Assembly (NCBI GenBank): GCA_903845055.1
Contig: CAIMWF010000046.1
Coordinates: forward strand, 11,712-75,711
Direction: 5' to 3'
Length of the DNA: 64,000 nt
DNA from: an uncultured Bacteroidales bacterium
GTDB lineage: Bacteria; Bacteroidota; Bacteroidia; Bacteroidales; FEN-979
The first letter of the stretch is position 1, and the number at the start of each line of letters is the position of its first letter. The translations under genes were made by a program, and so were the position numbers. This document shows positions 1-64,000 of this stretch, piece after piece. Under the pieces are notes generated by a model that saw only the letters and a list, made by a program, of their open reading frames with translations, ran no database searches and was not told where the DNA came from.

Positions 1-1
1 A

Positions 2-2515
2 ACCGGCAACATTGCCTACAGCGTTCCAGAAATTACCAATGCCACCGGTTACACCTGGACGGTCCCAACCGGAGGATCGATCATTTCGGGCAACAACACC
101 CATTCGATCGTTGTAAATTATTCCAATGCTGCAGTTTCAGGAAATGTCACCGTTAAAGGAACCAATTCCTGCGGGTCGGGCACCCCTTCCAGCCTTGCAA
201 TAACAGTTAACCCACTGCCGGTGCCGTCCATAACCGGGCCTGCAACCGTTTGTTCAGGATCGGCCGGGCTCTCCTATTCCACCGCAACCGGTATGAGCGG
301 GTACTCATGGACAATCACGGGAGGCACCATCACAACAGGTGCCGCGACCGCAACCGCGATCGTCACCTGGACTACACCAGGGGCTCAATCGATCAGTGTT
401 ACATACACAAATTCAAATGGTTGTTCTGCAGCATCCCCCACTGTAAAAGCCATCTCCGTCAATCCGCAACCGACCCCTACCATCTCCGGGCCATCCAGCC
501 TTTGTTCCGGTTCAGCCAACGTTCCTTATTCCACGGAACCATCCATGTCGGCATACACATGGTCCATCTCCACCGGGGGCACCATCGTAACCGGAGGATC
601 TACAAGCTCGGTCCTGGTCAACTGGAATCTCCCCGGGCCGCAAAGCCTGTCGGTCAACTATGCTATCCCGGCCACCGGCTGCACTGCGTCAATTCCTGCA
701 TTGAAACCTGTCACCATAAATGCCTTGCCCATCCCGACCATTTCGGGACCTTCTGCCGTTTGTATTGGTTCGCCCGGAAATGTTTATACAACCGAACCAG
801 GAATGACAGGTTATATCTGGAATGTTTCTTCCGGCGGAAGCATTACCGGCGGCGGCGGAATTTCAAGCAACTCGGTGACGGTTACCTGGAACGGCACGGG
901 AGCACAGTCAGTAAGCTGCAGTTATACCAATTCAAATAACTGCTCTTCCAATGTGCCAACCATAAAAACCGTGACCGTGAACCCTTTGCTTGTTCCGACC
1001 CTCTTGGGACCATTGACGGTATGCAACGGCTCCTCCGGGAATGTCTATGCCACCGAAACGGGAATGACCGGTTATATATGGACAGTTTCAGGAGGTGGCT
1101 CCGTCACGTCGGGAGGAGGTCCGGCGAACAATTCAGTTACCGTAACATGGATCACGGCAGGAGCCCAGAATGTCAGCGTGATTTATACTCCACCGGCAGG
1201 CTGTGCCGCGCCGAATCCGGTATCGGTCAATGTAACCGTTAATCCTGTGCCGGTACCCAGCATAACCGGGCCCGCCACCGTCTGTGAAGGTGCCACCGGA
1301 AACGCTTATTCCACCGAAGCCGGGATGACAAACTACCAATGGACTATTTCTGCAGGGGGAAGCATTACTTCAGGTTTGGGAACCAGCAATATTACGGTAT
1401 CATGGAATGCAACCGGGTCGCAATTACTCGCTGTGAATTATTCGAACAGCAATGGCTGCGCCGCCGGCGCCCCGGTTTCAAAACCTGTTGCAGTCGCACC
1501 TTTTCCGGGACCGGCCGGTTCGATTACCGGAACTTCAAATGTTTGTGCAGGCACCAACGGCGTTTCCTATTCAACGGATATCATCCCGAATACCTCTTCC
1601 TATCTATGGACGCTCCCTGCGGGTGCCTCGGTCGCGACGGGTGCAGGGACCAACAGCATCACCGTTGATTTCGGCAACGGAGCGATTTCAGGCGACATCA
1701 CTGTAAAAGGCACCAACTCGTGCGGAAACGGAACAACCTCACCCCCATTCACGGTCAGCACCTTCCAGATGCCGCTTGCTGCAGGTACCATAAACGGGCC
1801 CGGCATCGTGTGTGCAGGAACCCATAATGTAATTTACAGTATCGGTGCCATCATCAGTGCCGTTACCTATGTGTGGACCGTTCCGGCCGGGGCTTCAATC
1901 ATGTCGGGCGCAGGCACAAACCAGATCGTGGTCGACTTCAGCCCTCTTCCCGGAAACGGCCTGATCACGGTTAAAGGAAGCAACATTTGCGGGAACGGAC
2001 CGGTTTCACCTGATCTCACGGTTACAATGATTGCATCCCAGGCCGCCCCGGTTGTCACCTCCAACGGGGCACTGCTCACCAGTTCTGCTTCTACTGGCAA
2101 CCAATGGTACTACGAGGGAACCGGTGCGATCGCGGGCGCTACCGGGAGTACTTACACAGCAACGATCACCGGATGGTACTGGACCACCGTTGTGGGTACT
2201 GGTTGTCCTTTCCTCGAATCGAACCATGTTTATGTCCTGTTCGAAGGCCTTAAAGAGCAGAACCCAGGCAACTTTGAGATCATCCCTGTTCCCAGTGACG
2301 GAAGGTTCAGGATAACGTTGAAAAGTCCTTCGGCTGAGCATTTTACCATCCTGATTTTTGACCAGACCGGAAGAAAAGTCTTCGAACGGGATGATATCCC
2401 GGTCAACGGCATCACCGCACAGGTGATCGACATACGGCCGGCGGCATGTGGAATTTATTCCGTCGTATTCCTCAACAGCAGCCAGGTCGCGGTGAGGAAA
2501 GTAATGGTACGATGA
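2..2515 (+). CDS. T9SS-sorted cell-surface protein built from tandem PKD-like/Ig-like repeats (5' end outside window)
   Basis: Frame 2 is open from base 2 (TGNIAYSVPEITNATGYTWTVPTGG...), so the GTG at 221 in the ORF track is internal. There are at least 8 tandem 84-88 aa units with a recurring I(S/T)GP..VC...Y(S/T)T..GM..Y.W......V.W...G.Q..SV.Y...NGC pattern. The last ~80 aa (FEIIPVPSDGRFRITL...GIYSVVFLNSSQVAVRKVMVR) look like a type A Por/T9SS C-terminal sorting domain. Confidence 0.8.
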   Translation, partial: TGNIAYSVPEITNATGYTWTVPTGGSIISGNNTHSIVVNYSNAAVSGNVTVKGTNSCGSGTPSSLAITVNPLPVPSITGPATVCSGSAGLSYSTATGMSGYSWTITGGTITTGAATATAIVTWTTPGAQSISVTYTNSNGCSAASPTVKAISVNPQPTPTISGPSSLCSGSANVPYSTEPSMSAYTWSISTGGTIVTGGSTSSVLVNWNLPGPQSLSVNYAIPATGCTASIPALKPVTINALPIPTISGPSAVCIGSPGNVYTTEPGMTGYIWNVSSGGSITGGGGISSNSVTVTWNGTGAQSVSCSYTNSNNCSSNVPTIKTVTVNPLLVPTLLGPLTVCNGSSGNVYATETGMTGYIWTVSGGGSVTSGGGPANNSVTVTWITAGAQNVSVIYTPPAGCAAPNPVSVNVTVNPVPVPSITGPATVCEGATGNAYSTEAGMTNYQWTISAGGSITSGLGTSNITVSWNATGSQLLAVNYSNSNGCAAGAPVSKPVAVAPFPGPAGSITGTSNVCAGTNGVSYSTDIIPNTSSYLWTLPAGASVATGAGTNSITVDFGNGAISGDITVKGTNSCGNGTTSPPFTVSTFQMPLAAGTINGPGIVCAGTHNVIYSIGAIISAVTYVWTVPAGASIMSGAGTNQIVVDFSPLPGNGLITVKGSNICGNGPVSPDLTVTMIASQAAPVVTSNGALLTSSASTGNQWYYEGTGAIAGATGSTYTATITGWYWTTVVGTGCPFLESNHVYVLFEGLKEQNPGNFEIIPVPSDGRFRITLKSPSAEHFTILIFDQTGRKVFERDDIPVNGITAQVIDIRPAACGIYSVVFLNSSQVAVRKVMVR
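221..1505 (+). repeat. Five in-frame tandem coding repeats, period 252-264 bp (type A adhesin units); two more diverged type B units follow to ~2015
   Basis: The ISGP/ITGP/LLGP anchor recurs at aa 4, 88, 174, 261, 348 and 435 of the listed ORF. Similarity is visible at DNA level, e.g. 790-850 (accgaaccaggaatgacaggttatatctgg...) versus 1050-1110 (accgaaacgggaatgaccggttatatatgg...). Confidence 0.8.
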
Positions 2516-5418
2516 AGCACCTGTTATTGCTCTTGCTGCCACTACTGGCAGGATTTTATTGTAACGCCCAGTATTTCAGCACCGGGCAGGATCCGACAGG
2601 GATACACTGGAGGCAGATCCGGACCGACCACTACCGGTTGGTTTACCCATCTCCATTCGAAAAAAAGGCGCAATATCTCGCCAATATCCTGGATATAGCC
2701 GTAAACAGTGAAACCCATTCCCTGTCGGCAAAGGTCCCGCGCATTCCTTTTTTACTTCACACTAAATCTTCTGTATCAAATGGAATAACCGTATGGGCTC
2801 CCAAACGGATCGAACTCTATCCATGCCCCCCCCAGGATTCCTATGCCGAAGAGTGGCTTGAACAACTCGCCATCCATGAATACCGCCATACCGTGCAGAT
2901 AAGCAAGATCAACCAGGGTTTTTCAAAAGTACTCGGGTATGTCTTCGGGGAGCAGATCACCGGGGGCATCCTCGGGCTCTATCTGCCGGCCTGGCTATTG
3001 GAGGGTGATGCCGTGGTAACCGAAACCGCCATGACACGGGCCGGTCGAGGCCGGTCGGCGCTTTTTGAAAGTACCCTGAAGGCGCAGGTGGTTGAAAAGG
3101 GAATTGTCTCTTATGATAAGGCAACCCTTGGGTCGTACCGGACATTCACCCCGGATGCATATTCGCTTGGCTATTTCCTGGTAGGACAGGCAAGAAAGAA
3201 ATACGGGGTGGAATTGTGGAATACGGCGTTTGACCGCGTTGCCCGATACCCTTTCATGGTAGTGCCCCTCAACAGCGGGATTCACAAGGTAACCGGCCTC
3301 TGGAAAACCAGGCTTTATAAACAGGCACTGGCAGAACTCGACAGTTCATGGCAGCAGCAGCTCCGGGAAACCAGTTTTACCCGGCTTCGCACAATCACCA
3401 AACGCAACCCGAAGAATTTTACCTCCTATCACCATCCGCTTTTGCTGAATGATTCAACGATCATCGCCGACAAATCCTCCATGGATGACATCGGCCGTAT
3501 CGTAATGATTGATCGCTCAGGCGGCCGCGAGCAAATTCTGGTCACCCCAGGGTATCATCACACCGGGATGACTTCCCTCGGAGGAAATTATCTTGCCTGG
3601 TCTGCTTTGGGCTGGGACCCCCGCTGGGGCAACCGTGATTTTGTCAACATCAGGCTCTATGATTTTACCACGGGAAAAACCATGTATCTAACCAGGAGGT
3701 CCCGATATTTCGCCCCTGTCATTTCAAAAGATGGTTCCCGCCTTGCAGCCGTCCATGTTTCGGAAGGAAACCGCTGTTCTTTGGATATTCTTGAAGTTCC
3801 ATCCGGCAGACTTCTCCGTAAATACCCGATCGCGGGGTACGGCCAGGCGATGATGCCCAACTGGTCGGCCGACGCTACCAGGATCATCTTTACCCTGCTT
3901 ACGGAAAAAGGTGAAACTCTGTCAGTTCTCGACACCACATCCGGCACGATCAGGAACCTTCTGCCATTCTCCTACAACGAATTCACCGGCCAGCCAGCCT
4001 GTTACAAACAGTTCATACTCTTTAGCATGAGTTATGCCGGTGTAGAAAATGTTTTCGCGGTTGACACCCTGACCCGGCATATCTTCCGGGTGGCTTCGGG
4101 CCGCTTTGCCACATACCAGCCCTCCGTTTCAAGAGATGGCAGCCACATAGTTCTTTCCGACTACACCTCCGACGGGCTGATGGTTGCTGAAACATTGGCC
4201 GGTCCCGAAACCTGGATTCCCCTGGCACAGATTCCTGCTCCGGATGACTCCCTTGGGCTCTTCAATACACTTGCCGGACAGGAAACGACCAACATACAAG
4301 ATAGCATTGCCATCAGGAACATATACAAGCTGAACACATCCGACAGTTCCCGCCTTGAGAAGGACTCCATCCGGGGCCGCATCCATCCATCGGCCCGGTA
4401 TTCAAAGTTCCTAAACCTCTTCAATCCGCATAGCTGGGCCCCGGTATCCCTCGATGTCAGCAACCTCACCATAAATCCAGGCGTCATGCTTCTTTCCCAG
4501 AACATCTTAAGCACCATGTTCACATCGGCCGGGTGGGAATACGACATCAGCGGGCAAACCGGCAGGTTTTATGCAAGCATGGAATACAAGGGATGGTACC
4601 CGGTACTGACCCTCAGGTTCGATATCGGCAACCGGGCCGGGTATGGACGATACCAGGGTTCGTCGGAAACCTTCCGGTTTACTTGGCAGGAGACTAATTT
4701 TAAGGCATACGTCAGCATTCCCTGGAATTTTTCAGGTGGTCGCTATTCCCGCTATGTACAACCGTCTGTCGGAACAACGCTCATCCTGGTAAATCACAAT
4801 TCCTCAACCCCCGGGAAATTTACCAGCGGGAGCATCCAGACCATTGATTACCGGTTCACCGCTTCCCAGTATCATCAGTCGGACCAGAAGGATATGTTTT
4901 CACGGTTCGGGCAGTCGGTCGACATAGCTTTCCGTCACACGCCATTCAGCACCAATGACATGGGATCGGTTTTCGGCGCAAAGATGAACCTCTACTTCCC
5001 GGGGATTTTGCGCCATCACGGGATCCTGTTCTGTTCAGCATACCAGCAACGCCGCGAAAAGGATGTGATGTCCTATTCCTTTTCGAATCTTATTTCATAC
5101 CCGAGAGGTTATACGAACGCCTATGATGTTGAATTGATCAGCTTAAGCGCCAATTATAAATTACCCCTCTGGTACCCTGATTTCAGCTTCGGGTCAGTGA
5201 TCTATCTTAAACGGCTGAAATTGAATGTTTTTTATGACTGGGCCGAAGGAAAAAATCCTGGTTATGTCAATAAATACCAGTCAACCGGTTGTGAACTGTC
5301 AGCCGATTTCAACCTGCTGCGTTTTGTTGCACCCCTTGAATTCGGTATAAGGAGCCTCTATTATCCCGGTGCGGCTTCCTGGGGATGGGAGTTTTTTTAT
5401 GCTGTTGCACTGAATTAA
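2512..5418 (+). CDS. Exported hypothetical protein (968 aa) with an HExxH motif, TolB-like beta-propeller-type repeats and a beta-rich C-terminal region
   Basis: The ATG at 2512 overlaps the upstream TGA (ATGA) and gives a signal-peptide-like N-terminus, MKHLLLLLLPLLAGFYCNAQ. The earlier start at 2446 in the ORF track lacks one. It carries LAIHEYRHTV (HExxH) and repeated segments such as PVISKDGSRLAAVHVS and YQPSVSRDGSHIVLSDYTSDG, reminiscent of TolB/WD40-like propeller blades. The C-terminal third is rich in alternating aromatic/polar residues. No family is recognised with certainty. Confidence 0.6.
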   Translation: MKHLLLLLLPLLAGFYCNAQYFSTGQDPTGIHWRQIRTDHYRLVYPSPFEKKAQYLANILDIAVNSETHSLSAKVPRIPFLLHTKSSVSNGITVWAPKRIELYPCPPQDSYAEEWLEQLAIHEYRHTVQISKINQGFSKVLGYVFGEQITGGILGLYLPAWLLEGDAVVTETAMTRAGRGRSALFESTLKAQVVEKGIVSYDKATLGSYRTFTPDAYSLGYFLVGQARKKYGVELWNTAFDRVARYPFMVVPLNSGIHKVTGLWKTRLYKQALAELDSSWQQQLRETSFTRLRTITKRNPKNFTSYHHPLLLNDSTIIADKSSMDDIGRIVMIDRSGGREQILVTPGYHHTGMTSLGGNYLAWSALGWDPRWGNRDFVNIRLYDFTTGKTMYLTRRSRYFAPVISKDGSRLAAVHVSEGNRCSLDILEVPSGRLLRKYPIAGYGQAMMPNWSADATRIIFTLLTEKGETLSVLDTTSGTIRNLLPFSYNEFTGQPACYKQFILFSMSYAGVENVFAVDTLTRHIFRVASGRFATYQPSVSRDGSHIVLSDYTSDGLMVAETLAGPETWIPLAQIPAPDDSLGLFNTLAGQETTNIQDSIAIRNIYKLNTSDSSRLEKDSIRGRIHPSARYSKFLNLFNPHSWAPVSLDVSNLTINPGVMLLSQNILSTMFTSAGWEYDISGQTGRFYASMEYKGWYPVLTLRFDIGNRAGYGRYQGSSETFRFTWQETNFKAYVSIPWNFSGGRYSRYVQPSVGTTLILVNHNSSTPGKFTSGSIQTIDYRFTASQYHQSDQKDMFSRFGQSVDIAFRHTPFSTNDMGSVFGAKMNLYFPGILRHHGILFCSAYQQRREKDVMSYSFSNLISYPRGYTNAYDVELISLSANYKLPLWYPDFSFGSVIYLKRLKLNVFYDWAEGKNPGYVNKYQSTGCELSADFNLLRFVAPLEFGIRSLYYPGAASWGWEFFYAVALN

Positions 5419-5450
5419 GCCAGTTTCATTGATCCTCCCGGGTTCCAAGG

Positions 5451-8291
5451 TTAATTTACGACAGATAACTTCAAAGACTGGCTGGTATGGCTGTTCGTGC
5501 ATTTTATGATGTATATGCCCCGGGTGAGACCTGCATCTGCATTGGAAATATAAAAACGGTCAAGCCCGGTTGGCGGGACCTGCGCATGATACGTTTTTTT
5601 CAGGATCCCATCGGTCGCATAAATCTCAATGACCATTTCACTGCCGTCGAAACGGCGGCCCGAAAGCCAGAACCCTTCTGAGGCAGGGTTGGGAAACAGG
5701 CAGATATCCGCCGGAAGTATCCCGGGGACACAATGCGAATTGCTGAAAGTGAACCGGTCAACCATACAGGCCCCGGGCTCTGTCAATTTAAAGACAAGGA
5801 AAATGTCATGAATGCCCGCAGTACCGGCCATACAGCAGATTTTTGTGACATACCCCTTGTCCGTAAATATGAGGGGCAACGTTCCTGCAAGTGTCCCGCG
5901 TAAACTGTCGAGACGGATTTCAAGAAAACCCTCTCCGCCTGCAGATGGTTCAAGTTTTACAAGGGCTTCCATTTGCTCAACACCTGCCCCAAAATCCACG
6001 TTCCGGTATTCAGCAAAATCATCCTGACCGCCATTCATGATGCTCTGCCCGCCGGCTCCGTTTGAAACGATTGCAACTGGATCCGACTTTTTCTCGAAAT
6101 CCTCAGCTTCAAACACTGAAAGACTTTTCCTGGTATAGGCCCGCCCGGCGACATAACCGGTCACCCTGACCTGGCTTTCAAGGCGGATGTCATCGGAGGA
6201 ACTTCCCGTCATGATATCCATCATCCCCTCCTCAACAAGGAAAGACCTTGTTTTTTCGTCATACCACGAAAGGTCCTCCGTTTTCAAAACAAAGGTGACG
6301 GTTTTCGCTTCGCCGGGCTGCAGCGTAATTCTCCTGAAACCTTTGAGCTCAAGGAGCGGCCTTTTTACATAAGTAGAAACATGATGAATATAGAACTGGG
6401 CTACTTCGTCGCCGGCAACATCCCCCGTGTTCTTTACCGTCACACCGACAATGAGCGAATCGCCCCGGTTAAGGGTTGTCCGGCTTTGTGTCAGGTTGCT
6501 GTATGAAAATGTCGTATAGCTTAAACCATGGCCAAAAGCGAACAAAGGGGTGCCCGTAAAATACTGGTAAGTCCTGTTTTCTTTGATATCATAATGATCC
6601 ATTGGAGGAAGATCGGCGATCGATTTGTACCAGGTGGAGGTAAGTTTACCGCCTGGGTTAAAATCGCCCGACACCACATCGGCGATAGCTTCACCCTGCG
6701 ACTGGCCATCATACCATGCGGTGATTATCCCGGGGACCCTCGCCCTGAGGAGATTTATTGACAGCGGGAAGCCTGTCACCAGGACGACGATGGTGCGGGG
6801 ATTTGCCAGCAGAACCGCCATGATCAGGGAATCCTGGATTGCCGGTAAATCCAGCGTGGTGCGGTCATGTTCCTCACCGGCACTTTGCCGGTCGGTACCT
6901 CCGACAAAAATGACAGCATCGGATGTGGCGGCCAGGGCAACGGCCCTGTCGAAGGCAGCCTGGTCTTTCGGGCCGTACAGGGAACATCCCTCCTCAAAAA
7001 CAATCGTTTTCCCCGGGGCGGAAAATTTGTCTGAAAGCCCTTTCAATGGAGTAACCGTGCTGACAGGGAAGCCGCTGTAAGCCCCAAGTTGCACAAGGCT
7101 GGCATTCGGGCCGATAATGGCCAGCCTTGTAATGGATTCTGCCCGGAGAGGCAGTACGGAATGCTCGTTTTTTAGTAAAACAATGGCTTCCCTGGCTGCC
7201 TTTAACGCCAGGTTCCTGTTAGCCAAGCAATTGATGGCAGAATCAGGGATGAAAGTATAGGGGACCATGCCGGGAGGGTCGAATTCACCCAGCAGAAACC
7301 TCGCTTTGAATATCCGGGTAAGGGCGGTGTCGATGTCGGCGACATTCATGATTCCTTTATCCAGGGCTGCTTGTGAAAAAACCTGGTAGGTACCACCACA
7401 GTTGAGGTCAGTACCGCTTTTTAAGGACAGGGCCGTGGCATCATCGGCCCCTTCTACGTAATTATGGAAAGCAAAAACATCGTGCACGGCGTCACAGTCC
7501 GAGACGACGAACCCGGTAAATCCCCACTCATCCCTAAGGATATGTTTCAACAGGGTGCTGTTTACAGGGCCCGGAACCCCGTTCAGGGAATTATAGGTAT
7601 TCATCACTGATAAAACCCCGGCTTTGGTCACCCCTGCCCTGAAAGCAGGAAGGTAATACTCGCGGAGGCTCCGCTCATCAACGTTAGAGGAGATGCTGTG
7701 ACGGTTGTCATCAACATTGTTGCAGGCGAAATGTTTGACGGTCGCAGAAATTTTTAAATACTTTGCGTCATTGCCCTGCATCCCCCGGATGAAGCCTGAA
7801 GCCAGCTGTCCCGCCAGGAATGGATCCTCTCCATAGGTTTCCTCCGTCCGACCCCACCGGGGGTCCCTGGCCATGTTGATCGTCGGACTGTAATATACCA
7901 TCCCCGTGTTGTCGGTATGATTTTTCACCCTTGCTTCATCGGATATGGCGGAAGCCACCTGGAATATAAGGTCGGCATCCCAGGTTGAGGATAATGCGAT
8001 TACCTGGGGAAAGGAGGTTGTTCCCTCTGCAAGCACTCCATGCAGGGCTTCATTCCAGTAATTATAAGCCGGAACACCCAGCCTTGGTATCGACAAAGCA
8101 TTGCTGCCGAGTTGTGAGATCTTTTCCGCCCGGGTCATCCTGGAAACCAGGTCGGAAACCCTGTCATGCACAGGCAATTTCGGGTCCTGGTAAGGATAGG
8201 TTTCACCGGAACTGACTCCCTGGCTTTTACCGGAAACGGCCAGTGACAATAGAAGAAGGCAAAGAAGGATTTTTATTTTTTCAATGAGCAT
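5451..8291 (-). CDS. Glycoside hydrolase family 3 (beta-glucosidase/beta-xylosidase-like) with a CBM6-like module and T9SS C-terminal sorting domain
   Basis: It has a signal peptide, MLIEKIKILLCLLLLSLAVSGKSQG. GH3 hallmarks are KHFACNNVDDNRH, REYYLPAFRAGV and GFTGFVVSDCDAV (nucleophile Asp region), plus an Fn3-like segment DVAGDEVAQFYIHH...ELKGFRRITLQPGEAKTVTF. The segment FEAEDFEKKSD...FAEYRNVDFG looks CBM6-like. The last ~80 aa (LFPNPASEGFWL...GIYIIKCTNSHTSQSLKLSVVN) look like a T9SS CTD. Confidence 0.85.
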   Translation of the reverse strand: MLIEKIKILLCLLLLSLAVSGKSQGVSSGETYPYQDPKLPVHDRVSDLVSRMTRAEKISQLGSNALSIPRLGVPAYNYWNEALHGVLAEGTTSFPQVIALSSTWDADLIFQVASAISDEARVKNHTDNTGMVYYSPTINMARDPRWGRTEETYGEDPFLAGQLASGFIRGMQGNDAKYLKISATVKHFACNNVDDNRHSISSNVDERSLREYYLPAFRAGVTKAGVLSVMNTYNSLNGVPGPVNSTLLKHILRDEWGFTGFVVSDCDAVHDVFAFHNYVEGADDATALSLKSGTDLNCGGTYQVFSQAALDKGIMNVADIDTALTRIFKARFLLGEFDPPGMVPYTFIPDSAINCLANRNLALKAAREAIVLLKNEHSVLPLRAESITRLAIIGPNASLVQLGAYSGFPVSTVTPLKGLSDKFSAPGKTIVFEEGCSLYGPKDQAAFDRAVALAATSDAVIFVGGTDRQSAGEEHDRTTLDLPAIQDSLIMAVLLANPRTIVVLVTGFPLSINLLRARVPGIITAWYDGQSQGEAIADVVSGDFNPGGKLTSTWYKSIADLPPMDHYDIKENRTYQYFTGTPLFAFGHGLSYTTFSYSNLTQSRTTLNRGDSLIVGVTVKNTGDVAGDEVAQFYIHHVSTYVKRPLLELKGFRRITLQPGEAKTVTFVLKTEDLSWYDEKTRSFLVEEGMMDIMTGSSSDDIRLESQVRVTGYVAGRAYTRKSLSVFEAEDFEKKSDPVAIVSNGAGGQSIMNGGQDDFAEYRNVDFGAGVEQMEALVKLEPSAGGEGFLEIRLDSLRGTLAGTLPLIFTDKGYVTKICCMAGTAGIHDIFLVFKLTEPGACMVDRFTFSNSHCVPGILPADICLFPNPASEGFWLSGRRFDGSEMVIEIYATDGILKKTYHAQVPPTGLDRFYISNADAGLTRGIYIIKCTNSHTSQSLKLSVVN

Positions 8292-8343
8292 GTCGGAATC
8301 CAGCAGGGCTTCCCAGAGAAATTTGATTCTCAGGTATCGATTA

Positions 8344-8351
8344 CAAATTTA
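8344..8351 (-). promoter_or_regulatory. Bacteroidota-type -7 promoter box (TAAATTTG) upstream of the GH3 gene
   Basis: The reverse complement of caaattta matches TAnnTTTG. It lies ~50 nt upstream of the GH3 ATG at 8291. Confidence 0.4.
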
Positions 8352-8365
8352 AATCATTAAAAGGT

Positions 8366-8373
8366 TACTTTTG
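8366..8373 (+). promoter_or_regulatory. Bacteroidota-type -7 promoter box (TACTTTTG) upstream of the ClC gene
   Basis: This is an exact TAnnTTTG match 8 nt before the ATG at 8381. It implies a very short or leaderless transcript. Confidence 0.4.
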
Positions 8374-8380
8374 CAATTAC

Positions 8381-10153
8381 ATGGGTCCCAAATCTATCAC
8401 CGGCAAATTACTGGTCTGGCGTCTGCGCCACATCAAACAGCACCAGTTCATCCTGATCCTGAGTGTCCTTGTCGGGATCGGCAGCGGGCTTGCTGCGGTA
8501 ATCCTCAAAAACACTCTTTACTATACCAACTATTTCCTGACCAACGGTTTCAGCTATCATGGCGTTTATTACCTGTTCCTCACCTTCCCTGTCGTCGGTA
8601 TCATCCTCACCATGCTGTTCATAAGGTACCTGGTGAAAGACAATATCAGCCACGGGGTCAGCAAGGTTTTATATGCCATTTCGAAGAACAATGGACAGAT
8701 CAGGCCGCACAACACGTTTTCATCGCTGGTTGCGTGCACGCTGACCCTCGGGTTCGGAGGATCGGTAGGACCCGAAGCGCCAATCGTGCTGACCGGGTCG
8801 GCCATCGGTTCAAACCTGGCCCGCTTTTTCAGGCTCGATTACAAAACGACCACCCTTCTGATCGGGTGCGGCGCAGCAGGCGCCATCGCCGGCATTTTCG
8901 AGGCGCCCATCGCCGGCGCCATCTTTGTGCTCGAGATCCTGATGCTCGACCTCACGGTGACCACCCTGATCCCGTTACTGATCACCACGGTCACCGCCTC
9001 ATTGGTCGCCTACCTGCTGATGGGCAACGAGGTGCTGTTTTCATTTACCCTGAACAGTCCTTTCATCCTTCGTCACATCCCCTTTTATATGATGCTGGGG
9101 ATCTTCACCGGGCTCGTCTCCGTTTTCTTTATCCGGGGCAGCATCGGCATCGAAACGTTGCTGAAAAAGACAAACACTCCGGCCAGGGTCGGTATCGCAG
9201 GAATTCTGCTGGCGGCCCTGATTTTTGTCTATCCTTCACTATTCGGCGAAGGATATACGGTACTGAAGAGTGTCATCAACGGCCATGGAGAACTTATCGG
9301 GAATTCGTCCCTGTTTGGAGGGTTGAAGCACAACCACTGGTCATTCCTCATCATCATCTTCGGGCTGATCATTCTGAAAGTGGTCGCCATGGCCCTCACC
9401 CAGGGCAGCGGCGGCATAGGAGGCACCTTTGCCCCCTCCATCTTCGTCGGGGCTATCTGCGGATATTTTTTCGCCAACCTGCTGAACTCGGTTTTCGGAC
9501 TGCACATTTCACAAAGCAACTTCGCGCTGGTAGGAATGGCAGGGGTGATGGCCGGGGTGATGCACGCCCCCCTCACCGCAATTTTCCTGATCGCGGAAAT
9601 TACCGGCGGCTACCAGCTTCTCACACCGCTGATCATGGTATCAGCAATCGCGTATCTCACGTCGCATATTTTTGAAAGTCATTCCATTTACACCCGCCAG
9701 TTGGCAGCCCGCAAGGAACTGATTACGCATGACAAGGACAAGACGGTCCTGTTTTTCATGTCTCCCAGGCAACTGATCGAAACCAATTTCGCCAAGGTCG
9801 GACCCGATGCCACGCTTGGTGAACTCGTCAAGATTGTGGCAACCGCCTCGAGAAACATCTTCCCGGTGGTGGATACCGAACAGAACTTTCACGGTATTGT
9901 CATGCTTGACAACATCCGGCAGATTATGTTCGACCAGACGATCTACGAGGAAACATTGGTGAAGGACCTGCTGTTTATGCCCAACTATGCCATCGATCCC
10001 GACGACTCGATGGATGAGGTCATCCAGTTGTTCCAGCAAAGCGACCGCTATAACCTGCCTGTTTTAAAGAATGGAAAATACCTCGGGTTCATTTCCCGTG
10101 CCAACGTGTTTTCGCAGTACCGCGAAATGCTGAAGAAATTCTCCGACGATTAA
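8381..10153 (+). CDS. ClC-family chloride channel / H+-Cl- antiporter with C-terminal tandem CBS domains
   Basis: The protein is multi-pass hydrophobic with ClC selectivity motifs GSVGPEAP and GGIGGTFAPS. The C-terminal ~150 aa are soluble and CBS-pair-like (IFPVVDTEQNFHGIVMLDNI...; YNLPVLKNGKYLGFISRANV). Confidence 0.85.
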   Translation: MGPKSITGKLLVWRLRHIKQHQFILILSVLVGIGSGLAAVILKNTLYYTNYFLTNGFSYHGVYYLFLTFPVVGIILTMLFIRYLVKDNISHGVSKVLYAISKNNGQIRPHNTFSSLVACTLTLGFGGSVGPEAPIVLTGSAIGSNLARFFRLDYKTTTLLIGCGAAGAIAGIFEAPIAGAIFVLEILMLDLTVTTLIPLLITTVTASLVAYLLMGNEVLFSFTLNSPFILRHIPFYMMLGIFTGLVSVFFIRGSIGIETLLKKTNTPARVGIAGILLAALIFVYPSLFGEGYTVLKSVINGHGELIGNSSLFGGLKHNHWSFLIIIFGLIILKVVAMALTQGSGGIGGTFAPSIFVGAICGYFFANLLNSVFGLHISQSNFALVGMAGVMAGVMHAPLTAIFLIAEITGGYQLLTPLIMVSAIAYLTSHIFESHSIYTRQLAARKELITHDKDKTVLFFMSPRQLIETNFAKVGPDATLGELVKIVATASRNIFPVVDTEQNFHGIVMLDNIRQIMFDQTIYEETLVKDLLFMPNYAIDPDDSMDEVIQLFQQSDRYNLPVLKNGKYLGFISRANVFSQYREMLKKFSDD

Positions 10154-10156
10154 TCG

Positions 10157-13069
10157 CTAATAGCCAAAAACCGTTTTAAGGTCGAGTGTGTTCACCTGTC
10201 CGTAGGTTGAGAGGGATTTTTCGTCCATCTCTGCTTTCTTGCCCAGCACCATGATGGTGAAGTTCTTTCCCTTGATATATTTTTCCTGGAAGGCCTTCAG
10301 ATCGGCGAAATTCATTTTGGGAACCTTGTTGAAAACATCCTTGCGGATATCATAAGTCAGACCCATTTTCTGCGCATTGATGTAGTTGAACAATACCTGC
10401 GATTTGGTAATGCGCTCGGTGCGGATCTTATTCATGATGGCCTCTTTCGATGAATTCAGGGCTTTTTCGCTTTCGGGCATGTTGTTGAACAGTCCGGTCA
10501 TGGCTTTCATGGCCTCGGGCAATTTGTCGATCTGCGTACCGATGTATGAGAAAAGGTAAAAATTCTGGTACGATTGAACGGGCGTACGGTACCCCGCGTA
10601 AGCGCTGTATGCCAGCCCTTTCGACTCGCGGATCTCCTGGAAAACGATCGAATTCATGCTTCCTCCGAAATACTCGTTGAACAACCTGACGACAGGGATC
10701 ATCTCCTTGTTGTATTTCACCGATTTTGACAACATGACAATCTCGGCCTGTTTCATATTGTAATCAACCGTATAAACCTTCGAAAGGTCCGTTTCAAGCT
10801 GGTCAAATTTCCTGGGGATGGGCAGGGGTTTCAGGTCGGCGGCGATATGATGCTCCTTGGTAAGCACCTGGAGCAATGCAGCCGAACTCTCGGGACCGTA
10901 GTACAGGATTTTGTGCTGGTAGCCGGTCAGCCCCTTGATGAGGTTGACCAGGCTTTTGGCCTGTAAAAGATCAAGTTCTGTGGAAGACAAAATATTGGTA
11001 AAGGGCGACCTGGGACCGTAAACGCCGTAATTGTACATCGCCTGCCATAGGATGGCCTGTTTCGACAGCTTTTCGTCCTCGCGCTTTTTCTTGATATCGG
11101 CCACCATGCTCTGCAATGCCTGAACATCCGGTTGTGGGTCGGCAAGCAATTGTTCAAACAGCGACATGGCGCTTGGCATGAATTCACTCAGACCGCTCAG
11201 CGAAACCCAAACCTCTTCATCAGAGCTGTTCACGTTAAAAGAACATCCCATTTTATAAAACTCCTCTTCGATCTGTTTCGAGGTAAATTTCGAAGTGCCG
11301 AGGTACTTGAGGTAATCAAGCGCGATGGCCATTTCGCGGTTGGCATTGGTCCCCATTCCAAAATAATAATAAAGCGAGAAAGTTTTGTTTTCAGTGTTCG
11401 CTTTATATAGGACTGGGACATTGTTCTTAAAGGTGAACTTTTTAATGTCGTTTGCAAAATCAACAAATACAGGTTCAATCGGGCTGGTTGGCTCTGCCAT
11501 GATTTTTTTCAGGAAGGCCGATTCATCGTCACGGTTCATAGAAACCGGCGTAATCTGCGGTTTCACAACCTTCCTGGCTTCTTTTGCCTGGCCGTTTTTT
11601 TTGAAGACCATCACATAATTGTCCCCGTAATTCTTTTTGGCAAACTCCACGATGTCGCCCTTCGTGATCTTCGAAAGGCGGTCGATTTCGTTCACCAGGT
11701 CGGCATGCGCCTGTTGCTTTACAAACTCATCCACCATGGACATGACCCGCCCGTTGTTCGATTCATATTTCCTGATATTGGCCAGCTTCATATCATTGAC
11801 AACGGCCGGGATCAGCCAGTCGGGGAACGCACCTTTTTTAACCTGTTCGATCTGGGCCATGATCAGCTCTTTCACCTCGTCGAGCGACTGGCCCGATTTT
11901 GCTTTTCCTGAGAAAATGTTGACCGAATAATCTGTCAGGATATAGGAAAATGCATCGGCTTCAAGCACCTTCTGCGCCTTGACAAGGTTCAGATCCATCA
12001 GGCCGGCTTTCCCGTTGCTCAGCACCTTGTTGCAAACCGTAAGCAGGTCGGCATCTTTGGTTGCTACACCGCCCAGGCGGTACCCGATGGTGACCGATTC
12101 GGCATCCGGGCCAACCTCTTCTTTTACAATCGGTTGGGTGATTGGGTCTTCCATGGCGGGGACATACGCCACGACCGGTTTTGAAACAAGCTGACCAAAT
12201 TCCGCGTCAACCATCCTGATCATATCGTCCGGGTTAAAATCGCCCGAAAGTACAATCGCCATGTTGTTGGGAACATAACGGGAGGCAAAATAGTTTTTCA
12301 AAGAGGTCAGCGAGGGATTCTTCAGGTGCTCCACGGTCCCGATGGTCGTTTGTGTTCCGTAGGTGTTTTTCTTGAACAACCCGGAAAACAGGGCTTCAAA
12401 AACCTTGTTGTCGTCGTTGTCAAGACTGATATTTTTTTCTTCATATACCGTCTCCAGTTCGGTATGGAATAACCTGAAAACAGGGCTTCTGAAACGTTCA
12501 TGTTCGATCTGCAGCCATTGACCTGCCTTGTTGGACGGAATATCGTTTACATAAACGGTCTCTTCAAAGGAGGTAAATGCGTTGGTCCCCTTTGCCCCGA
12601 TCCCTGCCAGCAGTTTGTCATATTCATTGGCAATGGCGAACCTGGAGGCAACGCCCGACAGGCTGTCAATCTGGTGGTAGATCTTCCTGCGTTGTAAAGT
12701 ATCCGTTGTTTTGCGGTATACCTCGAATTTCGCCTCAATCTGGTCAAGCAGTACCTTTTCGCTGGTAAAATCCTTCGAACCGAATTCGGTAGTTCCCTTG
12801 AACATCAGGTGCTCAAGATAATGCGACAACCCGGTGTTGTCGGAAGGATCGTTTTTACTACCGGTGCGAACGGCAATGGCCGTCTGGATGCGTGGTGCAT
12901 CCCTGTATACGGTGAGATATACTTTTAACCCGTTGCCAAGCGTATAGATCCTTGCTTTCAGCGGATCACCCGCAACTGAATCATAATGAAATGTTTTCTG
13001 GGCAAGAAGCCCTGTTCCGGCAAGAACCAGGAACGCTGCAACTGCAACACGCGCTAAAAATTTTTTCAT
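10157..13069 (-). CDS. M16-family (pitrilysin/insulinase-like) zinc peptidase, exported, duplicated-domain long form
   Basis: It has a signal peptide, MKKFLARVAVAAFLVLAGTGLLAQ, and the inverted zinc motif HYLEHLMFKGT (HxxEH). Its 970 aa length fits a fused double M16 unit. Confidence 0.85.
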   Translation of the reverse strand: MKKFLARVAVAAFLVLAGTGLLAQKTFHYDSVAGDPLKARIYTLGNGLKVYLTVYRDAPRIQTAIAVRTGSKNDPSDNTGLSHYLEHLMFKGTTEFGSKDFTSEKVLLDQIEAKFEVYRKTTDTLQRRKIYHQIDSLSGVASRFAIANEYDKLLAGIGAKGTNAFTSFEETVYVNDIPSNKAGQWLQIEHERFRSPVFRLFHTELETVYEEKNISLDNDDNKVFEALFSGLFKKNTYGTQTTIGTVEHLKNPSLTSLKNYFASRYVPNNMAIVLSGDFNPDDMIRMVDAEFGQLVSKPVVAYVPAMEDPITQPIVKEEVGPDAESVTIGYRLGGVATKDADLLTVCNKVLSNGKAGLMDLNLVKAQKVLEADAFSYILTDYSVNIFSGKAKSGQSLDEVKELIMAQIEQVKKGAFPDWLIPAVVNDMKLANIRKYESNNGRVMSMVDEFVKQQAHADLVNEIDRLSKITKGDIVEFAKKNYGDNYVMVFKKNGQAKEARKVVKPQITPVSMNRDDESAFLKKIMAEPTSPIEPVFVDFANDIKKFTFKNNVPVLYKANTENKTFSLYYYFGMGTNANREMAIALDYLKYLGTSKFTSKQIEEEFYKMGCSFNVNSSDEEVWVSLSGLSEFMPSAMSLFEQLLADPQPDVQALQSMVADIKKKREDEKLSKQAILWQAMYNYGVYGPRSPFTNILSSTELDLLQAKSLVNLIKGLTGYQHKILYYGPESSAALLQVLTKEHHIAADLKPLPIPRKFDQLETDLSKVYTVDYNMKQAEIVMLSKSVKYNKEMIPVVRLFNEYFGGSMNSIVFQEIRESKGLAYSAYAGYRTPVQSYQNFYLFSYIGTQIDKLPEAMKAMTGLFNNMPESEKALNSSKEAIMNKIRTERITKSQVLFNYINAQKMGLTYDIRKDVFNKVPKMNFADLKAFQEKYIKGKNFTIMVLGKKAEMDEKSLSTYGQVNTLDLKTVFGY

Positions 13070-13140
13070 TGTCTTGGCTGATTAATAAATACTTCACTAC
13101 AAAATTGTATGCCATCCAACCTTCCCCCTCCACGATTCCG

Positions 13141-13177
13141 CCATTTCGCTATTTCGCTACCTCGCTAATTCGCTACC
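13141..13177. repeat. 8-bp-period micro-tandem repeat (CCATTTCG CTATTTCG CTACCTCG CTAATTCG CTACC)
   Basis: Read directly from the sequence. It starts immediately after the gatD stop codon (13178-13180 on the minus strand). Confidence 0.8.
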
Positions 13178-14563
13178 TTATTTGTGGAACTTCCTGATAA
13201 AATCCTCAACCTCCGGCACGCCCCCCTGATATATCAGGTAACCATTGTAGGGTTCGCGACGGGTGATCTCGTCGTTGATCGGGGTCAGCATGATCTCCTT
13301 GACCTTTGCAAGGTCACTGGTCTGACCAAGGGCCCAGCTCAGTTTGATAAAGGCCGTTTCGGGAAGCATGTTCTCGGCAGGGATGATCCCCTTGGCCATC
13401 AGGTCGCGGCCGGTATCGTAAACAAACATGTGTACATAACCCCACAGAGTCTGCACGGTCATGTAAATGGCAACGCCTTTGGCCACGGCACGTTCGATGG
13501 CCGGGTAGATCGGCTTGTTCACATGTCCCAGCCCGGTTCCGATGATGATGATCCCCTTGTAGCCTGCATCCACCAGGGCGTCGATCACATCGGGCTGCAT
13601 GTTTGTATAGTAGTAGATCATGGTCACCTTCTCCTCGTAATAGGGAAGGATCGTCACATTGCGGTCGGTGCGGCGGCGATGGTAGTCCTGCTTGATAGGT
13701 ACAACGCCCTGCCTGGTCACGGTGGCCAGCGGGGTGTCGCCGATGGTACGGAAGGTTGACCGGTAGGAGGAGTGCATCTTCCGCACCCGCGTTCCCTTGT
13801 GAAGAAAGCCGTACTCGTCGGAGGTGGGTCCGAACATGCAGACCATCACCTCGGCGATATCACCATGGGCGGCTGCAGTGGCCGCATGCATCAGGTTGAG
13901 GGCTGCGTCGGAACTTGGGCGGTCGGAAGAACGCTGTGAACCGACAAGTACGATCGGTACCGGTGAATTCTGGACCATGAAAGTCAGTGCCGCCGAGGTA
14001 TAATGAAGGGTATCGGTCCCGTGTCCGATAATGATCCCGTCAATCCCCTTTTCAATCTCGTTGCCGATGGCGATGGCCAGTTTCTTATACTGGTCGGGTC
14101 CCATGTTCTCGCTGAAAACCGCGAATAACTTTTCGGTGGTCAGGTTGCAGATATCGGCCAGTTCCGGAACCGCCCCATACAATTCCCCGGGTGAAAAGGC
14201 AGGGATCACAGCGCCGGTCCGGTAATCGAGACGTGAAGCAATCGTGCCCCCCGTTCCCAGCAGTTTGACGTTGGGTTTATCCTTCGAATAAGGAAACTCC
14301 TTTTCTGGTATCTTATAAACTGCCTTTTTATACCCGAGCTCCTCGATATGTGTAATACCTTCTATTTCAACCCCGATGTTATAGCCGGTGAAAAATTTCA
14401 TGACGATGTGGGTATCGTCGGTGTTTTCAGCACGGGGCAGGATGGTGCCTTCAAAAGTACCCCTGTGGCTGTCGATCCTGACTTTTGCCCAGACCCTGGC
14501 ATTAAACTTCTGCAATACTTCAAGCGCTCTACCCTTGTATCCCTGGAAAATATCTTCGGCCAT
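13178..14563 (-). CDS. gatD: Glu-tRNA(Gln) amidotransferase subunit D, archaeal type (GatD; asparaginase-like glutaminase with GatD-type N-terminal domain)
   Basis: The asparaginase-fold catalytic motifs are intact: LGTGGTIASRLDYRTGAV, IIGHGTDTLHYTSAAL, VGSQRSSDRPSSDAALNL and GTRVRKMHSS. The ~95 aa N-terminal extension (VRIDSHRGTFEGTILPRAEN..DDTHIVMKFFTGYNIGVEIEGI) matches my recollection of the archaeal GatD N-domain, not AnsA. It lies directly downstream of a gatE homologue. Confidence 0.8.
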   Translation of the reverse strand: MAEDIFQGYKGRALEVLQKFNARVWAKVRIDSHRGTFEGTILPRAENTDDTHIVMKFFTGYNIGVEIEGITHIEELGYKKAVYKIPEKEFPYSKDKPNVKLLGTGGTIASRLDYRTGAVIPAFSPGELYGAVPELADICNLTTEKLFAVFSENMGPDQYKKLAIAIGNEIEKGIDGIIIGHGTDTLHYTSAALTFMVQNSPVPIVLVGSQRSSDRPSSDAALNLMHAATAAAHGDIAEVMVCMFGPTSDEYGFLHKGTRVRKMHSSYRSTFRTIGDTPLATVTRQGVVPIKQDYHRRRTDRNVTILPYYEEKVTMIYYYTNMQPDVIDALVDAGYKGIIIIGTGLGHVNKPIYPAIERAVAKGVAIYMTVQTLWGYVHMFVYDTGRDLMAKGIIPAENMLPETAFIKLSWALGQTSDLAKVKEIMLTPINDEITRREPYNGYLIYQGGVPEVEDFIRKFHK

Positions 14564-14567
14564 AATG

Positions 14568-14592
14568 AAAATAGTAAAATGGTAAAATAGTG
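14568..14592. repeat. 8-bp-period micro-tandem repeat (AAAATAGT AAAATGGT AAAATAGT) in the gatE-gatD spacer
   Basis: Read directly from the sequence. In gatD mRNA sense it reads ACTATTTT ACCATTTT ACTATTTT and ends 4 nt before the gatD ATG. Confidence 0.8.
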
Positions 14593-14619
14593 ACTCTGGT
14601 GAATTAGTAAGACAAGTAG

Positions 14620-16581
14620 TTAAAATTTGATTTCCCCGCTGAGTTCCCTGAGTGAAACATTACCGGTGGCCATCCTGTTCAGGTTGCCCATCACCCAGCG
14701 CAAGCCCGCTGTTTCGTCGTGGGAGGTGCGTATTTCACGGTATTTTTTAACAAGGAAGGGAATCTTCCCGAGGATATCCTCCCTGGACAACTGCCTGAAA
14801 TTCAGGGTTACCAGGATGGAGTCAAAATCCATTTTGGGGTGCTGATACTGGTGAAGCAGCATTTTTCGGGCGATTCCCAGGTCGAGGTTCCGTTCGGTCA
14901 GGAACCGCAGAAGGTCATAGACTTTCTCGTATGAAAAGTCTGGCAGTTGCGGGTAATGTCCCTGGATGCTCTTCAGCGTATAGGCGAGCAAAGATGCAGT
15001 AAACCTGGCAGGAACGTTCAGTTCCGATTGTGCCTTTTCGAGGAGGGGAACCAGGTTGTTTTTCAGCACGTAAGTAAAGGTTTCCTGCGGCACATTCCAC
15101 TGCAATAGCTGGTCGAGCCGTTCCGAAACAAGTACGGGAAGGCGCTGCCTGGCCTCGTTGATGGCTGCATCGTCGAGCGGTATCGGGGCAGAGTCGGTAT
15201 CGGGATACATACGGTCGGCGCCGGGCAATACCCGTTCGAAAATGGTCGTCCCGTCGTCGAATGATTTGCGTGTTTCATTGGGAACCCCCAGGAATGCCAT
15301 CTTGCACCGTTCTTCGATAGATTCAAGGGCGGTTTTGATATCGTCGTCGGGGCCCCAGAAGATGATCTGGGCATCGCCTTCTTTGCTGCCGAGCAGCGAA
15401 CGGACCTTTCCCCAGGCTTTTTCTCCCACGGCATCCTCAAACATTTCGGAATGGACCATGTTGGGTTTTTCGATACAGGCAATGACTTTGAGCCGGTCGG
15501 ATAGATCGTCTGCGAACATTTTACCGGGTTGGGTGAAATGGGAAAGAATTCCCTGGAACTGCGGAAGGTTCACGATATAGACCTTCGACATTGAATTCTT
15601 GGGAACACCCAGGTTTTCAAGTTTAAAATCCTTCGCCTTTACCTCCTTCGAGGTGATTTTCCAGTCGCCCGGATTGGCAACCCTTTTCACCAGCAGATCT
15701 TTCACCGCGAGCAGGGCCCATTGGCGGAAACATTCATTGTGGGTCAGTTCGGGCATCCAGCCGGTGTGTGCTACCCCCTTGATCTCCACGCGGGTGCCTC
15801 CTTTGCAGCTCACGTTCACATCGGCCCGCGTTGATCCGATGCCGCTGCGCACCTTGCCGGTGCTGCGGTTCAGAAAGCGGATGTAATCGGCACCCTCCTT
15901 CACCTCGTCGGGGTTCTTAAACTCAGGATAGGTAACGGTTTCGATCAGGGGCATCCCAAGCCGGTCGGTGCGATAGATGCGCACATGGCCGATGTCGGAT
16001 ACCTCGCGGCAGGAGTCCTCCTCAAGGCTGAGCTGGATCAACCTAACCTTTTTATTTTTCAGCTGGATCTCCCCTTCGATTCCAATGATCGCGGTGCGCT
16101 GAAAGCCGGTGGGAATGGAACCATCCAGGTATTGCTTTCGGGTAATATGCACCTCTCCGACAACCTTGAGTTTCGATAACAGGGAAATGTCGATGGCATG
16201 CGAAAGCGCTTCACGGTTCAAAGGAAATGGAGGCGTATCATCCACATCGTAGGTACAGGCTGTTTCGTTCTTGATCCGGTAAATGATATTTTTTCGCGTT
16301 CTGAACTCCATCAGGGCGGTACCATCGTACTCGCCAAGTTCACTGAGGGTTGGCCGCATATGACGGATCAGCTCCGCATCAAAATCATCGGGTTTCTGGA
16401 AGATCCCCGCAGGGCAGTGACAGAATAATTTTTCCTTCGTTTTCAGTTGTTGGTGAACTTCAAGTCCCGACATGAACCCGATACGGTCATAGTCGGCCTG
16501 GGTGGCCTTCTTCCGTGGAATATACCCTATTTTTTGTTCAGTTTCAGCATGGTTGCGCCTGGGGTCAAAGAGTTGTTTCAT
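14620..16581 (-). CDS. gatE: Glu-tRNA(Gln) amidotransferase subunit E, archaeal type (GatE)
   Basis: By eye it is collinear with archaeal GatE: GLEVHQQLKTKEKLFCHCP, RPTLSELGEYD, DDTPPFPLNREAL, RKQYLDGSIPTGFQRTAII, LSLEEDSCRE, YRTDRLGMPLIETVT, GIGSTRADVNVS and GTRVEIKGV. The 653 aa length fits GatE, not GatB (~480 aa). I moved the start to ATG 16581 (MKQLFD) because the TTG at 16611 in the ORF track lies inside a TAATTTTG promoter box. Confidence 0.8.
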   Translation of the reverse strand: MKQLFDPRRNHAETEQKIGYIPRKKATQADYDRIGFMSGLEVHQQLKTKEKLFCHCPAGIFQKPDDFDAELIRHMRPTLSELGEYDGTALMEFRTRKNIIYRIKNETACTYDVDDTPPFPLNREALSHAIDISLLSKLKVVGEVHITRKQYLDGSIPTGFQRTAIIGIEGEIQLKNKKVRLIQLSLEEDSCREVSDIGHVRIYRTDRLGMPLIETVTYPEFKNPDEVKEGADYIRFLNRSTGKVRSGIGSTRADVNVSCKGGTRVEIKGVAHTGWMPELTHNECFRQWALLAVKDLLVKRVANPGDWKITSKEVKAKDFKLENLGVPKNSMSKVYIVNLPQFQGILSHFTQPGKMFADDLSDRLKVIACIEKPNMVHSEMFEDAVGEKAWGKVRSLLGSKEGDAQIIFWGPDDDIKTALESIEERCKMAFLGVPNETRKSFDDGTTIFERVLPGADRMYPDTDSAPIPLDDAAINEARQRLPVLVSERLDQLLQWNVPQETFTYVLKNNLVPLLEKAQSELNVPARFTASLLAYTLKSIQGHYPQLPDFSYEKVYDLLRFLTERNLDLGIARKMLLHQYQHPKMDFDSILVTLNFRQLSREDILGKIPFLVKKYREIRTSHDETAGLRWVMGNLNRMATGNVSLRELSGEIKF

Positions 16582-16608
16582 GGTCAGCGAAAATAGTTTA
16601 TGAGTCCT

Positions 16609-16616
16609 CAAAATTA
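16609..16616 (-). promoter_or_regulatory. Bacteroidota-type -7 promoter box (TAATTTTG) for the gatE-gatD operon
   Basis: The reverse complement of caaaatta is an exact TAnnTTTG match, ~28 nt upstream of ATG 16581. Confidence 0.45.
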
Positions 16617-16650
16617 GCCATTTTGTTGATATCCCGGCTCAAATGTTCAT

Positions 16651-16682
16651 TACTTTTGGTAAGATTGACTTTTGTATCTTTG
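16651..16682 (+). promoter_or_regulatory. Two TAnnTTTG boxes (TACTTTTG 16651-16658; TATCTTTG 16675-16682) upstream of the OstA-like gene
   Basis: Both are exact consensus matches. The TTTG inside the first box could serve as the -33 element for the second. The ATG is at 16701. Confidence 0.45.
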
Positions 16683-16700
16683 CACCGTCAATTCAATCCA

Positions 16701-18215
16701 ATGAAGCGCATCTTCAGGTATTTGTTCCTTCTGCCGGTTATTTTTCATCTTGCTGCTTCCGCCCAGGAAAAGGAGAAGACGAAAATCCAGTATTCCGGGA
16801 ATGTATGGCAGTTCAACAAGGATATTTACAAGGACGGTCCGAGGATCCTCGGCAATGTCGTAATGAACCACGACAGCGCTTTCCTTTTTTGTGACAGCGC
16901 ATATGTGAATGAGGCCGAAAACCGGATGATCGCCTACGGCAATGTACGTGTTAAACTCAGCGACACCCTGAACCTTTACAGCGACTCCCTTAAATACGAC
17001 GGCAATACCAGGATCGCTCACGCCAACAGCAACGTCAGGCTGATTGACAACCAGACCACCCTCACTACCGACACCCTGGTGTATGACCGCAATTCCCGGA
17101 TCGCGCAATACGATTGCTGGGGCAAAATCGTGAACGATAAAAACATCCTGGTAAGCCATCATGGTTATTATTACACCGATGCCAAGGAATTCTTTTTCAA
17201 GGAAAAGGTGCTGATGATCAACCCCGAATACAACATGTACTCTGATACCCTCAAGTACAATACCGTTTCGGAGACTGCCTACTTTTTCGGACCTTCGCAC
17301 ATCATCAGTAAAGACAAAACCGATTCCATCTATTGCGAGAACGGCTGGTACAACACCCGTCTTGATATCGCCCGGTTCCGCAAACGGGCCAAAATATACC
17401 ACGAGAACACCTTTCTCACCGGCGACAGTATCTATTACATACGGGAGGTCGGATACGGGCAGGTTTTCCGGCATGCGGAACTGATCGACACCAAGCAGAA
17501 CATCATGATCCTTGGAAATTACGGGGAGATGCAAAGGAAAAAGGGGTTTGCATTCATGGTCGACAGCGCACAGGCGATCATGGTCGATAAAAAGGATTCG
17601 CTGTTCATGCATGCCGATACCATCCGTGCCACATTCGACACCCTTCAGAACATCAGGACCGTTTTTTGCTTTTACAAGGTTAAGTTTTTCAGGCACGACC
17701 TGCAGGGAATGAGCGATTCGCTCGTATGGATGAGCCGCGATTCCACCCTTACCATGTACCATGAACCCGTGATCTGGTCGGAGACCAACCAGCTGTCGGC
17801 CGATTCGATCAGCCTCAAGATGCATAACGGCGAGGCAGACTCCCTTAAAATGTTCAGTTCGGCCTTTATCGTTTCGAAAGATGACACCAACAGTTTCAAC
17901 CAGGTCAAGGGCAGGACGGTCCTTGCCAAATTCAGGAACAACGACCTGTATAAGGTTAAGGTAATTGGCAACTCCCAGACCATTTACTATGTGCGGGAGG
18001 AGGATAAAAGCCTGATCGGGATCAATGTGGCCGTTTCAAGCGACATGCTCATCTACCTGGACAACAACCAGTTCAAAACCATCACCTACATCGACAAACC
18101 CGACCACCACCTCATCCCGGAAAAGGATGTGCCGGAGAATGAGCGGAAACTCAAGAATTTCAAGTGGGAGGAGAAACGCAGGCCGATGAAGAAGTCGGAT
18201 ATCTTTGTCTGGTAA
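16701..18215 (+). CDS. Exported OstA/LptA-like repeat protein (LptD N-terminal-like beta-jellyroll repeats)
   Basis: I moved the start to ATG 16701, which gives a signal peptide MKRIFRYLFLLPVIFHLAASAQ. It carries repeated OstA-like segments (GNVRVKLSDTLNLYSDSLKYDGNTRIAHANSNVRLIDNQTTLTTDTLVYDRNSRIAQY...). Confidence 0.65.
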   Translation: MKRIFRYLFLLPVIFHLAASAQEKEKTKIQYSGNVWQFNKDIYKDGPRILGNVVMNHDSAFLFCDSAYVNEAENRMIAYGNVRVKLSDTLNLYSDSLKYDGNTRIAHANSNVRLIDNQTTLTTDTLVYDRNSRIAQYDCWGKIVNDKNILVSHHGYYYTDAKEFFFKEKVLMINPEYNMYSDTLKYNTVSETAYFFGPSHIISKDKTDSIYCENGWYNTRLDIARFRKRAKIYHENTFLTGDSIYYIREVGYGQVFRHAELIDTKQNIMILGNYGEMQRKKGFAFMVDSAQAIMVDKKDSLFMHADTIRATFDTLQNIRTVFCFYKVKFFRHDLQGMSDSLVWMSRDSTLTMYHEPVIWSETNQLSADSISLKMHNGEADSLKMFSSAFIVSKDDTNSFNQVKGRTVLAKFRNNDLYKVKVIGNSQTIYYVREEDKSLIGINVAVSSDMLIYLDNNQFKTITYIDKPDHHLIPEKDVPENERKLKNFKWEEKRRPMKKSDIFVW

Positions 18216-18228
18216 AACGCTGGAACAC

Positions 18229-20529
18229 CTACCTGATAAAAACTTTTCCTGTTGCAGTTCCATTGTCTCCAAAAACTTTGACGACATAATACCCGGAGGA
18301 TAAATACAGGCTGATCCTGTTCAGTGAATTACCGATGATTGGCTGACGTCTGATCTCCCTGCCCGGCAGATCGTATATAACAATATCCCCATGCATCATC
18401 ACCGGGATATTTACATACACGATATTTTCCGACGCATAGATCCTGATTTTGCCGGAAACGCCATCCGCAATACCTGAAAATGCCGAAAAATGGATGTTAA
18501 ACCGGTGGCCGGTGCTCCCCGCGGAAGCAGTGAAAGAATAGACCGGGTTGACATTCAGATTCTGGCTTTTATTTAACAGGATGTCTTCCAGGTAAATTTC
18601 AGTTCCATGCGGGAATGTCTCCATCCCCGTTGCAGTAATTGTATAGGGATCAGCAATCCCGGCTCTAAGTCCGACCGGCACAACAATCTGTGATGTCAAT
18701 TCAGGAAGGGAGTTGACAGAAAGATTGTCGGCAGGGATTATGGAGTATACCTGCGGACATGCATCGATACCCCATAATTTATAAGCATCATATTCACTGT
18801 CGAATCCTTCGGATGCATTTGCATTAAAACGGATGGAGGTTACATCTTCAAGGTTGTTCCCGATCACTTTCAGGTCAAGTTGTTCAGCAGCGCTGTTTTT
18901 CACATAGATATTTGCCGAATGCACCCGGTTTGTGTTTGGCACGACCATGGAACCTGAACCCTGACCCGTGGTTACATGTACATAGAATCCCTGTTCGGCA
19001 GGTATGGCATAGGGTGTCACATCCGTAGTCAGATAGGAAACATAGCTTGAACCGCTCCACAGGTATGCCGCAGCATCAACATTGGTCCTTGTGACCGATC
19101 CATCCCATTTAACGGCAGAGGGAAATGCATTGCCTACGAGGTTGAATCCCCTGGCATCTGTTGCTCCGGTATTTGTCAACCCGCTTATTGTCTGGTTGCC
19201 TGAATTCAATGAGCCACCTGTATAGGTGATTATTCCATTCGAGGTTGTCGCAGCGGAATATCCTTTTTTGGGAAGGAGCGGGGTCGTGAGAGGCAAGGTC
19301 ATTGGCGCCCATGTGTTTCCCGGTTCATCCCAGTAATTCAGAAGTGCCCCGAGAAATGAATTGATGGAACCACCCGAGACAGGTGAGGATACATAATGCC
19401 ATGTGATAGTGGCAGGCGGCCAGGTGCCATCCCAGTTGCCGGTCATATAACGCTGAACGGCCGTGGTTCCTGCAACGGTAGTCGTACCCAGGTCGATAAA
19501 CGAACCCGTGGCCCCGGCGTTGGATTCAAGGGTGAAATTACCCCCGACATTTAAAGTGCCCCCGGTGTTGTTGGTTAACCAGGCACCGGGTTTTATATTA
19601 ACATTACCGGTAACATTTGCCCCTGCAGTCAGCGTTGTGTTGGCATTGGCTTTTGAAATAACCACGTTATTGAAATTCTCCGGTCCTGATGTGGCGGAAT
19701 ATTCAAGGTCATAATAATAATAATAATTATCAGTTAAACCACTGGCATCACGGCTTTTTACAGACCCAACACTACCAATGGGATAAGGGTAGGTCACCCC
19801 CGAATTATCGGCATATAAAGCACCTGATAATGCAGAAACGCCCAATTGAAGGTTGGTGCCTGCAGGTATATTAAAATTCAATGTAACTCTTGATGTTCCT
19901 GCTGGTACATTGATGGTTACAGTCTGTTGCACGACTCCCGATGAATTTGCCCAATAAAAAGTCCGGTTCCCGGAAGTAACAGCTTGCACATTTGCTGTTT
20001 TTAGTGTAAATGGTGCTGTACAGTCGAAATTGAGATAATGGGCATTGGCAGAGGTCAGGGTATTTCCAAAAGTTGCTTTTCCCCCGCCAAAAGCAAAAAC
20101 CGATTTGGAAATAGTTGATTCCGTTGTTCCGATAAACTCATTTGTTCCAGTCCCGCAGAAGAACGATCCGTTGTCAAGCCACGTTCCTCCTGTCTGTATT
20201 GCCGCTGTACCCGATAGGGATAAGGTTGCTCCGGAGTTAATTGTTAAATCGCCTGTTACTGTCAACTGGGCGCCACTGACTATATTGATATTGCTGCAGG
20301 AGGAACCCAGGGTCAAATTTCCGGTCCTGACCGGTTGATTGGCAGCAGGACCAATGAGAATGTCATTTGCCGCTAAAGGAACCTGGTTGTTAGCCCAGTT
20401 GGAAGCAGTGTTCCAATCGGAAGAAGTTGTGCCTGTCCATTTCCCTGCTGACCCGACAAAGATGTAGGCTGTTTTTGTTTCTACGTCATTGTCGTACGCA
20501 TTTTGGGCCTTTAATGTAACAGTGTACAA
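18229..20529 (-). CDS. T9SS-sorted surface/adhesin-like protein, apparently 5'-truncated (coding signal continues to 20688, then an in-frame TAA)
   Basis: The C-terminus IRIYASENIVYVNIP...YYVVKVFGDNGTATGKVFIR resembles a T9SS CTD. The N-terminus begins in the middle of a PKD domain (..GLYTVTLKAQNAYDND). The same frame upstream reads YHTCNYDDNGTFTDQSLNTPTSWVWTFSPNTVTYQSG.. up to a TAA at 20689-20691. There is no signal peptide and the only available start is the TTG at 20529. Confidence 0.6.
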   Translation of the reverse strand: MYTVTLKAQNAYDNDVETKTAYIFVGSAGKWTGTTSSDWNTASNWANNQVPLAANDILIGPAANQPVRTGNLTLGSSCSNINIVSGAQLTVTGDLTINSGATLSLSGTAAIQTGGTWLDNGSFFCGTGTNEFIGTTESTISKSVFAFGGGKATFGNTLTSANAHYLNFDCTAPFTLKTANVQAVTSGNRTFYWANSSGVVQQTVTINVPAGTSRVTLNFNIPAGTNLQLGVSALSGALYADNSGVTYPYPIGSVGSVKSRDASGLTDNYYYYYDLEYSATSGPENFNNVVISKANANTTLTAGANVTGNVNIKPGAWLTNNTGGTLNVGGNFTLESNAGATGSFIDLGTTTVAGTTAVQRYMTGNWDGTWPPATITWHYVSSPVSGGSINSFLGALLNYWDEPGNTWAPMTLPLTTPLLPKKGYSAATTSNGIITYTGGSLNSGNQTISGLTNTGATDARGFNLVGNAFPSAVKWDGSVTRTNVDAAAYLWSGSSYVSYLTTDVTPYAIPAEQGFYVHVTTGQGSGSMVVPNTNRVHSANIYVKNSAAEQLDLKVIGNNLEDVTSIRFNANASEGFDSEYDAYKLWGIDACPQVYSIIPADNLSVNSLPELTSQIVVPVGLRAGIADPYTITATGMETFPHGTEIYLEDILLNKSQNLNVNPVYSFTASAGSTGHRFNIHFSAFSGIADGVSGKIRIYASENIVYVNIPVMMHGDIVIYDLPGREIRRQPIIGNSLNRISLYLSSGYYVVKVFGDNGTATGKVFIR

Positions 20530-20766
20530 CCCGGAGTTATTGAATTGTATCTGTGGGTTTTGTGAGGCAGATGATGTCCCGCTTTGGTAGGTTACAGTAT
20601 TCGGGCTGAAAGTCCATACCCATGAAGTGGGTGTGTTTAATGATTGATCGGTGAAGGTACCGTTGTCGTCGTAGTTGCAGGTGTGGTATTATTTGCCGTG
20701 AATTGGACTACTGGCGATATCCATTAGATCATCATAAGGGAAAAATCAAAGAATGGTGATTCCCGG

Positions 20767-21732
20767 TTAGAATACCGACACTTTCAAATATTTGGATGGA
20801 TTGGCCTTGATATCCTCGAGCAGAAGGTTCAGGTCGCGTGCGGCCTTTTCGACCTCCTTGTAAAGCTGGTCGTTGTTAAGCAACTGTCCCACAGAACCTT
20901 CCCCTTTATTGATCTTTTGCAGCGTCAGGTCGAGGTCTGTGATGGCCTTGTTCGCCTGTGCAATGGTTTGGGGGATCCTGGCCTTGGCAAGTGAATCGCT
21001 GATGTTTGACAGGTTGTTCAGGATGTTGGTGATCTTGCCGTTGTTTTTCTGCAGGTTGTCGCTGATAGATTCAAAATTGACAATGATCCGGCCGAGGTTG
21101 TGGCGCTGGGCAATCATCAGGGTGTCGAGGTTGTGGGTGGTGCTGGCAATGCTCGCCAGGGTTTGTTTCACATGCTCGATCGCCTGGATAAGGTTGTCCC
21201 GGGTATTCTTGTTCAGCACCTCCTGGACGATGGTGGCCACGGTATCGATCGAACTGATGAGATTCTCGGCCTTGGTTTTCAGCGGTAGCAGCTGTTTGTT
21301 AACCTCCTGTCCGAGTGTGGCCTCGATCACGGAACTTAAGGTGTCACCGTTTTTTGCCATAACGGTCGAATTACCGGGAATGATCTCCACTTCGGGAGAG
21401 CCCAGCAGGCTGGAACTGAAGATCCTGGCACTTGAATTTTTTGCGATGGGATAGTCCCCCAGGATGTAGAGTTCGACGATGATGTTTTTCGGGTTTTTGG
21501 CATCAAAATAGAGTTTTTTCACCTGCCCCACCTTCATGCCCTTGATGGAGATAGGGTTTGCGGCTACCAGCCCGTTGACCTGGTCGTATACGGCGTAGAA
21601 TGTTCTGCTGGGTTTCAGCAGTTCAAGCCCTTTCAGGTACATCAATCCCCAGATGAGGATGGCAGTTGCCAGTACAAAAACGACTCCGACCTTAAGCTCT
21701 TTTCTGATTTTCACAGTGTCAGTTTTGCGCAA
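20767..21732 (-). CDS. MlaD/MCE-domain protein (outer-membrane lipid asymmetry / lipid transport component)
   Basis: It has an N-terminal TM helix (VGVVFVLATAILIWGLMYL) and an MCE core (GLVAANPISIKGMKVGQVKKLYFD), followed by a long coiled-coil-like C-terminal region. Confidence 0.75.
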   Translation of the reverse strand: MRKTDTVKIRKELKVGVVFVLATAILIWGLMYLKGLELLKPSRTFYAVYDQVNGLVAANPISIKGMKVGQVKKLYFDAKNPKNIIVELYILGDYPIAKNSSARIFSSSLLGSPEVEIIPGNSTVMAKNGDTLSSVIEATLGQEVNKQLLPLKTKAENLISSIDTVATIVQEVLNKNTRDNLIQAIEHVKQTLASIASTTHNLDTLMIAQRHNLGRIIVNFESISDNLQKNNGKITNILNNLSNISDSLAKARIPQTIAQANKAITDLDLTLQKINKGEGSVGQLLNNDQLYKEVEKAARDLNLLLEDIKANPSKYLKVSVF

Positions 21733-21751
21733 ATTTACAAATAATAAATTA

Positions 21752-23104
21752 TCAATTATCCAACAGCCTCCTTGCTTCGTCGGGAGGAATACGCGTTCCG
21801 TTCCTGAAAATCACGATGAAGGCATCGGTTACACCCTTCGCGGCGGCCTCATGCAACACGGTCTCAGCGGCCTGCAACGATTGCTCCTCTCCTATGGTAT
21901 ACTTGAACATCCCCTGGTGCTTGTACATGCTTACCTTGCTGAACCTGGCCAGCCGCGGATCCCCATTTTCAAGCTGAACTGCCGAAGCCGCTATCTGAAC
22001 CTTGTATACCAGGCCCGTTCCCGGAATGGGTTGCGGTTGCTTTTCAACTCTTTTCACCGGATTTTTAACCACCGGCGTGGTGTCATTGTTTCCAGAATCG
22101 GATGAAGACCGGGCTGTATCTGAATCAACTCTTTTTGTATTTGTTTTCCCATGTTTCGCGATGTTCTCACGGTAGGTTTTGAGCGCTTTGAATATCGCCC
22201 AGGAAATATGTTCCTGCCCCTTTTCCGACATCAGGTATTCCTCCTCTCCCGGGTTGCTCAGGTAGCCGGTTTCAACCAGGACACTGGGCATGGTCGTTTT
22301 GTAAAGCACGATGAAACCGGCCTGCCTTACGCCATGGACAGACCCTCCGTGTGGTCCTTCAAGCTGGGTCTGGATGGCCGCCGCGAGGTCGGAACTCTGG
22401 TCAAGATTGGAATTCTGGTAAAGGGAGAAGATGATGTAAGATTCGTCGGCGTTGGGATCAAACCCGTTGTATGTGGACTGGTAATCGGATTCGAGCAGGA
22501 TCGAAGCATTTTCGAGTTTGGCAATGTTGAGATTTGCCTGCGACTTGTGCAATCCCATGACATAAGTCTCCGCCCCCCTGACCGTGTGGTTATTGTTTGC
22601 ATTGCAATGGATGCAGATAAACAGGTCGGCCTTATTCTTGTTGGCGATCTCGGCCCGGCGGTACAATTCTACAAAATAATCCTTATCCCGGGTGTAGATC
22701 ACATGAACATCCTTCATGTTATGCCGGATCAGGTTCCCAAGTTTAAGCGCAATAGCCAGGTTGATGTTTTTCTCCTTTGCCTGAAGGCCACTGGCACCTG
22801 GGTCATGACCTCCGTGGCCGGCGTCGATGACAACTGTCTGTACCGAATTACGACGCTGTGCCGTTAGGGTGGCAGGCAGCATAAAGGCGAGAAGAAACGG
22901 CAGAAGCCGCGATAATCGCGAAATCCGTGATACCGGATTGTTAAAGTATCTTAAAAAGGTAGCGGTCTCGATAATTTTGAGTAGTTTTGGAACCCGAAGA
23001 AAAACGGTCTTCAACGCCTTTTTATTCTGAATTTTTATACCAAACAAAGATAGAATATTAACCTCAGAATTCAGAAAAGAAGTTGTTAACGAAAATATTA
23101 ACAA
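21752..23104 (-). CDS. N-acetylmuramoyl-L-alanine amidase (Amidase_3) with C-terminal SPOR domain; start codon uncertain
   Basis: It contains VVIDAGHGGHDPGA and CIHCNA..., typical of the AmiA/B/C family. The C-terminal YKVQIAASAVQLENG...KYTIGEEQSLQAAETVLHEAAAKGVTDAFIVIF is SPOR-like. The signal-like segment LSRLLPFLLAFMLPATLTAQ lies ~60 aa downstream of the only ATG (23104). That ATG also overlaps the divergent gene, so the true start may be non-canonical and further in. Confidence 0.75.
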   Translation of the reverse strand: MLIFSLTTSFLNSEVNILSLFGIKIQNKKALKTVFLRVPKLLKIIETATFLRYFNNPVSRISRLSRLLPFLLAFMLPATLTAQRRNSVQTVVIDAGHGGHDPGASGLQAKEKNINLAIALKLGNLIRHNMKDVHVIYTRDKDYFVELYRRAEIANKNKADLFICIHCNANNNHTVRGAETYVMGLHKSQANLNIAKLENASILLESDYQSTYNGFDPNADESYIIFSLYQNSNLDQSSDLAAAIQTQLEGPHGGSVHGVRQAGFIVLYKTTMPSVLVETGYLSNPGEEEYLMSEKGQEHISWAIFKALKTYRENIAKHGKTNTKRVDSDTARSSSDSGNNDTTPVVKNPVKRVEKQPQPIPGTGLVYKVQIAASAVQLENGDPRLARFSKVSMYKHQGMFKYTIGEEQSLQAAETVLHEAAAKGVTDAFIVIFRNGTRIPPDEARRLLDN

Positions 23105-25773
23105 GGTCTTTACTACATACTCTTTTTTTGCTCCTTTTCTACCTGAATGTGACGAGTACAGTTGCCCAGGATACGATACGACAGAAGAAAGGGGACAAGG
23201 TTTTTGTGCCTGAAGGTCAGATTACCACCACTTCAAGGGATTCCGTCAGGACAGTTACCATCCGGCATGATTCGGCCCGCACCGACACAACGGTTCATGA
23301 TACGCTGGCGCCAAAAAAAAAGGCAAAGAAAAACTCGCTTGATGCCCGCGTAGATTACTCCGCAAAAGATTCCCTTCGTTTTGAAATCAAGGGTCAGAAG
23401 GTTTATCTGTATACCGAGGGCGTAATCAAATACAAGGACATCAGCCTGAAGTCGGCGTATGTCGAAATCGATTTTCCTAAAAACCTGGTATATGCCACCG
23501 GGGTAAAGGATTCCACCGGCAAGTACGTTCACACACCCGAATTCCAGGAAGGCACCCAGATCTTCAAATCCAAGATCATCAACTACAACTATACCACAAA
23601 AAAGGGCTATATCAACACGGTATTTACCAAGCAGGACGAAGGGTATCTGCACGGAACGATTGTGAAGAAGATGGAAAACAACATCACCTACATGAAATCG
23701 GGTTCATACACCACCTGCGATCTGGAGGAGAACCCGCACTTCGCCTTCCGGTTCAACAAGGGTAAGGTGATTCCTGGCAAACGGGTCATAACAGGCCCCG
23801 CCTATATGGAAATTGCCGGCGTGGCTACCCCGCTGGTCATCCCGTTTGGGTTTTTCCCTAACCGCACTGGCCGGCGTTCGGGTATCATTATCGGCACGTA
23901 CAACGAATCGGCAAACCGCGGTTTCTATTTTGAAAATTTCGGATATTACTGGGGAATCAGCCCCTACATGGACCTCACGGTTCATTTCGACATCTATACC
24001 CGCGGCAGTTGGGCCATCAAACCGTCGTTCAGGTATAACAAAAGATACCATTACAACGGAGGGTTCAATTTTAACTATGCCTACAATATTATTGGGGAAC
24101 CGGGAACACCCGGCTACCAGATTTCGAAAGATTTCCAGTTGAGGTGGGTGCACTCACAGGATCCGAAAGCCCGCCCCCACAGCTCATTTTCAGCAAATGT
24201 CAACATTGTCAGCAACAGTTTTAACAAAAACACCATCACAACCAGTGCCCAGACTTACCTGTCGAATACGTTCCAGTCGAGCATCTCCTATTCGACCAAT
24301 TTTGACAGTAAATATTACCTGACGATGAGTGCGCAACACAGCCAGAACACACTCAACAAATCCATCAATGTAACCCTTCCGCAACTTACCTTCTCGGTGA
24401 ACCAGTTTTATCCCTTCCGGAAGGAAAATCATGTCGGGAAGGTAAAATGGTATGAGCAGATCAGTATGAAGTACAGCACCGATCTCGAAAACATGTACAC
24501 CACCAACGATGCCAACTTTATGAAAGGAAACTGGGTCGATTCACTCCGTAACGGCATGAAACACAGCTTCCCGATCAACGGAACCTTCAAGGTTCTCAAG
24601 TATTTCAGCTGGGGGAACAGCATCACGATCAATGACCGGATGTACAGCAAAACGGTAAGGAGGTACTTCCAGGCCGACACCCTCACTGCGAATGGAATAA
24701 CGAGTCTGCCCGGGTATAAAACGCGATATGTCTCGGGTTTTGCCAACGCCTTCGATTTTTCAATGTCCACCTCGCTGAGTACCACGATTTATGGCATGTA
24801 CCAGTTTAAAGGGAAAATGATCAAAGCCGTCCGCCATATTATCAGGCCGTCTGTCAGTTTTTCATACAACCCCAACTGGGGAGCCCCGGGACTGGGGTAT
24901 TACCGTCCCATCGCAAACGACACCAACCGTATAGCCGGGAAATATTCGATATTCGACAACTCCCTGTATGGCGGCCCCCCGGGACAAAAATCGGGGAGTA
25001 TCAACTTCTATATCAGCAATAACCTCGAAATGAAGGTACGGAGCCGAAAGGACACGGTAACCGGGACAAAAAAAATACCGGTTATTGACGATCTGAACAT
25101 CGGGTGTTCTTACGATGTCGCCCTCGACTCAGTCAACTGGTCACCCATTACCGTAAACGGCCGGACCACGATCCTCCCAGGACTGGCGGTACAATACCGC
25201 AGTGTATGGGACATGTATGCGCGAGATTCGCTGGGCAGGCGCACGAATACTACCGGGTGGAAGGCCCACCACCAATTGCTGCGGCTCGACAATACCTCGT
25301 GGAGCACAGGTTTCAGCTACACCCTTTCGTCTGAGAAGCTTAAAAACAAAAAAACCACCAACAAGGGTACCCCGGCCGAAAGGAAAGACATCATCGATTA
25401 TTATGATTATTACGTCGATTTCGACATCCCGTGGAGTGTATCTTTCAACTATACCTTTTCATACAATAAAGTCTGGACCAATTCTCTTTTCAAAAGAGTT
25501 GCCACCATCAACCAGACCCTTGGTTTCAACGGTCAGCTCAACATCACACCCAAATGGAAGATCACCCTGACCTCCGGCTGGGATTTTGTGGGGAAACAAC
25601 TTTCATACACCTCTATCGATGTTTACCGCGACCTGCATTGCTGGGAAATGCGTTTCGGATGGATCCCGAAGGGGGGCCAGCAAAGCTGGAATTTCAGCAT
25701 CAATGTCAAGGCCTCGATTCTCCAGGACCTGAAACTTAACAAGAAGAAGGACTTCAGGGATTTCTCAAATTAA
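23083..25773 (+). CDS. lptD: LptD-like outer-membrane LPS-assembly protein (Bacteroidota long form)
   Basis: It starts at a TTG and has a signal-like N-terminus LLHTLFLLLFYLNVTSTVAQ. An OstA-like N-domain (VDYSAKDSLRFEIKGQKVYLYTEGVIKYKDISLKSAYVEIDF) is followed by ~700 aa rich in beta-barrel-type alternating aromatic residues. As I recall, it is commonly found divergent from an amidase in Bacteroidota. Confidence 0.6.
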   Translation: MLTKILTRSLLHTLFLLLFYLNVTSTVAQDTIRQKKGDKVFVPEGQITTTSRDSVRTVTIRHDSARTDTTVHDTLAPKKKAKKNSLDARVDYSAKDSLRFEIKGQKVYLYTEGVIKYKDISLKSAYVEIDFPKNLVYATGVKDSTGKYVHTPEFQEGTQIFKSKIINYNYTTKKGYINTVFTKQDEGYLHGTIVKKMENNITYMKSGSYTTCDLEENPHFAFRFNKGKVIPGKRVITGPAYMEIAGVATPLVIPFGFFPNRTGRRSGIIIGTYNESANRGFYFENFGYYWGISPYMDLTVHFDIYTRGSWAIKPSFRYNKRYHYNGGFNFNYAYNIIGEPGTPGYQISKDFQLRWVHSQDPKARPHSSFSANVNIVSNSFNKNTITTSAQTYLSNTFQSSISYSTNFDSKYYLTMSAQHSQNTLNKSINVTLPQLTFSVNQFYPFRKENHVGKVKWYEQISMKYSTDLENMYTTNDANFMKGNWVDSLRNGMKHSFPINGTFKVLKYFSWGNSITINDRMYSKTVRRYFQADTLTANGITSLPGYKTRYVSGFANAFDFSMSTSLSTTIYGMYQFKGKMIKAVRHIIRPSVSFSYNPNWGAPGLGYYRPIANDTNRIAGKYSIFDNSLYGGPPGQKSGSINFYISNNLEMKVRSRKDTVTGTKKIPVIDDLNIGCSYDVALDSVNWSPITVNGRTTILPGLAVQYRSVWDMYARDSLGRRTNTTGWKAHHQLLRLDNTSWSTGFSYTLSSEKLKNKKTTNKGTPAERKDIIDYYDYYVDFDIPWSVSFNYTFSYNKVWTNSLFKRVATINQTLGFNGQLNITPKWKITLTSGWDFVGKQLSYTSIDVYRDLHCWEMRFGWIPKGGQQSWNFSINVKASILQDLKLNKKKDFRDFSN

Positions 25774-25837
25774 CTGTAAACCACGAATCGGCGAAACAAC
25801 CGGAACAAAGATCCTGCGACAAAATATCCTTAAATCC

Positions 25838-25863
25838 AAAATTGTAAATCGTAAATTGTAAAT
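25838..25863. repeat. 7-bp-period micro-tandem repeat (AAAA TTGTAAA TCGTAAA TTGTAAA T) abutting the ridA start codon
   Basis: Read directly from the sequence. It ends at 25863 and the ridA ATG is at 25864. Confidence 0.8.
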
Positions 25864-26247
25864 ATGAAAAAGATCTTCTCCACCCCCGATGCGCCCAAGG
25901 CGATCGGGCCTTACAGCCAGGCTGTTGATGCAAACGGCTTTTTGTTTATTTCCGGACAGATCCCAATTGATCCGGCGACCGGTAAAATAGCTGAAGGCGG
26001 CATCGCCGAACAAACCGAACAGGTTATGAAAAATATCAGGGCGATCCTGGTCGCTGCCGGTCTTGATTTCAGCGATGTCGTCAAATCGACCTGCCTTCTC
26101 AGCGACATGGATAATTTTGCCGCAATGAATGCAGTCTATGGAAAATATTATGCCACTGATCCTCCCGCCCGGGCTGCCTATGGTGTGGTAAAACTGCCGC
26201 TTGGCGCACTTGTGGAAATTGAAACGGTCGCAGCCCGGCCCCAGTGA
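25864..26247 (+). CDS. ridA: RidA/YjgF/L-PSP family reactive-intermediate deaminase
   Basis: It is 127 aa with APKAIGPYSQAV..GFLFISGQIPIDPATGK and a C-terminal ARAAYGVVKLPLGALVEIE, all typical of RidA. Confidence 0.9.
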   Translation: MKKIFSTPDAPKAIGPYSQAVDANGFLFISGQIPIDPATGKIAEGGIAEQTEQVMKNIRAILVAAGLDFSDVVKSTCLLSDMDNFAAMNAVYGKYYATDPPARAAYGVVKLPLGALVEIETVAARPQ

Positions 26248-26256
26248 ATTGACGGT

Positions 26257-26287
26257 TTTACCATTTTACCATTTTGCATTTTGCCAT
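26257..26287. repeat. 7-8-bp-period micro-tandem repeat (TTTTACCA TTTTACCA TTTTGCA TTTTGCCA T) between convergent ridA and the CHAT gene
   Basis: Read directly from the sequence. The reverse complement is AAAATGC AAAATGGT AAAATGGT AAAA, the same unit family as 14568-14592 and 46210-46231. Confidence 0.8.
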
Positions 26288-26293
26288 CTTCTC

Positions 26294-27502
26294 CTAATGT
26301 CCCGTAAGCACATAGGGGGCCCAGATGGTCGGCAGGGCGGTTTCGGGACGACTGATCATGTAAAGTTTCACCTCCCGCAGTGCCTCTGAATAGGTCTTAC
26401 CAGAAAGCCACCTGCGGTAAAATGAGATCATAAACTTTCCGGTCAGGTCGTCATTCACACTCCACAGGGTCGAAAGTATATTCCTTGCACCGGCCGTAAA
26501 AAACACGCATGGCAGGCTACTTTCAGGGTCGTCCGGCTTCAGCAGACCCGTCCCTGAAGAACAGGCATTCAAAACGACAAGGTCCGCCTCCAGGTGCAAT
26601 GCCGGGATCTCCTCAGCCGAAAGGAACCCGTTATCTGCCTTATCTTTCCTGCCCGGGAGATCATATCCCCAAAAAAGGAATCCCTTTTCTCCGGGGTTTT
26701 CCTTGTCGTGCAGGAAATGGGTTGCAAGATGAACGATCTTTCCCCGGCAGGCCATTGATTTGAAGTATCCTTTTTCAGAATTCTGACCGCTGACCGTCCT
26801 GCATGCCAATCCCTTTTGTTTGAAGAGCGACCCGATGGCGGCAACTTCCACCTGCGATCCAGGAAGTGCACTCACTCCCCGGTAATTGGAGAATCCCGGA
26901 GAAAACCCAAGGAAAGCATAACGGGAGTCGCCGGGATCGGCTGTATGTTCATCTTGATGGCCGGGGGTGATGTCGGCCCAGCATACCGATGAACAATGGT
27001 AAACAATCTCATAATCACGAATCAGGTAATGAATGTCGCAGATATTGTAGGGTGGCGATGACTGGTCATTTAAAACAAACGCCTCAAACGGCAATCCTGC
27101 CAGTTTTGAACCGGGAATGATGATCAGCCGACGTTTCCCGTTTAAAAAATCTTTGACCGGATCGATGAGAAAAAGATAAAGTACCTGGCCAAGGATCGAA
27201 AACTCATTCGGGTCAGCCGACCTGAGTTTTTTCTGGAATGATTTCAGCGAAGCCCAGAAAAGGGCATTCAGCGACTGTTGTGCAAGCAGGGTTGAATCGA
27301 CTGCAATGGCATTTACGAGAACGGAGGAGTCGGTCAGGAAATATTCGAGCATGACCTCATCGCTCCGAAGGTTTTGCTGTACAAAGCCCGGTGCATCCGC
27401 CTGATGGGAAGACTGTGCGAAAGCAGGAGCGCATAACAGGCAAAATATCATTCCCGGCAGGACGATTCGCAATCCGGAATCCCACAATTTTTCATTCCCC
27501 AT
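26294..27502 (-). CDS. Exported CHAT-domain (caspase-like) peptidase
   Basis: It has a signal peptide LRIVLPGMIFCLLCAPAFAQ. A CHAT-type His/Cys dyad context is present: GKIVHLATHFLHD and EADLVVLNACSSGTG. No TPR region is visible. Confidence 0.7.
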   Translation of the reverse strand: MGNEKLWDSGLRIVLPGMIFCLLCAPAFAQSSHQADAPGFVQQNLRSDEVMLEYFLTDSSVLVNAIAVDSTLLAQQSLNALFWASLKSFQKKLRSADPNEFSILGQVLYLFLIDPVKDFLNGKRRLIIIPGSKLAGLPFEAFVLNDQSSPPYNICDIHYLIRDYEIVYHCSSVCWADITPGHQDEHTADPGDSRYAFLGFSPGFSNYRGVSALPGSQVEVAAIGSLFKQKGLACRTVSGQNSEKGYFKSMACRGKIVHLATHFLHDKENPGEKGFLFWGYDLPGRKDKADNGFLSAEEIPALHLEADLVVLNACSSGTGLLKPDDPESSLPCVFFTAGARNILSTLWSVNDDLTGKFMISFYRRWLSGKTYSEALREVKLYMISRPETALPTIWAPYVLTGH

Positions 27503-27511
27503 TGCCTGAAT

Positions 27512-28294
27512 TCAATAGATGGTCAATGTCCCCATGGTCAGCCATTCATCTTCCTCCACGATTTTCCAGTAATATAATCCCGGAGGGAAGCCCCTTGTTT
27601 GCAGAAGGTATTCCCTGCCTGAAAGCTGCTTCGATTCAAAATGAGAAATTCCATGGTTGTCCATTAAAACAATTTTAATTACCGGCAGCGTTCCGGATAG
27701 GTTCCAGGCAAATCTGAGCGGCTGCCCGGCTTTTACCGAAACCCGGGGCCGGGGACTGGTCAGTGTCAGCTGAGAGGATCGTGTAGCCGAACCGACCAGG
27801 AGTTCGAGCTCGGTCATTGGCCTGTAATGTTCGGCCAGCAGCCGGCCCTGTTTCCCTGAAAGGGGTATGTTCCGGCTGGTGACCGGGGATTTGTAAACAG
27901 GGGTTCGGTCGACCTTCTCCTCATTCTGAGCAGGGGGCGCAACATGGACAATGTCTTCCCGGGTGCCACCAGCCAGCAGGATCGCGGGTTTGTGCAAAAC
28001 CAGGTAGCAAATAACAGCCGCCCCGGCCAGGAAGATTACCGAAGCGGCAACCAGCCACGGTCTGAATAAGTGCCTTGTTCCCCCATGTTTTCCGGCAACC
28101 ACCTGTATCTTTTCCAGTAATTCCATCATATCCCTGTCGGCAAGGAGTTTGTTAAGTTGTGCATCAAGCCTGACCTCTGCGCGCAACAAGGGATCTTTTA
28201 CCATCTGCGCTGAGAAATACTGCAATTCTTCCTCCCCGAGTTCGCCCTCGTTGAACCGGTCAATCCAATCGTTTGTGATGAAAATATTTTTCAT
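27512..28294 (-). CDS. Anti-sigma-factor-like single-pass membrane protein with a C-terminal beta-sandwich-like ectodomain
   Basis: I set the start at ATG 28294 (MKNIFITNDWIDRFNEGELGEEEL). It has a cytoplasmic helical N-domain, one TM helix (WLVAASVIFLAGAAVICYLVL) and an extracytoplasmic C-terminal domain. Its position directly downstream of, and overlapping, a sigma-70-family gene supports the call. No specific family is recognised. Confidence 0.5.
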   Translation of the reverse strand: MKNIFITNDWIDRFNEGELGEEELQYFSAQMVKDPLLRAEVRLDAQLNKLLADRDMMELLEKIQVVAGKHGGTRHLFRPWLVAASVIFLAGAAVICYLVLHKPAILLAGGTREDIVHVAPPAQNEEKVDRTPVYKSPVTSRNIPLSGKQGRLLAEHYRPMTELELLVGSATRSSQLTLTSPRPRVSVKAGQPLRFAWNLSGTLPVIKIVLMDNHGISHFESKQLSGREYLLQTRGFPPGLYYWKIVEEDEWLTMGTLTIY

Positions 28295-28874
28295 ATTCAA
28301 TGAATAGGTAATAATCCGGATCATTCAGTATCTTTTTCCTTAACAGGTTTTTACAGGAATATTTACGTGTCTTCACATAAACATCATCCTTGTATTTCAT
28401 CAAGCGGGCTATTTCCCTGAAGGGAACTTTCAGGCAGAAAAGTCTGATCAACCTTTGACAATCAACAGGCAACATGGACAGGTTTTTATATAACATCCTG
28501 ATTAATTCAAGGTTATCCTCCCGTAGTTTCTGATCATCGGCCGAATAGTCTACCGATGATTCATTTACCACGTAATCAGCGACGTACAGCAATCTGAACT
28601 TGCGTTCAAGCCGCTGGAGCCAAAGGTTTTTACAAATGGCGACGAAATAGGTCTTAAGGCTGCATTCCAGCCGGAATGACTCCTCGAGGCACCGGCTGTA
28701 TAGTACGATGATGGCATCCTGGAGGAGATCTTCCATGTCCTGCTGCGTCCCCGAATTAAGCCTGACCAGGTGCCTGACGATCGGACCAAACTCTTCATAG
28801 ATCCACATAATGCAGCTGCTCTTCTTTTGCCGCAGGCCCTCAATGATCATTTCATCAGAATAAAACAATGTCAT
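28260..28874 (-). CDS. Sigma-70-family (ECF-like) RNA polymerase sigma factor
   Basis: Region 2-like sequence: DLLQDAIIVLYSR...SLKTYFVAICKNLWLQRLER. Region 4-like sequence: LPVDCQRLIRLFCLKVPFREIARLMKYKDDVYVKTRKYSCKNLL. The protein is 204 aa. Confidence 0.65.
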   Translation of the reverse strand: MTLFYSDEMIIEGLRQKKSSCIMWIYEEFGPIVRHLVRLNSGTQQDMEDLLQDAIIVLYSRCLEESFRLECSLKTYFVAICKNLWLQRLERKFRLLYVADYVVNESSVDYSADDQKLREDNLELIRMLYKNLSMLPVDCQRLIRLFCLKVPFREIARLMKYKDDVYVKTRKYSCKNLLRKKILNDPDYYLFIEYEKYFHHKRLD

Positions 28875-28997
28875 AAGCGGTGATTCTGATGCTTAATCGG
28901 CCATGATGTAAAAGGTGAAGCCATTGTTAATAACTTTTCTTGGGGAACTTGTAATAAGAATGACAAGCGAACACCCGAAAAGGTTGCGGCAGTGGAT

Positions 28998-29023
28998 AAA
29001 AAAAGGCCGGGAATGGCCGGCCT
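28998..29023 (-). terminator. Rho-independent terminator downstream of the prolyl oligopeptidase gene
   Basis: The minus strand reads AGGCCGG-CCATTC-CCGGCCT followed by TTTTTTT. That is a 6-7 bp GC stem (29005-29010 / 29017-29022), a 6-nt loop and a 7-nt U tract, ~50 nt after the stop at 29073. Confidence 0.7.
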
Positions 29024-29072
29024 CTGTTTGTTCAAATGGAATTGCCCCTTAAAAAAGGGATGTACCCGTGTG

Positions 29073-31190
29073 TCATTCGTTGTATTTCATCCCGAGATTG
29101 AAAAAAATAAAGGACCACAGGTCGGTGGTTTCATCAATCTGTTTCGAAACTGGCTTTCCGGCACCATGCCCGGCTTTTGTTTCGATGCGCACCAGTACAG
29201 GGTTCGTCCCCTCCTGACTGGCCTGGAGTGTCGCCATGAATTTAAAGGTATGGGCGGGCACGACACGATCGTCGTGATCGGCGGTAAACGCAAGCGTGGC
29301 AGGATAGCTAACCTTTTCCTTGAGATTATGCAGTGGTGAATATTTAACCAGGTACCCGAATCCTTCCCTGGTTTCGCTGGTGCCATAATCGCTGGCCCAG
29401 GCCCAGCCGATGGTGAACTTGTGATAGCGGAGCATGTCCATGACACCCACCTGGGGGATGGCAACCCGGAACAGGTCGGGCCTCTGGGTCATGCAGGCAC
29501 CCACGAGCAGCCCCCCGTTCGAACCGCCCATGATGGCCAGGTGAGCCGGTGAAGTATATTTCTCTTCAATGAGGTATTCGGCCGCCGCGATAAAATCGTT
29601 GAACACGTTTTGTTTGTTCTCCTTTGTACCGGCCTTGTGCCAATCTTCCCCGAATTCGCCCCCGCCACGGATGTTCGCAACCACGTATGTCCCTCCATTC
29701 TCAAGGAAGAGCAGCCTGCTGACCGCAAAATTCGGTGTCAGGCTTATGTTGAACCCGCCATACCCGTATAAAAGCAGGGGATTGTTCCCGGTCAGTTCGA
29801 TCCCCTTTTTATGAACGATGAACATGGGGATGGTTGTCCTGTCCTTGCCCGAATAAAATACCTGTTTTACCTCGTACTTTTCGGGATCGAAATCAATCTT
29901 GGGACGGTTGTATACCATCGAGGTATTCTTTTCCACGTCATACCGGAATATTGTGAGCGGGAATATGAAGGAACTGTAACCGTAAAAGGCTGTATTGTCA
30001 TCCTTTTTCCCACTGAAGCCGGCAAGTGTCCCGATCCCGGGAAGGTTCATTTCGTGCAGGAATTTCCCCTCGGTTGTGTAAATATATGCTTTTGATGCGG
30101 CATTCTGCATATACTGTGATACGATCAGGTTCCCGGCAAACTCCGCCGACTCAAGTACATCGTCGCGTTCGGGGATGATAGTCTTCCATTTCCGCGGGTC
30201 GGGATTTGCCGGGTCCATCAGGATCAGTTTCTTTTTGGGCGCACGGTAATTGGTAACCACCAGCAACTTTTCGCCCAGGTTGTCCACAACCCCGTATTCA
30301 TAGTCGAACCCGGTAACAAGCTGGACGAAGGGCATCTTTTCTCTGGTAAGGTCGCGATAATATATGGCCGTGCCACTCGTGGATTCCGATTCATAAAGGA
30401 TTAAAAAACGTTCATCCTGGGTTACCGATGTCCCATAATTCCGCTGCGGGAACTTCAGGTTCTGGTAAACGAGACGGTCGTCCTGCTGTGATGTTCCGAC
30501 CTTATGATAATATACTTTGTGGAATTCATTCTTTTTCGAAAATCCGCTGCCCGATACAGGAGCATCATACCTGCTGTAATAAAACCCATCCTTCTGCCAC
30601 GACATGCCCGAAAATTTGACCCAGCGGAGGGTATCATCCAGTAATTTTCCCGATGCTACTTCCATAACGTGAATTTCGTTCCAGTCGGAACCGCTTCGTG
30701 CAATGGTGTAAGCCATGAGTTTCCCGTCGTGTGAAACTGATTCGCCTGCCAGTGCGATGGTGCCGTCGGCCGAAAGTTTGTTCGGATCGAGCAGAACCCT
30801 CGGCTCCCCGTCAAGCCCTTGCCTGACAAATAAAACCGATTGGTTCTGGAGACCATCGTTCTTAAAATAAAAATAATATGGTCCCTGCCTGAACGGGACA
30901 CTGTACCGGGCGAAATTCCACATCCTGGTGAGGCGTTCCCGGATTTTTTCCCGGAAAGGGATCCCGGCAAGATAACCGTTTGTAACGTCATTCTCGGCTT
31001 TAACCCATGCCGCCGTTTCCCGGGAAGTATCGTTCTCGAGCCACCGGTATGGGTCGGCAATCTTTGTTCCGAAATAATCATCAACCGTTTCAACCTTTCG
31101 GGCGACGGGATAATTCAATTTGATTTCAGGTTTGCAGGAGGACATGGCAACAATCAGGATAACCAGTAAGTGGAGGGAAGTTCTATTCAT
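29073..31190 (-). CDS. Prolyl oligopeptidase (S9A family prolyl endopeptidase), exported/lipoprotein-like
   Basis: The N-terminus is LVILIVAMSSCKPE. It has an S9A N-terminal propeller with DPYRWLEND and the catalytic Ser motif GGSNGGLLVGA. Downstream are ADHDDRV and GHGAGKP. Confidence 0.9.
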   Translation of the reverse strand: MNRTSLHLLVILIVAMSSCKPEIKLNYPVARKVETVDDYFGTKIADPYRWLENDTSRETAAWVKAENDVTNGYLAGIPFREKIRERLTRMWNFARYSVPFRQGPYYFYFKNDGLQNQSVLFVRQGLDGEPRVLLDPNKLSADGTIALAGESVSHDGKLMAYTIARSGSDWNEIHVMEVASGKLLDDTLRWVKFSGMSWQKDGFYYSRYDAPVSGSGFSKKNEFHKVYYHKVGTSQQDDRLVYQNLKFPQRNYGTSVTQDERFLILYESESTSGTAIYYRDLTREKMPFVQLVTGFDYEYGVVDNLGEKLLVVTNYRAPKKKLILMDPANPDPRKWKTIIPERDDVLESAEFAGNLIVSQYMQNAASKAYIYTTEGKFLHEMNLPGIGTLAGFSGKKDDNTAFYGYSSFIFPLTIFRYDVEKNTSMVYNRPKIDFDPEKYEVKQVFYSGKDRTTIPMFIVHKKGIELTGNNPLLLYGYGGFNISLTPNFAVSRLLFLENGGTYVVANIRGGGEFGEDWHKAGTKENKQNVFNDFIAAAEYLIEEKYTSPAHLAIMGGSNGGLLVGACMTQRPDLFRVAIPQVGVMDMLRYHKFTIGWAWASDYGTSETREGFGYLVKYSPLHNLKEKVSYPATLAFTADHDDRVVPAHTFKFMATLQASQEGTNPVLVRIETKAGHGAGKPVSKQIDETTDLWSFIFFNLGMKYNE

Positions 31191-31304
31191 TGGGAGGGTT
31201 TTATAATTTTCACATTTATCCGGCGTTTTAACTGTCAGGTAAGATTATTTACTGTAAATTTATGCCATTATTTTGGGAAAGATACACCTAACCCGTTTTT
31301 TTTA

Positions 31305-32012
31305 ATGGAAAAAGGAATTAAAAGTATAACCATCACACAATCGGACTATATCATCAGGAATGTCAATGATGAGGAACTGGACCTTCAGGGTCACCTGCAT
31401 CACTACAGCGAGTTCGACCCGGACGGAAAACTACTGAAGGAGATCAAATACAACAGGTATGGTGATTTTGAGGAGATGTTTGTATATGGTTATGATGCAA
31501 ACGGCCATATGACCCGGGAATGCTATTATCCGGCTGAGAATGAACTCGCAGAGGAACGGACCTTTGAACTGAATGACCAGGGGCAGGTGATCCGTTCACT
31601 GAAACAATACCAGGACGGTTCAGTTGACACCACGGTTTATCAATACGACGAATCAGCCCGGCTGGTAAAAAAAATCACCACCACGGATGAGGGTGAAGTG
31701 GACCAGGTTGAAACCTTTGAATGGGAAAATGGAACGCTGATCGGCCATGAAATTGCTGACGGGGAGGGGGAACCGTTTTTTCTGCCGGTTGAAGAGGCCC
31801 CTGCTTTGAATGAGACCCGGATCGTTCACAATGAGAAGGACCAGGTAGTAAGCGAGGAGGAACTGGATGAAAACGGCGAAGTATACATGACCGTAAACCG
31901 CACTTATGATGAAGGAGGCAGGGCAGACGAGGTGGAGGTATTTGTTGATGGCCGCGGGCAGGCTCTGAGCCGGCACTATTTCCTTAAGTACAGCTATTCT
32001 TTTTTTGAATAA
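31305..32012 (+). CDS. Acidic hypothetical protein with YD/RHS-like short repeats
   Basis: I moved the start to ATG 31305 (MEKGIKSITITQ). It has recurrent x-Y-x-Y-D-x-x-G motifs (VYGYDANGHM, VYQYDESARL, NRTYDEGGRA), is very D/E-rich and has no signal peptide. Confidence 0.5.
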   Translation: MEKGIKSITITQSDYIIRNVNDEELDLQGHLHHYSEFDPDGKLLKEIKYNRYGDFEEMFVYGYDANGHMTRECYYPAENELAEERTFELNDQGQVIRSLKQYQDGSVDTTVYQYDESARLVKKITTTDEGEVDQVETFEWENGTLIGHEIADGEGEPFFLPVEEAPALNETRIVHNEKDQVVSEEELDENGEVYMTVNRTYDEGGRADEVEVFVDGRGQALSRHYFLKYSYSFFE

Positions 32013-32058
32013 TAATGCAATTCCCTGAACTATTTATTACATAAATTCTGAAAACCTT

Positions 32059-33039
32059 ATGACCAGGTATATTTTCATCATCTTCTTCGCTGTCGTCCTC
32101 ATTTCTGATTCGGGATGCAAAAAGAAATCAGGCTTCGATGCGACGACGAAAAGCCAGTCCGACTTTGTCGGCACCTGGCAGGGCAACATCTCGACCTTTA
32201 AAGACAACAAATTGCTGTCAGAAAAGGGGAAGGTGGTCATTTACCGGGAATCGGACGAAAACCTGTCGGGTATTATCTTTATGGGAACAACCCTTGTTTT
32301 TCATGAATTCCAGTTCAATAACGGAACCCTGTATTTCAAAATTCCCTGCAACGATCCCTTAAATCCCAACTGCCAGACCTGGAACCTGGGTGGCTTTGCC
32401 ATTTTCTCAGAAGAGGGAAAAATCGACCTGCGCATTTCCGGAAACGAATGCGGTCCCTTCGGCAGCGAATATGTAGACTGGCACGGCACCCTTGCGCAAA
32501 AAGTGGTTCCTGCCGATTCAGTTTCATACTTCAGTTTTGCAGCTAAAAGCAATTCCTGGACCTATAAAACCACGCTTAAGAACGGTGATTCATGCCAGGT
32601 CATGAAAACGATAAGTGATAATCCATCCAGTAATTATTACCTTGGCACCTTTACCCAAACCTGCGGGGGACCGGCTAAGACCCTGAAATGGAGTGTTGCC
32701 CCTGCCGCGTTTACCGTGATCAACGACTCTGCAATCAGCCTGCATACCATCACTTTTCCCATTGATGCCAAACCGGGAGTGGTTTACACCAACATTATTC
32801 ATGCCGACACCACCACGGTTACCCTGGTCGATACAAACCTGCTGATTACAACCCCAGCCGGGACCTTCAACTGTTTCAGGTTCAAATACACCGAACCGGT
32901 GGTCTCCGGCCCTATTAAGGTTAAAAAGATTGCATGGATATGGCTGAGCAACCACTATGGCATCATCCGCCAGGAGGTTGGCAACCCGGTCGATTCCACC
33001 AGTTTTAAAATACAGGTTTTAAACGGTAAAAGTTTCTGA
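32059..33039 (+). CDS. Hypothetical lipoprotein
   Basis: It has a lipobox-like N-terminus MTRYIFIIFFAVVLISDSGCKKK and is otherwise beta-rich. No motif is recognised. Confidence 0.55.
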   Translation: MTRYIFIIFFAVVLISDSGCKKKSGFDATTKSQSDFVGTWQGNISTFKDNKLLSEKGKVVIYRESDENLSGIIFMGTTLVFHEFQFNNGTLYFKIPCNDPLNPNCQTWNLGGFAIFSEEGKIDLRISGNECGPFGSEYVDWHGTLAQKVVPADSVSYFSFAAKSNSWTYKTTLKNGDSCQVMKTISDNPSSNYYLGTFTQTCGGPAKTLKWSVAPAAFTVINDSAISLHTITFPIDAKPGVVYTNIIHADTTTVTLVDTNLLITTPAGTFNCFRFKYTEPVVSGPIKVKKIAWIWLSNHYGIIRQEVGNPVDSTSFKIQVLNGKSF

Positions 33040-33040
33040 T

Positions 33041-35047
33041 CTAGAAAAGATCGTTGAGGATTGAATCCTCGACCAGGTTGGGTACCGTAACCTTCAGGTT
33101 CGGCTCAACCTGCATCGCTCTCTTAATGGCAATAATGGCTTCGTCATTGCGTGCCCATGCCCTTCGTGCGATCCCGTTGTTCACGTCCCAGTGGAGCATC
33201 ATGCGCAGGCGCCGGTCAGCATCGGGGGTGCCATCGAGCAGCATCCCGAATCCGCCGTTGATCACTTCGCCCCAACCCACACCGCCACCATTGTGGACCG
33301 AAATCCATGTTGCGCCACGGAAACCATCACCGATTACATTCTGAACCGCCATATCGGCCGTGAAGCTGGATCCGTCGTAAATATTCGATGTTTCCCGGTA
33401 GGGTGAATCAGTACCCGATACATCATGGTGGTCGCGCCCGATGACAATGGGTTCAGAAATACGACCGTCGCCCACGGCTTTGTTGAATGCCTCGGCAATC
33501 CTGGTGCGGCCTTCGCAGTCGGCATAAAGGATACGCGCCTGTGACCCCACAACCAGTTTGTTTTTTCCCGCTTCGCGTATCCAGTGGATATTGTCCCGCA
33601 TCTGCATCCCGATCTCAGCAGGAGATGTTTCAGCAATCCCTTCCAGTACTTCTGCGGCAATCAGGTCGGATATTTTCAGATCCTCCGGATCACCTGAGGT
33701 GCAAACCCAGCGGAAGGGTCCGAAACCATAATCAAAAAACAGGGGACCCATGATATCCTGAACATACGACGGGTAGATGAAGGTTCCGTCGGCCCTCATG
33801 ACGGGCGCCCCTGCGCGCGAGGCTTCCAGCAGGAAAGCATTGCCATAATCCCAGAAGTACATCCCGTTGTCGGTCATTTTCCCGATCGCCCTCACCTGGC
33901 GGCGCAGCGATTCCTGTACTGCCGCCTTGAACTCTTCGGGATTCCTGACCATCAGTGCCCTGGATTCCTCGAAAGAGAGACCGGCCGGGTAATAACCGCC
34001 CGACCAGGGATTGTGCAGGGAGGTCTGGTCGGATCCAAGTTCGATCTGGAGCCTGTGTTCGGCGAAATATTCCCACATATCCACCACATTTCCTAGGTAT
34101 GCCAGTGAAACAGCCTCCCTGTTGCAAACCGCCTGCAGGATGCGCCTGACGAGTTCGTCAAGGTTTGTATAAACCTCGTCGACCCATCCCTGTTCATGCC
34201 TTTTTTTTACAACGGCAGGGTTGATCTCCGCTACAACCCCGATAGCGCCGGCGATCACAGCTGCCTTTGCCTGTGCCCCCGACATTCCGCCAAGCCCGGA
34301 GGAAACAAATACAGTTCCCCCGATGGTATCCGCAGTCACTTTTCGAGCTGCATTCAGGATGGTGATGGTGGTACCGTGAACGATCCCCTGGGGACCGATG
34401 TACATATATGAACCGGCTGTCATCTGGCCGTACTGGGTCACGCCCAGCGCGTTGTATCGCTCCCAGTCGTCGGGCTTCGAATAGTTCGGTATCATCATCC
34501 CGTTGGTGACAACTACACGGGGGGCATCAGAGTGCGAAGGAAAAAGTCCCATCGGATGGCCCGAATACATCACCAGCGTTTGATGGTCGGTCATGTTTGC
34601 AAGGTACTGCATGGTAAGGAGGTACTGCGCCCAGTTCTGAAACACGGCGCCATTGCCGCCGTAGGTGATCAGTTCGTGGGGATGTTGTGCAACAGCCGGG
34701 TCCAGGTTGTTCTGGATCATCAGCATGATGGCGGCAGCCTGGCGCGCACGGCACGGGTACTCCCCGATCGGCCTGGCAAACATGGCGTATGACGGCCTGA
34801 AACGGTACATGTAGATGCGCCCGTATTTTTGCAATTCACCGGCAAACTCGCGGGCCAGGACCGGGTGGTGTTCAGGCTCAAAATAGCGCAGTGCATTTTT
34901 GACAGCAAGTTTTTTCTCTTCCGGCGAAAGGATGTCTTTCCTGACAGGTGCATGATTCACCTGCATATCATAAGGCTGAAGGGCCGGCAGGGATGCAGGA
35001 ATGCCCTGCAGCAGGACCTCTTTAAAAGCGTTAGTAGCCATATACAT
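33041..35047 (-). CDS. hutU: Urocanate hydratase (long, ~670 aa form)
   Basis: It carries urocanase-type motifs: ELITYGGNGAVFQNW, SSGLGGMSGAQAKAAVIAG, RDHHDVSGTDSPYRETSN and VHNGGGVGWGE. Confidence 0.9.
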   Translation of the reverse strand: MYMATNAFKEVLLQGIPASLPALQPYDMQVNHAPVRKDILSPEEKKLAVKNALRYFEPEHHPVLAREFAGELQKYGRIYMYRFRPSYAMFARPIGEYPCRARQAAAIMLMIQNNLDPAVAQHPHELITYGGNGAVFQNWAQYLLTMQYLANMTDHQTLVMYSGHPMGLFPSHSDAPRVVVTNGMMIPNYSKPDDWERYNALGVTQYGQMTAGSYMYIGPQGIVHGTTITILNAARKVTADTIGGTVFVSSGLGGMSGAQAKAAVIAGAIGVVAEINPAVVKKRHEQGWVDEVYTNLDELVRRILQAVCNREAVSLAYLGNVVDMWEYFAEHRLQIELGSDQTSLHNPWSGGYYPAGLSFEESRALMVRNPEEFKAAVQESLRRQVRAIGKMTDNGMYFWDYGNAFLLEASRAGAPVMRADGTFIYPSYVQDIMGPLFFDYGFGPFRWVCTSGDPEDLKISDLIAAEVLEGIAETSPAEIGMQMRDNIHWIREAGKNKLVVGSQARILYADCEGRTRIAEAFNKAVGDGRISEPIVIGRDHHDVSGTDSPYRETSNIYDGSSFTADMAVQNVIGDGFRGATWISVHNGGGVGWGEVINGGFGMLLDGTPDADRRLRMMLHWDVNNGIARRAWARNDEAIIAIKRAMQVEPNLKVTVPNLVEDSILNDLF

Positions 35048-35065
35048 TTTGATTTGTTACCACAA

Positions 35066-35073
35066 CAAAAATA
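35066..35073 (-). promoter_or_regulatory. Bacteroidota-type -7 promoter box (TATTTTTG) upstream of hutU
   Basis: The reverse complement of caaaaata is an exact TAnnTTTG match, ~19 nt upstream of ATG 35047. It overlaps the micro-repeat AAAATACC AAAATCAC at 35067-35083. Confidence 0.45.
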
Positions 35074-35150
35074 CCAAAATCACACGAGGTTCCATATACC
35101 TCTGACAAGATTCCGACAAAGGCGGATTCCGTAACCCCTTGAGTTGAATA

Positions 35151-35756
35151 TCATATCTTTTCCTGCGAATTCTTCAGAACCTGGTACAGGAATTCGCGCG
35201 CGCGGAACAATTGTGCCTTCACAGTGCCCAGCGGCAGGTTCAATTCGGTGGCAATTTCATCGTATGACCATTCCCTGAAATACTGCAGTTCGATAAGCTG
35301 GCGGTAATGGGGTTTCAGTTTTTCAACGACTTCACGCATCAGCTGGATTTTCTGCTTTTCAATGATCTTTTCTTCAGGGTCAAGCGTGCCTGCAGGGATG
35401 TTCGCAGGCGCTCCCACTGATTCGCCGTCATCGTCAAAATTGTCGGCGAACTGAATCCTTTTCGATTTTCGCAGGAAATCGATGCAATTGTTCGCGGCAA
35501 TTTTAAAAAGCCAGGTGCTGAAAGCAAATTCGGGCGAATACTGTTTCAGGTTTTTAAATGCCTTGCCGAAAGCCTCAATCGTCAGGTCTTCTGCATCCGT
35601 CGCATTGTTGGTCATCTTGAGCATCATGAAATAAAGCGAATCACGATACTTGTTCAGCAACTCGGCATAGGCCTGCTGATCGCCGTGGTCGATAGCCATG
35701 CGCACGAGCGATAAGTCCCGCTTTGCCTTTTCTGAAAAATGCTCTGCTACTTCCAT
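35151..35756 (-). CDS. ECF-type RNA polymerase sigma-70 family sigma factor
   Basis: Region 2: DAEDLTIEAFGKAFKNLKQYSPEFAFSTWLFKIAANNCIDFLR. Region 4: YFREWSYDEIATELNLPLGTVKAQLFRAREFL. Confidence 0.85.
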   Translation of the reverse strand: MEVAEHFSEKAKRDLSLVRMAIDHGDQQAYAELLNKYRDSLYFMMLKMTNNATDAEDLTIEAFGKAFKNLKQYSPEFAFSTWLFKIAANNCIDFLRKSKRIQFADNFDDDGESVGAPANIPAGTLDPEEKIIEKQKIQLMREVVEKLKPHYRQLIELQYFREWSYDEIATELNLPLGTVKAQLFRAREFLYQVLKNSQEKI

Positions 35757-36880
35757 CTGGCCGGTTTATGAAAAACATTGGAGACCAGGATGGCAGCATT
35801 GAACAGCAACAAGATGATTTCATAGAACGGGACCAGGAGAACGAGATCGTTTTCCTTCAGTTTTTTCATGCACCTGGCATAAACAACATACTGCGAAACC
35901 AGGCGCAGCAGAAAGATACCCAGAACGGGGTAGACCGACCAGTTAAATGCGAGCAGCAGGATGAACCCCAAATACGACAACAGCAGACTCAGAGAATAAA
36001 GTCCAAGTAATAACTTATGCCTGAACCTGTACAGGTTGCTTGTAGAAAGGTGCCTCCGTTTCTGCGTTATCCATTGGTCTGCTGTTTGTTTCGGATCAGA
36101 ATAAGTGAAGCTGTCGGGATGGATCACCACCGCGGTGTTTGACCGGCTGGCAACCCTGTTGATGAACAGGTCGTCGTCGCCCGACCTGACCTGGTAGTGT
36201 GAAATGAACCCGTTGTTCTTGTAGAAAAGTTGCTTCAGGTAGGAAAGATTACGCCCGACACCCATGTATGGAATGCCTGCTGAGGCATACGACAGGTACT
36301 GCATGGCAATATGGGCAGTATCGAAACGGATCAGCTTATTCAGCAATCCTTTGCTGCGGTTATAGGCCCCGTAGCCAAGCACGATCTCTGTTTTCTTCGT
36401 ATACCCGGCACGAATACGCGCAAGCCAGTCTTTCGAAGCAGGTTTGCAATCGGCATCGGTGAGAACAACCATGTCGTATTTTGCCGACTTGATCCCAATG
36501 GATAACGGGAATTTTTTGCCGGTAAAAAAGTTCAGATCCTCACGGATAACAATGTTTTTAAGATGGAGATATTTCTCCTGAAGGCTGGTCAGGAGATAAT
36601 GGGTATCATCATCGGAGGAGTGGTCCACCACAAGCACCTCAAAGTCGGGGTAGTCCTGTTCAAGGATCAACGGCAGGTTTTCAGCGAGGTGCCGGTATTC
36701 GTTTCTTGCACAGATGACAACTGAAATGCCTCCCGACCGTTCGCATGATGCCGGATTTGTTTTATGACCAAGCCGCCAGAAAAGAATCCAGTAAAAAAAG
36801 AGCTGCAACAAGATCGCAAAGGAAAAAATTCCCAGCAGGATCAATGGAAATTTATGTGTATTGATCAGCAGATCAAACAT
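35747..36880 (-). CDS. Family 2 glycosyltransferase (membrane-anchored)
   Basis: It has an N-terminal TM helix, then ISVVICARNEYRHLAENLPLILEQDYPDFEVLVVDHSSDDDT and LTDADC (DxD-like), followed by C-terminal TM helices. Confidence 0.8.
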   Translation of the reverse strand: MFDLLINTHKFPLILLGIFSFAILLQLFFYWILFWRLGHKTNPASCERSGGISVVICARNEYRHLAENLPLILEQDYPDFEVLVVDHSSDDDTHYLLTSLQEKYLHLKNIVIREDLNFFTGKKFPLSIGIKSAKYDMVVLTDADCKPASKDWLARIRAGYTKKTEIVLGYGAYNRSKGLLNKLIRFDTAHIAMQYLSYASAGIPYMGVGRNLSYLKQLFYKNNGFISHYQVRSGDDDLFINRVASRSNTAVVIHPDSFTYSDPKQTADQWITQKRRHLSTSNLYRFRHKLLLGLYSLSLLLSYLGFILLLAFNWSVYPVLGIFLLRLVSQYVVYARCMKKLKENDLVLLVPFYEIILLLFNAAILVSNVFHKPARWK

Positions 36881-37036
36881 TTATATAAATTATTACTTTA
36901 ATTGGGCAAAGATATTCATTCTGCCCATACAAAAACCGGTAATGTGTAAAACTTGACAGGAAGGTTGAAAATTTGCCTTGGACCTGTTATAGCGCCGGCC
37001 CAAATTTAAAATGCTTTCAGAAATTACAAGAACCCT

Positions 37037-37044
37037 TACCTTTG
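37037..37044 (+). promoter_or_regulatory. Bacteroidota-type -7 promoter box (TACCTTTG) upstream of tgt
   Basis: This is an exact TAnnTTTG match lying inside the ORF-track version of the tgt ORF, 24 nt upstream of the TTG at 37068. Confidence 0.4.
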
Positions 37045-37067
37045 CGGGTGATTTTAAAACATTTCAT

Positions 37068-38198
37068 TTGAACTTTGACATTCATCACCGTGACCAGGCT
37101 TCATCGGCCAGGGCGGGTATCCTTGTTACCGACCACGGGCCGGTCGAAACCCCGTTTTTTATGCCGGTAGGTACGGCAGGAGCTATAAAGGCGCTGCATA
37201 TCAAAGACCTGCGTGATGAGGTCAAGGCACAGATCATGTTATCGAATACCTATCATTTATACCTGAGACCGGGCGCCGACATCATTTCACAGGCCGGCGG
37301 CCTTCACAAATTCAACGGGTGGGACAAGCCCATCCTGACCGACAGTGGCGGCTACCAGATCTATTCTCTTGGCGATATCCGCAAATTCACCGACGACGGG
37401 GTGGTTTTTCAATCGCATATCGACGGATCCAAACACGTTTTCACTCCCGAAAAGGCAATGGAAGTCCAGCGCGACCTGGGTGCCGATATCATCATGGCTT
37501 TCGATGAATGCACACCATACCCCTGCGATGAAACATACGCAAGGAAGTCGATGAAGCGAACGCATTACTGGCTGACCCGCTGTGTCGCCCATTTTGCAAA
37601 AACCTCCTGCCCTCACGGATATAGCCAGAGCCTCTTCCCGATTGTCCAGGGAAGTGTATATCCTGAACTGCGTGCCGAATCTGCAAGGTTCATCGCTGCT
37701 ACCGGGGCACCCGGGAACGCGATCGGCGGGTTGTCGGTGGGAGAACCGGCACAGATGATGTACGACATGACCGGACTGGTATGCGAAATACTGCCAGATG
37801 ACAAACCCCGTTACCTGATGGGCGTCGGTACACCGGCCAACATCATCGAAGGCATTGCCCTCGGGATCGACATGTTTGATTGCGTAATCCCCACCAGGAA
37901 CGGCCGTAACGGGATGCTGTTCACAAGAAACGGCATCATCAATATAAAAAATGAGAAGTGGAAGGATGACTTTTCTCCACTCGAGGCCGACGGGGAGGTT
38001 TTTGCCGACCTGCAGTACAACAAAGCTTTCCTGCGTCATATGTTCATTTCCCGTGAAATCCTTGCATCAATGATCGCCACCATGCACAATCTCGGGTTCT
38101 ATATGTGGCTGATGAAAGAGGCCAGACAGCAGATCATCGCGGGGACCTTTGTTTCATGGAAGGAACGGATGGTTAAGCAGCTGATGCAACGTTTGTAA
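37068..38198 (+). CDS. tgt: tRNA-guanine transglycosylase (queuine tRNA-ribosyltransferase)
   Basis: Motifs present: ETPFFMPVGTAG, LTDSGGYQ, GLSVGEP and DCVIPTRNGRNG. With the TTG at 37068 the product (M)NFDIHHRDQASSARAGIL... aligns residue for residue with the canonical MKFEL..TDG.ARRG.L N-terminus and is 376 aa. The ATG at 37011 remains a possible alternative start. Confidence 0.9.
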   Translation: MNFDIHHRDQASSARAGILVTDHGPVETPFFMPVGTAGAIKALHIKDLRDEVKAQIMLSNTYHLYLRPGADIISQAGGLHKFNGWDKPILTDSGGYQIYSLGDIRKFTDDGVVFQSHIDGSKHVFTPEKAMEVQRDLGADIIMAFDECTPYPCDETYARKSMKRTHYWLTRCVAHFAKTSCPHGYSQSLFPIVQGSVYPELRAESARFIAATGAPGNAIGGLSVGEPAQMMYDMTGLVCEILPDDKPRYLMGVGTPANIIEGIALGIDMFDCVIPTRNGRNGMLFTRNGIINIKNEKWKDDFSPLEADGEVFADLQYNKAFLRHMFISREILASMIATMHNLGFYMWLMKEARQQIIAGTFVSWKERMVKQLMQRL

Positions 38199-38218
38199 TA
38201 TTTTTACGTTTATTTTTC

Positions 38219-39298
38219 ATGCGCACGATTGACCGCTACATCATTAAAAAATTCCTGGGGACCTTTTTCTTTACCCTGATCCTGCTGATTTTCATCGTGA
38301 TCGTCTTTGACATTTCGGAAAAAATCGATGATTTCCTGCGCCATGATGCTCCGCTCCATGCCATCATCTTCGTCTATTATCTCAACTTCGTCCCCTATTT
38401 CATCAACGAGTTCAGCTACCTGCTGACTTTCATCGCTGTAATCTTCTTCACCAGCCGAATGGCCTCCGATTCGGAAATCATAGCCATCCTGAGCAGTGGC
38501 ATCAGTTTCTGGAGAATGCTTTACCCATATTTCATTTCTGCCGCAGCACTTGGGTTGCTCTCTTTTTTCCTTGCCAATTTCATCATCCCGTACACCAACC
38601 GGAGCATGTTTGCATTTGAAAATCAATATATTCACGATCCAAAAAAAGAATTTACCGACCAGAATATTCACAAGCAGATCAGCCCGGGTACCTTCATTTA
38701 TCTCGAGAATTTCAACATTCACACCAAGGTCGGGTGGAAATTCACCCTCGAGAAATTTGAAAAACGCGAGCTGGTATTTAAACTGAAGGCGGAAGAAATT
38801 GCCTGGGACAGCCTGCATTCCCGTTGGGGAATATCCAATTATTACAGCAGGAGGATCAACGGCATGGAGGAATCGATCAGGAAAAGCAAGAAGCTCGACA
38901 CAATCCTTCCTTTCGTCCCGGCCGACTTTACCGAGGATATCGAGGAGGTCAAGATCATGAATTATTTTGTACTGCAAAAGCACATCAAGGATAAAGAGTT
39001 GCGTGGCGATCCCGACGTGATCAAGTTCAAGGTCAAAAAATACGAGCGCATCGCATTCCCCTTCGCTACCCTCATCCTGACGGTGATCGGGGTATCGGTT
39101 TCAAGCAGGAAAGTGAGAGGAGGCATCGGTTTTCACCTGGGTATGGGGCTAGCACTTACCTTCATCTACATCCTGTTCATGCAAATCTTTACCGTTTTCG
39201 CCACCTTCGGCGATCTTCCACCGTTCATCGCGGTGTGGATCCCCAACCTGATCTTTGGCGTGATCGCCTTCTTCCTCATCAAGATAGCACCGAAATAA
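38219..39298 (+). CDS. LptF/LptG-family (YjgP/YjgQ) LPS export permease
   Basis: The N-terminus MRTIDRYIIKKFLGTFFFTLILLIFIVIVFD is characteristic. The protein has six predicted TM segments around a central periplasmic domain. Confidence 0.8.
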   Translation: MRTIDRYIIKKFLGTFFFTLILLIFIVIVFDISEKIDDFLRHDAPLHAIIFVYYLNFVPYFINEFSYLLTFIAVIFFTSRMASDSEIIAILSSGISFWRMLYPYFISAAALGLLSFFLANFIIPYTNRSMFAFENQYIHDPKKEFTDQNIHKQISPGTFIYLENFNIHTKVGWKFTLEKFEKRELVFKLKAEEIAWDSLHSRWGISNYYSRRINGMEESIRKSKKLDTILPFVPADFTEDIEEVKIMNYFVLQKHIKDKELRGDPDVIKFKVKKYERIAFPFATLILTVIGVSVSSRKVRGGIGFHLGMGLALTFIYILFMQIFTVFATFGDLPPFIAVWIPNLIFGVIAFFLIKIAPK

Positions 39299-39326
39299 AT
39301 CTTAACAAAGATTGACATGTAACGCG

Positions 39327-40553
39327 TTATGCGTTTCGAATTCCGATTCTTTCCATACAGAGATCCGACAGTATTTTGCCCCAGATCAGGATGCACGGCA
39401 CCACCTTGATAACATAGTCGGCAAAAATACCTTCCCTGATCACAGCAGGGAACAGGTCGGTGGAAGAAAGGGAGGTGAAAAGGACAACCAGGTATAACAG
39501 GAGCCAATCAGCCCAACGCACCCTGGCCGACATAAAAAGAATGTAAAACCCGGAGGTTGCAATGATGAAGCTGGAAGATTCTGCCTTATGGTTGAAGATC
39601 AGCATCCAGATCATGACAGCAGACAGGAACATCACCCGGAAGCCATATTCATGAAACTTCCTGTACCTCAACAAAGGCAAACAAAGCAGGATGAAGCCTG
39701 CCAGCACGACAAACACCTTTGACAAATCAAGACTGAACCAGGCTTTAAGCCAACCCATCACCGAGAGTCCATATGAAACGGACTGGTCCATCTTCAGCAG
39801 TTCAAAATACTGGAGGTAGGCTGTCAGCAACTGATCAAATCCGATGGCTGTTAGCGGAAGTAGCCCGAGCAGGAGGAACGACAGGACCGTGTAACCCAGG
39901 ATTTTCCTTCGTTTCGGGTATAGCAGGAAAAGCAGGATGGCAATGATCCCGAAAATTTTGATATAGAAGGTGGCAAGGATGCACAGGGTTGCAAGGAAAT
40001 AATACTTTTTTTCAAGCAGTCCGAAGCCACAGATGATGAGTCCTGCGACCAGCACATTGCTTTGGCTGTTCTGCAGCGAGTTCATGACATCGGGGGCCGA
40101 CAACAGCAGGATCAGCGCCTTCCTGTTGAGGCCAGGGAGCGGCAACAGCCAAACGGCAAACAGGAACGTAAGGATGTTAAGCAGGTTCCAGAGGGTAAGA
40201 CCGAGCCAGTCGGGAAGGTATGCAAGTGACCCGAACAAAAATGCAAAGGTCGGGCTGTATTTATACAGGTCGATCTGTTCAGCCCTGTATTCGGCATAGA
40301 GGTTTTTCCCTTCGAGCAGGTGAAAATGGCTCCGCTGGTAGATTACATAATTGTTGTACTTGGTGTAGGCCGGCCCCGTGTTGCCGGGAACGATTTTCCT
40401 TTTAAGGACAAGAGCCTGCGTGGTTGCAAACAGGGTGACGAGGATATAAAGGCCAATCATGCCCATGAAAAGCTTATCCTGAAGATGGAACTTTCTCATG
40501 GCATTATGAAACAGTTTCGCCGGGGATAACCTATTTTCAGACTGTCCCATCAT
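39327..40553 (-). CDS. Polytopic membrane protein, GT87/DUF2029-like glycosyltransferase
   Basis: It has ~10 TM helices and an early loop with LYAEY....DLYKYSPTFAFLF, reminiscent of DUF2029 mannosyltransferase-like proteins. The family call is tentative. Confidence 0.5.
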   Translation of the reverse strand: MMGQSENRLSPAKLFHNAMRKFHLQDKLFMGMIGLYILVTLFATTQALVLKRKIVPGNTGPAYTKYNNYVIYQRSHFHLLEGKNLYAEYRAEQIDLYKYSPTFAFLFGSLAYLPDWLGLTLWNLLNILTFLFAVWLLPLPGLNRKALILLLSAPDVMNSLQNSQSNVLVAGLIICGFGLLEKKYYFLATLCILATFYIKIFGIIAILLFLLYPKRRKILGYTVLSFLLLGLLPLTAIGFDQLLTAYLQYFELLKMDQSVSYGLSVMGWLKAWFSLDLSKVFVVLAGFILLCLPLLRYRKFHEYGFRVMFLSAVMIWMLIFNHKAESSSFIIATSGFYILFMSARVRWADWLLLYLVVLFTSLSSTDLFPAVIREGIFADYVIKVVPCILIWGKILSDLCMERIGIRNA

Positions 40554-41356
40554 GAATTCCAGGTATAACAGCCCGGGAATTGACCGTCAAGGCAGGGAGG
40601 TTCACTGAAAAGGCCGAACAATGATGACCCGCTTCCCGACATGGAGGCATAAATGGCACCTGCTTCATAAAGTTTCGATTTTATATTGCCAAGCATCGGA
40701 TGTTTCTCGAAAACAGGGACTTCAAAATCATTGACAAGCCGATCCTTCCACCGGTCGGCAGGAAGTTTCAGTATATCCTTTAACGGCTGGACCGGGGTTG
40801 AAGGAACGATAGCAGAATAGGCATCCCTGGTGGTTACATGGACCCCGGGGATGACCAGCATGATTTTCAGCCCGGCAATATCCGCCTCAACAGGTTCAAA
40901 ACGATCTCCCCTTTCGAATGCAAAACACGCCTTGTTTTCAATAAAGAAGGCACAGTCGCTGCCCAGAACGCGTGCATACGCTGCCAGCCGGTCATGATTC
41001 AGCCCCAATGCAAATACTTTGTCAAGCAATTTCAGGGCAAAGGCGCAATCGGACGATCCGCCGCCAAGCCCCGCGCCCATGGGGATCACTTTATGGAGGT
41101 GCATTTTCACGGCCGGCAGGTTGAATTCATGTTGCAGCAACCGGAAGGCCCTGACGCACAGGTTCTCTTCAATTTCACAGGCAACGGTCAGCCCGGTGGA
41201 ATGGAATTCAAAGATGCCGTCTTCCGCAAGGATAATCTCAAGCGCATCAGAAAAAGGAACCGGGAAAAGGGCTGTCTCAATGTCGTGATATCCATCTGCA
41301 CGTTTTCCGACGATGTTTAAGCCGAGATTGATTTTGCAGTTTGGAAGTAGTACCAT
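40550..41356 (-). CDS. ispE: 4-diphosphocytidyl-2-C-methyl-D-erythritol kinase
   Basis: Motifs present: KINLGLNIVGKRADGYHDIETALFPV, and the GHMP kinase motif PMGAGLGGGSSDCA. Confidence 0.9.
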   Translation of the reverse strand: MVLLPNCKINLGLNIVGKRADGYHDIETALFPVPFSDALEIILAEDGIFEFHSTGLTVACEIEENLCVRAFRLLQHEFNLPAVKMHLHKVIPMGAGLGGGSSDCAFALKLLDKVFALGLNHDRLAAYARVLGSDCAFFIENKACFAFERGDRFEPVEADIAGLKIMLVIPGVHVTTRDAYSAIVPSTPVQPLKDILKLPADRWKDRLVNDFEVPVFEKHPMLGNIKSKLYEAGAIYASMSGSGSSLFGLFSEPPCLDGQFPGCYTWNS

Positions 41357-41452
41357 CCGTTGTGATGTCCATCAATTAAGAAATCGGGATAAAGTTATCA
41401 ATATTTCAGTTTATTGTTAGCTCATTCAAGGGATGTCGCAAAAAATTCAACA

Positions 41453-42676
41453 TTATTTGCCGTCGGGAAATTTGTCAGGTTTTGAAAATGCCGGGTTCGA
41501 AACGAACGAACTGTCGGTAAGGGTCAGCAGGAAGGCTTTCAGGTCGGCGAGCTGTCCGGGGACCAGCTTTACCCCATGCGTACCGATATGATGCATGAGG
41601 GGACTGATGGAAGGCGACCATACCAGTTCAGAGTTATAAAATTTAAGCACCTCATCCAGTGTTTTATAGCGGCCGTCATGCATGTAAGGGGGCCTGAAGA
41701 CGAGGTTCCTCAGGGTGGGCGCCTTGTATGCGCCGATATCATTTAACCGGCCGGTGATGCCGGAACGGTCGCCAGGGTCGGTGAATATGGAATCCTTGCC
41801 ATTGTTGTAAAAGAGATTGGTGGTGAACAGCGGATTTCCGTCCCCGCCGTGGCAATGAAAGCAATCGCCTCCCTGTTCGGTCATGAAAAGAACATAGCCG
41901 TTCCGCTCAGATGGTGACATCTGGTATTCGCCCTGCAAATACCGATCGAACCGGGAATCGGCAGAGATCAGCGTTCTGACGAATTGGGCAATGGCACGTC
42001 CCATGTTTTTCACTGTGACATGACCCGATCCGAAAGCCTTCATGAACAGGGCAGGGTAACCAGGTATGGTTTGGAAGAGGGCGGCAACCCTCGCGGTGTC
42101 GCCATGAATTTCATGCGGGGCGACAATGGCCATCCAGGTCACATCCTCCAGGGTTCTCATCGCCGGGTTTGCGTTTTCCACCGACACCTTCCCATTCCAC
42201 AGGAACCCATGGTTTGTCCAGGCGAGGTTGATCATCGGCATCATGAAGTGGGGCGTGAGTATCCCGGTCAACCCGTATGTCTGCCCGTTGGGGAACATGG
42301 CCCCACCCATCCCGCATTCAAAGGAATGAGCCTGGTCATGACAGGTGGAGCAGCTCATGAGCGAATCCGGAAAGGTCCTTCCCGACATACGGCCATCGTA
42401 AAAAAGGTAACGGCCAAGGGTAATTCCCTCCTCGGTCAGTGGATTATCGGCTACAATGTTCAACTGACCGGGAAAGAACCTGGGGACCGATATTTTGTAC
42501 GGTGTGGTCTGGAAGACATTGGTTTGAGCCGGTTTTTTATTGCATGATACCATGTAAAAGGAAAGAACCGCCAGCAATATGATCCCGTCAAACCTCACCC
42601 GGCCCAGGAATTCGCAGGTTGTCACCCGGTAACCGGCTACCGGGGTTTGCTCAATGCTGTCTGCCCGTTTTTTCAT
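41453..42676 (-). CDS. Di-haem cytochrome c peroxidase family protein (MauG/MbnH-like), lipoprotein
   Basis: There are two CxxCH haem motifs (CSTCHDQ, CFHCHGG), plus PTLRN and PYMHDGR, typical of the CCP/MauG family. I set the start at ATG 42676 (MKKRADS...), giving a lipobox-like LAVLSFYMVSC. The longer ORF-track version overlaps the upstream gene. Confidence 0.8.
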   Translation of the reverse strand: MKKRADSIEQTPVAGYRVTTCEFLGRVRFDGIILLAVLSFYMVSCNKKPAQTNVFQTTPYKISVPRFFPGQLNIVADNPLTEEGITLGRYLFYDGRMSGRTFPDSLMSCSTCHDQAHSFECGMGGAMFPNGQTYGLTGILTPHFMMPMINLAWTNHGFLWNGKVSVENANPAMRTLEDVTWMAIVAPHEIHGDTARVAALFQTIPGYPALFMKAFGSGHVTVKNMGRAIAQFVRTLISADSRFDRYLQGEYQMSPSERNGYVLFMTEQGGDCFHCHGGDGNPLFTTNLFYNNGKDSIFTDPGDRSGITGRLNDIGAYKAPTLRNLVFRPPYMHDGRYKTLDEVLKFYNSELVWSPSISPLMHHIGTHGVKLVPGQLADLKAFLLTLTDSSFVSNPAFSKPDKFPDGK

Positions 42677-42707
42677 TTTCTCCTGTCTTTTTGCCTGGTA
42701 TATGGTT

Positions 42708-43505
42708 TTACCGGATGACCTCTCCTTCAAAAACCCCCGTTCCATTGACACATGCCCTGTGCATCCCCTCCTGGTATTGCATGATACCACCGGGATAATT
42801 GTCAAAATCGAATGTTTCGATACCGTCAAACCAGCGGTCGACCTGCATGATACATTGCAAGCCCTGTACCTTGCCCCCGGTAATGACAACAGGGGTTTTC
42901 AGGGTGACAGGGAAAAAATTCTGGACATACGCCGTGATCGAATCCGGGTCGGGAAGTGTGGAACTGTATACCTGGCCGATACCCAGGTGGAACATGAATG
43001 GTTTCAGAACCGATCCGGCTGATGACCGGTACATCAGGTTCATCTTCATATAGTGATATCCTCCTCCAAGTATGTCGGGCCAGGCCATATCGCGCTCGGG
43101 GGGATCGGGAAAACGGTTTGAACGGTTTTTAGCTGCGTTTATCCCGAATGTAAATACCAGCGAATCATATTTTCCGGGGGGTATTCCGTCCTTCAGGGAC
43201 CATTGCATGCTGCCCGGGATGCGACCGTCAATGTAATGAATACCGCTGTCGGATGTGAGTTGCAGGGTTTTCCCTCCATCATGATACAAACGGATGTCTG
43301 AAATAAAATACTGGAGGTCGGCAACCATGTATGGGTGCCCGGTAGCCGTGGTATACAGCAGGGTATCGGTCAGCAGCGGTCGTCCGCCAACGGTGTGACT
43401 GAATTCCATCCGGATTTTTCCAAACGGGCGGTATATTGTTTCCGACGGTTTACAGCAGCCTGCAACCTCAATAAGCAGAACAAAGAAAAATAGCCGGTTT
43501 TTCAT
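42708..43505 (-). CDS. Lipoprotein, putative MbnP-like partner of the di-haem peroxidase
   Basis: It has a lipobox-like N-terminus [18 protein letters not shown]. It sits immediately upstream of a MauG/MbnH-like peroxidase, the gene order seen for MbnP-MbnH pairs. It is beta-rich with a conserved-looking [17 protein letters not shown] segment. The family call rests on context and general resemblance only. Confidence 0.45.
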
Positions 43506-44185
43506 GATAGTCTCCAGTCAATTTCATTAACGCCCTGTTCCCGCAATAAATTGTTGATTTTTGAAAAATGTCCGCATCCGAAAAAACCCCTGTGCGCCGA
43601 CAAGGGAGACGGATGGACGGCTGTCAGGATAAAATGGCGTGAAGTATCGATCAGTGCTTTTTTTGCAATGGCGTAATTCCCCCAGAGTACGAAAACCAGC
43701 CCGCTTCGGCGTGCCGACAGCTGCCTGATGGCTTCATCGGTGAATTGCTCCCATCCGTGGTTCTGGTGCGAACCAGCCTGGTTCTGGCGTACGGTAAGGG
43801 TTGCATTGAGGAGCAGGACTCCCTGGTCGGCCCAGCGGGTGAGATCACCGCATTCAGGCGGCGGAATTCCAAGATCGGACTGCAGTTCCTTGAAAATATT
43901 TACGAGGGAGGGAGGGTGAGGGATGCCAGCCGGGACAGAGAAACATAACCCCTGGGCCTGCCCCGGTCCGTGGTATGGGTCCTGGCCTAACAATACTACC
44001 TTAACCCTGTCGAATGGCGTGTGATCAAATGCATTGAAGATCAATTTACCCGGAGGAAAAACAAGGTATTTCCCCTTTTCCCCGAGCAGGAACTCCTTGA
44101 GACTGATGAAATATTCTTTCCCAAACTCCTCCTGCAGCGCGAATTTCCAGCTGGCGTCCAGTACAGGATTGACTTTCTCCGTCAT
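43502..44185 (-). CDS. ung: Uracil-DNA glycosylase (family 1)
   Basis: Motifs present: [31 protein letters not shown] and HPSPLSA. Confidence 0.92.
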
Positions 44186-44235
44186 TTTATAAACTTTTTG
44201 ACGTTGATAACTTTACACAATAAAATCTGAAATTG

Positions 44236-44267
44236 TTTGTTCATTACCTTATATAGCAGTACTTTTG
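44236..44267 (+). promoter_or_regulatory. Bacteroidota promoter: -33 TTTG (44236-44239) and -7 TACTTTTG (44260-44267)
   Basis: Both elements match the consensus and are separated by a 20-nt spacer. The -7 box ends 34 nt upstream of the small-lipoprotein ATG at 44302. Confidence 0.55.
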
Positions 44268-44301
44268 CGTCATATTTCACTAATCATCAGAAGCAGACAC
44301 C

Positions 44302-44424
44302 ATGAAAAAAATACTTTTTATATTATTGGCCACTGTCCTTTTAGGTATTGTTTCTTCCTGCACATCCAACCAACATTGTGCTGCATATGGTGAAAAACAA
44401 AGGTACCAAATTGAGCGTCGCTAG
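44302..44424 (+). CDS. Small (40 aa) putative lipoprotein, absent from the ORF track
   Basis: The product is MKKILFILLATVLLGIVSSCTSNQHCAAYGEKQRYQIERR*, a classic signal peptide plus lipobox Cys. It follows the strongest promoter match in the window. Confidence 0.5.
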   Translation: MKKILFILLATVLLGIVSSCTSNQHCAAYGEKQRYQIERR

Positions 44425-44519
44425 AAGATCTTTTCCATTTGATTTTTTTCTGAATGGGAGGCTCCGGCTTCCCATTTCTTTTTTCTTTTGTACCTTTGTT
44501 CCCAGCTGATGCGACGTTC

Positions 44520-45284
44520 ATGAAACGCTTCCACCTTATTTTCATCCTTGTCCTGGTAACCGCCGGAGGGTATTTTGCCCGTGGCCAGTCGGAGGCTGTG
44601 GCTGATACCACCCCCGAGAATGTGCTGCTTGAAAAACAATGGTGCATTGGTGCCATGCTGCATACCAACGGCTGGGGGCTGAAGTTCAGGAAAGGCAGGA
44701 ATGTTACCGTACTTAGGCAGTTCATGTGGGAATTCGAGTTTTCCACCTACAAATCCCCCAAGGAGATCAGGAGTATCAATCCCAATTACTCCGATTCGCG
44801 CACCTTCATTTACGGGAAACTCAATTATGTATGGTTTTTGCGCGGCGGGTTAGGGCAGCAACATATCCTGAACCGTAAACCTTACTGGGGCGGGGTCCAG
44901 TTAAGCTGGCTCTATTACGGCGGATTTTCCCTGGCGGTAACCAAACCGGTATACCTCTACATCATTTACAAGCGCGATGGCTACCCGGATCAGTTCCGGG
45001 AGGAAAAGTACAACCCCAATACCCAACAAATCTACGATATCTTCAGCAGGGGCTCTTTTTTGTCGGGGTTCAACCAGCTTGGGTTTCACCCGGGCGTATA
45101 CGGAAAAACCGCGCTTGACTTTGAATTCGGAACGAAAAACAGGCTGATTAGTGCACTCGAAGCCGGCATAACACTCGACTACTCCCCTATTCCCATTGCG
45201 ATAATGGCCTACAATCCGAGGCAGAGTTTCTTCCTTACCCTTTATGTCAGTTTCATGTTTGGCAAACGGTACAACAAATATTAA
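44520..45284 (+). CDS. Exported hypothetical protein, probable small outer-membrane beta-barrel
   Basis: I moved the start to ATG 44520, giving a signal peptide MKRFHLIFILVLVTAGGYFARGQ. The protein has alternating aromatic/hydrophilic beta-strand-like segments and a C-terminus ...LYVSFMFGKRYNKY. Confidence 0.55.
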   Translation: MKRFHLIFILVLVTAGGYFARGQSEAVADTTPENVLLEKQWCIGAMLHTNGWGLKFRKGRNVTVLRQFMWEFEFSTYKSPKEIRSINPNYSDSRTFIYGKLNYVWFLRGGLGQQHILNRKPYWGGVQLSWLYYGGFSLAVTKPVYLYIIYKRDGYPDQFREEKYNPNTQQIYDIFSRGSFLSGFNQLGFHPGVYGKTALDFEFGTKNRLISALEAGITLDYSPIPIAIMAYNPRQSFFLTLYVSFMFGKRYNKY

Positions 45285-45366
45285 ACCGTAGCGAAAAAAA
45301 CATATCCGGATTATCACCCGGTCAATAATTTCCACCTGTTATTAATCCCTTGCTGCCGTCACTGGT

Positions 45367-46167
45367 TTACAGAACATAATCCACTTCCAGGTGGTTCAAT
45401 GTTTTTATTTCTCCCGACCGCAGTTCCAGCATCAACTGACCGAGGCTGTTTACTCCGATGGTCTTCCCCTCAAATTCCATTTCATCTCTTTTAAAGGTAC
45501 GCCATGTTCTGTAACCAAGAAGCCGCCGGTCAAATTCCAGGTCTAGTGTGGAAGACCGACCTGACTTTAAACCTTGATAACGGCGGTCAAGGATCCTGCA
45601 AACCACTGCCAGTGCAACTTTCAGGTTTGTCTCCCGTTTCAGTAATCGGATAAGAGATTCCGGGTTGGGCAAAGAGTCTGAAAATATTAACTGGTTTATA
45701 TTCAGACCTATGCCGACAACAGATGTGTTGAGTGTCATACCCATGATCTTATGTTCAATCAGGATCCCCCCTATTTTCATCAAACCGATGTACAGATCGT
45801 TGGGCCATTTGATGGTAAGATCGGGATGCGGGAACCCGGCAAGCATGACTTCCAGGAAATCAATTGCTGCCAGCGAAATCGCCTTGTTAAGCAGGAACTG
45901 CTGGTCAGCCGGAAGAAAAGCGGGTCGCAGGATGATCGAGAAGGTCAGGTTCTTACCCGGTTCACTCTCCCATGTGTGGTCGTGCTGACCGCGTCCGGCA
46001 AACTGTTCACGTGCCCAGATAACATCGCCATCGGTCACTTTTTTCTGCTGGTATAAAACGTTGGCCCATGCATTGGTCGAGTCAACCCGGTCTATCTCAA
46101 TGATGTTTTTTCCGATCAAGGTTTCAAGAATTTTGGTGTTGTAAGAAGCGCCTCCGGCATTTCGCAT
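45367..46167 (-). CDS. birA: Biotin--[acetyl-CoA-carboxylase] ligase (no N-terminal HTH, group I)
   Basis: Motifs present: IDRVDSTNAWA, GRGQHDHTWESEPGKNLTFS and KWPNDLYIG..KIGGILIE. Confidence 0.85.
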   Translation of the reverse strand: MRNAGGASYNTKILETLIGKNIIEIDRVDSTNAWANVLYQQKKVTDGDVIWAREQFAGRGQHDHTWESEPGKNLTFSIILRPAFLPADQQFLLNKAISLAAIDFLEVMLAGFPHPDLTIKWPNDLYIGLMKIGGILIEHKIMGMTLNTSVVGIGLNINQLIFSDSLPNPESLIRLLKRETNLKVALAVVCRILDRRYQGLKSGRSSTLDLEFDRRLLGYRTWRTFKRDEMEFEGKTIGVNSLGQLMLELRSGEIKTLNHLEVDYVL

Positions 46168-46209
46168 TTCCGCAATATAACGGAGACCCAGCAGTGTTTA
46201 GTGTCGGAT

Positions 46210-46231
46210 GAAAATGCAAAATGTTAAAAAC
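46210..46231. repeat. 7-8-bp-period micro-tandem repeat (GAAAATGC AAAATGTT AAAAAC) in the birA/radC divergent spacer
   Basis: Read directly from the sequence. It belongs to the same AAAATNN(N) unit family as 14568-14592 and the reverse complement of 26257-26287. Confidence 0.7.
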
Positions 46232-46286
46232 TTTTCACTTTTATCCTATTACCTTTTGCGTTTTTTCCGATTAAGCAATAAAAAAC

Positions 46287-46985
46287 ATGGAAAACTACAA
46301 AAATCATATTCCAATCCGAAACTGGGCCGAAGATGACCGCCCAAGGGAAAAATTCCTGCTGAAAGGGCGCCAGAGCCTCAGTGATGCAGAATTGCTTGCC
46401 ATCCTGCTTGGATCGGGAACCCGGCATGAATCGGCGGTTGACCTGGCAATGAAAATCCTGAGAAGTGCCGGAGACAACCTTGCAGAGTTATCCAAAATGA
46501 GTCTCCACGACCTCATTGCCTTAAAGGGCATCGGCCAGGCACGTGCAATGATCATTATGGCTGCCCTGGAGCTAGGCAGAAGGAAAAATGAATCGACTGT
46601 ACTTTGTCGCCAAAGAATCAGTAGAAGCGGCGATGCCTGCGAAATCTTCAGAAGCGCAATGGGCGACCGTCCCTACGAGGAATTCTGGATCATCCTGCTC
46701 AACCGGGCGAACAAGGTGCTCCAGAAATGCAACATCAGCGAAGGTGGCATTTCAGGGACCGTGGTCGACCCGAAGAAAATATTCAAGATCAGCCTCGACC
46801 ACCACGCCTCCTCGATCATCCTTGGGCACAACCATCCGTCGGGAGTTGTGACCCCCAGCGACGCGGATAACCGGATCACGAAAAAGCTCTGCGAGGCCGG
46901 CGCACTGCTCGACATTGCCGTGATCGATCACCTGATCCTCGGGGAAGACAATTACTATAGTTATGCGGATGAAGGAACCCTTTAA
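46287..46985 (+). CDS. radC: RadC-family JAMM/MPN+ domain protein (UPF0758)
   Basis: It has an N-terminal HhH-like region (LSDAELLAILLGSGT...LIALKGIGQARA) and the JAMM motif ILGHNHPSG....PS..D. Confidence 0.88.
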   Translation: MENYKNHIPIRNWAEDDRPREKFLLKGRQSLSDAELLAILLGSGTRHESAVDLAMKILRSAGDNLAELSKMSLHDLIALKGIGQARAMIIMAALELGRRKNESTVLCRQRISRSGDACEIFRSAMGDRPYEEFWIILLNRANKVLQKCNISEGGISGTVVDPKKIFKISLDHHASSIILGHNHPSGVVTPSDADNRITKKLCEAGALLDIAVIDHLILGEDNYYSYADEGTL

Positions 46986-46987
46986 TC

Positions 46988-47007
46988 AATTAAAAATTAA
47001 AAATTAC
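46988..47007. repeat. 7-bp-period micro-tandem repeat (A ATTAAAA ATTAAAA ATTAC) between convergent radC and the deacetylase gene
   Basis: Read directly from the sequence. It starts 3 nt after the radC stop codon. Confidence 0.7.
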
Positions 47008-47059
47008 TAGTTACGGGCCTGGTTCCGGAGGCTGGGCGTCATTCACCATTCAAGATTAT

Positions 47060-47683
47060 TCAGGCCGGATCATCCAGGCGGGCGAAACGATAGCCGAGTT
47101 TGCTGAAATGTTCAAGGAACTTTGGCAGGGCATATTGAAGGTTGACAATTGCCTTGATGTTGTCGTGGAAAACCACGATGGAACCGTTATGGGTATGATC
47201 AAGGGTATTCTGCAGGCATTGTGGGGGGCTGGTCCTGCGGTCAAAATCACAGGAAAGGACCGACCACAGGATAATCCGGTAATCCTTTCGCAGCAGGAAA
47301 AACTGGGATGGGGTGATGCGGCCGTATGGAGGACGGAAAAGCGAACTTTTTACCAGGGAACTGCACCGCATCACATCGTCGGCATATGCTCCCGGCGCGG
47401 TTATCCACCCATTCAGGTGGTGGTAGGTATGATTTCCGGCGGCATGCCCGGAAAGAAGTATCTGTTCAAATATCCCCGGATACTTCCTGACATTGTCGCC
47501 AACAACAAAGAATGTTGCCGCGGCTCCATATTCGCCGAGAATGGAAAGTACCCCCGGGGTGACTTCCGGGATGGGCCCGTCGTCAAACGTCAGGTAAATC
47601 ACCTTCTCCGGCCCGGGAAGATCACAAACAAGATGTTCCGGACTCAACCACCTGTAAAAAAACGGCGGAGTTACAGATATCAT
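47060..47683 (-). CDS. Polysaccharide deacetylase (NodB homology domain, CE4)
   Basis: Motifs present: LTFDDGP, FFVVG and GNHTYHH. Its ATG overlaps the upstream gene's stop (ATGA at 47680-47683). Confidence 0.85.
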   Translation of the reverse strand: MISVTPPFFYRWLSPEHLVCDLPGPEKVIYLTFDDGPIPEVTPGVLSILGEYGAAATFFVVGDNVRKYPGIFEQILLSGHAAGNHTYHHLNGWITAPGAYADDVMRCSSLVKSSLFRPPYGRITPSQFFLLRKDYRIILWSVLSCDFDRRTSPPQCLQNTLDHTHNGSIVVFHDNIKAIVNLQYALPKFLEHFSKLGYRFARLDDPA

Positions 47684-50600
47684 TGGTTCGCAGGTTGATA
47701 GACCTTGTCAATATACAGGTTGTAATATTTTTTCATGGCAGCATCCGTCACCGCCGCCTCCTTCTCCTGTTTTGCATCCGTTTGGGCCACCCCAAGGCGC
47801 TGAAGGGTAAACACCGCTTCCTGGATATTAATATCCATCGCTTTCAGGTCGGCATCGGGGAACGAAAAGTAATAAGCCAGCTGGCTGGTCATGTTGCTCC
47901 TGACCTTTGTAGCCAGGGTATTGGCCCTGCCGGTTGCACCGGTCTTATAATAATCATCAATGAGCGGCACGGTAAAGAAATCGTAGCTCACAGCCGATTC
48001 AGGCAACACCTCAAAACAACGGTCGGCGACGCGACGGGCCGAATCCAGTTTCCCCTCTTTGACCAGGGCATCGGCAAGCCTGCCGAAAAGCCCCCTGAAA
48101 TTCATGACCATCCGGGCATTGGTCTCATCGATGTAAACTTTGGGATCGTTCATGTTTCCCCATTTGAACCTGTTCATCACATTCTCATACATCACGGCGG
48201 TATTCACTTCGCCGGTCTGACCGTCGCCGGTGATTGCTTTTACAGGTAGCAGACGGTATGCAAGCCCTTCCAGGTGAAAATACTTCTCCAGCCCGATGTA
48301 GGCATCGGTGCCTGTAGTCATTACAAAGTAAACCGGGCGTTTCCAGTTGTTGGTAGCGAGCAGGTCGAGGACCATCAGGTTTGCCTTTTCAACAGCATGT
48401 GCCTTGATCTCCCAGCGGACCGTATCGAGGCGGCCAGCCATGGATGGCGGAATGGCTCCTTCACGAAGGATTGAAGCAGGGTCACAGGTGACCATGAACT
48501 TCTTCGTTGGGAAATAATCGATCATTCCTGCCTGCTGTGTATTCATTTTCAGTTTGGTGTCATCCTGTGAGAGAATGCCGAACAAAGCCTTCACATCCAC
48601 ATATGTATTTTTAAGCCCCTCGTCTTCAATAAGATAAGTAACATCATGAGATCCCTGGCGGTATTTGTCATGGGGCAGTGAGAAGGGCACCGGGTCGGAA
48701 TTGTAAGCTTTCCGTTTCATTTGGTCGATATACCATTCGGTGTTGAGCAGGCTCAGGTTTACCACGCGCACGTCGGTCCTGAATCCTTCTACCTCCTGGG
48801 CATACCAGAGCGGGAAAGTGTCGTTATCGCCATTGGTAAAGAGAATCGCACCGGGGGCACATGAGTTGAGATAGTTTTCGGCAACGGCCAGGGAAGTATA
48901 ACGGTTTGACCGGTCATGATCATTCCATCCCTGTTGAGCCATCACTGAAACCACACAAAGCCCGAAAACAAGCGAAATTGCAAGTGCAATATTTTTCCCG
49001 GTAAGCCTGCCAAGCCAGCGTACCAGCTGGATGATGCCCAGCCCGATCCATATCGCAAAGGCATAAAAAGAACCCGCAAAGGAATAATCCCTTTCACGCG
49101 GCTGCGGTGAATGGGAGTTCAGGTATAAAACGATGGCAATCCCGGTCATAAAAAAGAGCAGGAAGATGACCCACGCGTTTTGTTTGTCATTCCTGACGGT
49201 AAAATACAAACCGATCAACCCGAGCAGCAGGGGCAGGAAATAAAAGCTGTTGTCTCCCTTGCTTTTGCGGCTTTCAGGGATGTCCTGGGAACCCAGCCGC
49301 ATGCTGTCGATAAATCCGATACCACTCTTCCAGTTCCCGTCGATCTTGTTACCAAGTCCCTGGGTGTCATTCTGTTTTCCGGTAAAATTCCACATGAAAT
49401 ACCGGTAATACATGTGGACCAGCTGGTAATTCCAGAAAAAGGCCAGGTTCTCGGAGAAGGTCGGGACGTTCCGGGTTTCATTTCGCTCGCCCGTTTGTAA
49501 TTCGATCGGAACGCCTTTCACATGGCCCCAACGGATATATTCCGATTCAAACCGTGATTCGGACTGGTCCCACATACGCGGGAAAATGGTGGTAAAACGG
49601 CTGTCGTAAACAGGAATAGACTTTTCACGTTTGTCGGTAATGACATATTTCCCTGATTTGAGATCTTTCGCATACACCGGGTTGCCGTCGGTCCGGTCAA
49701 CCACGGGGGCATTGTAATAGGGCCCGCTGAGTAGCGGCCAGTCACCATATTGTTCCCGGTTGAGGTAGGCGAGCAGGTACATTGCATTTTCGGGGTTGTT
49801 CTCGTCGAGGGGCGGATTGGCATTGCTGCGGATCACAAGCATCAGGAACGAGGAATAACCGATTACGATAAAAGTGAAGGCAAGGATGATGGCATTCCAC
49901 ACCGGTTTGTCCTTTTTCCGGGTATAAAATAGGCCCCAAATGATGAGCCCGACCAGGAAAATACCATAGATGACCGTTCCGAAATTGAACGGGAGGCCAA
50001 CGAAATTGACAAAAAAGAGTTCGAACAACCCTGCCAGTTTGATGATCCATGGGATGATCAGGTACATCACGATCGCCAGAATCACGATGGACAGAACAGC
50101 GGTGACCGCAAATCCCGTCCAGGTAGGTTTCGGATATTTTTTAAAGTAATAGACAAAGGTGATTGCAGGAATTGCCAGGAGGTTCAGCAGGTGGACCCCG
50201 ATGGAAAGTCCCATCAGGTAAGCGATGAGGATCAGCCAGCGGTAAGCGTTTTTCTCATCCGCCTGTTCCTCCCATTTAAAAATTCCCCAGACGACAATGG
50301 CAGTAAAGAAGGATGACATTGCATAGACCTCCCCTTCCACGGCAGAAAACCAGAAAGAGTCGGTGAAGGTGTAGGCCAGCGAGCCTACAAGGCCTGCTCC
50401 CATGATCGTCCAGAGGCTGAACGGGGTCATTTCGCCCCTGCGGGTAACAATTTTTTTTGAAATCAGGGTGATGGTCCAGAACAGGAAGAGGATCGTAAAC
50501 CCGCTGGCAAGCGCCGACATGGTATTGACCATCCGGGCCACATGGGCGAGGTTGCCGAAGGCAAAAAGCGAAAAGAACCGTCCGATCATCTGGAAAAGGG

Positions 50601-50763
50601 GCGCCCCCGGCGGATGTCCCACCTCCAGTTTGAAGGCAGTGGAGATATACTCCCCGCAATCCCAGTAACTCATCGTGGGTTCGGAAGTCAGGATATAGAC
50701 TGCCGATGCAATAACGAACACCGCCCAGCCGAGGATGTTGTTGATCTTTTTATAACGCGTCAT
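47680..50763 (-). CDS. DUF2723 / GT117-like large polytopic membrane protein (putative glycosyltransferase)
   Basis: The N-terminal region DCGEYISTAFKLEVGHPPGAPLFQMIGRFF is characteristic of DUF2723 proteins. About 12 TM helices are followed by a ~450 aa soluble helical C-terminal region. Confidence 0.7.
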   Translation of the reverse strand: MTRYKKINNILGWAVFVIASAVYILTSEPTMSYWDCGEYISTAFKLEVGHPPGAPLFQMIGRFFSLFAFGNLAHVARMVNTMSALASGFTILFLFWTITLISKKIVTRRGEMTPFSLWTIMGAGLVGSLAYTFTDSFWFSAVEGEVYAMSSFFTAIVVWGIFKWEEQADEKNAYRWLILIAYLMGLSIGVHLLNLLAIPAITFVYYFKKYPKPTWTGFAVTAVLSIVILAIVMYLIIPWIIKLAGLFELFFVNFVGLPFNFGTVIYGIFLVGLIIWGLFYTRKKDKPVWNAIILAFTFIVIGYSSFLMLVIRSNANPPLDENNPENAMYLLAYLNREQYGDWPLLSGPYYNAPVVDRTDGNPVYAKDLKSGKYVITDKREKSIPVYDSRFTTIFPRMWDQSESRFESEYIRWGHVKGVPIELQTGERNETRNVPTFSENLAFFWNYQLVHMYYRYFMWNFTGKQNDTQGLGNKIDGNWKSGIGFIDSMRLGSQDIPESRKSKGDNSFYFLPLLLGLIGLYFTVRNDKQNAWVIFLLFFMTGIAIVLYLNSHSPQPRERDYSFAGSFYAFAIWIGLGIIQLVRWLGRLTGKNIALAISLVFGLCVVSVMAQQGWNDHDRSNRYTSLAVAENYLNSCAPGAILFTNGDNDTFPLWYAQEVEGFRTDVRVVNLSLLNTEWYIDQMKRKAYNSDPVPFSLPHDKYRQGSHDVTYLIEDEGLKNTYVDVKALFGILSQDDTKLKMNTQQAGMIDYFPTKKFMVTCDPASILREGAIPPSMAGRLDTVRWEIKAHAVEKANLMVLDLLATNNWKRPVYFVMTTGTDAYIGLEKYFHLEGLAYRLLPVKAITGDGQTGEVNTAVMYENVMNRFKWGNMNDPKVYIDETNARMVMNFRGLFGRLADALVKEGKLDSARRVADRCFEVLPESAVSYDFFTVPLIDDYYKTGATGRANTLATKVRSNMTSQLAYYFSFPDADLKAMDINIQEAVFTLQRLGVAQTDAKQEKEAAVTDAAMKKYYNLYIDKVYQPANQ

Positions 50764-50814
50764 GAAACATGGCTTTGAAGCCTCGCAAAGGTAGGAAAAA
50801 TAGAGACTATTTTG

Positions 50815-50822
50815 TATTTTTG
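50815..50822 (+). promoter_or_regulatory. Bacteroidota-type -7 promoter box (TATTTTTG) upstream of gpmA
   Basis: This is an exact TAnnTTTG match 25 nt upstream of ATG 50847. Confidence 0.45.
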
Positions 50823-50846
50823 CCCGGTATTGAAAAATCCAGAAAC

Positions 50847-51593
50847 ATGAACAAACTCGTATTGATTCGCCATGGTGAGAGCACCTGGAACAAAGAAAAC
50901 CGTTTTACCGGATGGACGGATGTTGACTTGTCGGAACGCGGCATCAAAGAGGCCATCGAAGCAGGCAGGATACTGAAGCAGGAAGGTTTCGAATTCAAGA
51001 TTGCCTTTACCAGCTATCTTACACGCGCCCTGCGTACGCTGTGGCTGGTGCTGGAACAGATGGACCTCCAGTGGATTCCCGTGGAGAAAACCTGGCGGCT
51101 GAACGAAAAACATTACGGCGTACTCCAGGGGCTGAACAAATCGGAGATGGCCGAAAAATATGGAGATGAACAGGTGCTGATCTGGCGCCGCAGCTATGAT
51201 GTGAGGCCACCGGCGCTCGCCCTTGACGATCCACGGCACCCCAGGTTCGACCATCGCTATCATGACCTTGATCCGGCGGATATCCCGGCAACTGAGGCCC
51301 TGAAAGATACCGTTGAGCGGATTGTACCCTACTGGAAAAACCAGATGGAACCTGCGCTTGCCAAACATAAACAAATCGTAGTAGCCGCCCATGGCAATAG
51401 CCTGAGGGGAATCCTTAAGTATCTTAAGAATATTTCCGACCAGGATATTGTCGGTATCAACCTCCCCACCGGAATCCCTTATGTTTTTGAATTCGACGAC
51501 CAGATGAAACTGCAGAAAGATTATTTCCTGGGAGATCCGGAGGTGATTAAAAAACTGATGGACGAGGTAGCCAACCAGGGGAAGAAAAAATGA
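50847..51593 (+). CDS. gpmA: 2,3-bisphosphoglycerate-dependent phosphoglycerate mutase
   Basis: I moved the start to ATG 50847 ([23 protein letters not shown], the RHGE motif). Downstream are ERHYG-like NEKHYG and AAHGNSLR. The product is 248 aa. Confidence 0.92.
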
Positions 51594-51649
51594 TCCTTCC
51601 CTGCATCTTCCCTGAACAGGGCGAGGGTGCCGGGACTTAAAAAACCAAT

Positions 51650-52366
51650 ATGGCAAAGCGCTGGGTAATTCCCGACATCCACGGATGTATCAAAACAGTT
51701 CAATCTATGGTCAACGATCTCATCAGGCCGATGCGCTCGGATGAGATTTATTTTTTAGGGGACTATGTCGACCGCGGTCCCGGTTCAAAAGAGGTGATTG
51801 ATTTTATCAGGTCGATGCAGAGGGATGGATACAATGTCACTGCCCTGAAGGGGAACCATGAGGATTTCATGGTTGAACTTTACGACGCAGAAAAGAAATC
51901 GCTGAGTTCGTGGTGGTATAACTTCGGCAATAAAAAGCACAAAACCTGGCTTGATATCGGGGGAAAACCAACCCTTGCGAGTTTTGGCGTTGCCCATATC
52001 CGTGATGTACCCGAAGATTATATCGACTGGATGCGTAATCTTCCTCATTTCGTCGAACTGGATCAATTTGTACTTGTCCATGCCGGGCTGAATTTCAGGA
52101 ACGAAGATCCCTACGAAGATAAGCGGTCGATGCTATGGCTGCGCGATTACGAAATAAAACCCGAAAAGATAGGCGGGCGGCGCATCATCCACGGACACGT
52201 ACCGGTGAACATGGAACTAATCACCCTGGCCGTCAAAAACAAAATCTACAAGTTCATCGATCTTGACAATGGGCCCTATATTTCAGGAAAAGACGGGTAT
52301 GGCAACCTGGTTGCGCTGGAAATCAATAGCATGGAGCTGGTCATCCAGTATAATATGGACCTTTGA
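51650..52366 (+). CDS. Metallophosphoesterase (PPP-family Ser/Thr phosphatase / ApaH-like)
   Basis: Motifs present: VIPDIHGC, GDYVDRGP, GNHE, VHAG and HGH. Confidence 0.8.
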   Translation: MAKRWVIPDIHGCIKTVQSMVNDLIRPMRSDEIYFLGDYVDRGPGSKEVIDFIRSMQRDGYNVTALKGNHEDFMVELYDAEKKSLSSWWYNFGNKKHKTWLDIGGKPTLASFGVAHIRDVPEDYIDWMRNLPHFVELDQFVLVHAGLNFRNEDPYEDKRSMLWLRDYEIKPEKIGGRRIIHGHVPVNMELITLAVKNKIYKFIDLDNGPYISGKDGYGNLVALEINSMELVIQYNMDL

Positions 52367-52391
52367 AAAAAATACAGTTAATGCATTGTCT

Positions 52392-53684
52392 TCATTTTTT
52401 TTCATTCATTTTTATTAAGGCTTCCTTCAGCTTTTCTTCAACAGGCAGGTAGTTGAAATCGCGCCAGAAAACCCGGTCTTCTTTTCCAACAACCTGGTCC
52501 CAGCGCTGGTTTACCCCGGTGGATTTATCTCCCCTGAAGTTTTTAATCTTCTCCTCATCCCTTGAGGCGTCTGTCACCACGACGTCGTTCCGGTAGTCAT
52601 ACCTGATGGTTTTCCCGGTTGCCGGATTTTTAAAGGTCATCCAGTTATCGCTCCGGATGGTGCTGAGATAATAGTTGCCATTCCTGGCCGACCAGGTGGT
52701 GGTCCAGTCCATCAGCGGCATCTCCTCATACCATCCCGGCGTACCCCCGATGAAGTATGGCCGTTTGTATTTTTGTCTTTCATATGGTTCGAATGCCTCA
52801 AAACTGGGCTTCTGGGCGATTTTCAGCAGGGCGAAATCGGCAGCGTTGACAAAAATCTCCCCTTTCCACAAGGTCTCCTTTACCCCTTTTCTCTGGTCAA
52901 ACCAGATATGGTAAAGCTTTCCGCCTTCGGGCCTCGACAATTCTTCCATCCTGAATGAGTATGAGGAAAAAAGTTTTTCATCCAGTACCGTATGATGATA
53001 GAATTCAACGAAATCGTTGATGAAATTGCATCCAAGACAGCCGGCACTTTTCCCTAGGTCGCCGATGGCATTGACAAGGCTTGTGTCGGAAACCACCCGC
53101 CCTTTAAGGAGCAGCGGGACATTTGACTGTTCATGACGTTCCTTTTCATTTCTCCTGTCATATGCCGTATATCCGGCCTTCATATCTTCGATGATCGCTT
53201 CGGTATATTCGGCAAGCCGGTTATTGAGGAATTTCCTTGACCGTATAAACGCGGTAAGAATTACGGGTGTGGAACCGTAATTTGCAGGGATATGAAGCAC
53301 CACCTGGCGGATCACCTCTTCAGGCGTCAGGGACTTTATCTCAACCTCCGACAAATCGATTGCCTTCGGTTTCAGCCTGAACGCCAATGCCGATACGGAT
53401 GTCGCAGGGATTTCTACCCTGGCAGTCACATACCCAAGGTAGGCAACCAGGAGGGTATCATGCGCCCGTCTTCCCGGTAGGTTCAACTGGAAGACACCGT
53501 CATCGTTGGAAACGGTTCCCGTGGTGCTGTTCTGAACCGAAACCTGTGCAAATGGCAGTCCTTTCCCTGTGACCGAGTCGGTAATGATCCCGCTCAGGGT
53601 CACCGTTTCCTGCGACATCATCGGGCAGACCCGGAGTGTAAGGAACACCATTAACATAGCCGATAGCCAGCCGGTAATTTTCAT
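52392..53684 (-). CDS. Exported carboxypeptidase-regulatory-like (CarboxypepD_reg) domain protein
   Basis: I set the start at ATG 53684, giving a signal peptide MKITGWLSAMLMVFLTLRVCPMMSQ. It then has VTLSGIITDSVTGKGLPFAQVSVQNSTTGTVSNDDGVFQL, typical of the CarboxypepD_reg fold. The remainder is unassigned. Confidence 0.65.
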   Translation of the reverse strand: MKITGWLSAMLMVFLTLRVCPMMSQETVTLSGIITDSVTGKGLPFAQVSVQNSTTGTVSNDDGVFQLNLPGRRAHDTLLVAYLGYVTARVEIPATSVSALAFRLKPKAIDLSEVEIKSLTPEEVIRQVVLHIPANYGSTPVILTAFIRSRKFLNNRLAEYTEAIIEDMKAGYTAYDRRNEKERHEQSNVPLLLKGRVVSDTSLVNAIGDLGKSAGCLGCNFINDFVEFYHHTVLDEKLFSSYSFRMEELSRPEGGKLYHIWFDQRKGVKETLWKGEIFVNAADFALLKIAQKPSFEAFEPYERQKYKRPYFIGGTPGWYEEMPLMDWTTTWSARNGNYYLSTIRSDNWMTFKNPATGKTIRYDYRNDVVVTDASRDEEKIKNFRGDKSTGVNQRWDQVVGKEDRVFWRDFNYLPVEEKLKEALIKMNEKK

Positions 53685-53740
53685 AAATTGAAGTTTTAAC
53701 CTGCAACCAGGTTGAAATGCCAAGGATGGTCAATATAACA

Positions 53741-54712
53741 TCATTTACCTTTCCAGCGTTCGTTTGCCCATGCCTGCTGCCGTTCGCGGTCGAGGAAAGT
53801 CCATGCAACGATCCTTCCCGACTTGGTGCCCTGTCCAACAGGGATGGTTTTGATCCCCGTTGCCTCCAATTTGTCGAGCGTCTCATATACGGGTTTCAGG
53901 TGCGATTGTTTTGAAATCAGTGCGGAGAACCAGAAACACGTTTCGGCGAAAAACTTGCTCTGCCGCACCATATCCTTCACAAACCGTTCCTCCCCGCCCT
54001 TGCACCAGAGTTCACTGCCCTGTCCCCCGAAGTTCCTGACAGGGACGGTGGTTCTTCCAGGGTTCAGGTTGTTCAGTTTCCTGAGGGTCCCCGATTGCGC
54101 TTCAGCAAGGGAGGCATGGAATGGCGGATTGCAGATGGCCAGGTCGATGACCTCCTCCTTTTGGAGTATCCCGAAAAAAATATCGTTTGGCTGATCCTGG
54201 AGCCTAATTTCAATTTTACCGGCGAGGACAGGATTTGCTGCAACTATCTTCTCGGCCGAAACAATGGCCACAGGGTCCGTTTCTGAGCCGATGAACGACC
54301 AGCCATATTCCAGCGTACCGATCATCGGGTAAATGCAATTGGCCCCGACCCCGATATCAAGGCACCTGATACCCGGGCCGGTCGGGATCACGCCAAAGTT
54401 CTTGCTGCATAGCAGGTCGGCCATGTGGTGGATGTAATCGGCCCTGCCCGGGATGGGCGGACAAAGGTATCCCTCCGGGATATCCCAGCTGCCAATGTTG
54501 TAAAAATGCATCAGCAGTGCCCGGTTCAGCATCATCACGGCTTCGGGATCGGAGAAATCGATGGATTCGTCGTTGTATACATTCAGCCTGACAAACGGCA
54601 GCAGGGCCGGGCAGGTATCGGTAAGCTTCCTGAAATCATAGCGTTCGCGGTGCCTGTTCCGCGGGTGCAACCTCGCTTTTTCCTTCGGATGTTCCCTCTT
54701 CTCTTTGAGCAT
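53741..54712 (-). CDS. rlmF: 23S rRNA (adenine1618-N6)-methyltransferase
   Basis: It has LHPRNRHRERYDF..L....P.L..FV, typical of the RlmF/YbiN N-terminus, LDIGVGANCIYP (SAM motif) and the catalytic ICNPPFH. I set the start at ATG 54712 (MLKEKREHP), giving 323 aa. Confidence 0.85.
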   Translation of the reverse strand: MLKEKREHPKEKARLHPRNRHRERYDFRKLTDTCPALLPFVRLNVYNDESIDFSDPEAVMMLNRALLMHFYNIGSWDIPEGYLCPPIPGRADYIHHMADLLCSKNFGVIPTGPGIRCLDIGVGANCIYPMIGTLEYGWSFIGSETDPVAIVSAEKIVAANPVLAGKIEIRLQDQPNDIFFGILQKEEVIDLAICNPPFHASLAEAQSGTLRKLNNLNPGRTTVPVRNFGGQGSELWCKGGEERFVKDMVRQSKFFAETCFWFSALISKQSHLKPVYETLDKLEATGIKTIPVGQGTKSGRIVAWTFLDRERQQAWANERWKGK

Positions 54713-54832
54713 GCAACTTGGCTTTATTTCCAATATCGTCCGAAGGTACAAATAATTCTTAAAACCGGGGAGCCCGGCCGGTGGGCCCCCGGTTTGCCGG
54801 GAATTTTTAACTGGCGAAACCATGAAACCAGT

Positions 54833-55396
54833 TTAATCTTCCAGCAGCAGAGGTTTGATCGCTGATTCATCCACCAGCGTCAGCAGGTTGGTCGTAAGGT
54901 TCTCACGTGTACCGAAATACGACTGGACAATCTCCTTGGCCACCATGGTCGGCCCGGTGGTCATGGTTGCCCTGAAGGATGAAAACCTGTAATTCGCGGG
55001 GTGTTCAATAGCGCCATGCCGCCAGGGATTCTGGTTCACGTACCTAATCATCTCCAGCAACCCCGGGGTTGTCCGGATCTCTTTGCGCTTCAACTTGAAT
55101 TTGAAAAGTTTCCCATCTTTTTCATTGTGCCTGTTATGGCCTTTTGAATAGCTGTTAAAGAGCAGGGCAAAGGGTTTGTAAAGACTTCCGGCAGCATCCT
55201 CGCGGATCCGGATGAGAAAATGCAGGTGATCGCTCAGCAGGCAGTAGGCATAGGTTTCCGCGATGGGACAAATATGCGCCTGGTAAAGTTTCAGGAAGAA
55301 GCGGCAGGCCTCCTCGTCTTCAAACAGCGGATCGCCGTTTTTGGCCCGGTTGTATATGTGATAATACTTTCCCGGTTCAAGCAGTGTCGTTTTCAT
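54833..55396 (-). mobile_element. IS200/IS605-like Y1 (HUH) transposase homologue, RAYT-like, solitary
   Basis: Features present: YHIYNRAKNGDPLFEDEE, YCLLSDHLHFLIR (HUH motif H-L-H) and IRYVNQNPWRHG (Tyr-containing C-terminal helix). The protein is 187 aa. No tnpB gene or terminal hairpins were recognised nearby. Confidence 0.65.
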
Positions 55397-55689
55397 AATG
55401 CGGTTTTACTGCTTTATCGGGTTTGGAAGGAAAGGTGAAAGGATTGTTGATAACTTTTGTGCAAAGCCTGTCTGCCAGTGGTGAACATTGTAAGGCAACC
55501 TTATGGTCTTCAGCCATGGAGGTGCACACCAAAAGGCATCTGCGGATAAATAGCTACACATGTTCAGATGGGAATTTTAACCCTGTCCCGAAATTACTGA
55601 AATCCCCTATCCCGGAATGTCGACAAAAACAGTCGCCATCAAATTGGGTAAGGAGGCTTCGGCGGACCAGGAATTGATCAAAAAAACGA

Positions 55690-55697
55690 TAACTTTG
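55690..55697 (+). promoter_or_regulatory. Bacteroidota-type -7 promoter box (TAACTTTG) upstream of the SGNH-SGNH-MBOAT operon
   Basis: This is an exact TAnnTTTG match 13 nt upstream of ATG 55711. ATG 55732 is an alternative start. Confidence 0.4.
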
Positions 55698-55710
55698 CAC
55701 CCTGGCTGTC

Positions 55711-57087
55711 ATGCGTACTGGCCTGGTCAATATGGAAAAACGTAACCTGGAGCCTTTGATGATCCTGGCAGTAACCGGGATTTTTTTGTTTGTTCTTGTT
55801 ACCGGGTTTCCCGGACTTTTTGAAGGGCAGCACCGTGTCACCGCTGTGACAGCCTCTCCTTCCCCGGTACCGCTGGAGAAACCGGCCGTAACAGCCGAAA
55901 ATGACGATACCCTCCAGTCACTGGCGAGAGACCGGGATACCACCGCAAATATTTTTACGGGGCTGGAACCCTTCTTCCAGGCAATCAGCCATATACAGAC
56001 CGACCATGCCGTGCTCCACATCGCCTATTTCGGGGATTCGATGATCGAGGGCGACCTGGTTACCCAACCATTGCGTCGGAACATGCAGCGAAGGTTCGGC
56101 GGCAGCGGCATCGGCTTCATCCCCCTCACCTCGCCCCAACCGGGTTTCAGGACCACCATCAGGCAGACATTCAACGACGACTGGACGGTGTATTCCTTCG
56201 TTCACCCTGGAAAAACACAGGGGGTCACACCCGGCATTTCAGGATATGTTTACATCTCGGGGGCAGGAGCTGAAACAAAGTACGAATCGGTACCGGGATA
56301 TGGCAAATTCCGCAAGGCTGACATTCTTTACGGCGGACAGAACGAAGTTACGGTCAAGGTGGCCACCGATACCATTACAAGGGTTTTATCGCTCATCCCC
56401 GACCAGGGAAAGGCCGTGTCGGACCTCAGCGTGACGATTGATTCCGTTTTTTCGGTTTTCGAACTTCGGGTGACCAGCAGCAAACCCGGGCTGCTATATG
56501 GGGTCAACTTTGAGAACGGACCGGGCGTTTACGTCGACAATTACGCTTTCCGGGGGAACTCAGGTCTGCCGCTTAAAAACATTCCACCCGATGTGATTGC
56601 AGGGTTCAATAAAAAGCTCAGCAACAAACTGCTGATCATTCATTACGGTTTGAATGTATATACGCCGGGCATTGAGGATTATCATTGGTACGAGGCCGCC
56701 ATGGTGAACGTGATCAGGCATGTCAAGGAATCTTCCCCTGGTTGCGCCATCCTGATGATCAGCATGCCCGATCGGAGTGCCCTCATCTCGGGAGAATATT
56801 ACACCCCATCCGGTCTGCCTGAATTCATCCGGCTGCAGCAGCGGATCGCAAATTCGGAGCACGTGGCCTTTTTCAACCTTTACGCTGCCATGGGAGGTGC
56901 CAACAGCATGAAGCAATGGGTGGAAGGGAGTCCGAAACTTGCCGGCGACGATTACACCCATCCCAACGGGGCCGGAGCCTCCCGAATCGCCTCACTGGTT
57001 TATGATTTCCTGATGAAGGGGTATGACCGGTTTCAACATTGTACCGATTCGATCGCATACACCAGCCAGCCCAAACCCCTGCTATGA
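55711..57087 (+). CDS. SGNH/GDSL-like hydrolase-fold protein (putative O-acetyltransferase/esterase partner), N-terminally membrane-anchored
   Basis: It has a TM anchor LMILAVTGIFLFVLVTGF and block I HIAYFGDSMIEGD, then a central beta-rich insert. Later elements are IIHYGLN and DDYTHPN (DxxH-like). Confidence 0.65.
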   Translation: MRTGLVNMEKRNLEPLMILAVTGIFLFVLVTGFPGLFEGQHRVTAVTASPSPVPLEKPAVTAENDDTLQSLARDRDTTANIFTGLEPFFQAISHIQTDHAVLHIAYFGDSMIEGDLVTQPLRRNMQRRFGGSGIGFIPLTSPQPGFRTTIRQTFNDDWTVYSFVHPGKTQGVTPGISGYVYISGAGAETKYESVPGYGKFRKADILYGGQNEVTVKVATDTITRVLSLIPDQGKAVSDLSVTIDSVFSVFELRVTSSKPGLLYGVNFENGPGVYVDNYAFRGNSGLPLKNIPPDVIAGFNKKLSNKLLIIHYGLNVYTPGIEDYHWYEAAMVNVIRHVKESSPGCAILMISMPDRSALISGEYYTPSGLPEFIRLQQRIANSEHVAFFNLYAAMGGANSMKQWVEGSPKLAGDDYTHPNGAGASRIASLVYDFLMKGYDRFQHCTDSIAYTSQPKPLL

Positions 57088-58373
57088 TCCTTACCCGATA
57101 CATTTGGATTATTTGTCTCGCCGTCTTCTCTGCACATTCCTTTGGACAGGATACAGCCGTAATCCTGGAACCACTGCCACAATTCGACTCGCTTAAACTG
57201 CTGTACCCGTTTCTGAAAATTGACGCCAACCGCATCCAGGGAGAAAGCCAGTCGCTTCAGCCATTTTTTGACAAACTCGAACGGATTCATAATGGAAGCC
57301 GCGAACAGGCGGTTGTGGTCCACCTCGGCGATTCGCATGTTCAGCCGGGGGTGATCACCATGCCTCTGCGCGAATGGCTGCAATCAAACTTCGGTAATTC
57401 CGGCCGGGGTATGATATTCCCGTACCGGCTTGCAAAATCGAACGGGCCGGCAGGTTATGTCTCGCATTGCGATACTCCATGGATATATAGCAGGAATGCA
57501 TCACCCAAACATATTCTGCCAACCGGGATCGCCGGATTTACACTTTGGTCGGCAAACCCTTCTGCCACCTTCACGGTGGAATTCACTACTCCGTTGTCCG
57601 GCCCGGGAGATACAACCCTCCTGACGATTTTTCACGCAAACAGCGACAGTTCTTACTTCCTTTCGGTCTCGAATGATATAAACGGGCATGCATATCCTGT
57701 GGCGGATTCGACAAAACCGGATCATACCACCCTTTTGCTCGACGACCAGCCGCAAAAAATCCGGATCAGGGCTGTTAAACAAAAGGAATCGCAAAAATCG
57801 GCAACATTGTACGGGATGACTCTCGGGTTGCTAAAACCGGGTGTGGTGGTGCATACCATTGGCGTAAACGGGGCCATGTTCAGCAGTTACTCCGAATCTG
57901 AGCACTTTGCCGGACAACTGGCGCTGCTGAAACCCGACCTGCTGATCCTTTCGCTTGGCACCAACGAAGCATTCGGTGTAAAAGGCTGGTCGGCCGACAG
58001 TTTTAGCGCAAGCATCGACTCCCTGGTGCGGCAATTGCTTCAGGCCGCTCCGGGTGCATCCATCCTTTTCACAACACCGCCGGGCATCTACCAGGCAACC
58101 CGGAAAAGGCGGCATACCAGTTACAAGCCAAACCCACTGGCAAAAAAGGCGGGTGAAATCATTTCAGGATATGCCGTAACACATGGGATGGCGACCTGGG
58201 ACTGGTATACCATCATGGGAGGCACAGACGGGATGGCAAAATGGAAGGCGAAAAAATTGACCGACAAGCGGTATATTCATTTTTCCGGAAAAGGGTATGG
58301 CATCCAGGGGGTGCTGTTCAGGGAGGCATTCATCGGCGCATGGAAGAAATCAGGTTACGGAACTATTAAATAA
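57084..58373 (+). CDS. SGNH/GDSL-like hydrolase-fold protein (second paralogue), exported
   Basis: The ATG at 57084 overlaps the upstream TGA (ATGA) and gives a signal peptide MILTRYIWIICLAVFSAHSFGQ. Block I is VVHLGDSHVQPG; later elements are LSLGTNE and KRYIHFS. Confidence 0.65.
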   Translation: MILTRYIWIICLAVFSAHSFGQDTAVILEPLPQFDSLKLLYPFLKIDANRIQGESQSLQPFFDKLERIHNGSREQAVVVHLGDSHVQPGVITMPLREWLQSNFGNSGRGMIFPYRLAKSNGPAGYVSHCDTPWIYSRNASPKHILPTGIAGFTLWSANPSATFTVEFTTPLSGPGDTTLLTIFHANSDSSYFLSVSNDINGHAYPVADSTKPDHTTLLLDDQPQKIRIRAVKQKESQKSATLYGMTLGLLKPGVVVHTIGVNGAMFSSYSESEHFAGQLALLKPDLLILSLGTNEAFGVKGWSADSFSASIDSLVRQLLQAAPGASILFTTPPGIYQATRKRRHTSYKPNPLAKKAGEIISGYAVTHGMATWDWYTIMGGTDGMAKWKAKKLTDKRYIHFSGKGYGIQGVLFREAFIGAWKKSGYGTIK

Positions 58374-58393
58374 TTAAATTCAGCAGACAGGCT

Positions 58394-59950
58394 ATGACCG
58401 ATCATGCGGGTACGATTCACGCGTTCATGGAGTGGCTTTCGTCATCGGTATTCTACCAGCCGGGCAATCCAGTCTTTTTCACCGGTACTTTTTTTATCTG
58501 TTTTTTTGCGCTTTTTTTTGTTTTTTACGCCCTTGCCGGGCAAACCGAACGCGGCCGCACATGGGTGATCCTGGCATTCTCGCTCTGGTTTTACTACAAG
58601 TGTTCCGGATGGTTTGTACTGGTCATCCTCGCCTCGGGCATGCTCAACTATCTTGCCGCCCTGAGGATAACCTCCTGCTCAGGCCCTGGCGCGACGAGAC
58701 GATGGCTGACAGCCGGTGTTCTCGGGAATCTGGCCCTTCTGCTCATGTTTAAGAACACCGCCTTTTTCATCCAGTTTGCAAACCAGTTTTCATCAGGTCA
58801 ACTTACCATCGGGACGATCCTCTTCCCGGCGGGGATTTCATTTTACACCTTCGCTAACCTGAGCTACCTGTTCGATGTCAAGAAGGGTGCGCTGGTACCC
58901 GAGCATTCCATGGTCCGCTATCTCGCTTACATTACTTTCTTCCCCGTGGTGCAGATGGGACCGATTGAGCGGGCGAAGAACTTTCTCCCGCAGCTTTCAC
59001 TCCCGTACCGGCTTTCCCGCGAGGATATCGCGGAGGGATTTTTCCTGATCCTGTCGGGGGCACTCAAAAAAATGGTGATCGGTGATTATGTGAATCTTCA
59101 TCTGGTTTCGCAGGTCTTCAGCACTCCTGAACGTTACACCGGGATGGAAAACCTCGCAGCACTGCTGGGATATTCGCTGGTGATCTATTGCGATTTCAGC
59201 GGTTACACCGACATGGGTCGCGGCATCGCCCGATGGATGGGGTTCAACATCCAGGTCAATTTCAATTTACCATACAGGTCAGAGAGCATCGGTGAATTCT
59301 GGCGACGGTGGCATATTTCCCTTTCAAACTGGCTTCGTGATTACCTGTTTCTGCCACTGGCCTTTCGTCTTTCGCGGATGCTGAAAAAGGAATATCTTAT
59401 TCGCGGGAAATACCTGCGCAACGACCTGTTGATCTTCAATATCTCGTCCCTGGTGACCTTCACGGTATGCGGACTCTGGCATGGCTTTGGGTGGAACTTC
59501 ATGATATGGGGGTTGATGCACGGTGCAGCCCTTGCCACGCAACGAACCTGGAGTTATTCGACAAAGGCATTCAGGAAAAAGAGAGGACCGGTATTCAGGA
59601 AAAGCGGAAAAATCGCAGGTTCGCTGCTGACCTTTCTGTTTGTCACCTTTTCCTGGGTGTTTTTCAGGATGAGCACCCCGGCGGGGAGTTTTACCGTACT
59701 TACCCAGATTGCCACCAATTTTTACGTGCGCGGATTCATGGTATTCCTTGAAGCTTACTACGCGGTATTGCTGATGATCATGACCGGGTACCTGTTCCAT
59801 TACATGCCTGTGCGCATCATGGACGGAATACGTAAAAGACTTATTCCCCTTTCCTGGCCCTGGAAAGCAGTCATTGCAATCTGCATGGTGACCCTCATCC
59901 TGTATTTTAAAAGCCAGGGCCCGGCCATGCCGATTTATATCCGGTTTTAG
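58394..59950 (+). CDS. MBOAT-family membrane-bound O-acyltransferase (AlgI/DltB/PatA-like)
   Basis: It is polytopic with SESIGEFWRRWHISLSNWLRDYLFLPL (the conserved MBOAT His region) and a second conserved His in GLWHGFGWNF. Confidence 0.85.
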   Translation: MTDHAGTIHAFMEWLSSSVFYQPGNPVFFTGTFFICFFALFFVFYALAGQTERGRTWVILAFSLWFYYKCSGWFVLVILASGMLNYLAALRITSCSGPGATRRWLTAGVLGNLALLLMFKNTAFFIQFANQFSSGQLTIGTILFPAGISFYTFANLSYLFDVKKGALVPEHSMVRYLAYITFFPVVQMGPIERAKNFLPQLSLPYRLSREDIAEGFFLILSGALKKMVIGDYVNLHLVSQVFSTPERYTGMENLAALLGYSLVIYCDFSGYTDMGRGIARWMGFNIQVNFNLPYRSESIGEFWRRWHISLSNWLRDYLFLPLAFRLSRMLKKEYLIRGKYLRNDLLIFNISSLVTFTVCGLWHGFGWNFMIWGLMHGAALATQRTWSYSTKAFRKKRGPVFRKSGKIAGSLLTFLFVTFSWVFFRMSTPAGSFTVLTQIATNFYVRGFMVFLEAYYAVLLMIMTGYLFHYMPVRIMDGIRKRLIPLSWPWKAVIAICMVTLILYFKSQGPAMPIYIRF

Positions 59951-59964
59951 TGTTTCCGGCCGTT

Positions 59965-62943
59965 TTAAATAATTCCGGGTTTGTAAACCACCCCGAAATT
60001 TTTTTTCCCGTCAATCTCGATCCGTATCGGGTGGTCAAACCGGACATGGCGGATAAATTCATCTTCGGTCAGTGCCGGCTGGCTGTCGAGGTAGCCGACA
60101 TCGTAGAAACCATCATGAATAAAGGGATTGATCGTAAAATAGCCAACACGGAAGGAGGTCAGGTTCTGGAAAAAGTGGGTGCCCTGGCTCGGATCTATCC
60201 TGTAATTGTCGAGCCCCGATTCAACGATGACCCGGGCGGCACTGATTTGCGGCCATTTGACAGGAATGCCCAGCCAGGGATCGCTTGATCCCCATCGCCC
60301 GGGCCCTACGAGCACATAGTTTCTTTTTTCCAGGAGGAACTGCCCGTTCAGGATGTCGAGCCGCCGGGCAATCTCCATGCTTTTCGAGGCGTCGAAGACA
60401 TCGGGCTTTATATATACAAAATCGTGAATCCCCTTGATGATCCCGTTTCCGAGTGCGGAATTCGAAATAAGCAGGGCATCTTCGTTACGGATGGTTTCGG
60501 GCTTCAGGTTGATTGTTTCATCCCTTCCCGCGATGGGCCTGATTTGCAGTAGGCTGAAAACCTTCGGCTGGCCTTTCGGCATATCGAGGTTTACTGCGAA
60601 CTCGATTTCAACCGGTTTGTTCATTTCACGCTGCCCGATCTCGAGCACCTTGCATAAGATTTCGGCAAGCGGGAATGTGCCGTGGTTGAGCAACGGGGAA
60701 AAGGTGACGACCCGCTTCCCGTCGCCGAGAACGCCGTCCTTCAGCTGGTGGCTTTCGTAGTCGAAGGTGGAGGCCACCAGCCTGAGTGCATGATCATTTT
60801 CGGCATCCCTGATGCGCAGTTTCATCAGGTTTACCGTGTCATCGGTATCGGGCAGGAAACTCTCAGGGCGGAGGTCGAGGGCAAAAAAGAATTTCTGGGT
60901 TTCACTCAGGGCAAGCTCGGGAGTGGAAAGCTGCAGGATTTTTTTCGGGTATTTTGGCGAAAAACGGATCCCGTTGCCACCATCCACGATGTATTTTCCC
61001 AGCCCGAAGGCTATGTTCGCAATGCCGTCTTCTGGTTTTTCGGGGGCGATCGGGTAAAAATTGATCGACCTGGCCACACCGGAAATGGCCGGGTAGAAGC
61101 GATCGTCGTACTGGCGGCCGGTAACCTCCTGCAACACGATGCCCATCTTTTCCTCGTCGATCATGTTGAGCGTCGCAGCCATATAAGCCTTGCTATCCCT
61201 GAAATAGGCCGAAGCATAGACACTTTTGATGGCCTCGCTCAATTTGTCGATCATGACCCGTTCGTTGAACTTGATATTCGGGATCATGTACGTCGAATAA
61301 ATACCAGCAAATGGCTGATAATGTGAGTCTTCAAGCAAACTGGAAGACCTGATAGCAATGGGATTGTTGATGCACGAAATGAACCTGTAGAGGTCTTCAT
61401 GGATCCTGAAGGGCAACCTTGATTTGACAAACCTGGTGAGGATCTCCTGGTCGCTACGATCGGAAAGGGCGAATTCAAAGAGGTTGTTTTCTTCCATGAA
61501 TTCATCGAAGATGTCGGTCCCCAGTACCACGGTTCGCGGGATGGTAATCATGACATCCTCATAGTGGTTTGTAAGGCGGTTGCGCTTGATCAGTGAATCG
61601 AGAAAGGCCAGTCCCCTGGCTTTACCGCCGATGGAACCCTCGCCGATACGCGCGAACTGGAGGTATTCATCGTACCGGTCCCGGTCGAAATCAGCAATCA
61701 CCCCTTTGGCCTTGTTGATGCGGAAGGCCGTAATGGCATCGAAAAGGTAACGCTTTGCCTCATCCATATCATTGGCAAAGGCATTCACCGATACTTCGCG
61801 GAACATCTCGGCGATAGGGAATAGCGCCCTTGCATTGAGCCATTTTGAAAAGTGGTTGCGCTGCATGTGGTAGAGCAACGAGTCGTCAGGAATCTCGAAA
61901 ATTTTGTCCTGCAGCGATTTAAGGTCGACGGCACGGGTGATCTCGCGACCGTTTGCAGGGTCGATGAAGATGAAATCGCCGAATGAGAAATACTCGGTGA
62001 TGTAGTTTCTCAACTCGATCGACAAGGTTTTGGAATTCTTGTTCAGGAAACCAACCTTCATCTCATGTGCCAGCGATTCATACTCGGTGTCGGTCGACTG
62101 GAACAGCACCGGCATGTATTCGTCCTCGGCCCTGACCCGCTCGACAAACTTGATCCCGGCGGTTTTGTCAGTTTCGCCAGCACGCATGAAGGAGATATCG
62201 GTGATGATCCCGAGGAGGTTGCTTTTATATTTTTCCCACATGTTCACAGCCTCTTCGTAATTTGTGGCCAGGAGGATCTTGGTCCTGCCACGCATCCTGA
62301 GCATTTTGTTATGCTCGTTCAACCCCTCGGCCATGAACGTTTTTGACTGTTTCAGCAGGATTTTATAGATGTTGGGAAGATAGGATGAATAAAACCTGAT
62401 GGAATCCTCAACCAGCAAAATGGCCTGCACCCCTTCCTTTACATCCTGGTCGATGTTCATTTTGTCTTCGATCAGCTTGATGATCGCAAGCAGAATGCCC
62501 GCATTGCCCAGCCAACTGAATACATAGTCGATGGCGCTCAGGTCCTTTTCGGCAAGTTTCAGGTTGACCTCCCGTGAAAAAGGAGTCAGTACGACGATCG
62601 GGATTTTGGGGTATTTTTGTTTGATTCGCATCGCGATATCAAAAGTGTCGGTCTTTTCAATATTCAGCATCGAGATAACCAGCTCGATCCTTTTGTCTTC
62701 AAGCACCTCGAAGGCCTCCTCTTCCGAAGTCACCTTGATGAACTGTGGCGGATAACGAAGGTTGAGGGAGACATACTCCATGAAAATGGTCTCGTCGATC
62801 CTGCCATCCTCCTCCAGCATGAACGAATCGTAGGTGCTTGAAATCAGGAGGATCTGGTATATCCTCCGCTTCATCAGCAGGTTGAAGGAGGTATCGATGA
62901 AATAGTATTTCTTCGGGTTTAGAACATTCTGTAATGACGACAT
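59965..62943 (-). CDS. PEP/pyruvate-binding (PPDK_N, ATP-grasp) domain protein with two N-terminal receiver-like domains
   Basis: I set the start at ATG 62943 (MSSLQNVLNPKKYYF). The first REC-like module (YQILLISSTYDS...ELVISMLNIEKTD) lacks the usual acidic pocket. The second (AILLVEDSIRF...LGIITDISF) retains one. IGEGSIGGKARGLAFL is the PPDK_N/PpsA nucleotide-binding signature. No phosphohistidine swivel motif was seen. Confidence 0.7.
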   Translation of the reverse strand: MSSLQNVLNPKKYYFIDTSFNLLMKRRIYQILLISSTYDSFMLEEDGRIDETIFMEYVSLNLRYPPQFIKVTSEEEAFEVLEDKRIELVISMLNIEKTDTFDIAMRIKQKYPKIPIVVLTPFSREVNLKLAEKDLSAIDYVFSWLGNAGILLAIIKLIEDKMNIDQDVKEGVQAILLVEDSIRFYSSYLPNIYKILLKQSKTFMAEGLNEHNKMLRMRGRTKILLATNYEEAVNMWEKYKSNLLGIITDISFMRAGETDKTAGIKFVERVRAEDEYMPVLFQSTDTEYESLAHEMKVGFLNKNSKTLSIELRNYITEYFSFGDFIFIDPANGREITRAVDLKSLQDKIFEIPDDSLLYHMQRNHFSKWLNARALFPIAEMFREVSVNAFANDMDEAKRYLFDAITAFRINKAKGVIADFDRDRYDEYLQFARIGEGSIGGKARGLAFLDSLIKRNRLTNHYEDVMITIPRTVVLGTDIFDEFMEENNLFEFALSDRSDQEILTRFVKSRLPFRIHEDLYRFISCINNPIAIRSSSLLEDSHYQPFAGIYSTYMIPNIKFNERVMIDKLSEAIKSVYASAYFRDSKAYMAATLNMIDEEKMGIVLQEVTGRQYDDRFYPAISGVARSINFYPIAPEKPEDGIANIAFGLGKYIVDGGNGIRFSPKYPKKILQLSTPELALSETQKFFFALDLRPESFLPDTDDTVNLMKLRIRDAENDHALRLVASTFDYESHQLKDGVLGDGKRVVTFSPLLNHGTFPLAEILCKVLEIGQREMNKPVEIEFAVNLDMPKGQPKVFSLLQIRPIAGRDETINLKPETIRNEDALLISNSALGNGIIKGIHDFVYIKPDVFDASKSMEIARRLDILNGQFLLEKRNYVLVGPGRWGSSDPWLGIPVKWPQISAARVIVESGLDNYRIDPSQGTHFFQNLTSFRVGYFTINPFIHDGFYDVGYLDSQPALTEDEFIRHVRFDHPIRIEIDGKKNFGVVYKPGII

Positions 62944-63054
62944 GGGAAAGACTTTACGCAGCTCAAAAATAAAAATCTTTTGCGTGCCCGGCCCCCTTTT
63001 TTTTGAGGAATGCGTTCTCGCGGAATTTTGTATTTTTATCTGCAAAATATCCTG

Positions 63055-64000
63055 CATGGTCAACAAGAAATCTCCCGGTCCGAAAACTGCCAAAAAGAAA
63101 ACAGGGATTGTAACAGCCCACGCCCCGGTCTTCGGGGTCAACTATTACCTGGGATTTCTCCTGGCGCTGGTAGCTTTCCTGCTTTATGCCAATGGAATCG
63201 GCCATGGTTACCTGCTCGACGATTCGGCAGCCGTGACCGACAACAATTATGTACACCTCGGCATCCAGGGAATCCCGAAACTGCTGACCACCGATTTCTG
63301 GCATTTTTCAGCAGTGAGGCTGGGATACTATCGTCCGTTACCCTTAATCACGTATGCCATTGAATACCAGTTTTTCGGACTTTCTCCACATCTCAGCCAT
63401 TTTAATAACGTCCTGTTGTTCTCGATCGCCGTCTTTTTTGTCTTTTTACTGCTCAGCAAAGTGTTTTCGGGATTCAACCCTTTGTATGCCTTTGCAATCA
63501 CCCTGCTTTTTGCTGCCCATCCAATCCACACGGAGGTTGTAGACAACATCAAGGGCAGGGATGAATTGCTGAGTTTTCTCAATACCATCGCTATGCTTTG
63601 GTTTGCCCTGCGGTACACCGAAAGCAGGAAGACCCTGTTCCTGGTCATCAGCCTGGTGCTGTTTTACCTTGCCCTGATGTCGAAGGAGAGTGCCATCATG
63701 GGGATCATGCTCATCCCTCTTGTATACTGGTATTCCGGCGAAAAGTCGGTGAAAGGGCTGGCCCTTAAAATCCTGCCCTACCTGGTGACCATTTTGCTGT
63801 TCTTTATCATGAAAAACCTGTTGTTTGAAACAAAAAACCCCGTGGTCCCTGCCGATCCTGTCAATTACCCCTACACCGCCGAGCTGGTAAGATATTCATC
63901 TGCCTTCATGCTGTTCCTTTTTTTTATCAGGATCCTGGTTTTTCCGCACCCGCTGCGGTACGATTACTCCTACAACCAGATCCCCGCCGTAGGCTGGGAC
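63055..64000 (+). CDS. Polytopic membrane protein, TMTC/PMT_2(GT39)-like glycosyltransferase N-terminal region (3' end outside window; not in ORF track)
   Basis: I translated ATG 63055 in frame 1 by hand and it stays open to the window end: MVNKKSPGPKTAKKKTGIVTAHAPVFGVNYYLGFLLALVAFLLYANGIGHGYLLDDSAAVTDNNYV...YYRPLPLITYAIEYQFFG...AHPIHTEVVDNIKGRDELLS.... Multiple TM helices and the F/Y-x-x-DD loop resemble DUF1736/TMTC-like proteins. Confidence 0.65.

Follow-up and report, generated by a model that had tools for sequence, protein, structure and literature searches.

The locus analysed here raises the question of whether a GatDE amidotransferase, which reviews up to 2022 assign to the archaea only, can belong to a bacterium, and if so how it got there and what it does. 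The window, i.e. the whole stretch of 64,000 nucleotides, comes from a contig of an uncultured Bacteroidales bacterium. We consider the best explanation to be a functional bacterial gatE-gatD operon for a tRNA-dependent GatDE of the heterodimer type and of old archaeal origin, a reading that we regard as probable.

Gene pair and operon layout

The initial annotation had reported two adjacent full-length genes on the minus strand, with GatE at 653 aa and GatD at 461 aa, and the list of open reading frames agrees. The pair and its surroundings are as follows:

10157-13069: M16 peptidase, flank of gatD, confirmed
13178..14563, minus strand: gatD, 461 aa, ATG start, asparaginase-like glutaminase subunit
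14564..14619, minus strand: gatE-gatD spacer, 56 nt
14620..16581, minus strand: gatE, 653 aa, ATG start at 16581, kinase/amidotransferase subunit
16582..16700: intergenic, separates gatE from the divergently oriented OstA-like gene, contains TAATTTTG
16701-18215: OstA-like protein, flank of gatE, confirmed

The open frame of gatE runs further upstream to a TTG at 16611 (ORF 14620..16611, minus strand, 663 aa); relatives elsewhere align from residue 1 of the 653-aa form. No terminator-like sites were found on the minus strand within 12900-16900, and because the spacer thus holds no such hairpin on the coding strand, gatE and gatD probably form a single transcript. The gene order is also common elsewhere: in 70 of the 80 related loci, gatD is immediately preceded by gatE. 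The operon had further been credited with its own TAnnTTTG promoter box. The box is present: TAATTTTG at 16609-16616 on the minus strand matches the Bacteroidetes -7 box and lies 28 nt ahead of the gatE ATG. However, we counted 35 occurrences of TAnnTTTG in the window compared to 34.1 expected by chance, so that the presence of a box is by itself no promoter evidence. We therefore treat TAATTTTG as a candidate gatE promoter by position only.

Identity of the two proteins

GatD scored 501 bits against the profile HMM NF003217 (cut-off 310), 496 bits against TIGR02153 (cut-off 324) and 371 bits against the subfamily model TIGR00519 (cut-off 260.5). Pfam assigns residues 25-74 to GatD_N (47 bits, cut-off 25.7), residues 98-287 to Asparaginase and residues 312-425 to Asparaginase_C. 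Among PDB entries, GatD is closest to 1zq1_A, with 395 bits, and 2d6f_A, with 383 bits. The motifs TGGTIAS, HGTDT and RKMHSS are all in the translation, as had been claimed. In the alignments with 2d6f_A and 1zq1_A three sites are identical, i.e. the threonine in TGGT, the Thr-Asp pair in HGTDT and the lysine in RKMH; we take these to be the essential catalytic residues, as in the archaeal enzymes. The core of GatD shares the asparaginase fold with type I L-asparaginase (AnsA) and can be aligned to 5OT0 and 9UFR, two asparaginases from archaea. However, it reaches only ~130 bits with asparaginases compared to ~385-395 bits with the solved GatD proteins, to which it is ~55% identical (an approximate reading from the alignment), and it differs from AnsA in carrying GatD_N, in pairing with gatE and in scoring far higher on the GatD equivalogs.

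GatE scored 412 bits (411.8) against TIGR00134 and passes its cut-off of 320 (319.55), while it falls marginally below the cut-off of NF003107 (455.1 vs 456 bits). The alignment to the GatE model spans residues 28-642 and is continuous to model position 611 of 630. The blocks GLEVHQQL, GFQRT, LEED and RTDRLG that had been named for GatE were all found in the translation, and the best PDB matches are 2d6f_C from M. thermautotrophicus (306 bits) and 1zq1_C from P. abyssi (275 bits). GatB of the bacterial GatCAB shares the cradle (Pfam GatB_N) and the kinase/amidotransferase chemistry with GatE. We rejected it as the identity of this protein: the GatB models gave 46-115 bits against cut-offs of 315-680 (best model 114.6 vs 338), and in contrast to GatCAB there is no GatA-type amidase or GatC adjacent to gatE, the partner being the asparaginase-type GatD. 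Both the HMM cut-offs and the PDB matches thus identify the pair as GatE and GatD and not as GatB/AnsA paralogues, which is confirmed at the sequence level with all catalytic motifs intact.

The two subunits and their domain order are like those of the solved archaeal GatDE (2D6F of M. thermautotrophicus with tRNA(Gln), 1ZQ1 of P. abyssi). In both, GatD consists of GatD_N and an asparaginase fold that bears the TGGT, HGTDT and RKMH blocks, and in both GatE has a GatB-type cradle that is broken by an insertion domain, AspRS-like in GatE. Helical and tail regions come after the cradle in the archaeal protein and probably also in the GatE of the window. The match to Pfam GatB_N (model positions 3-276) is spread over GatE residues 38-474, so about 160 residues are inserted inside the cradle, of which residues 296-420 have their counterpart in the inserted part of 2d6f_C. 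The differences from the archaeal proteins are the host, which is a Gram-negative bacterium, the identity (about 44-46% for GatD and about 34-38% for GatE), an N-terminal extension of 29 residues in GatE and a C-terminal extension of ~18 residues in GatD.

Chromosomal setting and composition

The flanks of gatE-gatD are Gram-negative envelope genes, and the window as a whole holds bacterial genes (LptD, LptF/G, OstA, MlaD, Amidase_3, TGT and ECF sigma factors). The description of the neighbours as bacterial was borne out for the M16 peptidase and the OstA-like protein, whereas the 'T9SS cargo' at 18229-20529 was not confirmed, this ORF having no Pfam match at E<=1e-5. Neither the window nor 79 of the 80 related loci yielded a tRNA gene; the remaining locus (L072) has tRNA-Leu and tRNA-Gly. 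With regard to composition, 24% of the windows of the same size equal or exceed the gatE-gatD segment in tetranucleotide distance to the window profile, and GC3 is 0.64-0.68 for the two genes compared to 0.46-0.71 for the other genes examined. Neither measure marks an outlier, in agreement with the earlier impression of no break in base composition.

An artefact, in which mis-assembly or mis-binning had put archaeal DNA into a bacterial contig, has nothing in its favour besides the archaeal reputation of the family. About 14-20 loci of other assemblies, among them the complete chromosome OY820914.1 (5.27 Mb), show the gene order Amidase_3-MlaD-OstA<>gatE-gatD as well. The bacterial flanks share the contig with the pair in L001, L002, L005, L006, L009 and others, which come from separate projects; closed chromosomes (5.27, 4.18 and 4.10 Mb) and cultured isolates are among them. 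The composition is normal and the closest archaeal GatD is merely ~46% identical. As independent assemblies share this neighbourhood, we ruled out an assembly chimera and give this explanation practically no weight. The gatE-gatD pair is native to the bacterial chromosome.

Distribution and selection

Close relatives of this GatDE occur in at least 590 GTDB species-representative bacterial genomes, the best 80 of them being 75-97% identical. The carriers include the isolates Marinifilum fragile, M. flexuosum, Labilibaculum euxinus and Ancylomarina longa. Others are MAGs or single-cell genomes that bear the labels Ignavibacteria, Cloacimonetes and Zixibacteria. At 81-93% identity there are more than 120 protein clusters, many of which NCBI or JGI already name GatD. 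Deeper bacterial relatives (P0121, P0122, P0123 and P0154) stand at 37-56% identity beside the crown of the FCB (Fibrobacterota-Chlorobiota-Bacteroidota) lineages. The rarity that the initial annotation had implied is contradicted by these numbers and labels, and its own proviso, that a common and annotated pair would be real but not novel, applies here. It is confirmed that bacterial GatDE is real, widespread and already labelled in the databases, although we found no account of it in the literature searched. A restriction to the archaea does not hold in view of the bacterial context and the at least 590 bacterial species genomes. Such a restriction is a statement about distribution and not a structural criterion, and hence no argument against membership in GatDE.

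For the selection on the two genes we obtained a dN/dS of 0.021 for GatD (compared with L001) and of 0.049 for GatE, and in every genome pair the dN of GatD was the lowest among all compared neighbour genes. Values of about 0.02 and 0.05 indicate strong purifying selection on both gatD and gatE.

Phylogeny and origin

We constructed neighbour-joining trees of GatD from simple corrected distances with asparaginase outgroups, for which long-branch effects are possible. In these rooted trees the bacterial GatD sequences were monophyletic in 95 of 100 and 198 of 200 bootstraps, and the clade is nested inside the archaeal diversity. Its neighbouring group in the best tree includes a Sigynarchaeota protein and a contig with genes for fibrillarin, Nop5 and L37ae. 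The GatE identities rank in the same way as the GatD identities, and a long stem branch parts the bacterial clade from archaeal GatD. This fits a single old transfer from archaea to bacteria: an archaeon would have passed the gene pair to the bacteria in one event, so early that the genes are by now fully ameliorated, and the pair would later have been inherited or spread within the Bacteroidales-type Bacteroidota, other FCB lineages and a few more divergent bacteria. The old, ameliorated inter-domain transfer that had been suggested before is, in our view, the best reading of the rooted tree and the composition.

A very improbable alternative is ancient vertical inheritance, in which the FCB lineage kept GatDE and the other bacteria lost it without any inter-domain transfer. 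Under midpoint rooting the bacterial clade does lie opposite every archaeal sequence, it holds the deep branches at 37-56% identity in addition to the FCB crown, and both genes are fully ameliorated, all of which would suit such a history. With the asparaginase outgroups, however, bacteria were placed outside monophyletic archaea in 0 of 100 and 0 of 200 replicates. The FCB crown is also shallow, with 75-97% identity across phyla, and the carriers are a small patch of lineages, so vertical inheritance would need very many independent losses.

Proposed function

On the archaeal model, the most likely function of the pair is the amidation of Glu-tRNA(Gln) to Gln-tRNA(Gln). GatD, the asparaginase-fold glutaminase, would free ammonia from glutamine, an activity that in a GatDE would depend on GatE and Glu-tRNA(Gln). 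GatE would use ATP to phosphorylate the gamma-carboxyl of the glutamate borne by tRNA(Gln) and would then transfer the ammonia, yielding Gln-tRNA(Gln). These steps are those of the characterised archaeal enzyme; the Glu-tRNA(Gln) itself would presumably be supplied by a non-discriminating GluRS of the same cell. We infer the substrate and the partner GluRS.

The tRNA poses a particular problem. In archaea, GatDE recognises the tRNA(Gln) of its host by the A1-U72 pair and the D-loop (PMC9499178), whereas U1-A72 is found in the bacterial tRNA(Gln) that GatCAB recognises (PMC2811023). The tRNA(Gln) that this GatDE has to read is presumably of the bacterial type, so either the tRNA recognition must have changed or the substrate differs. 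The cradle region at residues 133-235 is free of gaps against the archaeal GatE structures. As this includes the part that matches the 3-10 turn of GatB, the alignment, which was made to archaeal GatE and not to GatB, suggests that the GatB-type element for reading U1-A72 (PMC2811023) was not inserted. The tRNA-binding modules are the most diverged parts of GatE. Across 67 bacterial orthologues 143 of the 266 positions of the cradle domain are invariant, and the helical and tail regions show the lowest conservation.

Such divergence could also point to a repurposed paralogue, which would have kept the glutaminase and the kinase/amidotransferase chemistry for a different substrate, e.g. Asp-tRNA(Asn), another acyl-tRNA or a non-tRNA carboxylate, and would be redundant with or unrelated to the supply of Gln-tRNA(Gln). 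Repurposing had already been raised in the initial annotation; the findings give it no clear support, and we regard it as unlikely. The long stem branch, the N-terminal and C-terminal extensions and the weak conservation of the insertion, helical and tail regions would all agree with it. Pfam GAD and GatB_Yqey, which are clear in one archaeal GatE, were not detected in the GatE of the window even at E<=10; its insertion and tail thus escape the generic models. Nevertheless, the GatE-specific HMM aligns in one stretch up to position 611 of 630, which suggests that the helical and tail modules are present. The YqeY-like tail, which together with the helical region forms the D-loop-binding part of GatE, was seen weakly in the Marinifilum orthologue (21.7 bits, cut-off 27) and GAD weakly in the GatE of the relative L081, and the tail residues MG..A.GN are invariant in the 67 bacterial orthologues. 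The catalytic blocks are unchanged, and both proteins clear equivalog thresholds on which NCBI bases functional names. Two further points in favour of repurposing are the location of gatD next to asnA, the gene for aspartate-ammonia ligase, in two deep-branching bacterial relatives, and the presence of GlnRS without GatCAB in the surveyed Bacteroidales, namely Bacteroides, Alistipes and Barnesiella.

The latter point bears on the earlier statement that Bacteroidota generally carry GlnRS. It is true for four surveyed genera, Bacteroides, Alistipes, Barnesiella and Flavobacterium, which have glnS without gatCAB, but five others, Cytophaga, Belliella, Cyclobacterium, Echinicola and Fluviicola, have gatCAB without glnS (PMC4206432 Table S1). 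If the host genome also has GlnRS, an amidotransferase specific for Gln would look redundant. We tentatively propose, with somewhat less than even confidence, that a large radiation of anaerobic Bacteroidales-type Bacteroidota, along with other FCB bacteria, may depend on GatDE alone for Gln-tRNA(Gln). In these lineages it would have replaced the ancestral GatCAB. A parallel would be Bacteroides and Flavobacterium, in which GlnRS took the place of GatCAB. If GatDE is the sole route, the phylum holds three alternative solutions for one translation step, the tRNA-reading modules of GatE were retuned from the archaeal A1-U72 to the bacterial tRNA(Gln), and GatDE works together with a bacterial non-discriminating GluRS.

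Implications

Reviews treat GatDE as a signature enzyme of the archaea, and the large and constrained bacterial clade removes this 'archaea-only' premise. The co-evolution of GatDE with archaeal tRNA(Gln) has been invoked to explain why archaea never acquired GlnRS. Bacterial GatDE offers a natural experiment on how a tRNA-dependent enzyme adapts when its tRNA and GluRS belong to a different domain, and as the clade contains the cultivable hosts Marinifilum, Labilibaculum and Ancylomarina, the question of adaptation can be tested directly. For annotation we advise caution: gatD and gatE are unfit as archaeal markers or as flags of contamination in bacterial MAGs.

Archaeal-type membrane-lipid genes have been reported in bacteria of the FCB group. 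Their occurrence in Cloacimonetes and other FCB lineages follows the same pattern of an 'archaeal signature' in an unrelated pathway, which we note as a lead only.

Gene pair and protein identity

The two genes lie in the same direction and are separated by a spacer of 56 nt, the coding strand of which contains no terminator-like hairpin:

13178..14563, minus strand, gatD, ORF of 461 aa with an ATG start
14620..16611, minus strand, gatE, ORF of 663 aa from a TTG, or 653 aa from the first ATG at 16581

We consider the ATG at 16581 to be the better start of gatE because in relatives elsewhere the alignment begins at residue 1 of the 653-aa protein. The two-gene observation of the initial annotation was confirmed as a whole and all of the motifs it quoted were found in the GatD and GatE translations. 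It had also assigned a TAnnTTTG promoter box to the operon, which we could not support as the motif count was not above chance. Upstream of gatE there is a divergent intergenic region of 119 nt, and a scan for sigma-70 promoters likewise returned matches not above chance.

For GatD, the two equivalog models of NCBI gave 501 and 496 bits (cut-offs 310 and 324), and Pfam identified the domains GatD_N, Asparaginase and Asparaginase_C. GatE scored 412 bits on TIGR00134 (cut-off 320) and 455.1 bits on NF003107 (cut-off 456), the latter with residues 28-642 in one unbroken alignment, and it stayed far under the cut-off of every GatB model. The closest solved structures for both proteins are the archaeal GatDE complexes 2D6F and 1ZQ1. 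The threonine of TGGT, the HGTDT block and the lysine of RKMH in GatD are identical residues in the alignments to both complexes, and the catalytic cradle of GatE (residues 133-235) aligns to the archaeal structures without gaps. Placement with the GatB/AnsA paralogues, which would have contradicted the proposed identity, was looked for and not found. On every sequence criterion tested, both proteins belong to their respective families, GatD and GatE. The sole 'defining feature' of archaeal GatDE that is unmatched here is its restriction to archaea, which is a matter of distribution and not of structure. This restriction is repeated in reviews from 2009 to 2022, and the TIGRFAM models are themselves named 'gatD_arch' and 'gatE_arch'.

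Genomic setting

The Pfam annotation covered 42 genes across the 64-kb window. It identified bacterial genes, many of them typical of Gram-negatives, and none that is archaeal, which bears out the bacterial context described initially. They include LptD, LptF/G, an OstA-like protein and MlaD, as well as N-acetylmuramoyl-L-alanine amidase, queuine tRNA-ribosyltransferase, ECF sigma factors, a GH3 glycosidase and an M16 peptidase. Neither glnS, gltX, gatA/B/C nor asnS is among these 42 genes, and scanning the window and the 80 best related loci from other genomes for tRNAs and Rfam families revealed no relevant linked tRNA(Gln) or regulatory RNA. The label 'T9SS cargo' for the product of 18229-20529 (766 aa) was not reproduced, as Pfam returned nothing for this protein at E<=1e-5; we observed a weak relative of it (32% identity) in one of the related loci, L077.

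A chimeric join or contamination could also place archaeal-type genes in such surroundings. The GC content of the window shows no step, 24% of same-size windows have a tetranucleotide profile at least as far from the window average as that of 13178-16581, and GC3 is 0.64-0.68 compared to 0.46-0.71 in the other genes examined. The absence of a composition break noted by eye thus holds on all three measures. Furthermore, the gene order Amidase_3-MlaD-OstA<>gatE-gatD(-M16 or ClC) is repeated in ~14-20 loci of other assemblies, among them the closed 5.27-Mb chromosome OY820914.1. Synteny and composition together rule out an artefact of this kind for practical purposes.

Distribution among bacteria

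A protein search with GatD gave 8000 matches at E<=1e-20. The 120 matches listed are 81-93% identical and stem from MAGs of Bacteroidales, Bacteroidota, Bacteroidia and Sphingobacteriales; many carry the NCBI or JGI name 'Glu-tRNA(Gln) amidotransferase subunit GatD'. Scanning a single genome for each GTDB species, we confirmed at least 590 GatD relatives, the best 80 of which show 75-97% identity. Cultured carriers within these 80 include Marinifilum fragile, M. flexuosum, Labilibaculum euxinus, Labilibaculum sp. K2S and Ancylomarina longa. Lentimicrobium-, Prolixibacteraceae- and Salinivirgaceae-labelled MAGs and three closed chromosomes are also present, as are genomes that bear the labels Ignavibacteria, Cloacimonetes (from a single cell), Zixibacteria and Aminicenantes.

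Of the 80 loci, 70 have gatE directly upstream of gatD; of the other ten, four are cut by contig ends and six have gatD without a neighbouring gatE. These six (L035, L041, L044, L051, L062 and L073, including the closed chromosome OY781965.2) carry gatD at 6001-7383 (L051: 3370-4752) with 77-81% identity, and gatE was absent both from the 3-6 kb upstream and from elsewhere in the locus. Presumably these genomes keep gatE at another site or have lost it. When 598 ORFs from the 80 loci were clustered, only ordinary housekeeping neighbours that differ between families emerged, and no conserved functional partner of gatDE.

Bacterial proteins have been named GatD in databases for years. The family and its chemistry are known and hundreds of bacterial copies, the window pair among them, are annotated, so the rarity implied by the initial annotation did not survive: the pair is common and already annotated, which that annotation had itself said would make it 'real but not novel'. 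The identity, bacterial context and old transfer that it proposed stand. In the literature searched we found no report of bacterial GatDE, with one query swamped by the ordinary word 'gate', and that a bacterial clade exists, is monophyletic and nests within the archaea appears not to have been described.

Phylogenetic origin

The representatives at 50% identity were searched exhaustively and yielded 439 clusters at E<=1e-30. Outside the crown of Fibrobacterota-Chlorobiota-Bacteroidota (FCB) sequences, the nearest GatD is P0121 (56% identical); gatE lies upstream of it, in a bacterial context that features two-component regulators as well as a gene of the heptosyltransferase family (Glyco_transf_9). 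Two further deep branches are 52% identical: P0122 has a bacterial-looking context and P0123 lies on a short contig where the AsnA gene alone received a Pfam assignment. The surroundings of P0154/P0305 encode, among others, a protease bearing a Por_Secre_tail (T9SS) domain. The closest named archaeal GatD proteins (Sigynarchaeota, Thermococcus, Nitrososphaerota and Bathyarchaeia) are only ~44-46% identical.

We computed neighbour-joining trees, a simple distance method, on the asparaginase-domain region of GatD, using two archaeal asparaginases taken from PDB alignments as the root. Bacterial GatD was monophyletic in 95/100 and 198/200 bootstraps and the FCB crown in 98/100 and 198/200, and a clade of all archaea with the bacteria outside never occurred (0/100 and 0/200). 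The bacterial clade is therefore nested in archaeal GatD in these trees, and the proposal of an old inter-domain transfer holds up on this evidence. In the best tree its sister is a small set that includes a Sigynarchaeota protein together with one encoded on a contig that also carries genes for fibrillarin, Nop5 and ribosomal protein L37ae. We do not assign a donor, and make no claim for Asgard archaea, because this pairing was supported by only 76/200 bootstraps. For GatE, identity to the window protein was 41-43% in other bacteria, 38% in the archaeal locus L083 and 34% in M. thermautotrophicus; this is the same ranking as for GatD and is consistent with a joint transfer of both genes.

Several relatives differ in architecture. 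At L083:5868-9832, on the archaeal fibrillarin, Nop5 and L37ae contig, gatE (715 aa) overlaps gatD (606 aa), the C-terminus of which bears an Archease domain; its protein belongs to the small group that the best tree sets beside the bacterial clade. Among the deep branches of that clade, two (L084:10001-12657 and L085:502-3829) have asnA (aspartate-ammonia ligase) after gatD, and Pfam finds no GatD_N domain in either GatD. In L084, two unrelated genes lie between gatD and its gatE, which is found 2.4 kb upstream. L082:9301-12132 is a single 943-aa ORF in which the N-terminal part of GatE (~480 residues, cradle and insertion without the helical and tail domains) is fused to a complete GatD, on a bacterial-looking contig with a Ser/Thr kinase with TPR repeats, PIN-TRAM and MFS-acyltransferase genes. 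The fusion may be genuine, or an artefact of assembly or of a frameshift.

Selection and conserved regions

Compared to the closest genome, L001, dN/dS was 0.021 for gatD, 0.049 for gatE and 0.036-0.049 for the flanking genes. As dS is saturated beyond the closest genome, the ratio is usable against L001 and, for GatD only, L002. In 5/5 genome pairs, dN was lower for GatD than for any other gene compared. Across the loci that keep these neighbours (L001-L012), identity to the window was 86-97% for GatD, 69-88% for GatE, 53-83% for the OstA-like protein and 64-80% for the M16 peptidase where present; GatD is thus conserved far above GatE and the flanking housekeeping genes.

Within 67 bacterial GatE sequences the invariant positions amount to 143/266 in the cradle, 5/90 in the helical region and 11/88 in the tail. 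The tail invariants include the MG...A.GN residues, and a motif at this position has been tied to tRNA discrimination (PMC2811023). The generic Pfam models GAD (insertion) and GatB_Yqey (tail) missed the window GatE entirely; both are clear in an archaeal GatE and weak in other bacterial members. The pattern of invariance and the behaviour of the Pfam models therefore indicate that the catalytic machinery is conserved and that the tRNA-contacting modules are the parts that moved.

Routes to Gln-tRNA(Gln)

By analogy with the archaeal enzyme, the bacterial pair most probably acts like archaeal GatDE on Glu-tRNA(Gln). GatD would supply ammonia from glutamine, and GatE would phosphorylate and then amidate Glu-tRNA(Gln), which would call for a GluRS of the non-discriminating kind and for recognition of bacterial tRNA(Gln) by GatE. 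The strong constraint on gatDE argues that the cell depends on the pair.

The Bacteroidetes are already divided between two routes (PMC4206432, Table S1): Bacteroides, Alistipes, Barnesiella and Flavobacterium have GlnRS only, whereas Cytophaga, Belliella, Cyclobacterium, Echinicola and Fluviicola have GatCAB only, as do Fibrobacter and Chlorobium. That table covers none of the GatDE-carrying genera found here; Marinifilum, Marinilabilia, Anaerophaga, Draconibacterium and Cloacimonas are all absent from it. GatDE as a third route in Marinifilaceae, Lentimicrobiaceae and Prolixibacteraceae-type lineages would fit this mosaic of GlnRS and GatCAB. Mechanistically nothing new is shown and the genes carry public labels already, but the bacterial distribution would surprise specialists in aminoacyl-tRNA synthesis, and cultivable hosts make the functional question testable.

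Other genes in the window

Four further regions were recorded:

41453-43505, di-haem cytochrome c peroxidase (MauG-like) gene overlapping an MbnP-family gene
26294-28874, minus strand, CHAT-domain protein (402 aa), then a 270-aa protein without Pfam match, then a weak sigma-70 region-2 protein
47680-50763, 1027-aa TMEM260-like protein O-mannosyltransferase homologue
59965-63141, 1058-aa protein combining a response-regulator receiver domain and a PPDK_N (pyruvate phosphate dikinase-type) domain

The pairing of MauG-like and MbnP genes in the first region is known from copper-acquisition loci.

Follow-up and report, generated by a model that had tools for sequence, protein, structure and literature searches.

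A sigma factor, an anti-sigma-like membrane protein and an exported CHAT protein encoded side by side in an uncultured Bacteroidales bacterium, and their candidate regulon

What is an exported caspase-like protease doing directly behind the genes for a sigma factor and its putative membrane-bound inhibitor: does it release the sigma factor, or is it one of the products that the sigma factor switches on? The question is raised by a 64-kb stretch of DNA from an uncultured Bacteroidales bacterium (hereafter the window), which carries three consecutive ORFs on its minus strand. They encode an ECF-type sigma-70 family factor (204 aa; 28260..28874), a single-pass anti-sigma-like protein (260 aa; 27512..28294) and a compact CHAT protein, caspase-like and exported (402 aa; 26294..27502). 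The anti-sigma-like ORF starts at the ATG at 28294, as in its relatives, and ends at 27512; its first 35 nt (28260-28294) lie within the sigma gene, and it is separated from the CHAT gene by a spacer of 9 nt, which confirms the tight spacing described in an earlier, sequence-only reading of this DNA. The trio is flanked by genes for an S9 peptidase and RidA. A hairpin resembling a terminator, recognised in the sequence and assigned to the prolyl-oligopeptidase gene upstream (29002..29025, minus strand), marks the 5' boundary of the operon, and the convergent ridA brackets it on the other side. The three genes are a real operon and would encode one signalling unit. The co-transcription that the earlier reading had implied is supported by the tight spacing in the window, but it does not hold for the wider module described below, as the CHAT gene is convergent, and not co-transcribed, in most genomes carrying it.

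The 204-aa protein had been taken for a member of the sigma-70 family, and profile searches bore this out. TIGR02937 (sigma70-ECF) matched residues 26-163 with 50.7 bits (cut-off 42.9), a score that assigns the protein to the ECF (group 4) sigma-70 factors, and PF04542 (region 2) matched with 26 bits (cut-off 24). The best relatives of solved structure (PDB) were the ECF sigmas SigW, SigH, SigE and RpoE, and the profile matches to SigW, SigE and RpoE extended across residues 2-188. Scores against the specific NCBIfam ECF families were all far under their cut-offs, and the main text of the 2021 paper reclassifying ECF sigmas does not mention CHAT.

The architecture proposed earlier for the second protein, namely a single-pass protein with a helical N-domain and a beta-rich ectodomain, agrees well with the AlphaFold2 model. 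Four N-terminal helices (residues 8-68), predicted to be cytoplasmic, are followed by a transmembrane (TM) helix (residues 78-100; nt 28063-27995), a disordered linker (approximately residues 101-150; nt 27994-27845) and a confidently predicted, Ig-like beta-sandwich (approximately residues 150-260, of which residues 151-260 correspond to nt 27844-27515). Foldseek matched the model to Ig/FnIII and T9SS-CTD-like folds. The four predicted helices, the one TM helix and the overlap of its gene with the sigma gene would suit a class I anti-sigma factor, in which an N-terminal helical bundle (anti-sigma domain, ASD) encoded beside the sigma gene binds sigma-2 and sigma-4; the N-domain would then be the part that binds the sigma factor. 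Nevertheless, it counts against an anti-sigma role that the N-domain matches no known anti-sigma family and bears no zinc motif. The protein gave zero sequence matches in Pfam, NCBIfam and PDB, and the motif H-x3-C-x2-C of zinc-binding anti-sigma factors (ZAS) is missing, as residues 1-68 contain neither His nor Cys. The family is large, with 718 representatives at E<1e-10. Within the close family the linker is hypervariable, and the family alignment revealed a conserved segment before the Ig-like domain (residues 159-181, P..E.E.L..G..TRS......SP; 27752..27820, minus strand). In this segment G168 and R172 are fully invariant, whilst P159, E162, E164, L166, T171, L178 and P181 each stay unchanged in 90% or more of the close family; the pattern E....RS....SP is found in most aligned homologues from other Bacteroidota classes. 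Judged from the alignment, the segment is a candidate docking or cleavage site, the latter role being conjectural.

As for the 402-aa protein, the three features attributed to it beforehand, i.e., export, an intact His/Cys dyad and the lack of TPR repeats, all stood up. PF12770 matched it with an E-value of 8e-48 (163.8 bits, cut-off 24), and its AlphaFold2 model (pLDDT 81, pTM 0.82) found Csx29, DdvA and separase as best Foldseek matches (E 1e-14 to 1e-8). The dyad motifs HLATH (H258-H262; nt 26731-26717, minus strand) and LNACSSG (C314; nt 26563-26561, minus strand) are both present, H258, H262 and C314 do not vary among 30 relatives, and C314 aligns to the catalytic C907 of DdvA and to the Cys of the conserved separase motif. 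All 35 partner CHAT domains compared from other lineages retain the same His/His/Cys positions, and the invariance of the dyad and its surrounding motif throughout these partners suggests that dyad catalysis is under selection. A signal peptide was read from the sequence at approximately residues 1-30, where a hydrophobic N-terminus ends in AFA|Q and is conserved in the family.

Gene neighbourhoods lent further support to a linkage of the three genes. The trio is kept together in relatives with 43-70% CHAT identity, of which the close ones are syntenic throughout the neighbourhood (S9 peptidase, ridA, LptD-like, amidase), and the sigma/anti-sigma/CHAT pairing survives where the flanking genes or the orientation differ and recurs in further classes of Bacteroidota. 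Among 301 genomes of the order, CHAT matches were found in 160, the sigma group in 157 and both in 126 (odds ratio 13, p 1e-23, with genomes treated as independent). For the best 150 sigma places, a CHAT gene is listed within 10 kb of the sigma gene in 67; 48 of these neighbours are convergent, 11 divergent and eight co-directional, the sigma gene lying upstream of the CHAT gene, as in the window, in four of the eight. We also picked 14 places in other orders and classes solely by likeness to the anti-sigma protein and examined 11-18 kb around each: 12 contain a CHAT-domain ORF, and in 10 a CHAT gene of ~1000 codons directly adjoins the anti-sigma gene.

The partners in this wider module, found across the order and in other Bacteroidota classes and mostly convergent, are exported TPR-CHAT proteins of ~900-1150 aa. 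They carry signal peptides or lipoboxes, and the three long partners from the order that were run through Pfam each contained TPR repeats as well as CHAT. The TPR-less, co-directional CHAT gene of the window's family is a derived form of a widespread sigma/anti-sigma/exported TPR-CHAT module, in which the TPR arm was lost. The compact CHAT protein had been singled out as unusual; this stands for its lack of TPR repeats, but the form derives from a very widespread module and the association of CHAT with ECF sigmas is already in print. Our literature searches on CHAT and sigma factors and on competence and sigma factors in Bacteroidetes brought up no account of the module itself. A fourth conserved gene was considered and rejected, as the recurrent cluster 'X' proved to be united mostly by T9SS sorting domains. 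A ~415-aa protein (CarboxypepD_reg, dockerin-like, T9SS tail) is encoded directly upstream of the TPR-CHAT gene in three loci and is not found in the 64-kb window.

The two published forms of the CHAT-ECF sigma link are a CRISPR system and a fusion protein in Myxococcus. In Myxococcus xanthus, the ECF sigma DdvS is paired with DdvA, a single-pass anti-sigma factor fused to a periplasmic TPR-CHAT (PMC11506125; PDB 8ROT). Removal of the TPR-CHAT exposes DdvA to RseP, and truncated DdvA receives an RseP-dependent second cut; mutants of the DdvA dyad showed no phenotype in resting cells, and autoproteolysis was only proposed (PMC11506125). DdvS controls a CBASS/CRISPR island, and DdvA-like proteins were reported only from Myxococcota and one Comamonas species (PMC11506125). 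The window locus shares with this system an ECF sigma, a single-pass anti-sigma-like protein and an extracytoplasmic CHAT with a His/Cys dyad (Foldseek E 1.5e-10 against 8ROT). Nevertheless, DdvA is one protein of 991 aa combining anti-sigma domain, TM helix, TPR and CHAT, with a zinc-binding N-domain, whereas the window encodes two proteins from separate genes, with no zinc motif, no TPR and an Ig-like ectodomain on the anti-sigma protein; neither are defence genes found near the operon, unlike those under DdvS. In the CRISPR system (Craspase), the TPR-CHAT protease Csx29 was shown experimentally to cleave Csx30, the inhibitor of the ECF sigma CASP-sigma (PMC10028731), and by our reckoning this is the sole case in which a CHAT cut of a sigma inhibitor has been demonstrated. 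The likeness would lie in a CHAT protease that acts on the inhibitor of an ECF-type sigma and thereby on transcription, and in fold the CHAT model matches Csx29 chains best. Craspase, however, works in the cytoplasm, guided by RNA and bound to Cas7-11, and its Csx30 is a soluble protein, while the protease of the window is exported, lies outside any CRISPR context and scores 13 bits against the Csx29 family model NF041237 (cut-off 300). The window locus belongs to a third and far commoner form, in which anti-sigma and exported CHAT proteins are separate; roughly half of the sampled Bacteroidales genomes have it. No form of the module is smaller than its TPR-less, co-directional version, which would be the easiest to rebuild in a laboratory host for testing whether a caspase-like enzyme may serve as site-1 protease.

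Upstream of the operon we noticed a two-box promoter-like motif, GGCTTCACCTTTT-N9-CCGATTAAGCAT (28889..28922, minus strand; PWM 29.3 bits), ending 14 nt before the sigma ATG. It forms a conserved footprint in seven orthologous loci, and a like motif immediately precedes the sigma gene in almost all of 20 additional genomes from other families; eight of those 20 carry a second copy ~170-210 nt off on the opposite strand. A further block, AAAAGTTATTAACAA (28924..28938, minus strand), is kept in the orthologous upstream regions. The genome-wide form of the motif in the own genome is GTATTACCTTTT-N9/10-CCGATTAAG, with 33 sites against 0 in the control, and motif copies averaged 2.45 in sigma-positive against 1.28 in sigma-negative genomes (controls equal; p 1e-4). 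The housekeeping -7 box of Bacteroidota is TAnnTTTG. The motif core TACCTTTT resembles this box, and this counts against a dedicated regulon. Nevertheless, an ordinary -7 box is disfavoured, though not fully excluded given the resemblance, because the usual final G is not conserved, the spacing to a second box is fixed and the flanking sequence changes in concert within each genome. Taking the position of the motif before the sigma factor's own operon as a guide, the sigma factor, which presumably reads the motif, may regulate itself positively. In three loci the motif was also seen ahead of the gene that immediately precedes a TPR-CHAT gene (an operon of a T9SS substrate and TPR-CHAT), in two of them divergent from the sigma gene. 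The four convergent CHAT genes examined from the order had no motif in their upstream 130 nt. As most CHAT genes are convergent and these four lack the motif there, co-regulation of CHAT with the sigma factor is not general.

How might the three proteins work together? In classical regulated intramembrane proteolysis (DegS/RseP-RseA-sigmaE, RsiW-sigmaW), an extracytoplasmic first cut of the anti-sigma factor is followed by a cut by an M50 site-2 protease. The window locus resembles these systems in its single-pass anti-sigma-like protein and in the presence of an RseP-like M50 protease in the genome (PF02163 182.5 bits; G000:C8:40490-41734), but the proposed first protease would be a cysteine protease of clan CD encoded beside the sigma factor, not a serine protease encoded elsewhere. 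We propose that the helical N-domain of the anti-sigma protein keeps the sigma factor at the membrane, and that the exported CHAT protein meets the outward part of the anti-sigma protein, namely the disordered linker and the Ig-like domain behind it. As the likeliest mechanism, the CHAT protein would make or trigger the first, extracytoplasmic cut; the RseP-type protease would then cut within the membrane, and the freed sigma factor would read the two-box promoter. With a copy before its own operon, sigma, anti-sigma and CHAT proteins would rise together in a positive feedback, and the same promoter would serve ~30 further genes in this Bacteroidales family. We hold this scheme as a whole tentatively, at a little under an even chance, and the step in which the CHAT protein itself cuts the anti-sigma factor deserves, if anything, slightly more caution. 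It counts against such a cut that the linker, at the expected site-1 position, is hypervariable, whereas CHAT proteases usually require a defined site, and that the dyad mutants of DdvA were silent in resting cells (PMC11506125). A protease stripped of its TPR sensor and encoded on the same mRNA as its substrate would, furthermore, need some other control.

Three alternatives have to be weighed against CHAT-triggered release. That the genes are neighbours by descent only, with no joint function, draws on the synteny of the whole neighbourhood in close relatives, as conservation within a clade alone proves little; the persistence of the pairing amid other flanks, orientations and classes, together with the strong correlation of gene presence across genomes, makes it very improbable. 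A more serious alternative takes the CHAT protein mainly as an output, which the sigma factor switches on to process other envelope or secreted proteins, such as surface proteins or the DNA-uptake apparatus, while the anti-sigma protein is inactivated otherwise. The CHAT gene does lie in an operon behind a sigma-type promoter, the motif precedes the T9SS-substrate/TPR-CHAT operon at the three loci mentioned above, and a hypervariable linker would fit this reading too. We consider it somewhat unlikely, as the CHAT and anti-sigma genes converge in 48 of the 67 adjacent cases among the best 150 sigma places, the four convergent genes examined lack the motif, and yet the CHAT gene keeps its place at the 3' end of the anti-sigma gene from class to class, a pattern more in keeping with a physical partner than with an ordinary target.

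The CHAT protein might instead be a sensor or co-anti-sigma bound to the ectodomain, in the way that RseB guards RseA, and gate another site-1 protease or a signal peptidase; the dyad would then serve self-processing or cleavage of a ligand instead of the anti-sigma protein. The conserved adjacency of the anti-sigma and CHAT genes and the protein-binding TPR arms of the long partners would suit such a role, and the TPR-CHAT of DdvA acts as a steric block to RseP, with dyad mutants silent at rest (PMC11506125). An invariant dyad and surrounding motif in all 35 partners speak against it, however, and the window protein has lost the very arm that would bind; we regard this role as unlikely. Output and site-1 protease need not exclude each other: with its gene in the apparently autoregulated operon of the sigma factor, the CHAT protein may be both.

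If the freed sigma factor reads the motif, what would it switch on? In the window's family the motif stands before ~30 other genes, including comEC, comFC, comM, radC, ssb, topA and yraN. The recognisable targets, identified by Pfam, mostly act on DNA, in uptake (comEC, comFC) or processing (comM, radC, ssb, topA, yraN, an exonuclease), or belong to mobile elements, and the sigma gene discussed here is the only one among the genes downstream of the motif. The motif is retained before orthologous targets in three genera, its -35 flank drifting in concert within each genome. This pattern suggests a competence-like regulon driven by an autoregulated sigma factor. As a mark of an order-wide regulon the motif was rejected, the exact pattern being strongly enriched only in the window's family, and recA was discarded as a target in the own genome, having no motif upstream. 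In 23 other genomes the upstream regions of comM mostly lacked the motif, with or without the sigma factor; its absence upstream of recA here, and of comM in most genomes of other families that have the sigma factor, counts against the regulon.

In Firmicutes, the competence sigmas ComX/sigmaX and SigH have promoters before comEC, comF, ssb, radC and related genes (PMC3486894, PMC3364868). The likeness lies in the target set only; those sigmas belong to other subfamilies and another phylum and have neither a membrane anti-sigma nor a CHAT partner. It is attractive to speculate that in this family a competence-like programme of DNA uptake and processing has as its master switch an ECF sigma gated by an exported caspase-like protease, although we consider this doubtful. 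If it were true, no earlier regulator would have been proposed for a programme of this kind in Bacteroidota; a protease in the sigma factor's own autoregulated operon would make a self-amplifying on/off switch, and the locus would add to CHAT-controlled sigma signalling a third form, split in two proteins and periplasmic. In any event the motif offers a concrete read-out and a candidate regulon for DNA uptake and recombination, the control of which is largely obscure in the phylum.

Two of the motif copies downstream of which these genes lie are in the window itself. One, CCTATTACCTTTT-N9-CCGATTAAGCAA (46245..46278, plus strand), ends 8 nt before the ATG of radC at 46287; RadC was identified by Pfam, and the radC orthologue in genome G122 also has the motif. 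The other, a third and weaker copy (55409..55442, minus strand; PWM 21.4 bits), precedes a 187-aa gene, the product of which resembles by eye an IS200/REP-associated tyrosine transposase at its N-terminus, with no Pfam match for the first 45 residues. A block nearly identical to that upstream of the sigma gene, AAAAGTTATCAACAA, stands ahead of this copy at 55442-55409, and the orthologue of the 187-aa gene in genome G242 carries the motif as well.

The three ORFs on the minus strand of the window are bounded by the terminator hairpin of a prolyl-oligopeptidase gene (29025-29002) on one side and a convergent ridA gene on the other. They encode an ECF-type sigma factor (204 aa, 28874-28260), a single-pass membrane protein (260 aa, 28294-27512; its start ATG is the same as in relatives) and a CHAT protein (402 aa, 27502-26294; Pfam CHAT, E 8e-48). 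Every checkable detail in the sequence-only reading's description of these ORFs proved correct, including the tight spacing: the sigma and membrane-protein genes overlap by 35 nt, and a 9-nt spacer precedes the CHAT gene. The 204-aa protein is indeed a sigma factor, as it scored above the cut-off of TIGR02937 for the ECF superfamily (50.7 vs 42.9 bits) and matched Pfam sigma-70 region 2; the profile of its group gave nearly full-length matches to the solved ECF sigmas SigW, SigH, SigE and RpoE. Two cysteines in its sigma-4 part, C139 (~28460-28458) and C174 (~28355-28353), are invariant in 16 of 16 aligned group members from several families, and a redox or metal role for them is conceivable. 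At four loci in other classes and one Bacteroidales locus, the sigma position is occupied by a longer, divergent sigma-like protein of 248-286 aa (L043:3180-3926, L062:7421-8281, L063:9418-10239, L064:8007-8759 and L065:10025-10792), to which the sigma profile had no match.

The CHAT protein gave a good AlphaFold model (pLDDT 81, pTM 0.82), and the top structural matches were the CRISPR protease Csx29, the Myxococcus anti-sigma factor DdvA and separase. The His/Cys dyad proposed earlier is intact: C314 aligned with the catalytic C907 of DdvA, and H258, H262 and C314 were invariant within the CHAT family and in 35 of 35 partner CHAT domains from other lineages. Export, also claimed previously, fits a putative signal peptide, recognised by eye as a hydrophobic stretch followed by AFA|Q and kept across the family.

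Searches of Pfam, NCBIfam and PDB sequences with the membrane protein were negative. An AlphaFold2 model, for which 17 relatives served as input, predicted four N-terminal helices (residues 8-68), a TM helix preceded by positive residues (78-100), a disordered and hypervariable linker (102-150) and a confident beta-sandwich (~150-260, pLDDT near 90) resembling Ig, FnIII and type IX secretion (T9SS) substrate sorting domains. The predicted anatomy is that of a single-pass anti-sigma factor, which would bind the sigma factor. The family comprises 718 representatives at E<1e-10, almost all of 240-280 aa. Among the aligned loci, anti-sigma homologues share the N-domain and carry one of two extracytoplasmic types: an Ig-like ectodomain in the window and in L041-L043 and L062-L071, which cover the window's family and other classes, or a TPR-like ectodomain in L046, L050-L060, L073 and L074, the majority of the aligned Bacteroidales loci. 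CHAT proteins partner both. The segment directly ahead of the Ig-like domain (residues 159-181) is conserved, and its E..RS..SP pattern recurs in most aligned homologues of other classes; as a candidate recognition or cleavage site it would, at a guess, rank above the hypervariable linker.

The 402-aa CHAT protein has close relatives that fall into ~86 clusters (40-70% identity, ~400 aa), found in Bacteroidota metagenomes only. In three of these relatives, at 67%, 52% and 43% CHAT identity, we recovered the same sigma/anti-sigma/CHAT trio with equally tight spacing, so the genes are conserved together. The flanks were also the same as in the window, and conservation in these three thus shows, by itself, descent only. 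Across 301 Bacteroidales genomes, CHAT matches occurred in 160, the sigma group in 157 and both in 126 (odds ratio 13, p 1e-23, a statistic that ignores phylogeny). Nearly all CHAT matches in the order lay in open frames of 900-1150 aa, and all eight of the long proteins tested against Pfam had TPR repeats followed by CHAT, with signal peptides or lipoboxes. Among the CHAT genes listed, 67 of the 150 best sigma places had one within 10 kb, arranged convergently in 48 cases, where the anti-sigma and CHAT genes abut by their 3' ends, divergently in 11 and co-directionally in eight. In four of these eight the sigma gene lies upstream of CHAT as in the window, three of the four being from the window's own family. 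When the phylum was searched by the anti-sigma profile alone and 14 places of 11-18 kb were fetched, 12 contained a CHAT-domain ORF; in 10, eight of them in other classes, a ~1000-aa CHAT gene directly adjoined the anti-sigma gene. The earlier interpretation is therefore supported in part and needs a wider scope, as the 402-aa CHAT locus is a reduced form of a large, widespread sigma/anti-sigma/exported TPR-CHAT module. Given the co-directional TPR-CHAT of 881 aa seen in one genus of the window's family, the CHAT gene was likely inverted first and the TPR arm lost later.

Set beside this distribution, a chance neighbourhood of the three genes, with which the descent-only signal of the three close relatives would still be compatible, is highly improbable. 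The CHAT protein is probably a functional partner in the control of the sigma factor. In the DdvS/DdvA system of Myxococcus xanthus, the single protein DdvA has an anti-sigma domain and a TM helix joined to a periplasmic TPR-CHAT part; DdvA lacking TPR-CHAT is exposed to RseP, self-cleavage via the CHAT dyad has so far only been proposed, and the authors' DdvA-like proteins were confined to Myxococcota and a single Comamonas species (PMC11506125). Whereas these parts are fused in DdvA, the window encodes separate anti-sigma and TPR-less exported CHAT proteins. In type III-E CRISPR, Csx30 binds an ECF-type sigma factor and inhibits it; the cutting of Csx30 by the TPR-CHAT protease Csx29 is experimental evidence that sigma factors can be gated by a CHAT enzyme (PMC10028731). 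Among protease-gated ECF systems of the DdvA/Craspase kind, the locus represents a new, minimal variant. We found no description of the split, exported CHAT form in Bacteroidota in the literature, nor a printed one of the module, large as it is; the locus offers a concrete, testable candidate regulon.

Observed were the parts with their folds, the conserved partnership and intact dyad, the RseP-type protease encoded in the source genome, and the promoter-like motif with its distribution; the chain that would connect them is put forward tentatively as a whole. In it, the sigma factor would be sequestered by the anti-sigma factor, whose extracytoplasmic part the exported CHAT enzyme would cut or cause to be cut; RseP would complete the release, and the freed sigma factor would read its own promoter and the regulon. 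A TPR-less, co-transcribed protease would rise with the sigma factor, resulting in positive feedback. The place of the CHAT gene in the sigma operon also suits a protein that is output only, a main rival that we consider doubtful. Somewhat more doubtful is the other main rival, a role as sensor or guard in which CHAT leaves the anti-sigma factor uncut; the catalytic residues are invariant throughout the partner CHAT domains.

When the upstream regions of seven sigma orthologues were aligned, they showed a conserved AAAAGTTATTAACAA, then TTCACCTTTT-N9-CCGATTAAGC; this footprint (28938-28889, minus strand) ends 14-18 nt before the ATG in the seven orthologues. Its first box is similar to the housekeeping -7 element of Bacteroidota, the usual final G not being conserved. 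ACCTTTT-N8-12-GATTAA occurred 21 times in the source genome vs 0 for the reversed control and 17 times in each of the family's two other genera, the rest of the order being at about control level. A weight-matrix scan found 33 sites above 22 bits vs 0 in the reversed genome. The ~33 copies of GTATTACCTTTT-N9/10-CCGATTAAGCA in the source genome lie mostly 8-15 nt before start codons (e.g., C13:5723, C57:10878, C56:9675 and C19:45483; within the window, also 46245-46278 and 55409-55442). Enrichment of this two-box motif is confined to the family's three genera, and the two genera other than the window's keep it at orthologues. The -35 flank varies between genomes (GTATTACC, GTATCACC, AGTTTACC) and is uniform inside each, a pattern expected of sites that follow a single DNA-binding protein. 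Upstream of nearly all of 20 further sigma genes fetched from other families of the order, we found (G)TAT(T/A)ACCTTTT ~20-35 nt before the start codon, in most cases with GGAT(A/T)A 9-10 nt beyond it; a second copy lies ~170-210 nt off on the opposite strand in eight of the 20. Outside the window's family, motif copies amounted to 2.45 in sigma-positive vs 1.28 in sigma-negative genomes (p 1e-4), the matching controls being 2.05 and 2.02. A block AAAAGTTAT(T/C)AACAA with the inverted repeat GTTA-N-TAAC stands ahead of the motif at the sigma operon (28924-28938) and a transposase-like gene (55445-55459), both on the minus strand, and other sites have similar GTTAATAA/GTTGAAAA blocks ahead of them; the block may serve as an operator or as an upstream element of the promoter.

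The sigma operon is itself among the genes behind the motif and contributes the only sigma gene of the set. The others include comEC, a comFC-like gene, comM, radC, ssb, topA and yraN, genes for a PolB-like exonuclease, a tyrosine recombinase and DUF2851, a transposase-like gene (by eye) and several small PD-(D/E)XK and 23S-IVP-type genes. In most other families, comM had no motif upstream. At three loci (L050:5116-6357, L056:3821-5068 and L055:10166-11428), the motif precedes a gene directly upstream of TPR-CHAT for a ~415-aa T9SS substrate with CarboxypepD_reg, dockerin-like and T9SS sorting domains; in two of the three it runs divergently from the sigma gene, and it has no counterpart within the window. 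Most simply, the motif would be the promoter through which the sigma factor autoregulates its operon, with a regulon widened in the window's family to DNA-uptake and DNA-processing genes. No motif was found upstream of recA in the source genome; the 120 nt before this gene (C40, rc 104315-104435) carry several GC-rich palindromes of the GACGCACCGCAGTGCGTC, GCGCACCACAGTGCGTC and GACGCATCGCATGCGTC type. The motif also lies within a ~70-nt element (…CCCTGCCAAAATAAAATGCTGACAGGTTGATTACCTTTTCCTGTTTTTCCGATTAA…) present in six near-identical copies in the source genome (C10:6634, C24:5087, C24:12355, C43:7593, C47:12356 and C154:50584), which looks like a small repeated cassette and is followed in two of the six by a PD-(D/E)XK (GxxExxY-type) gene.
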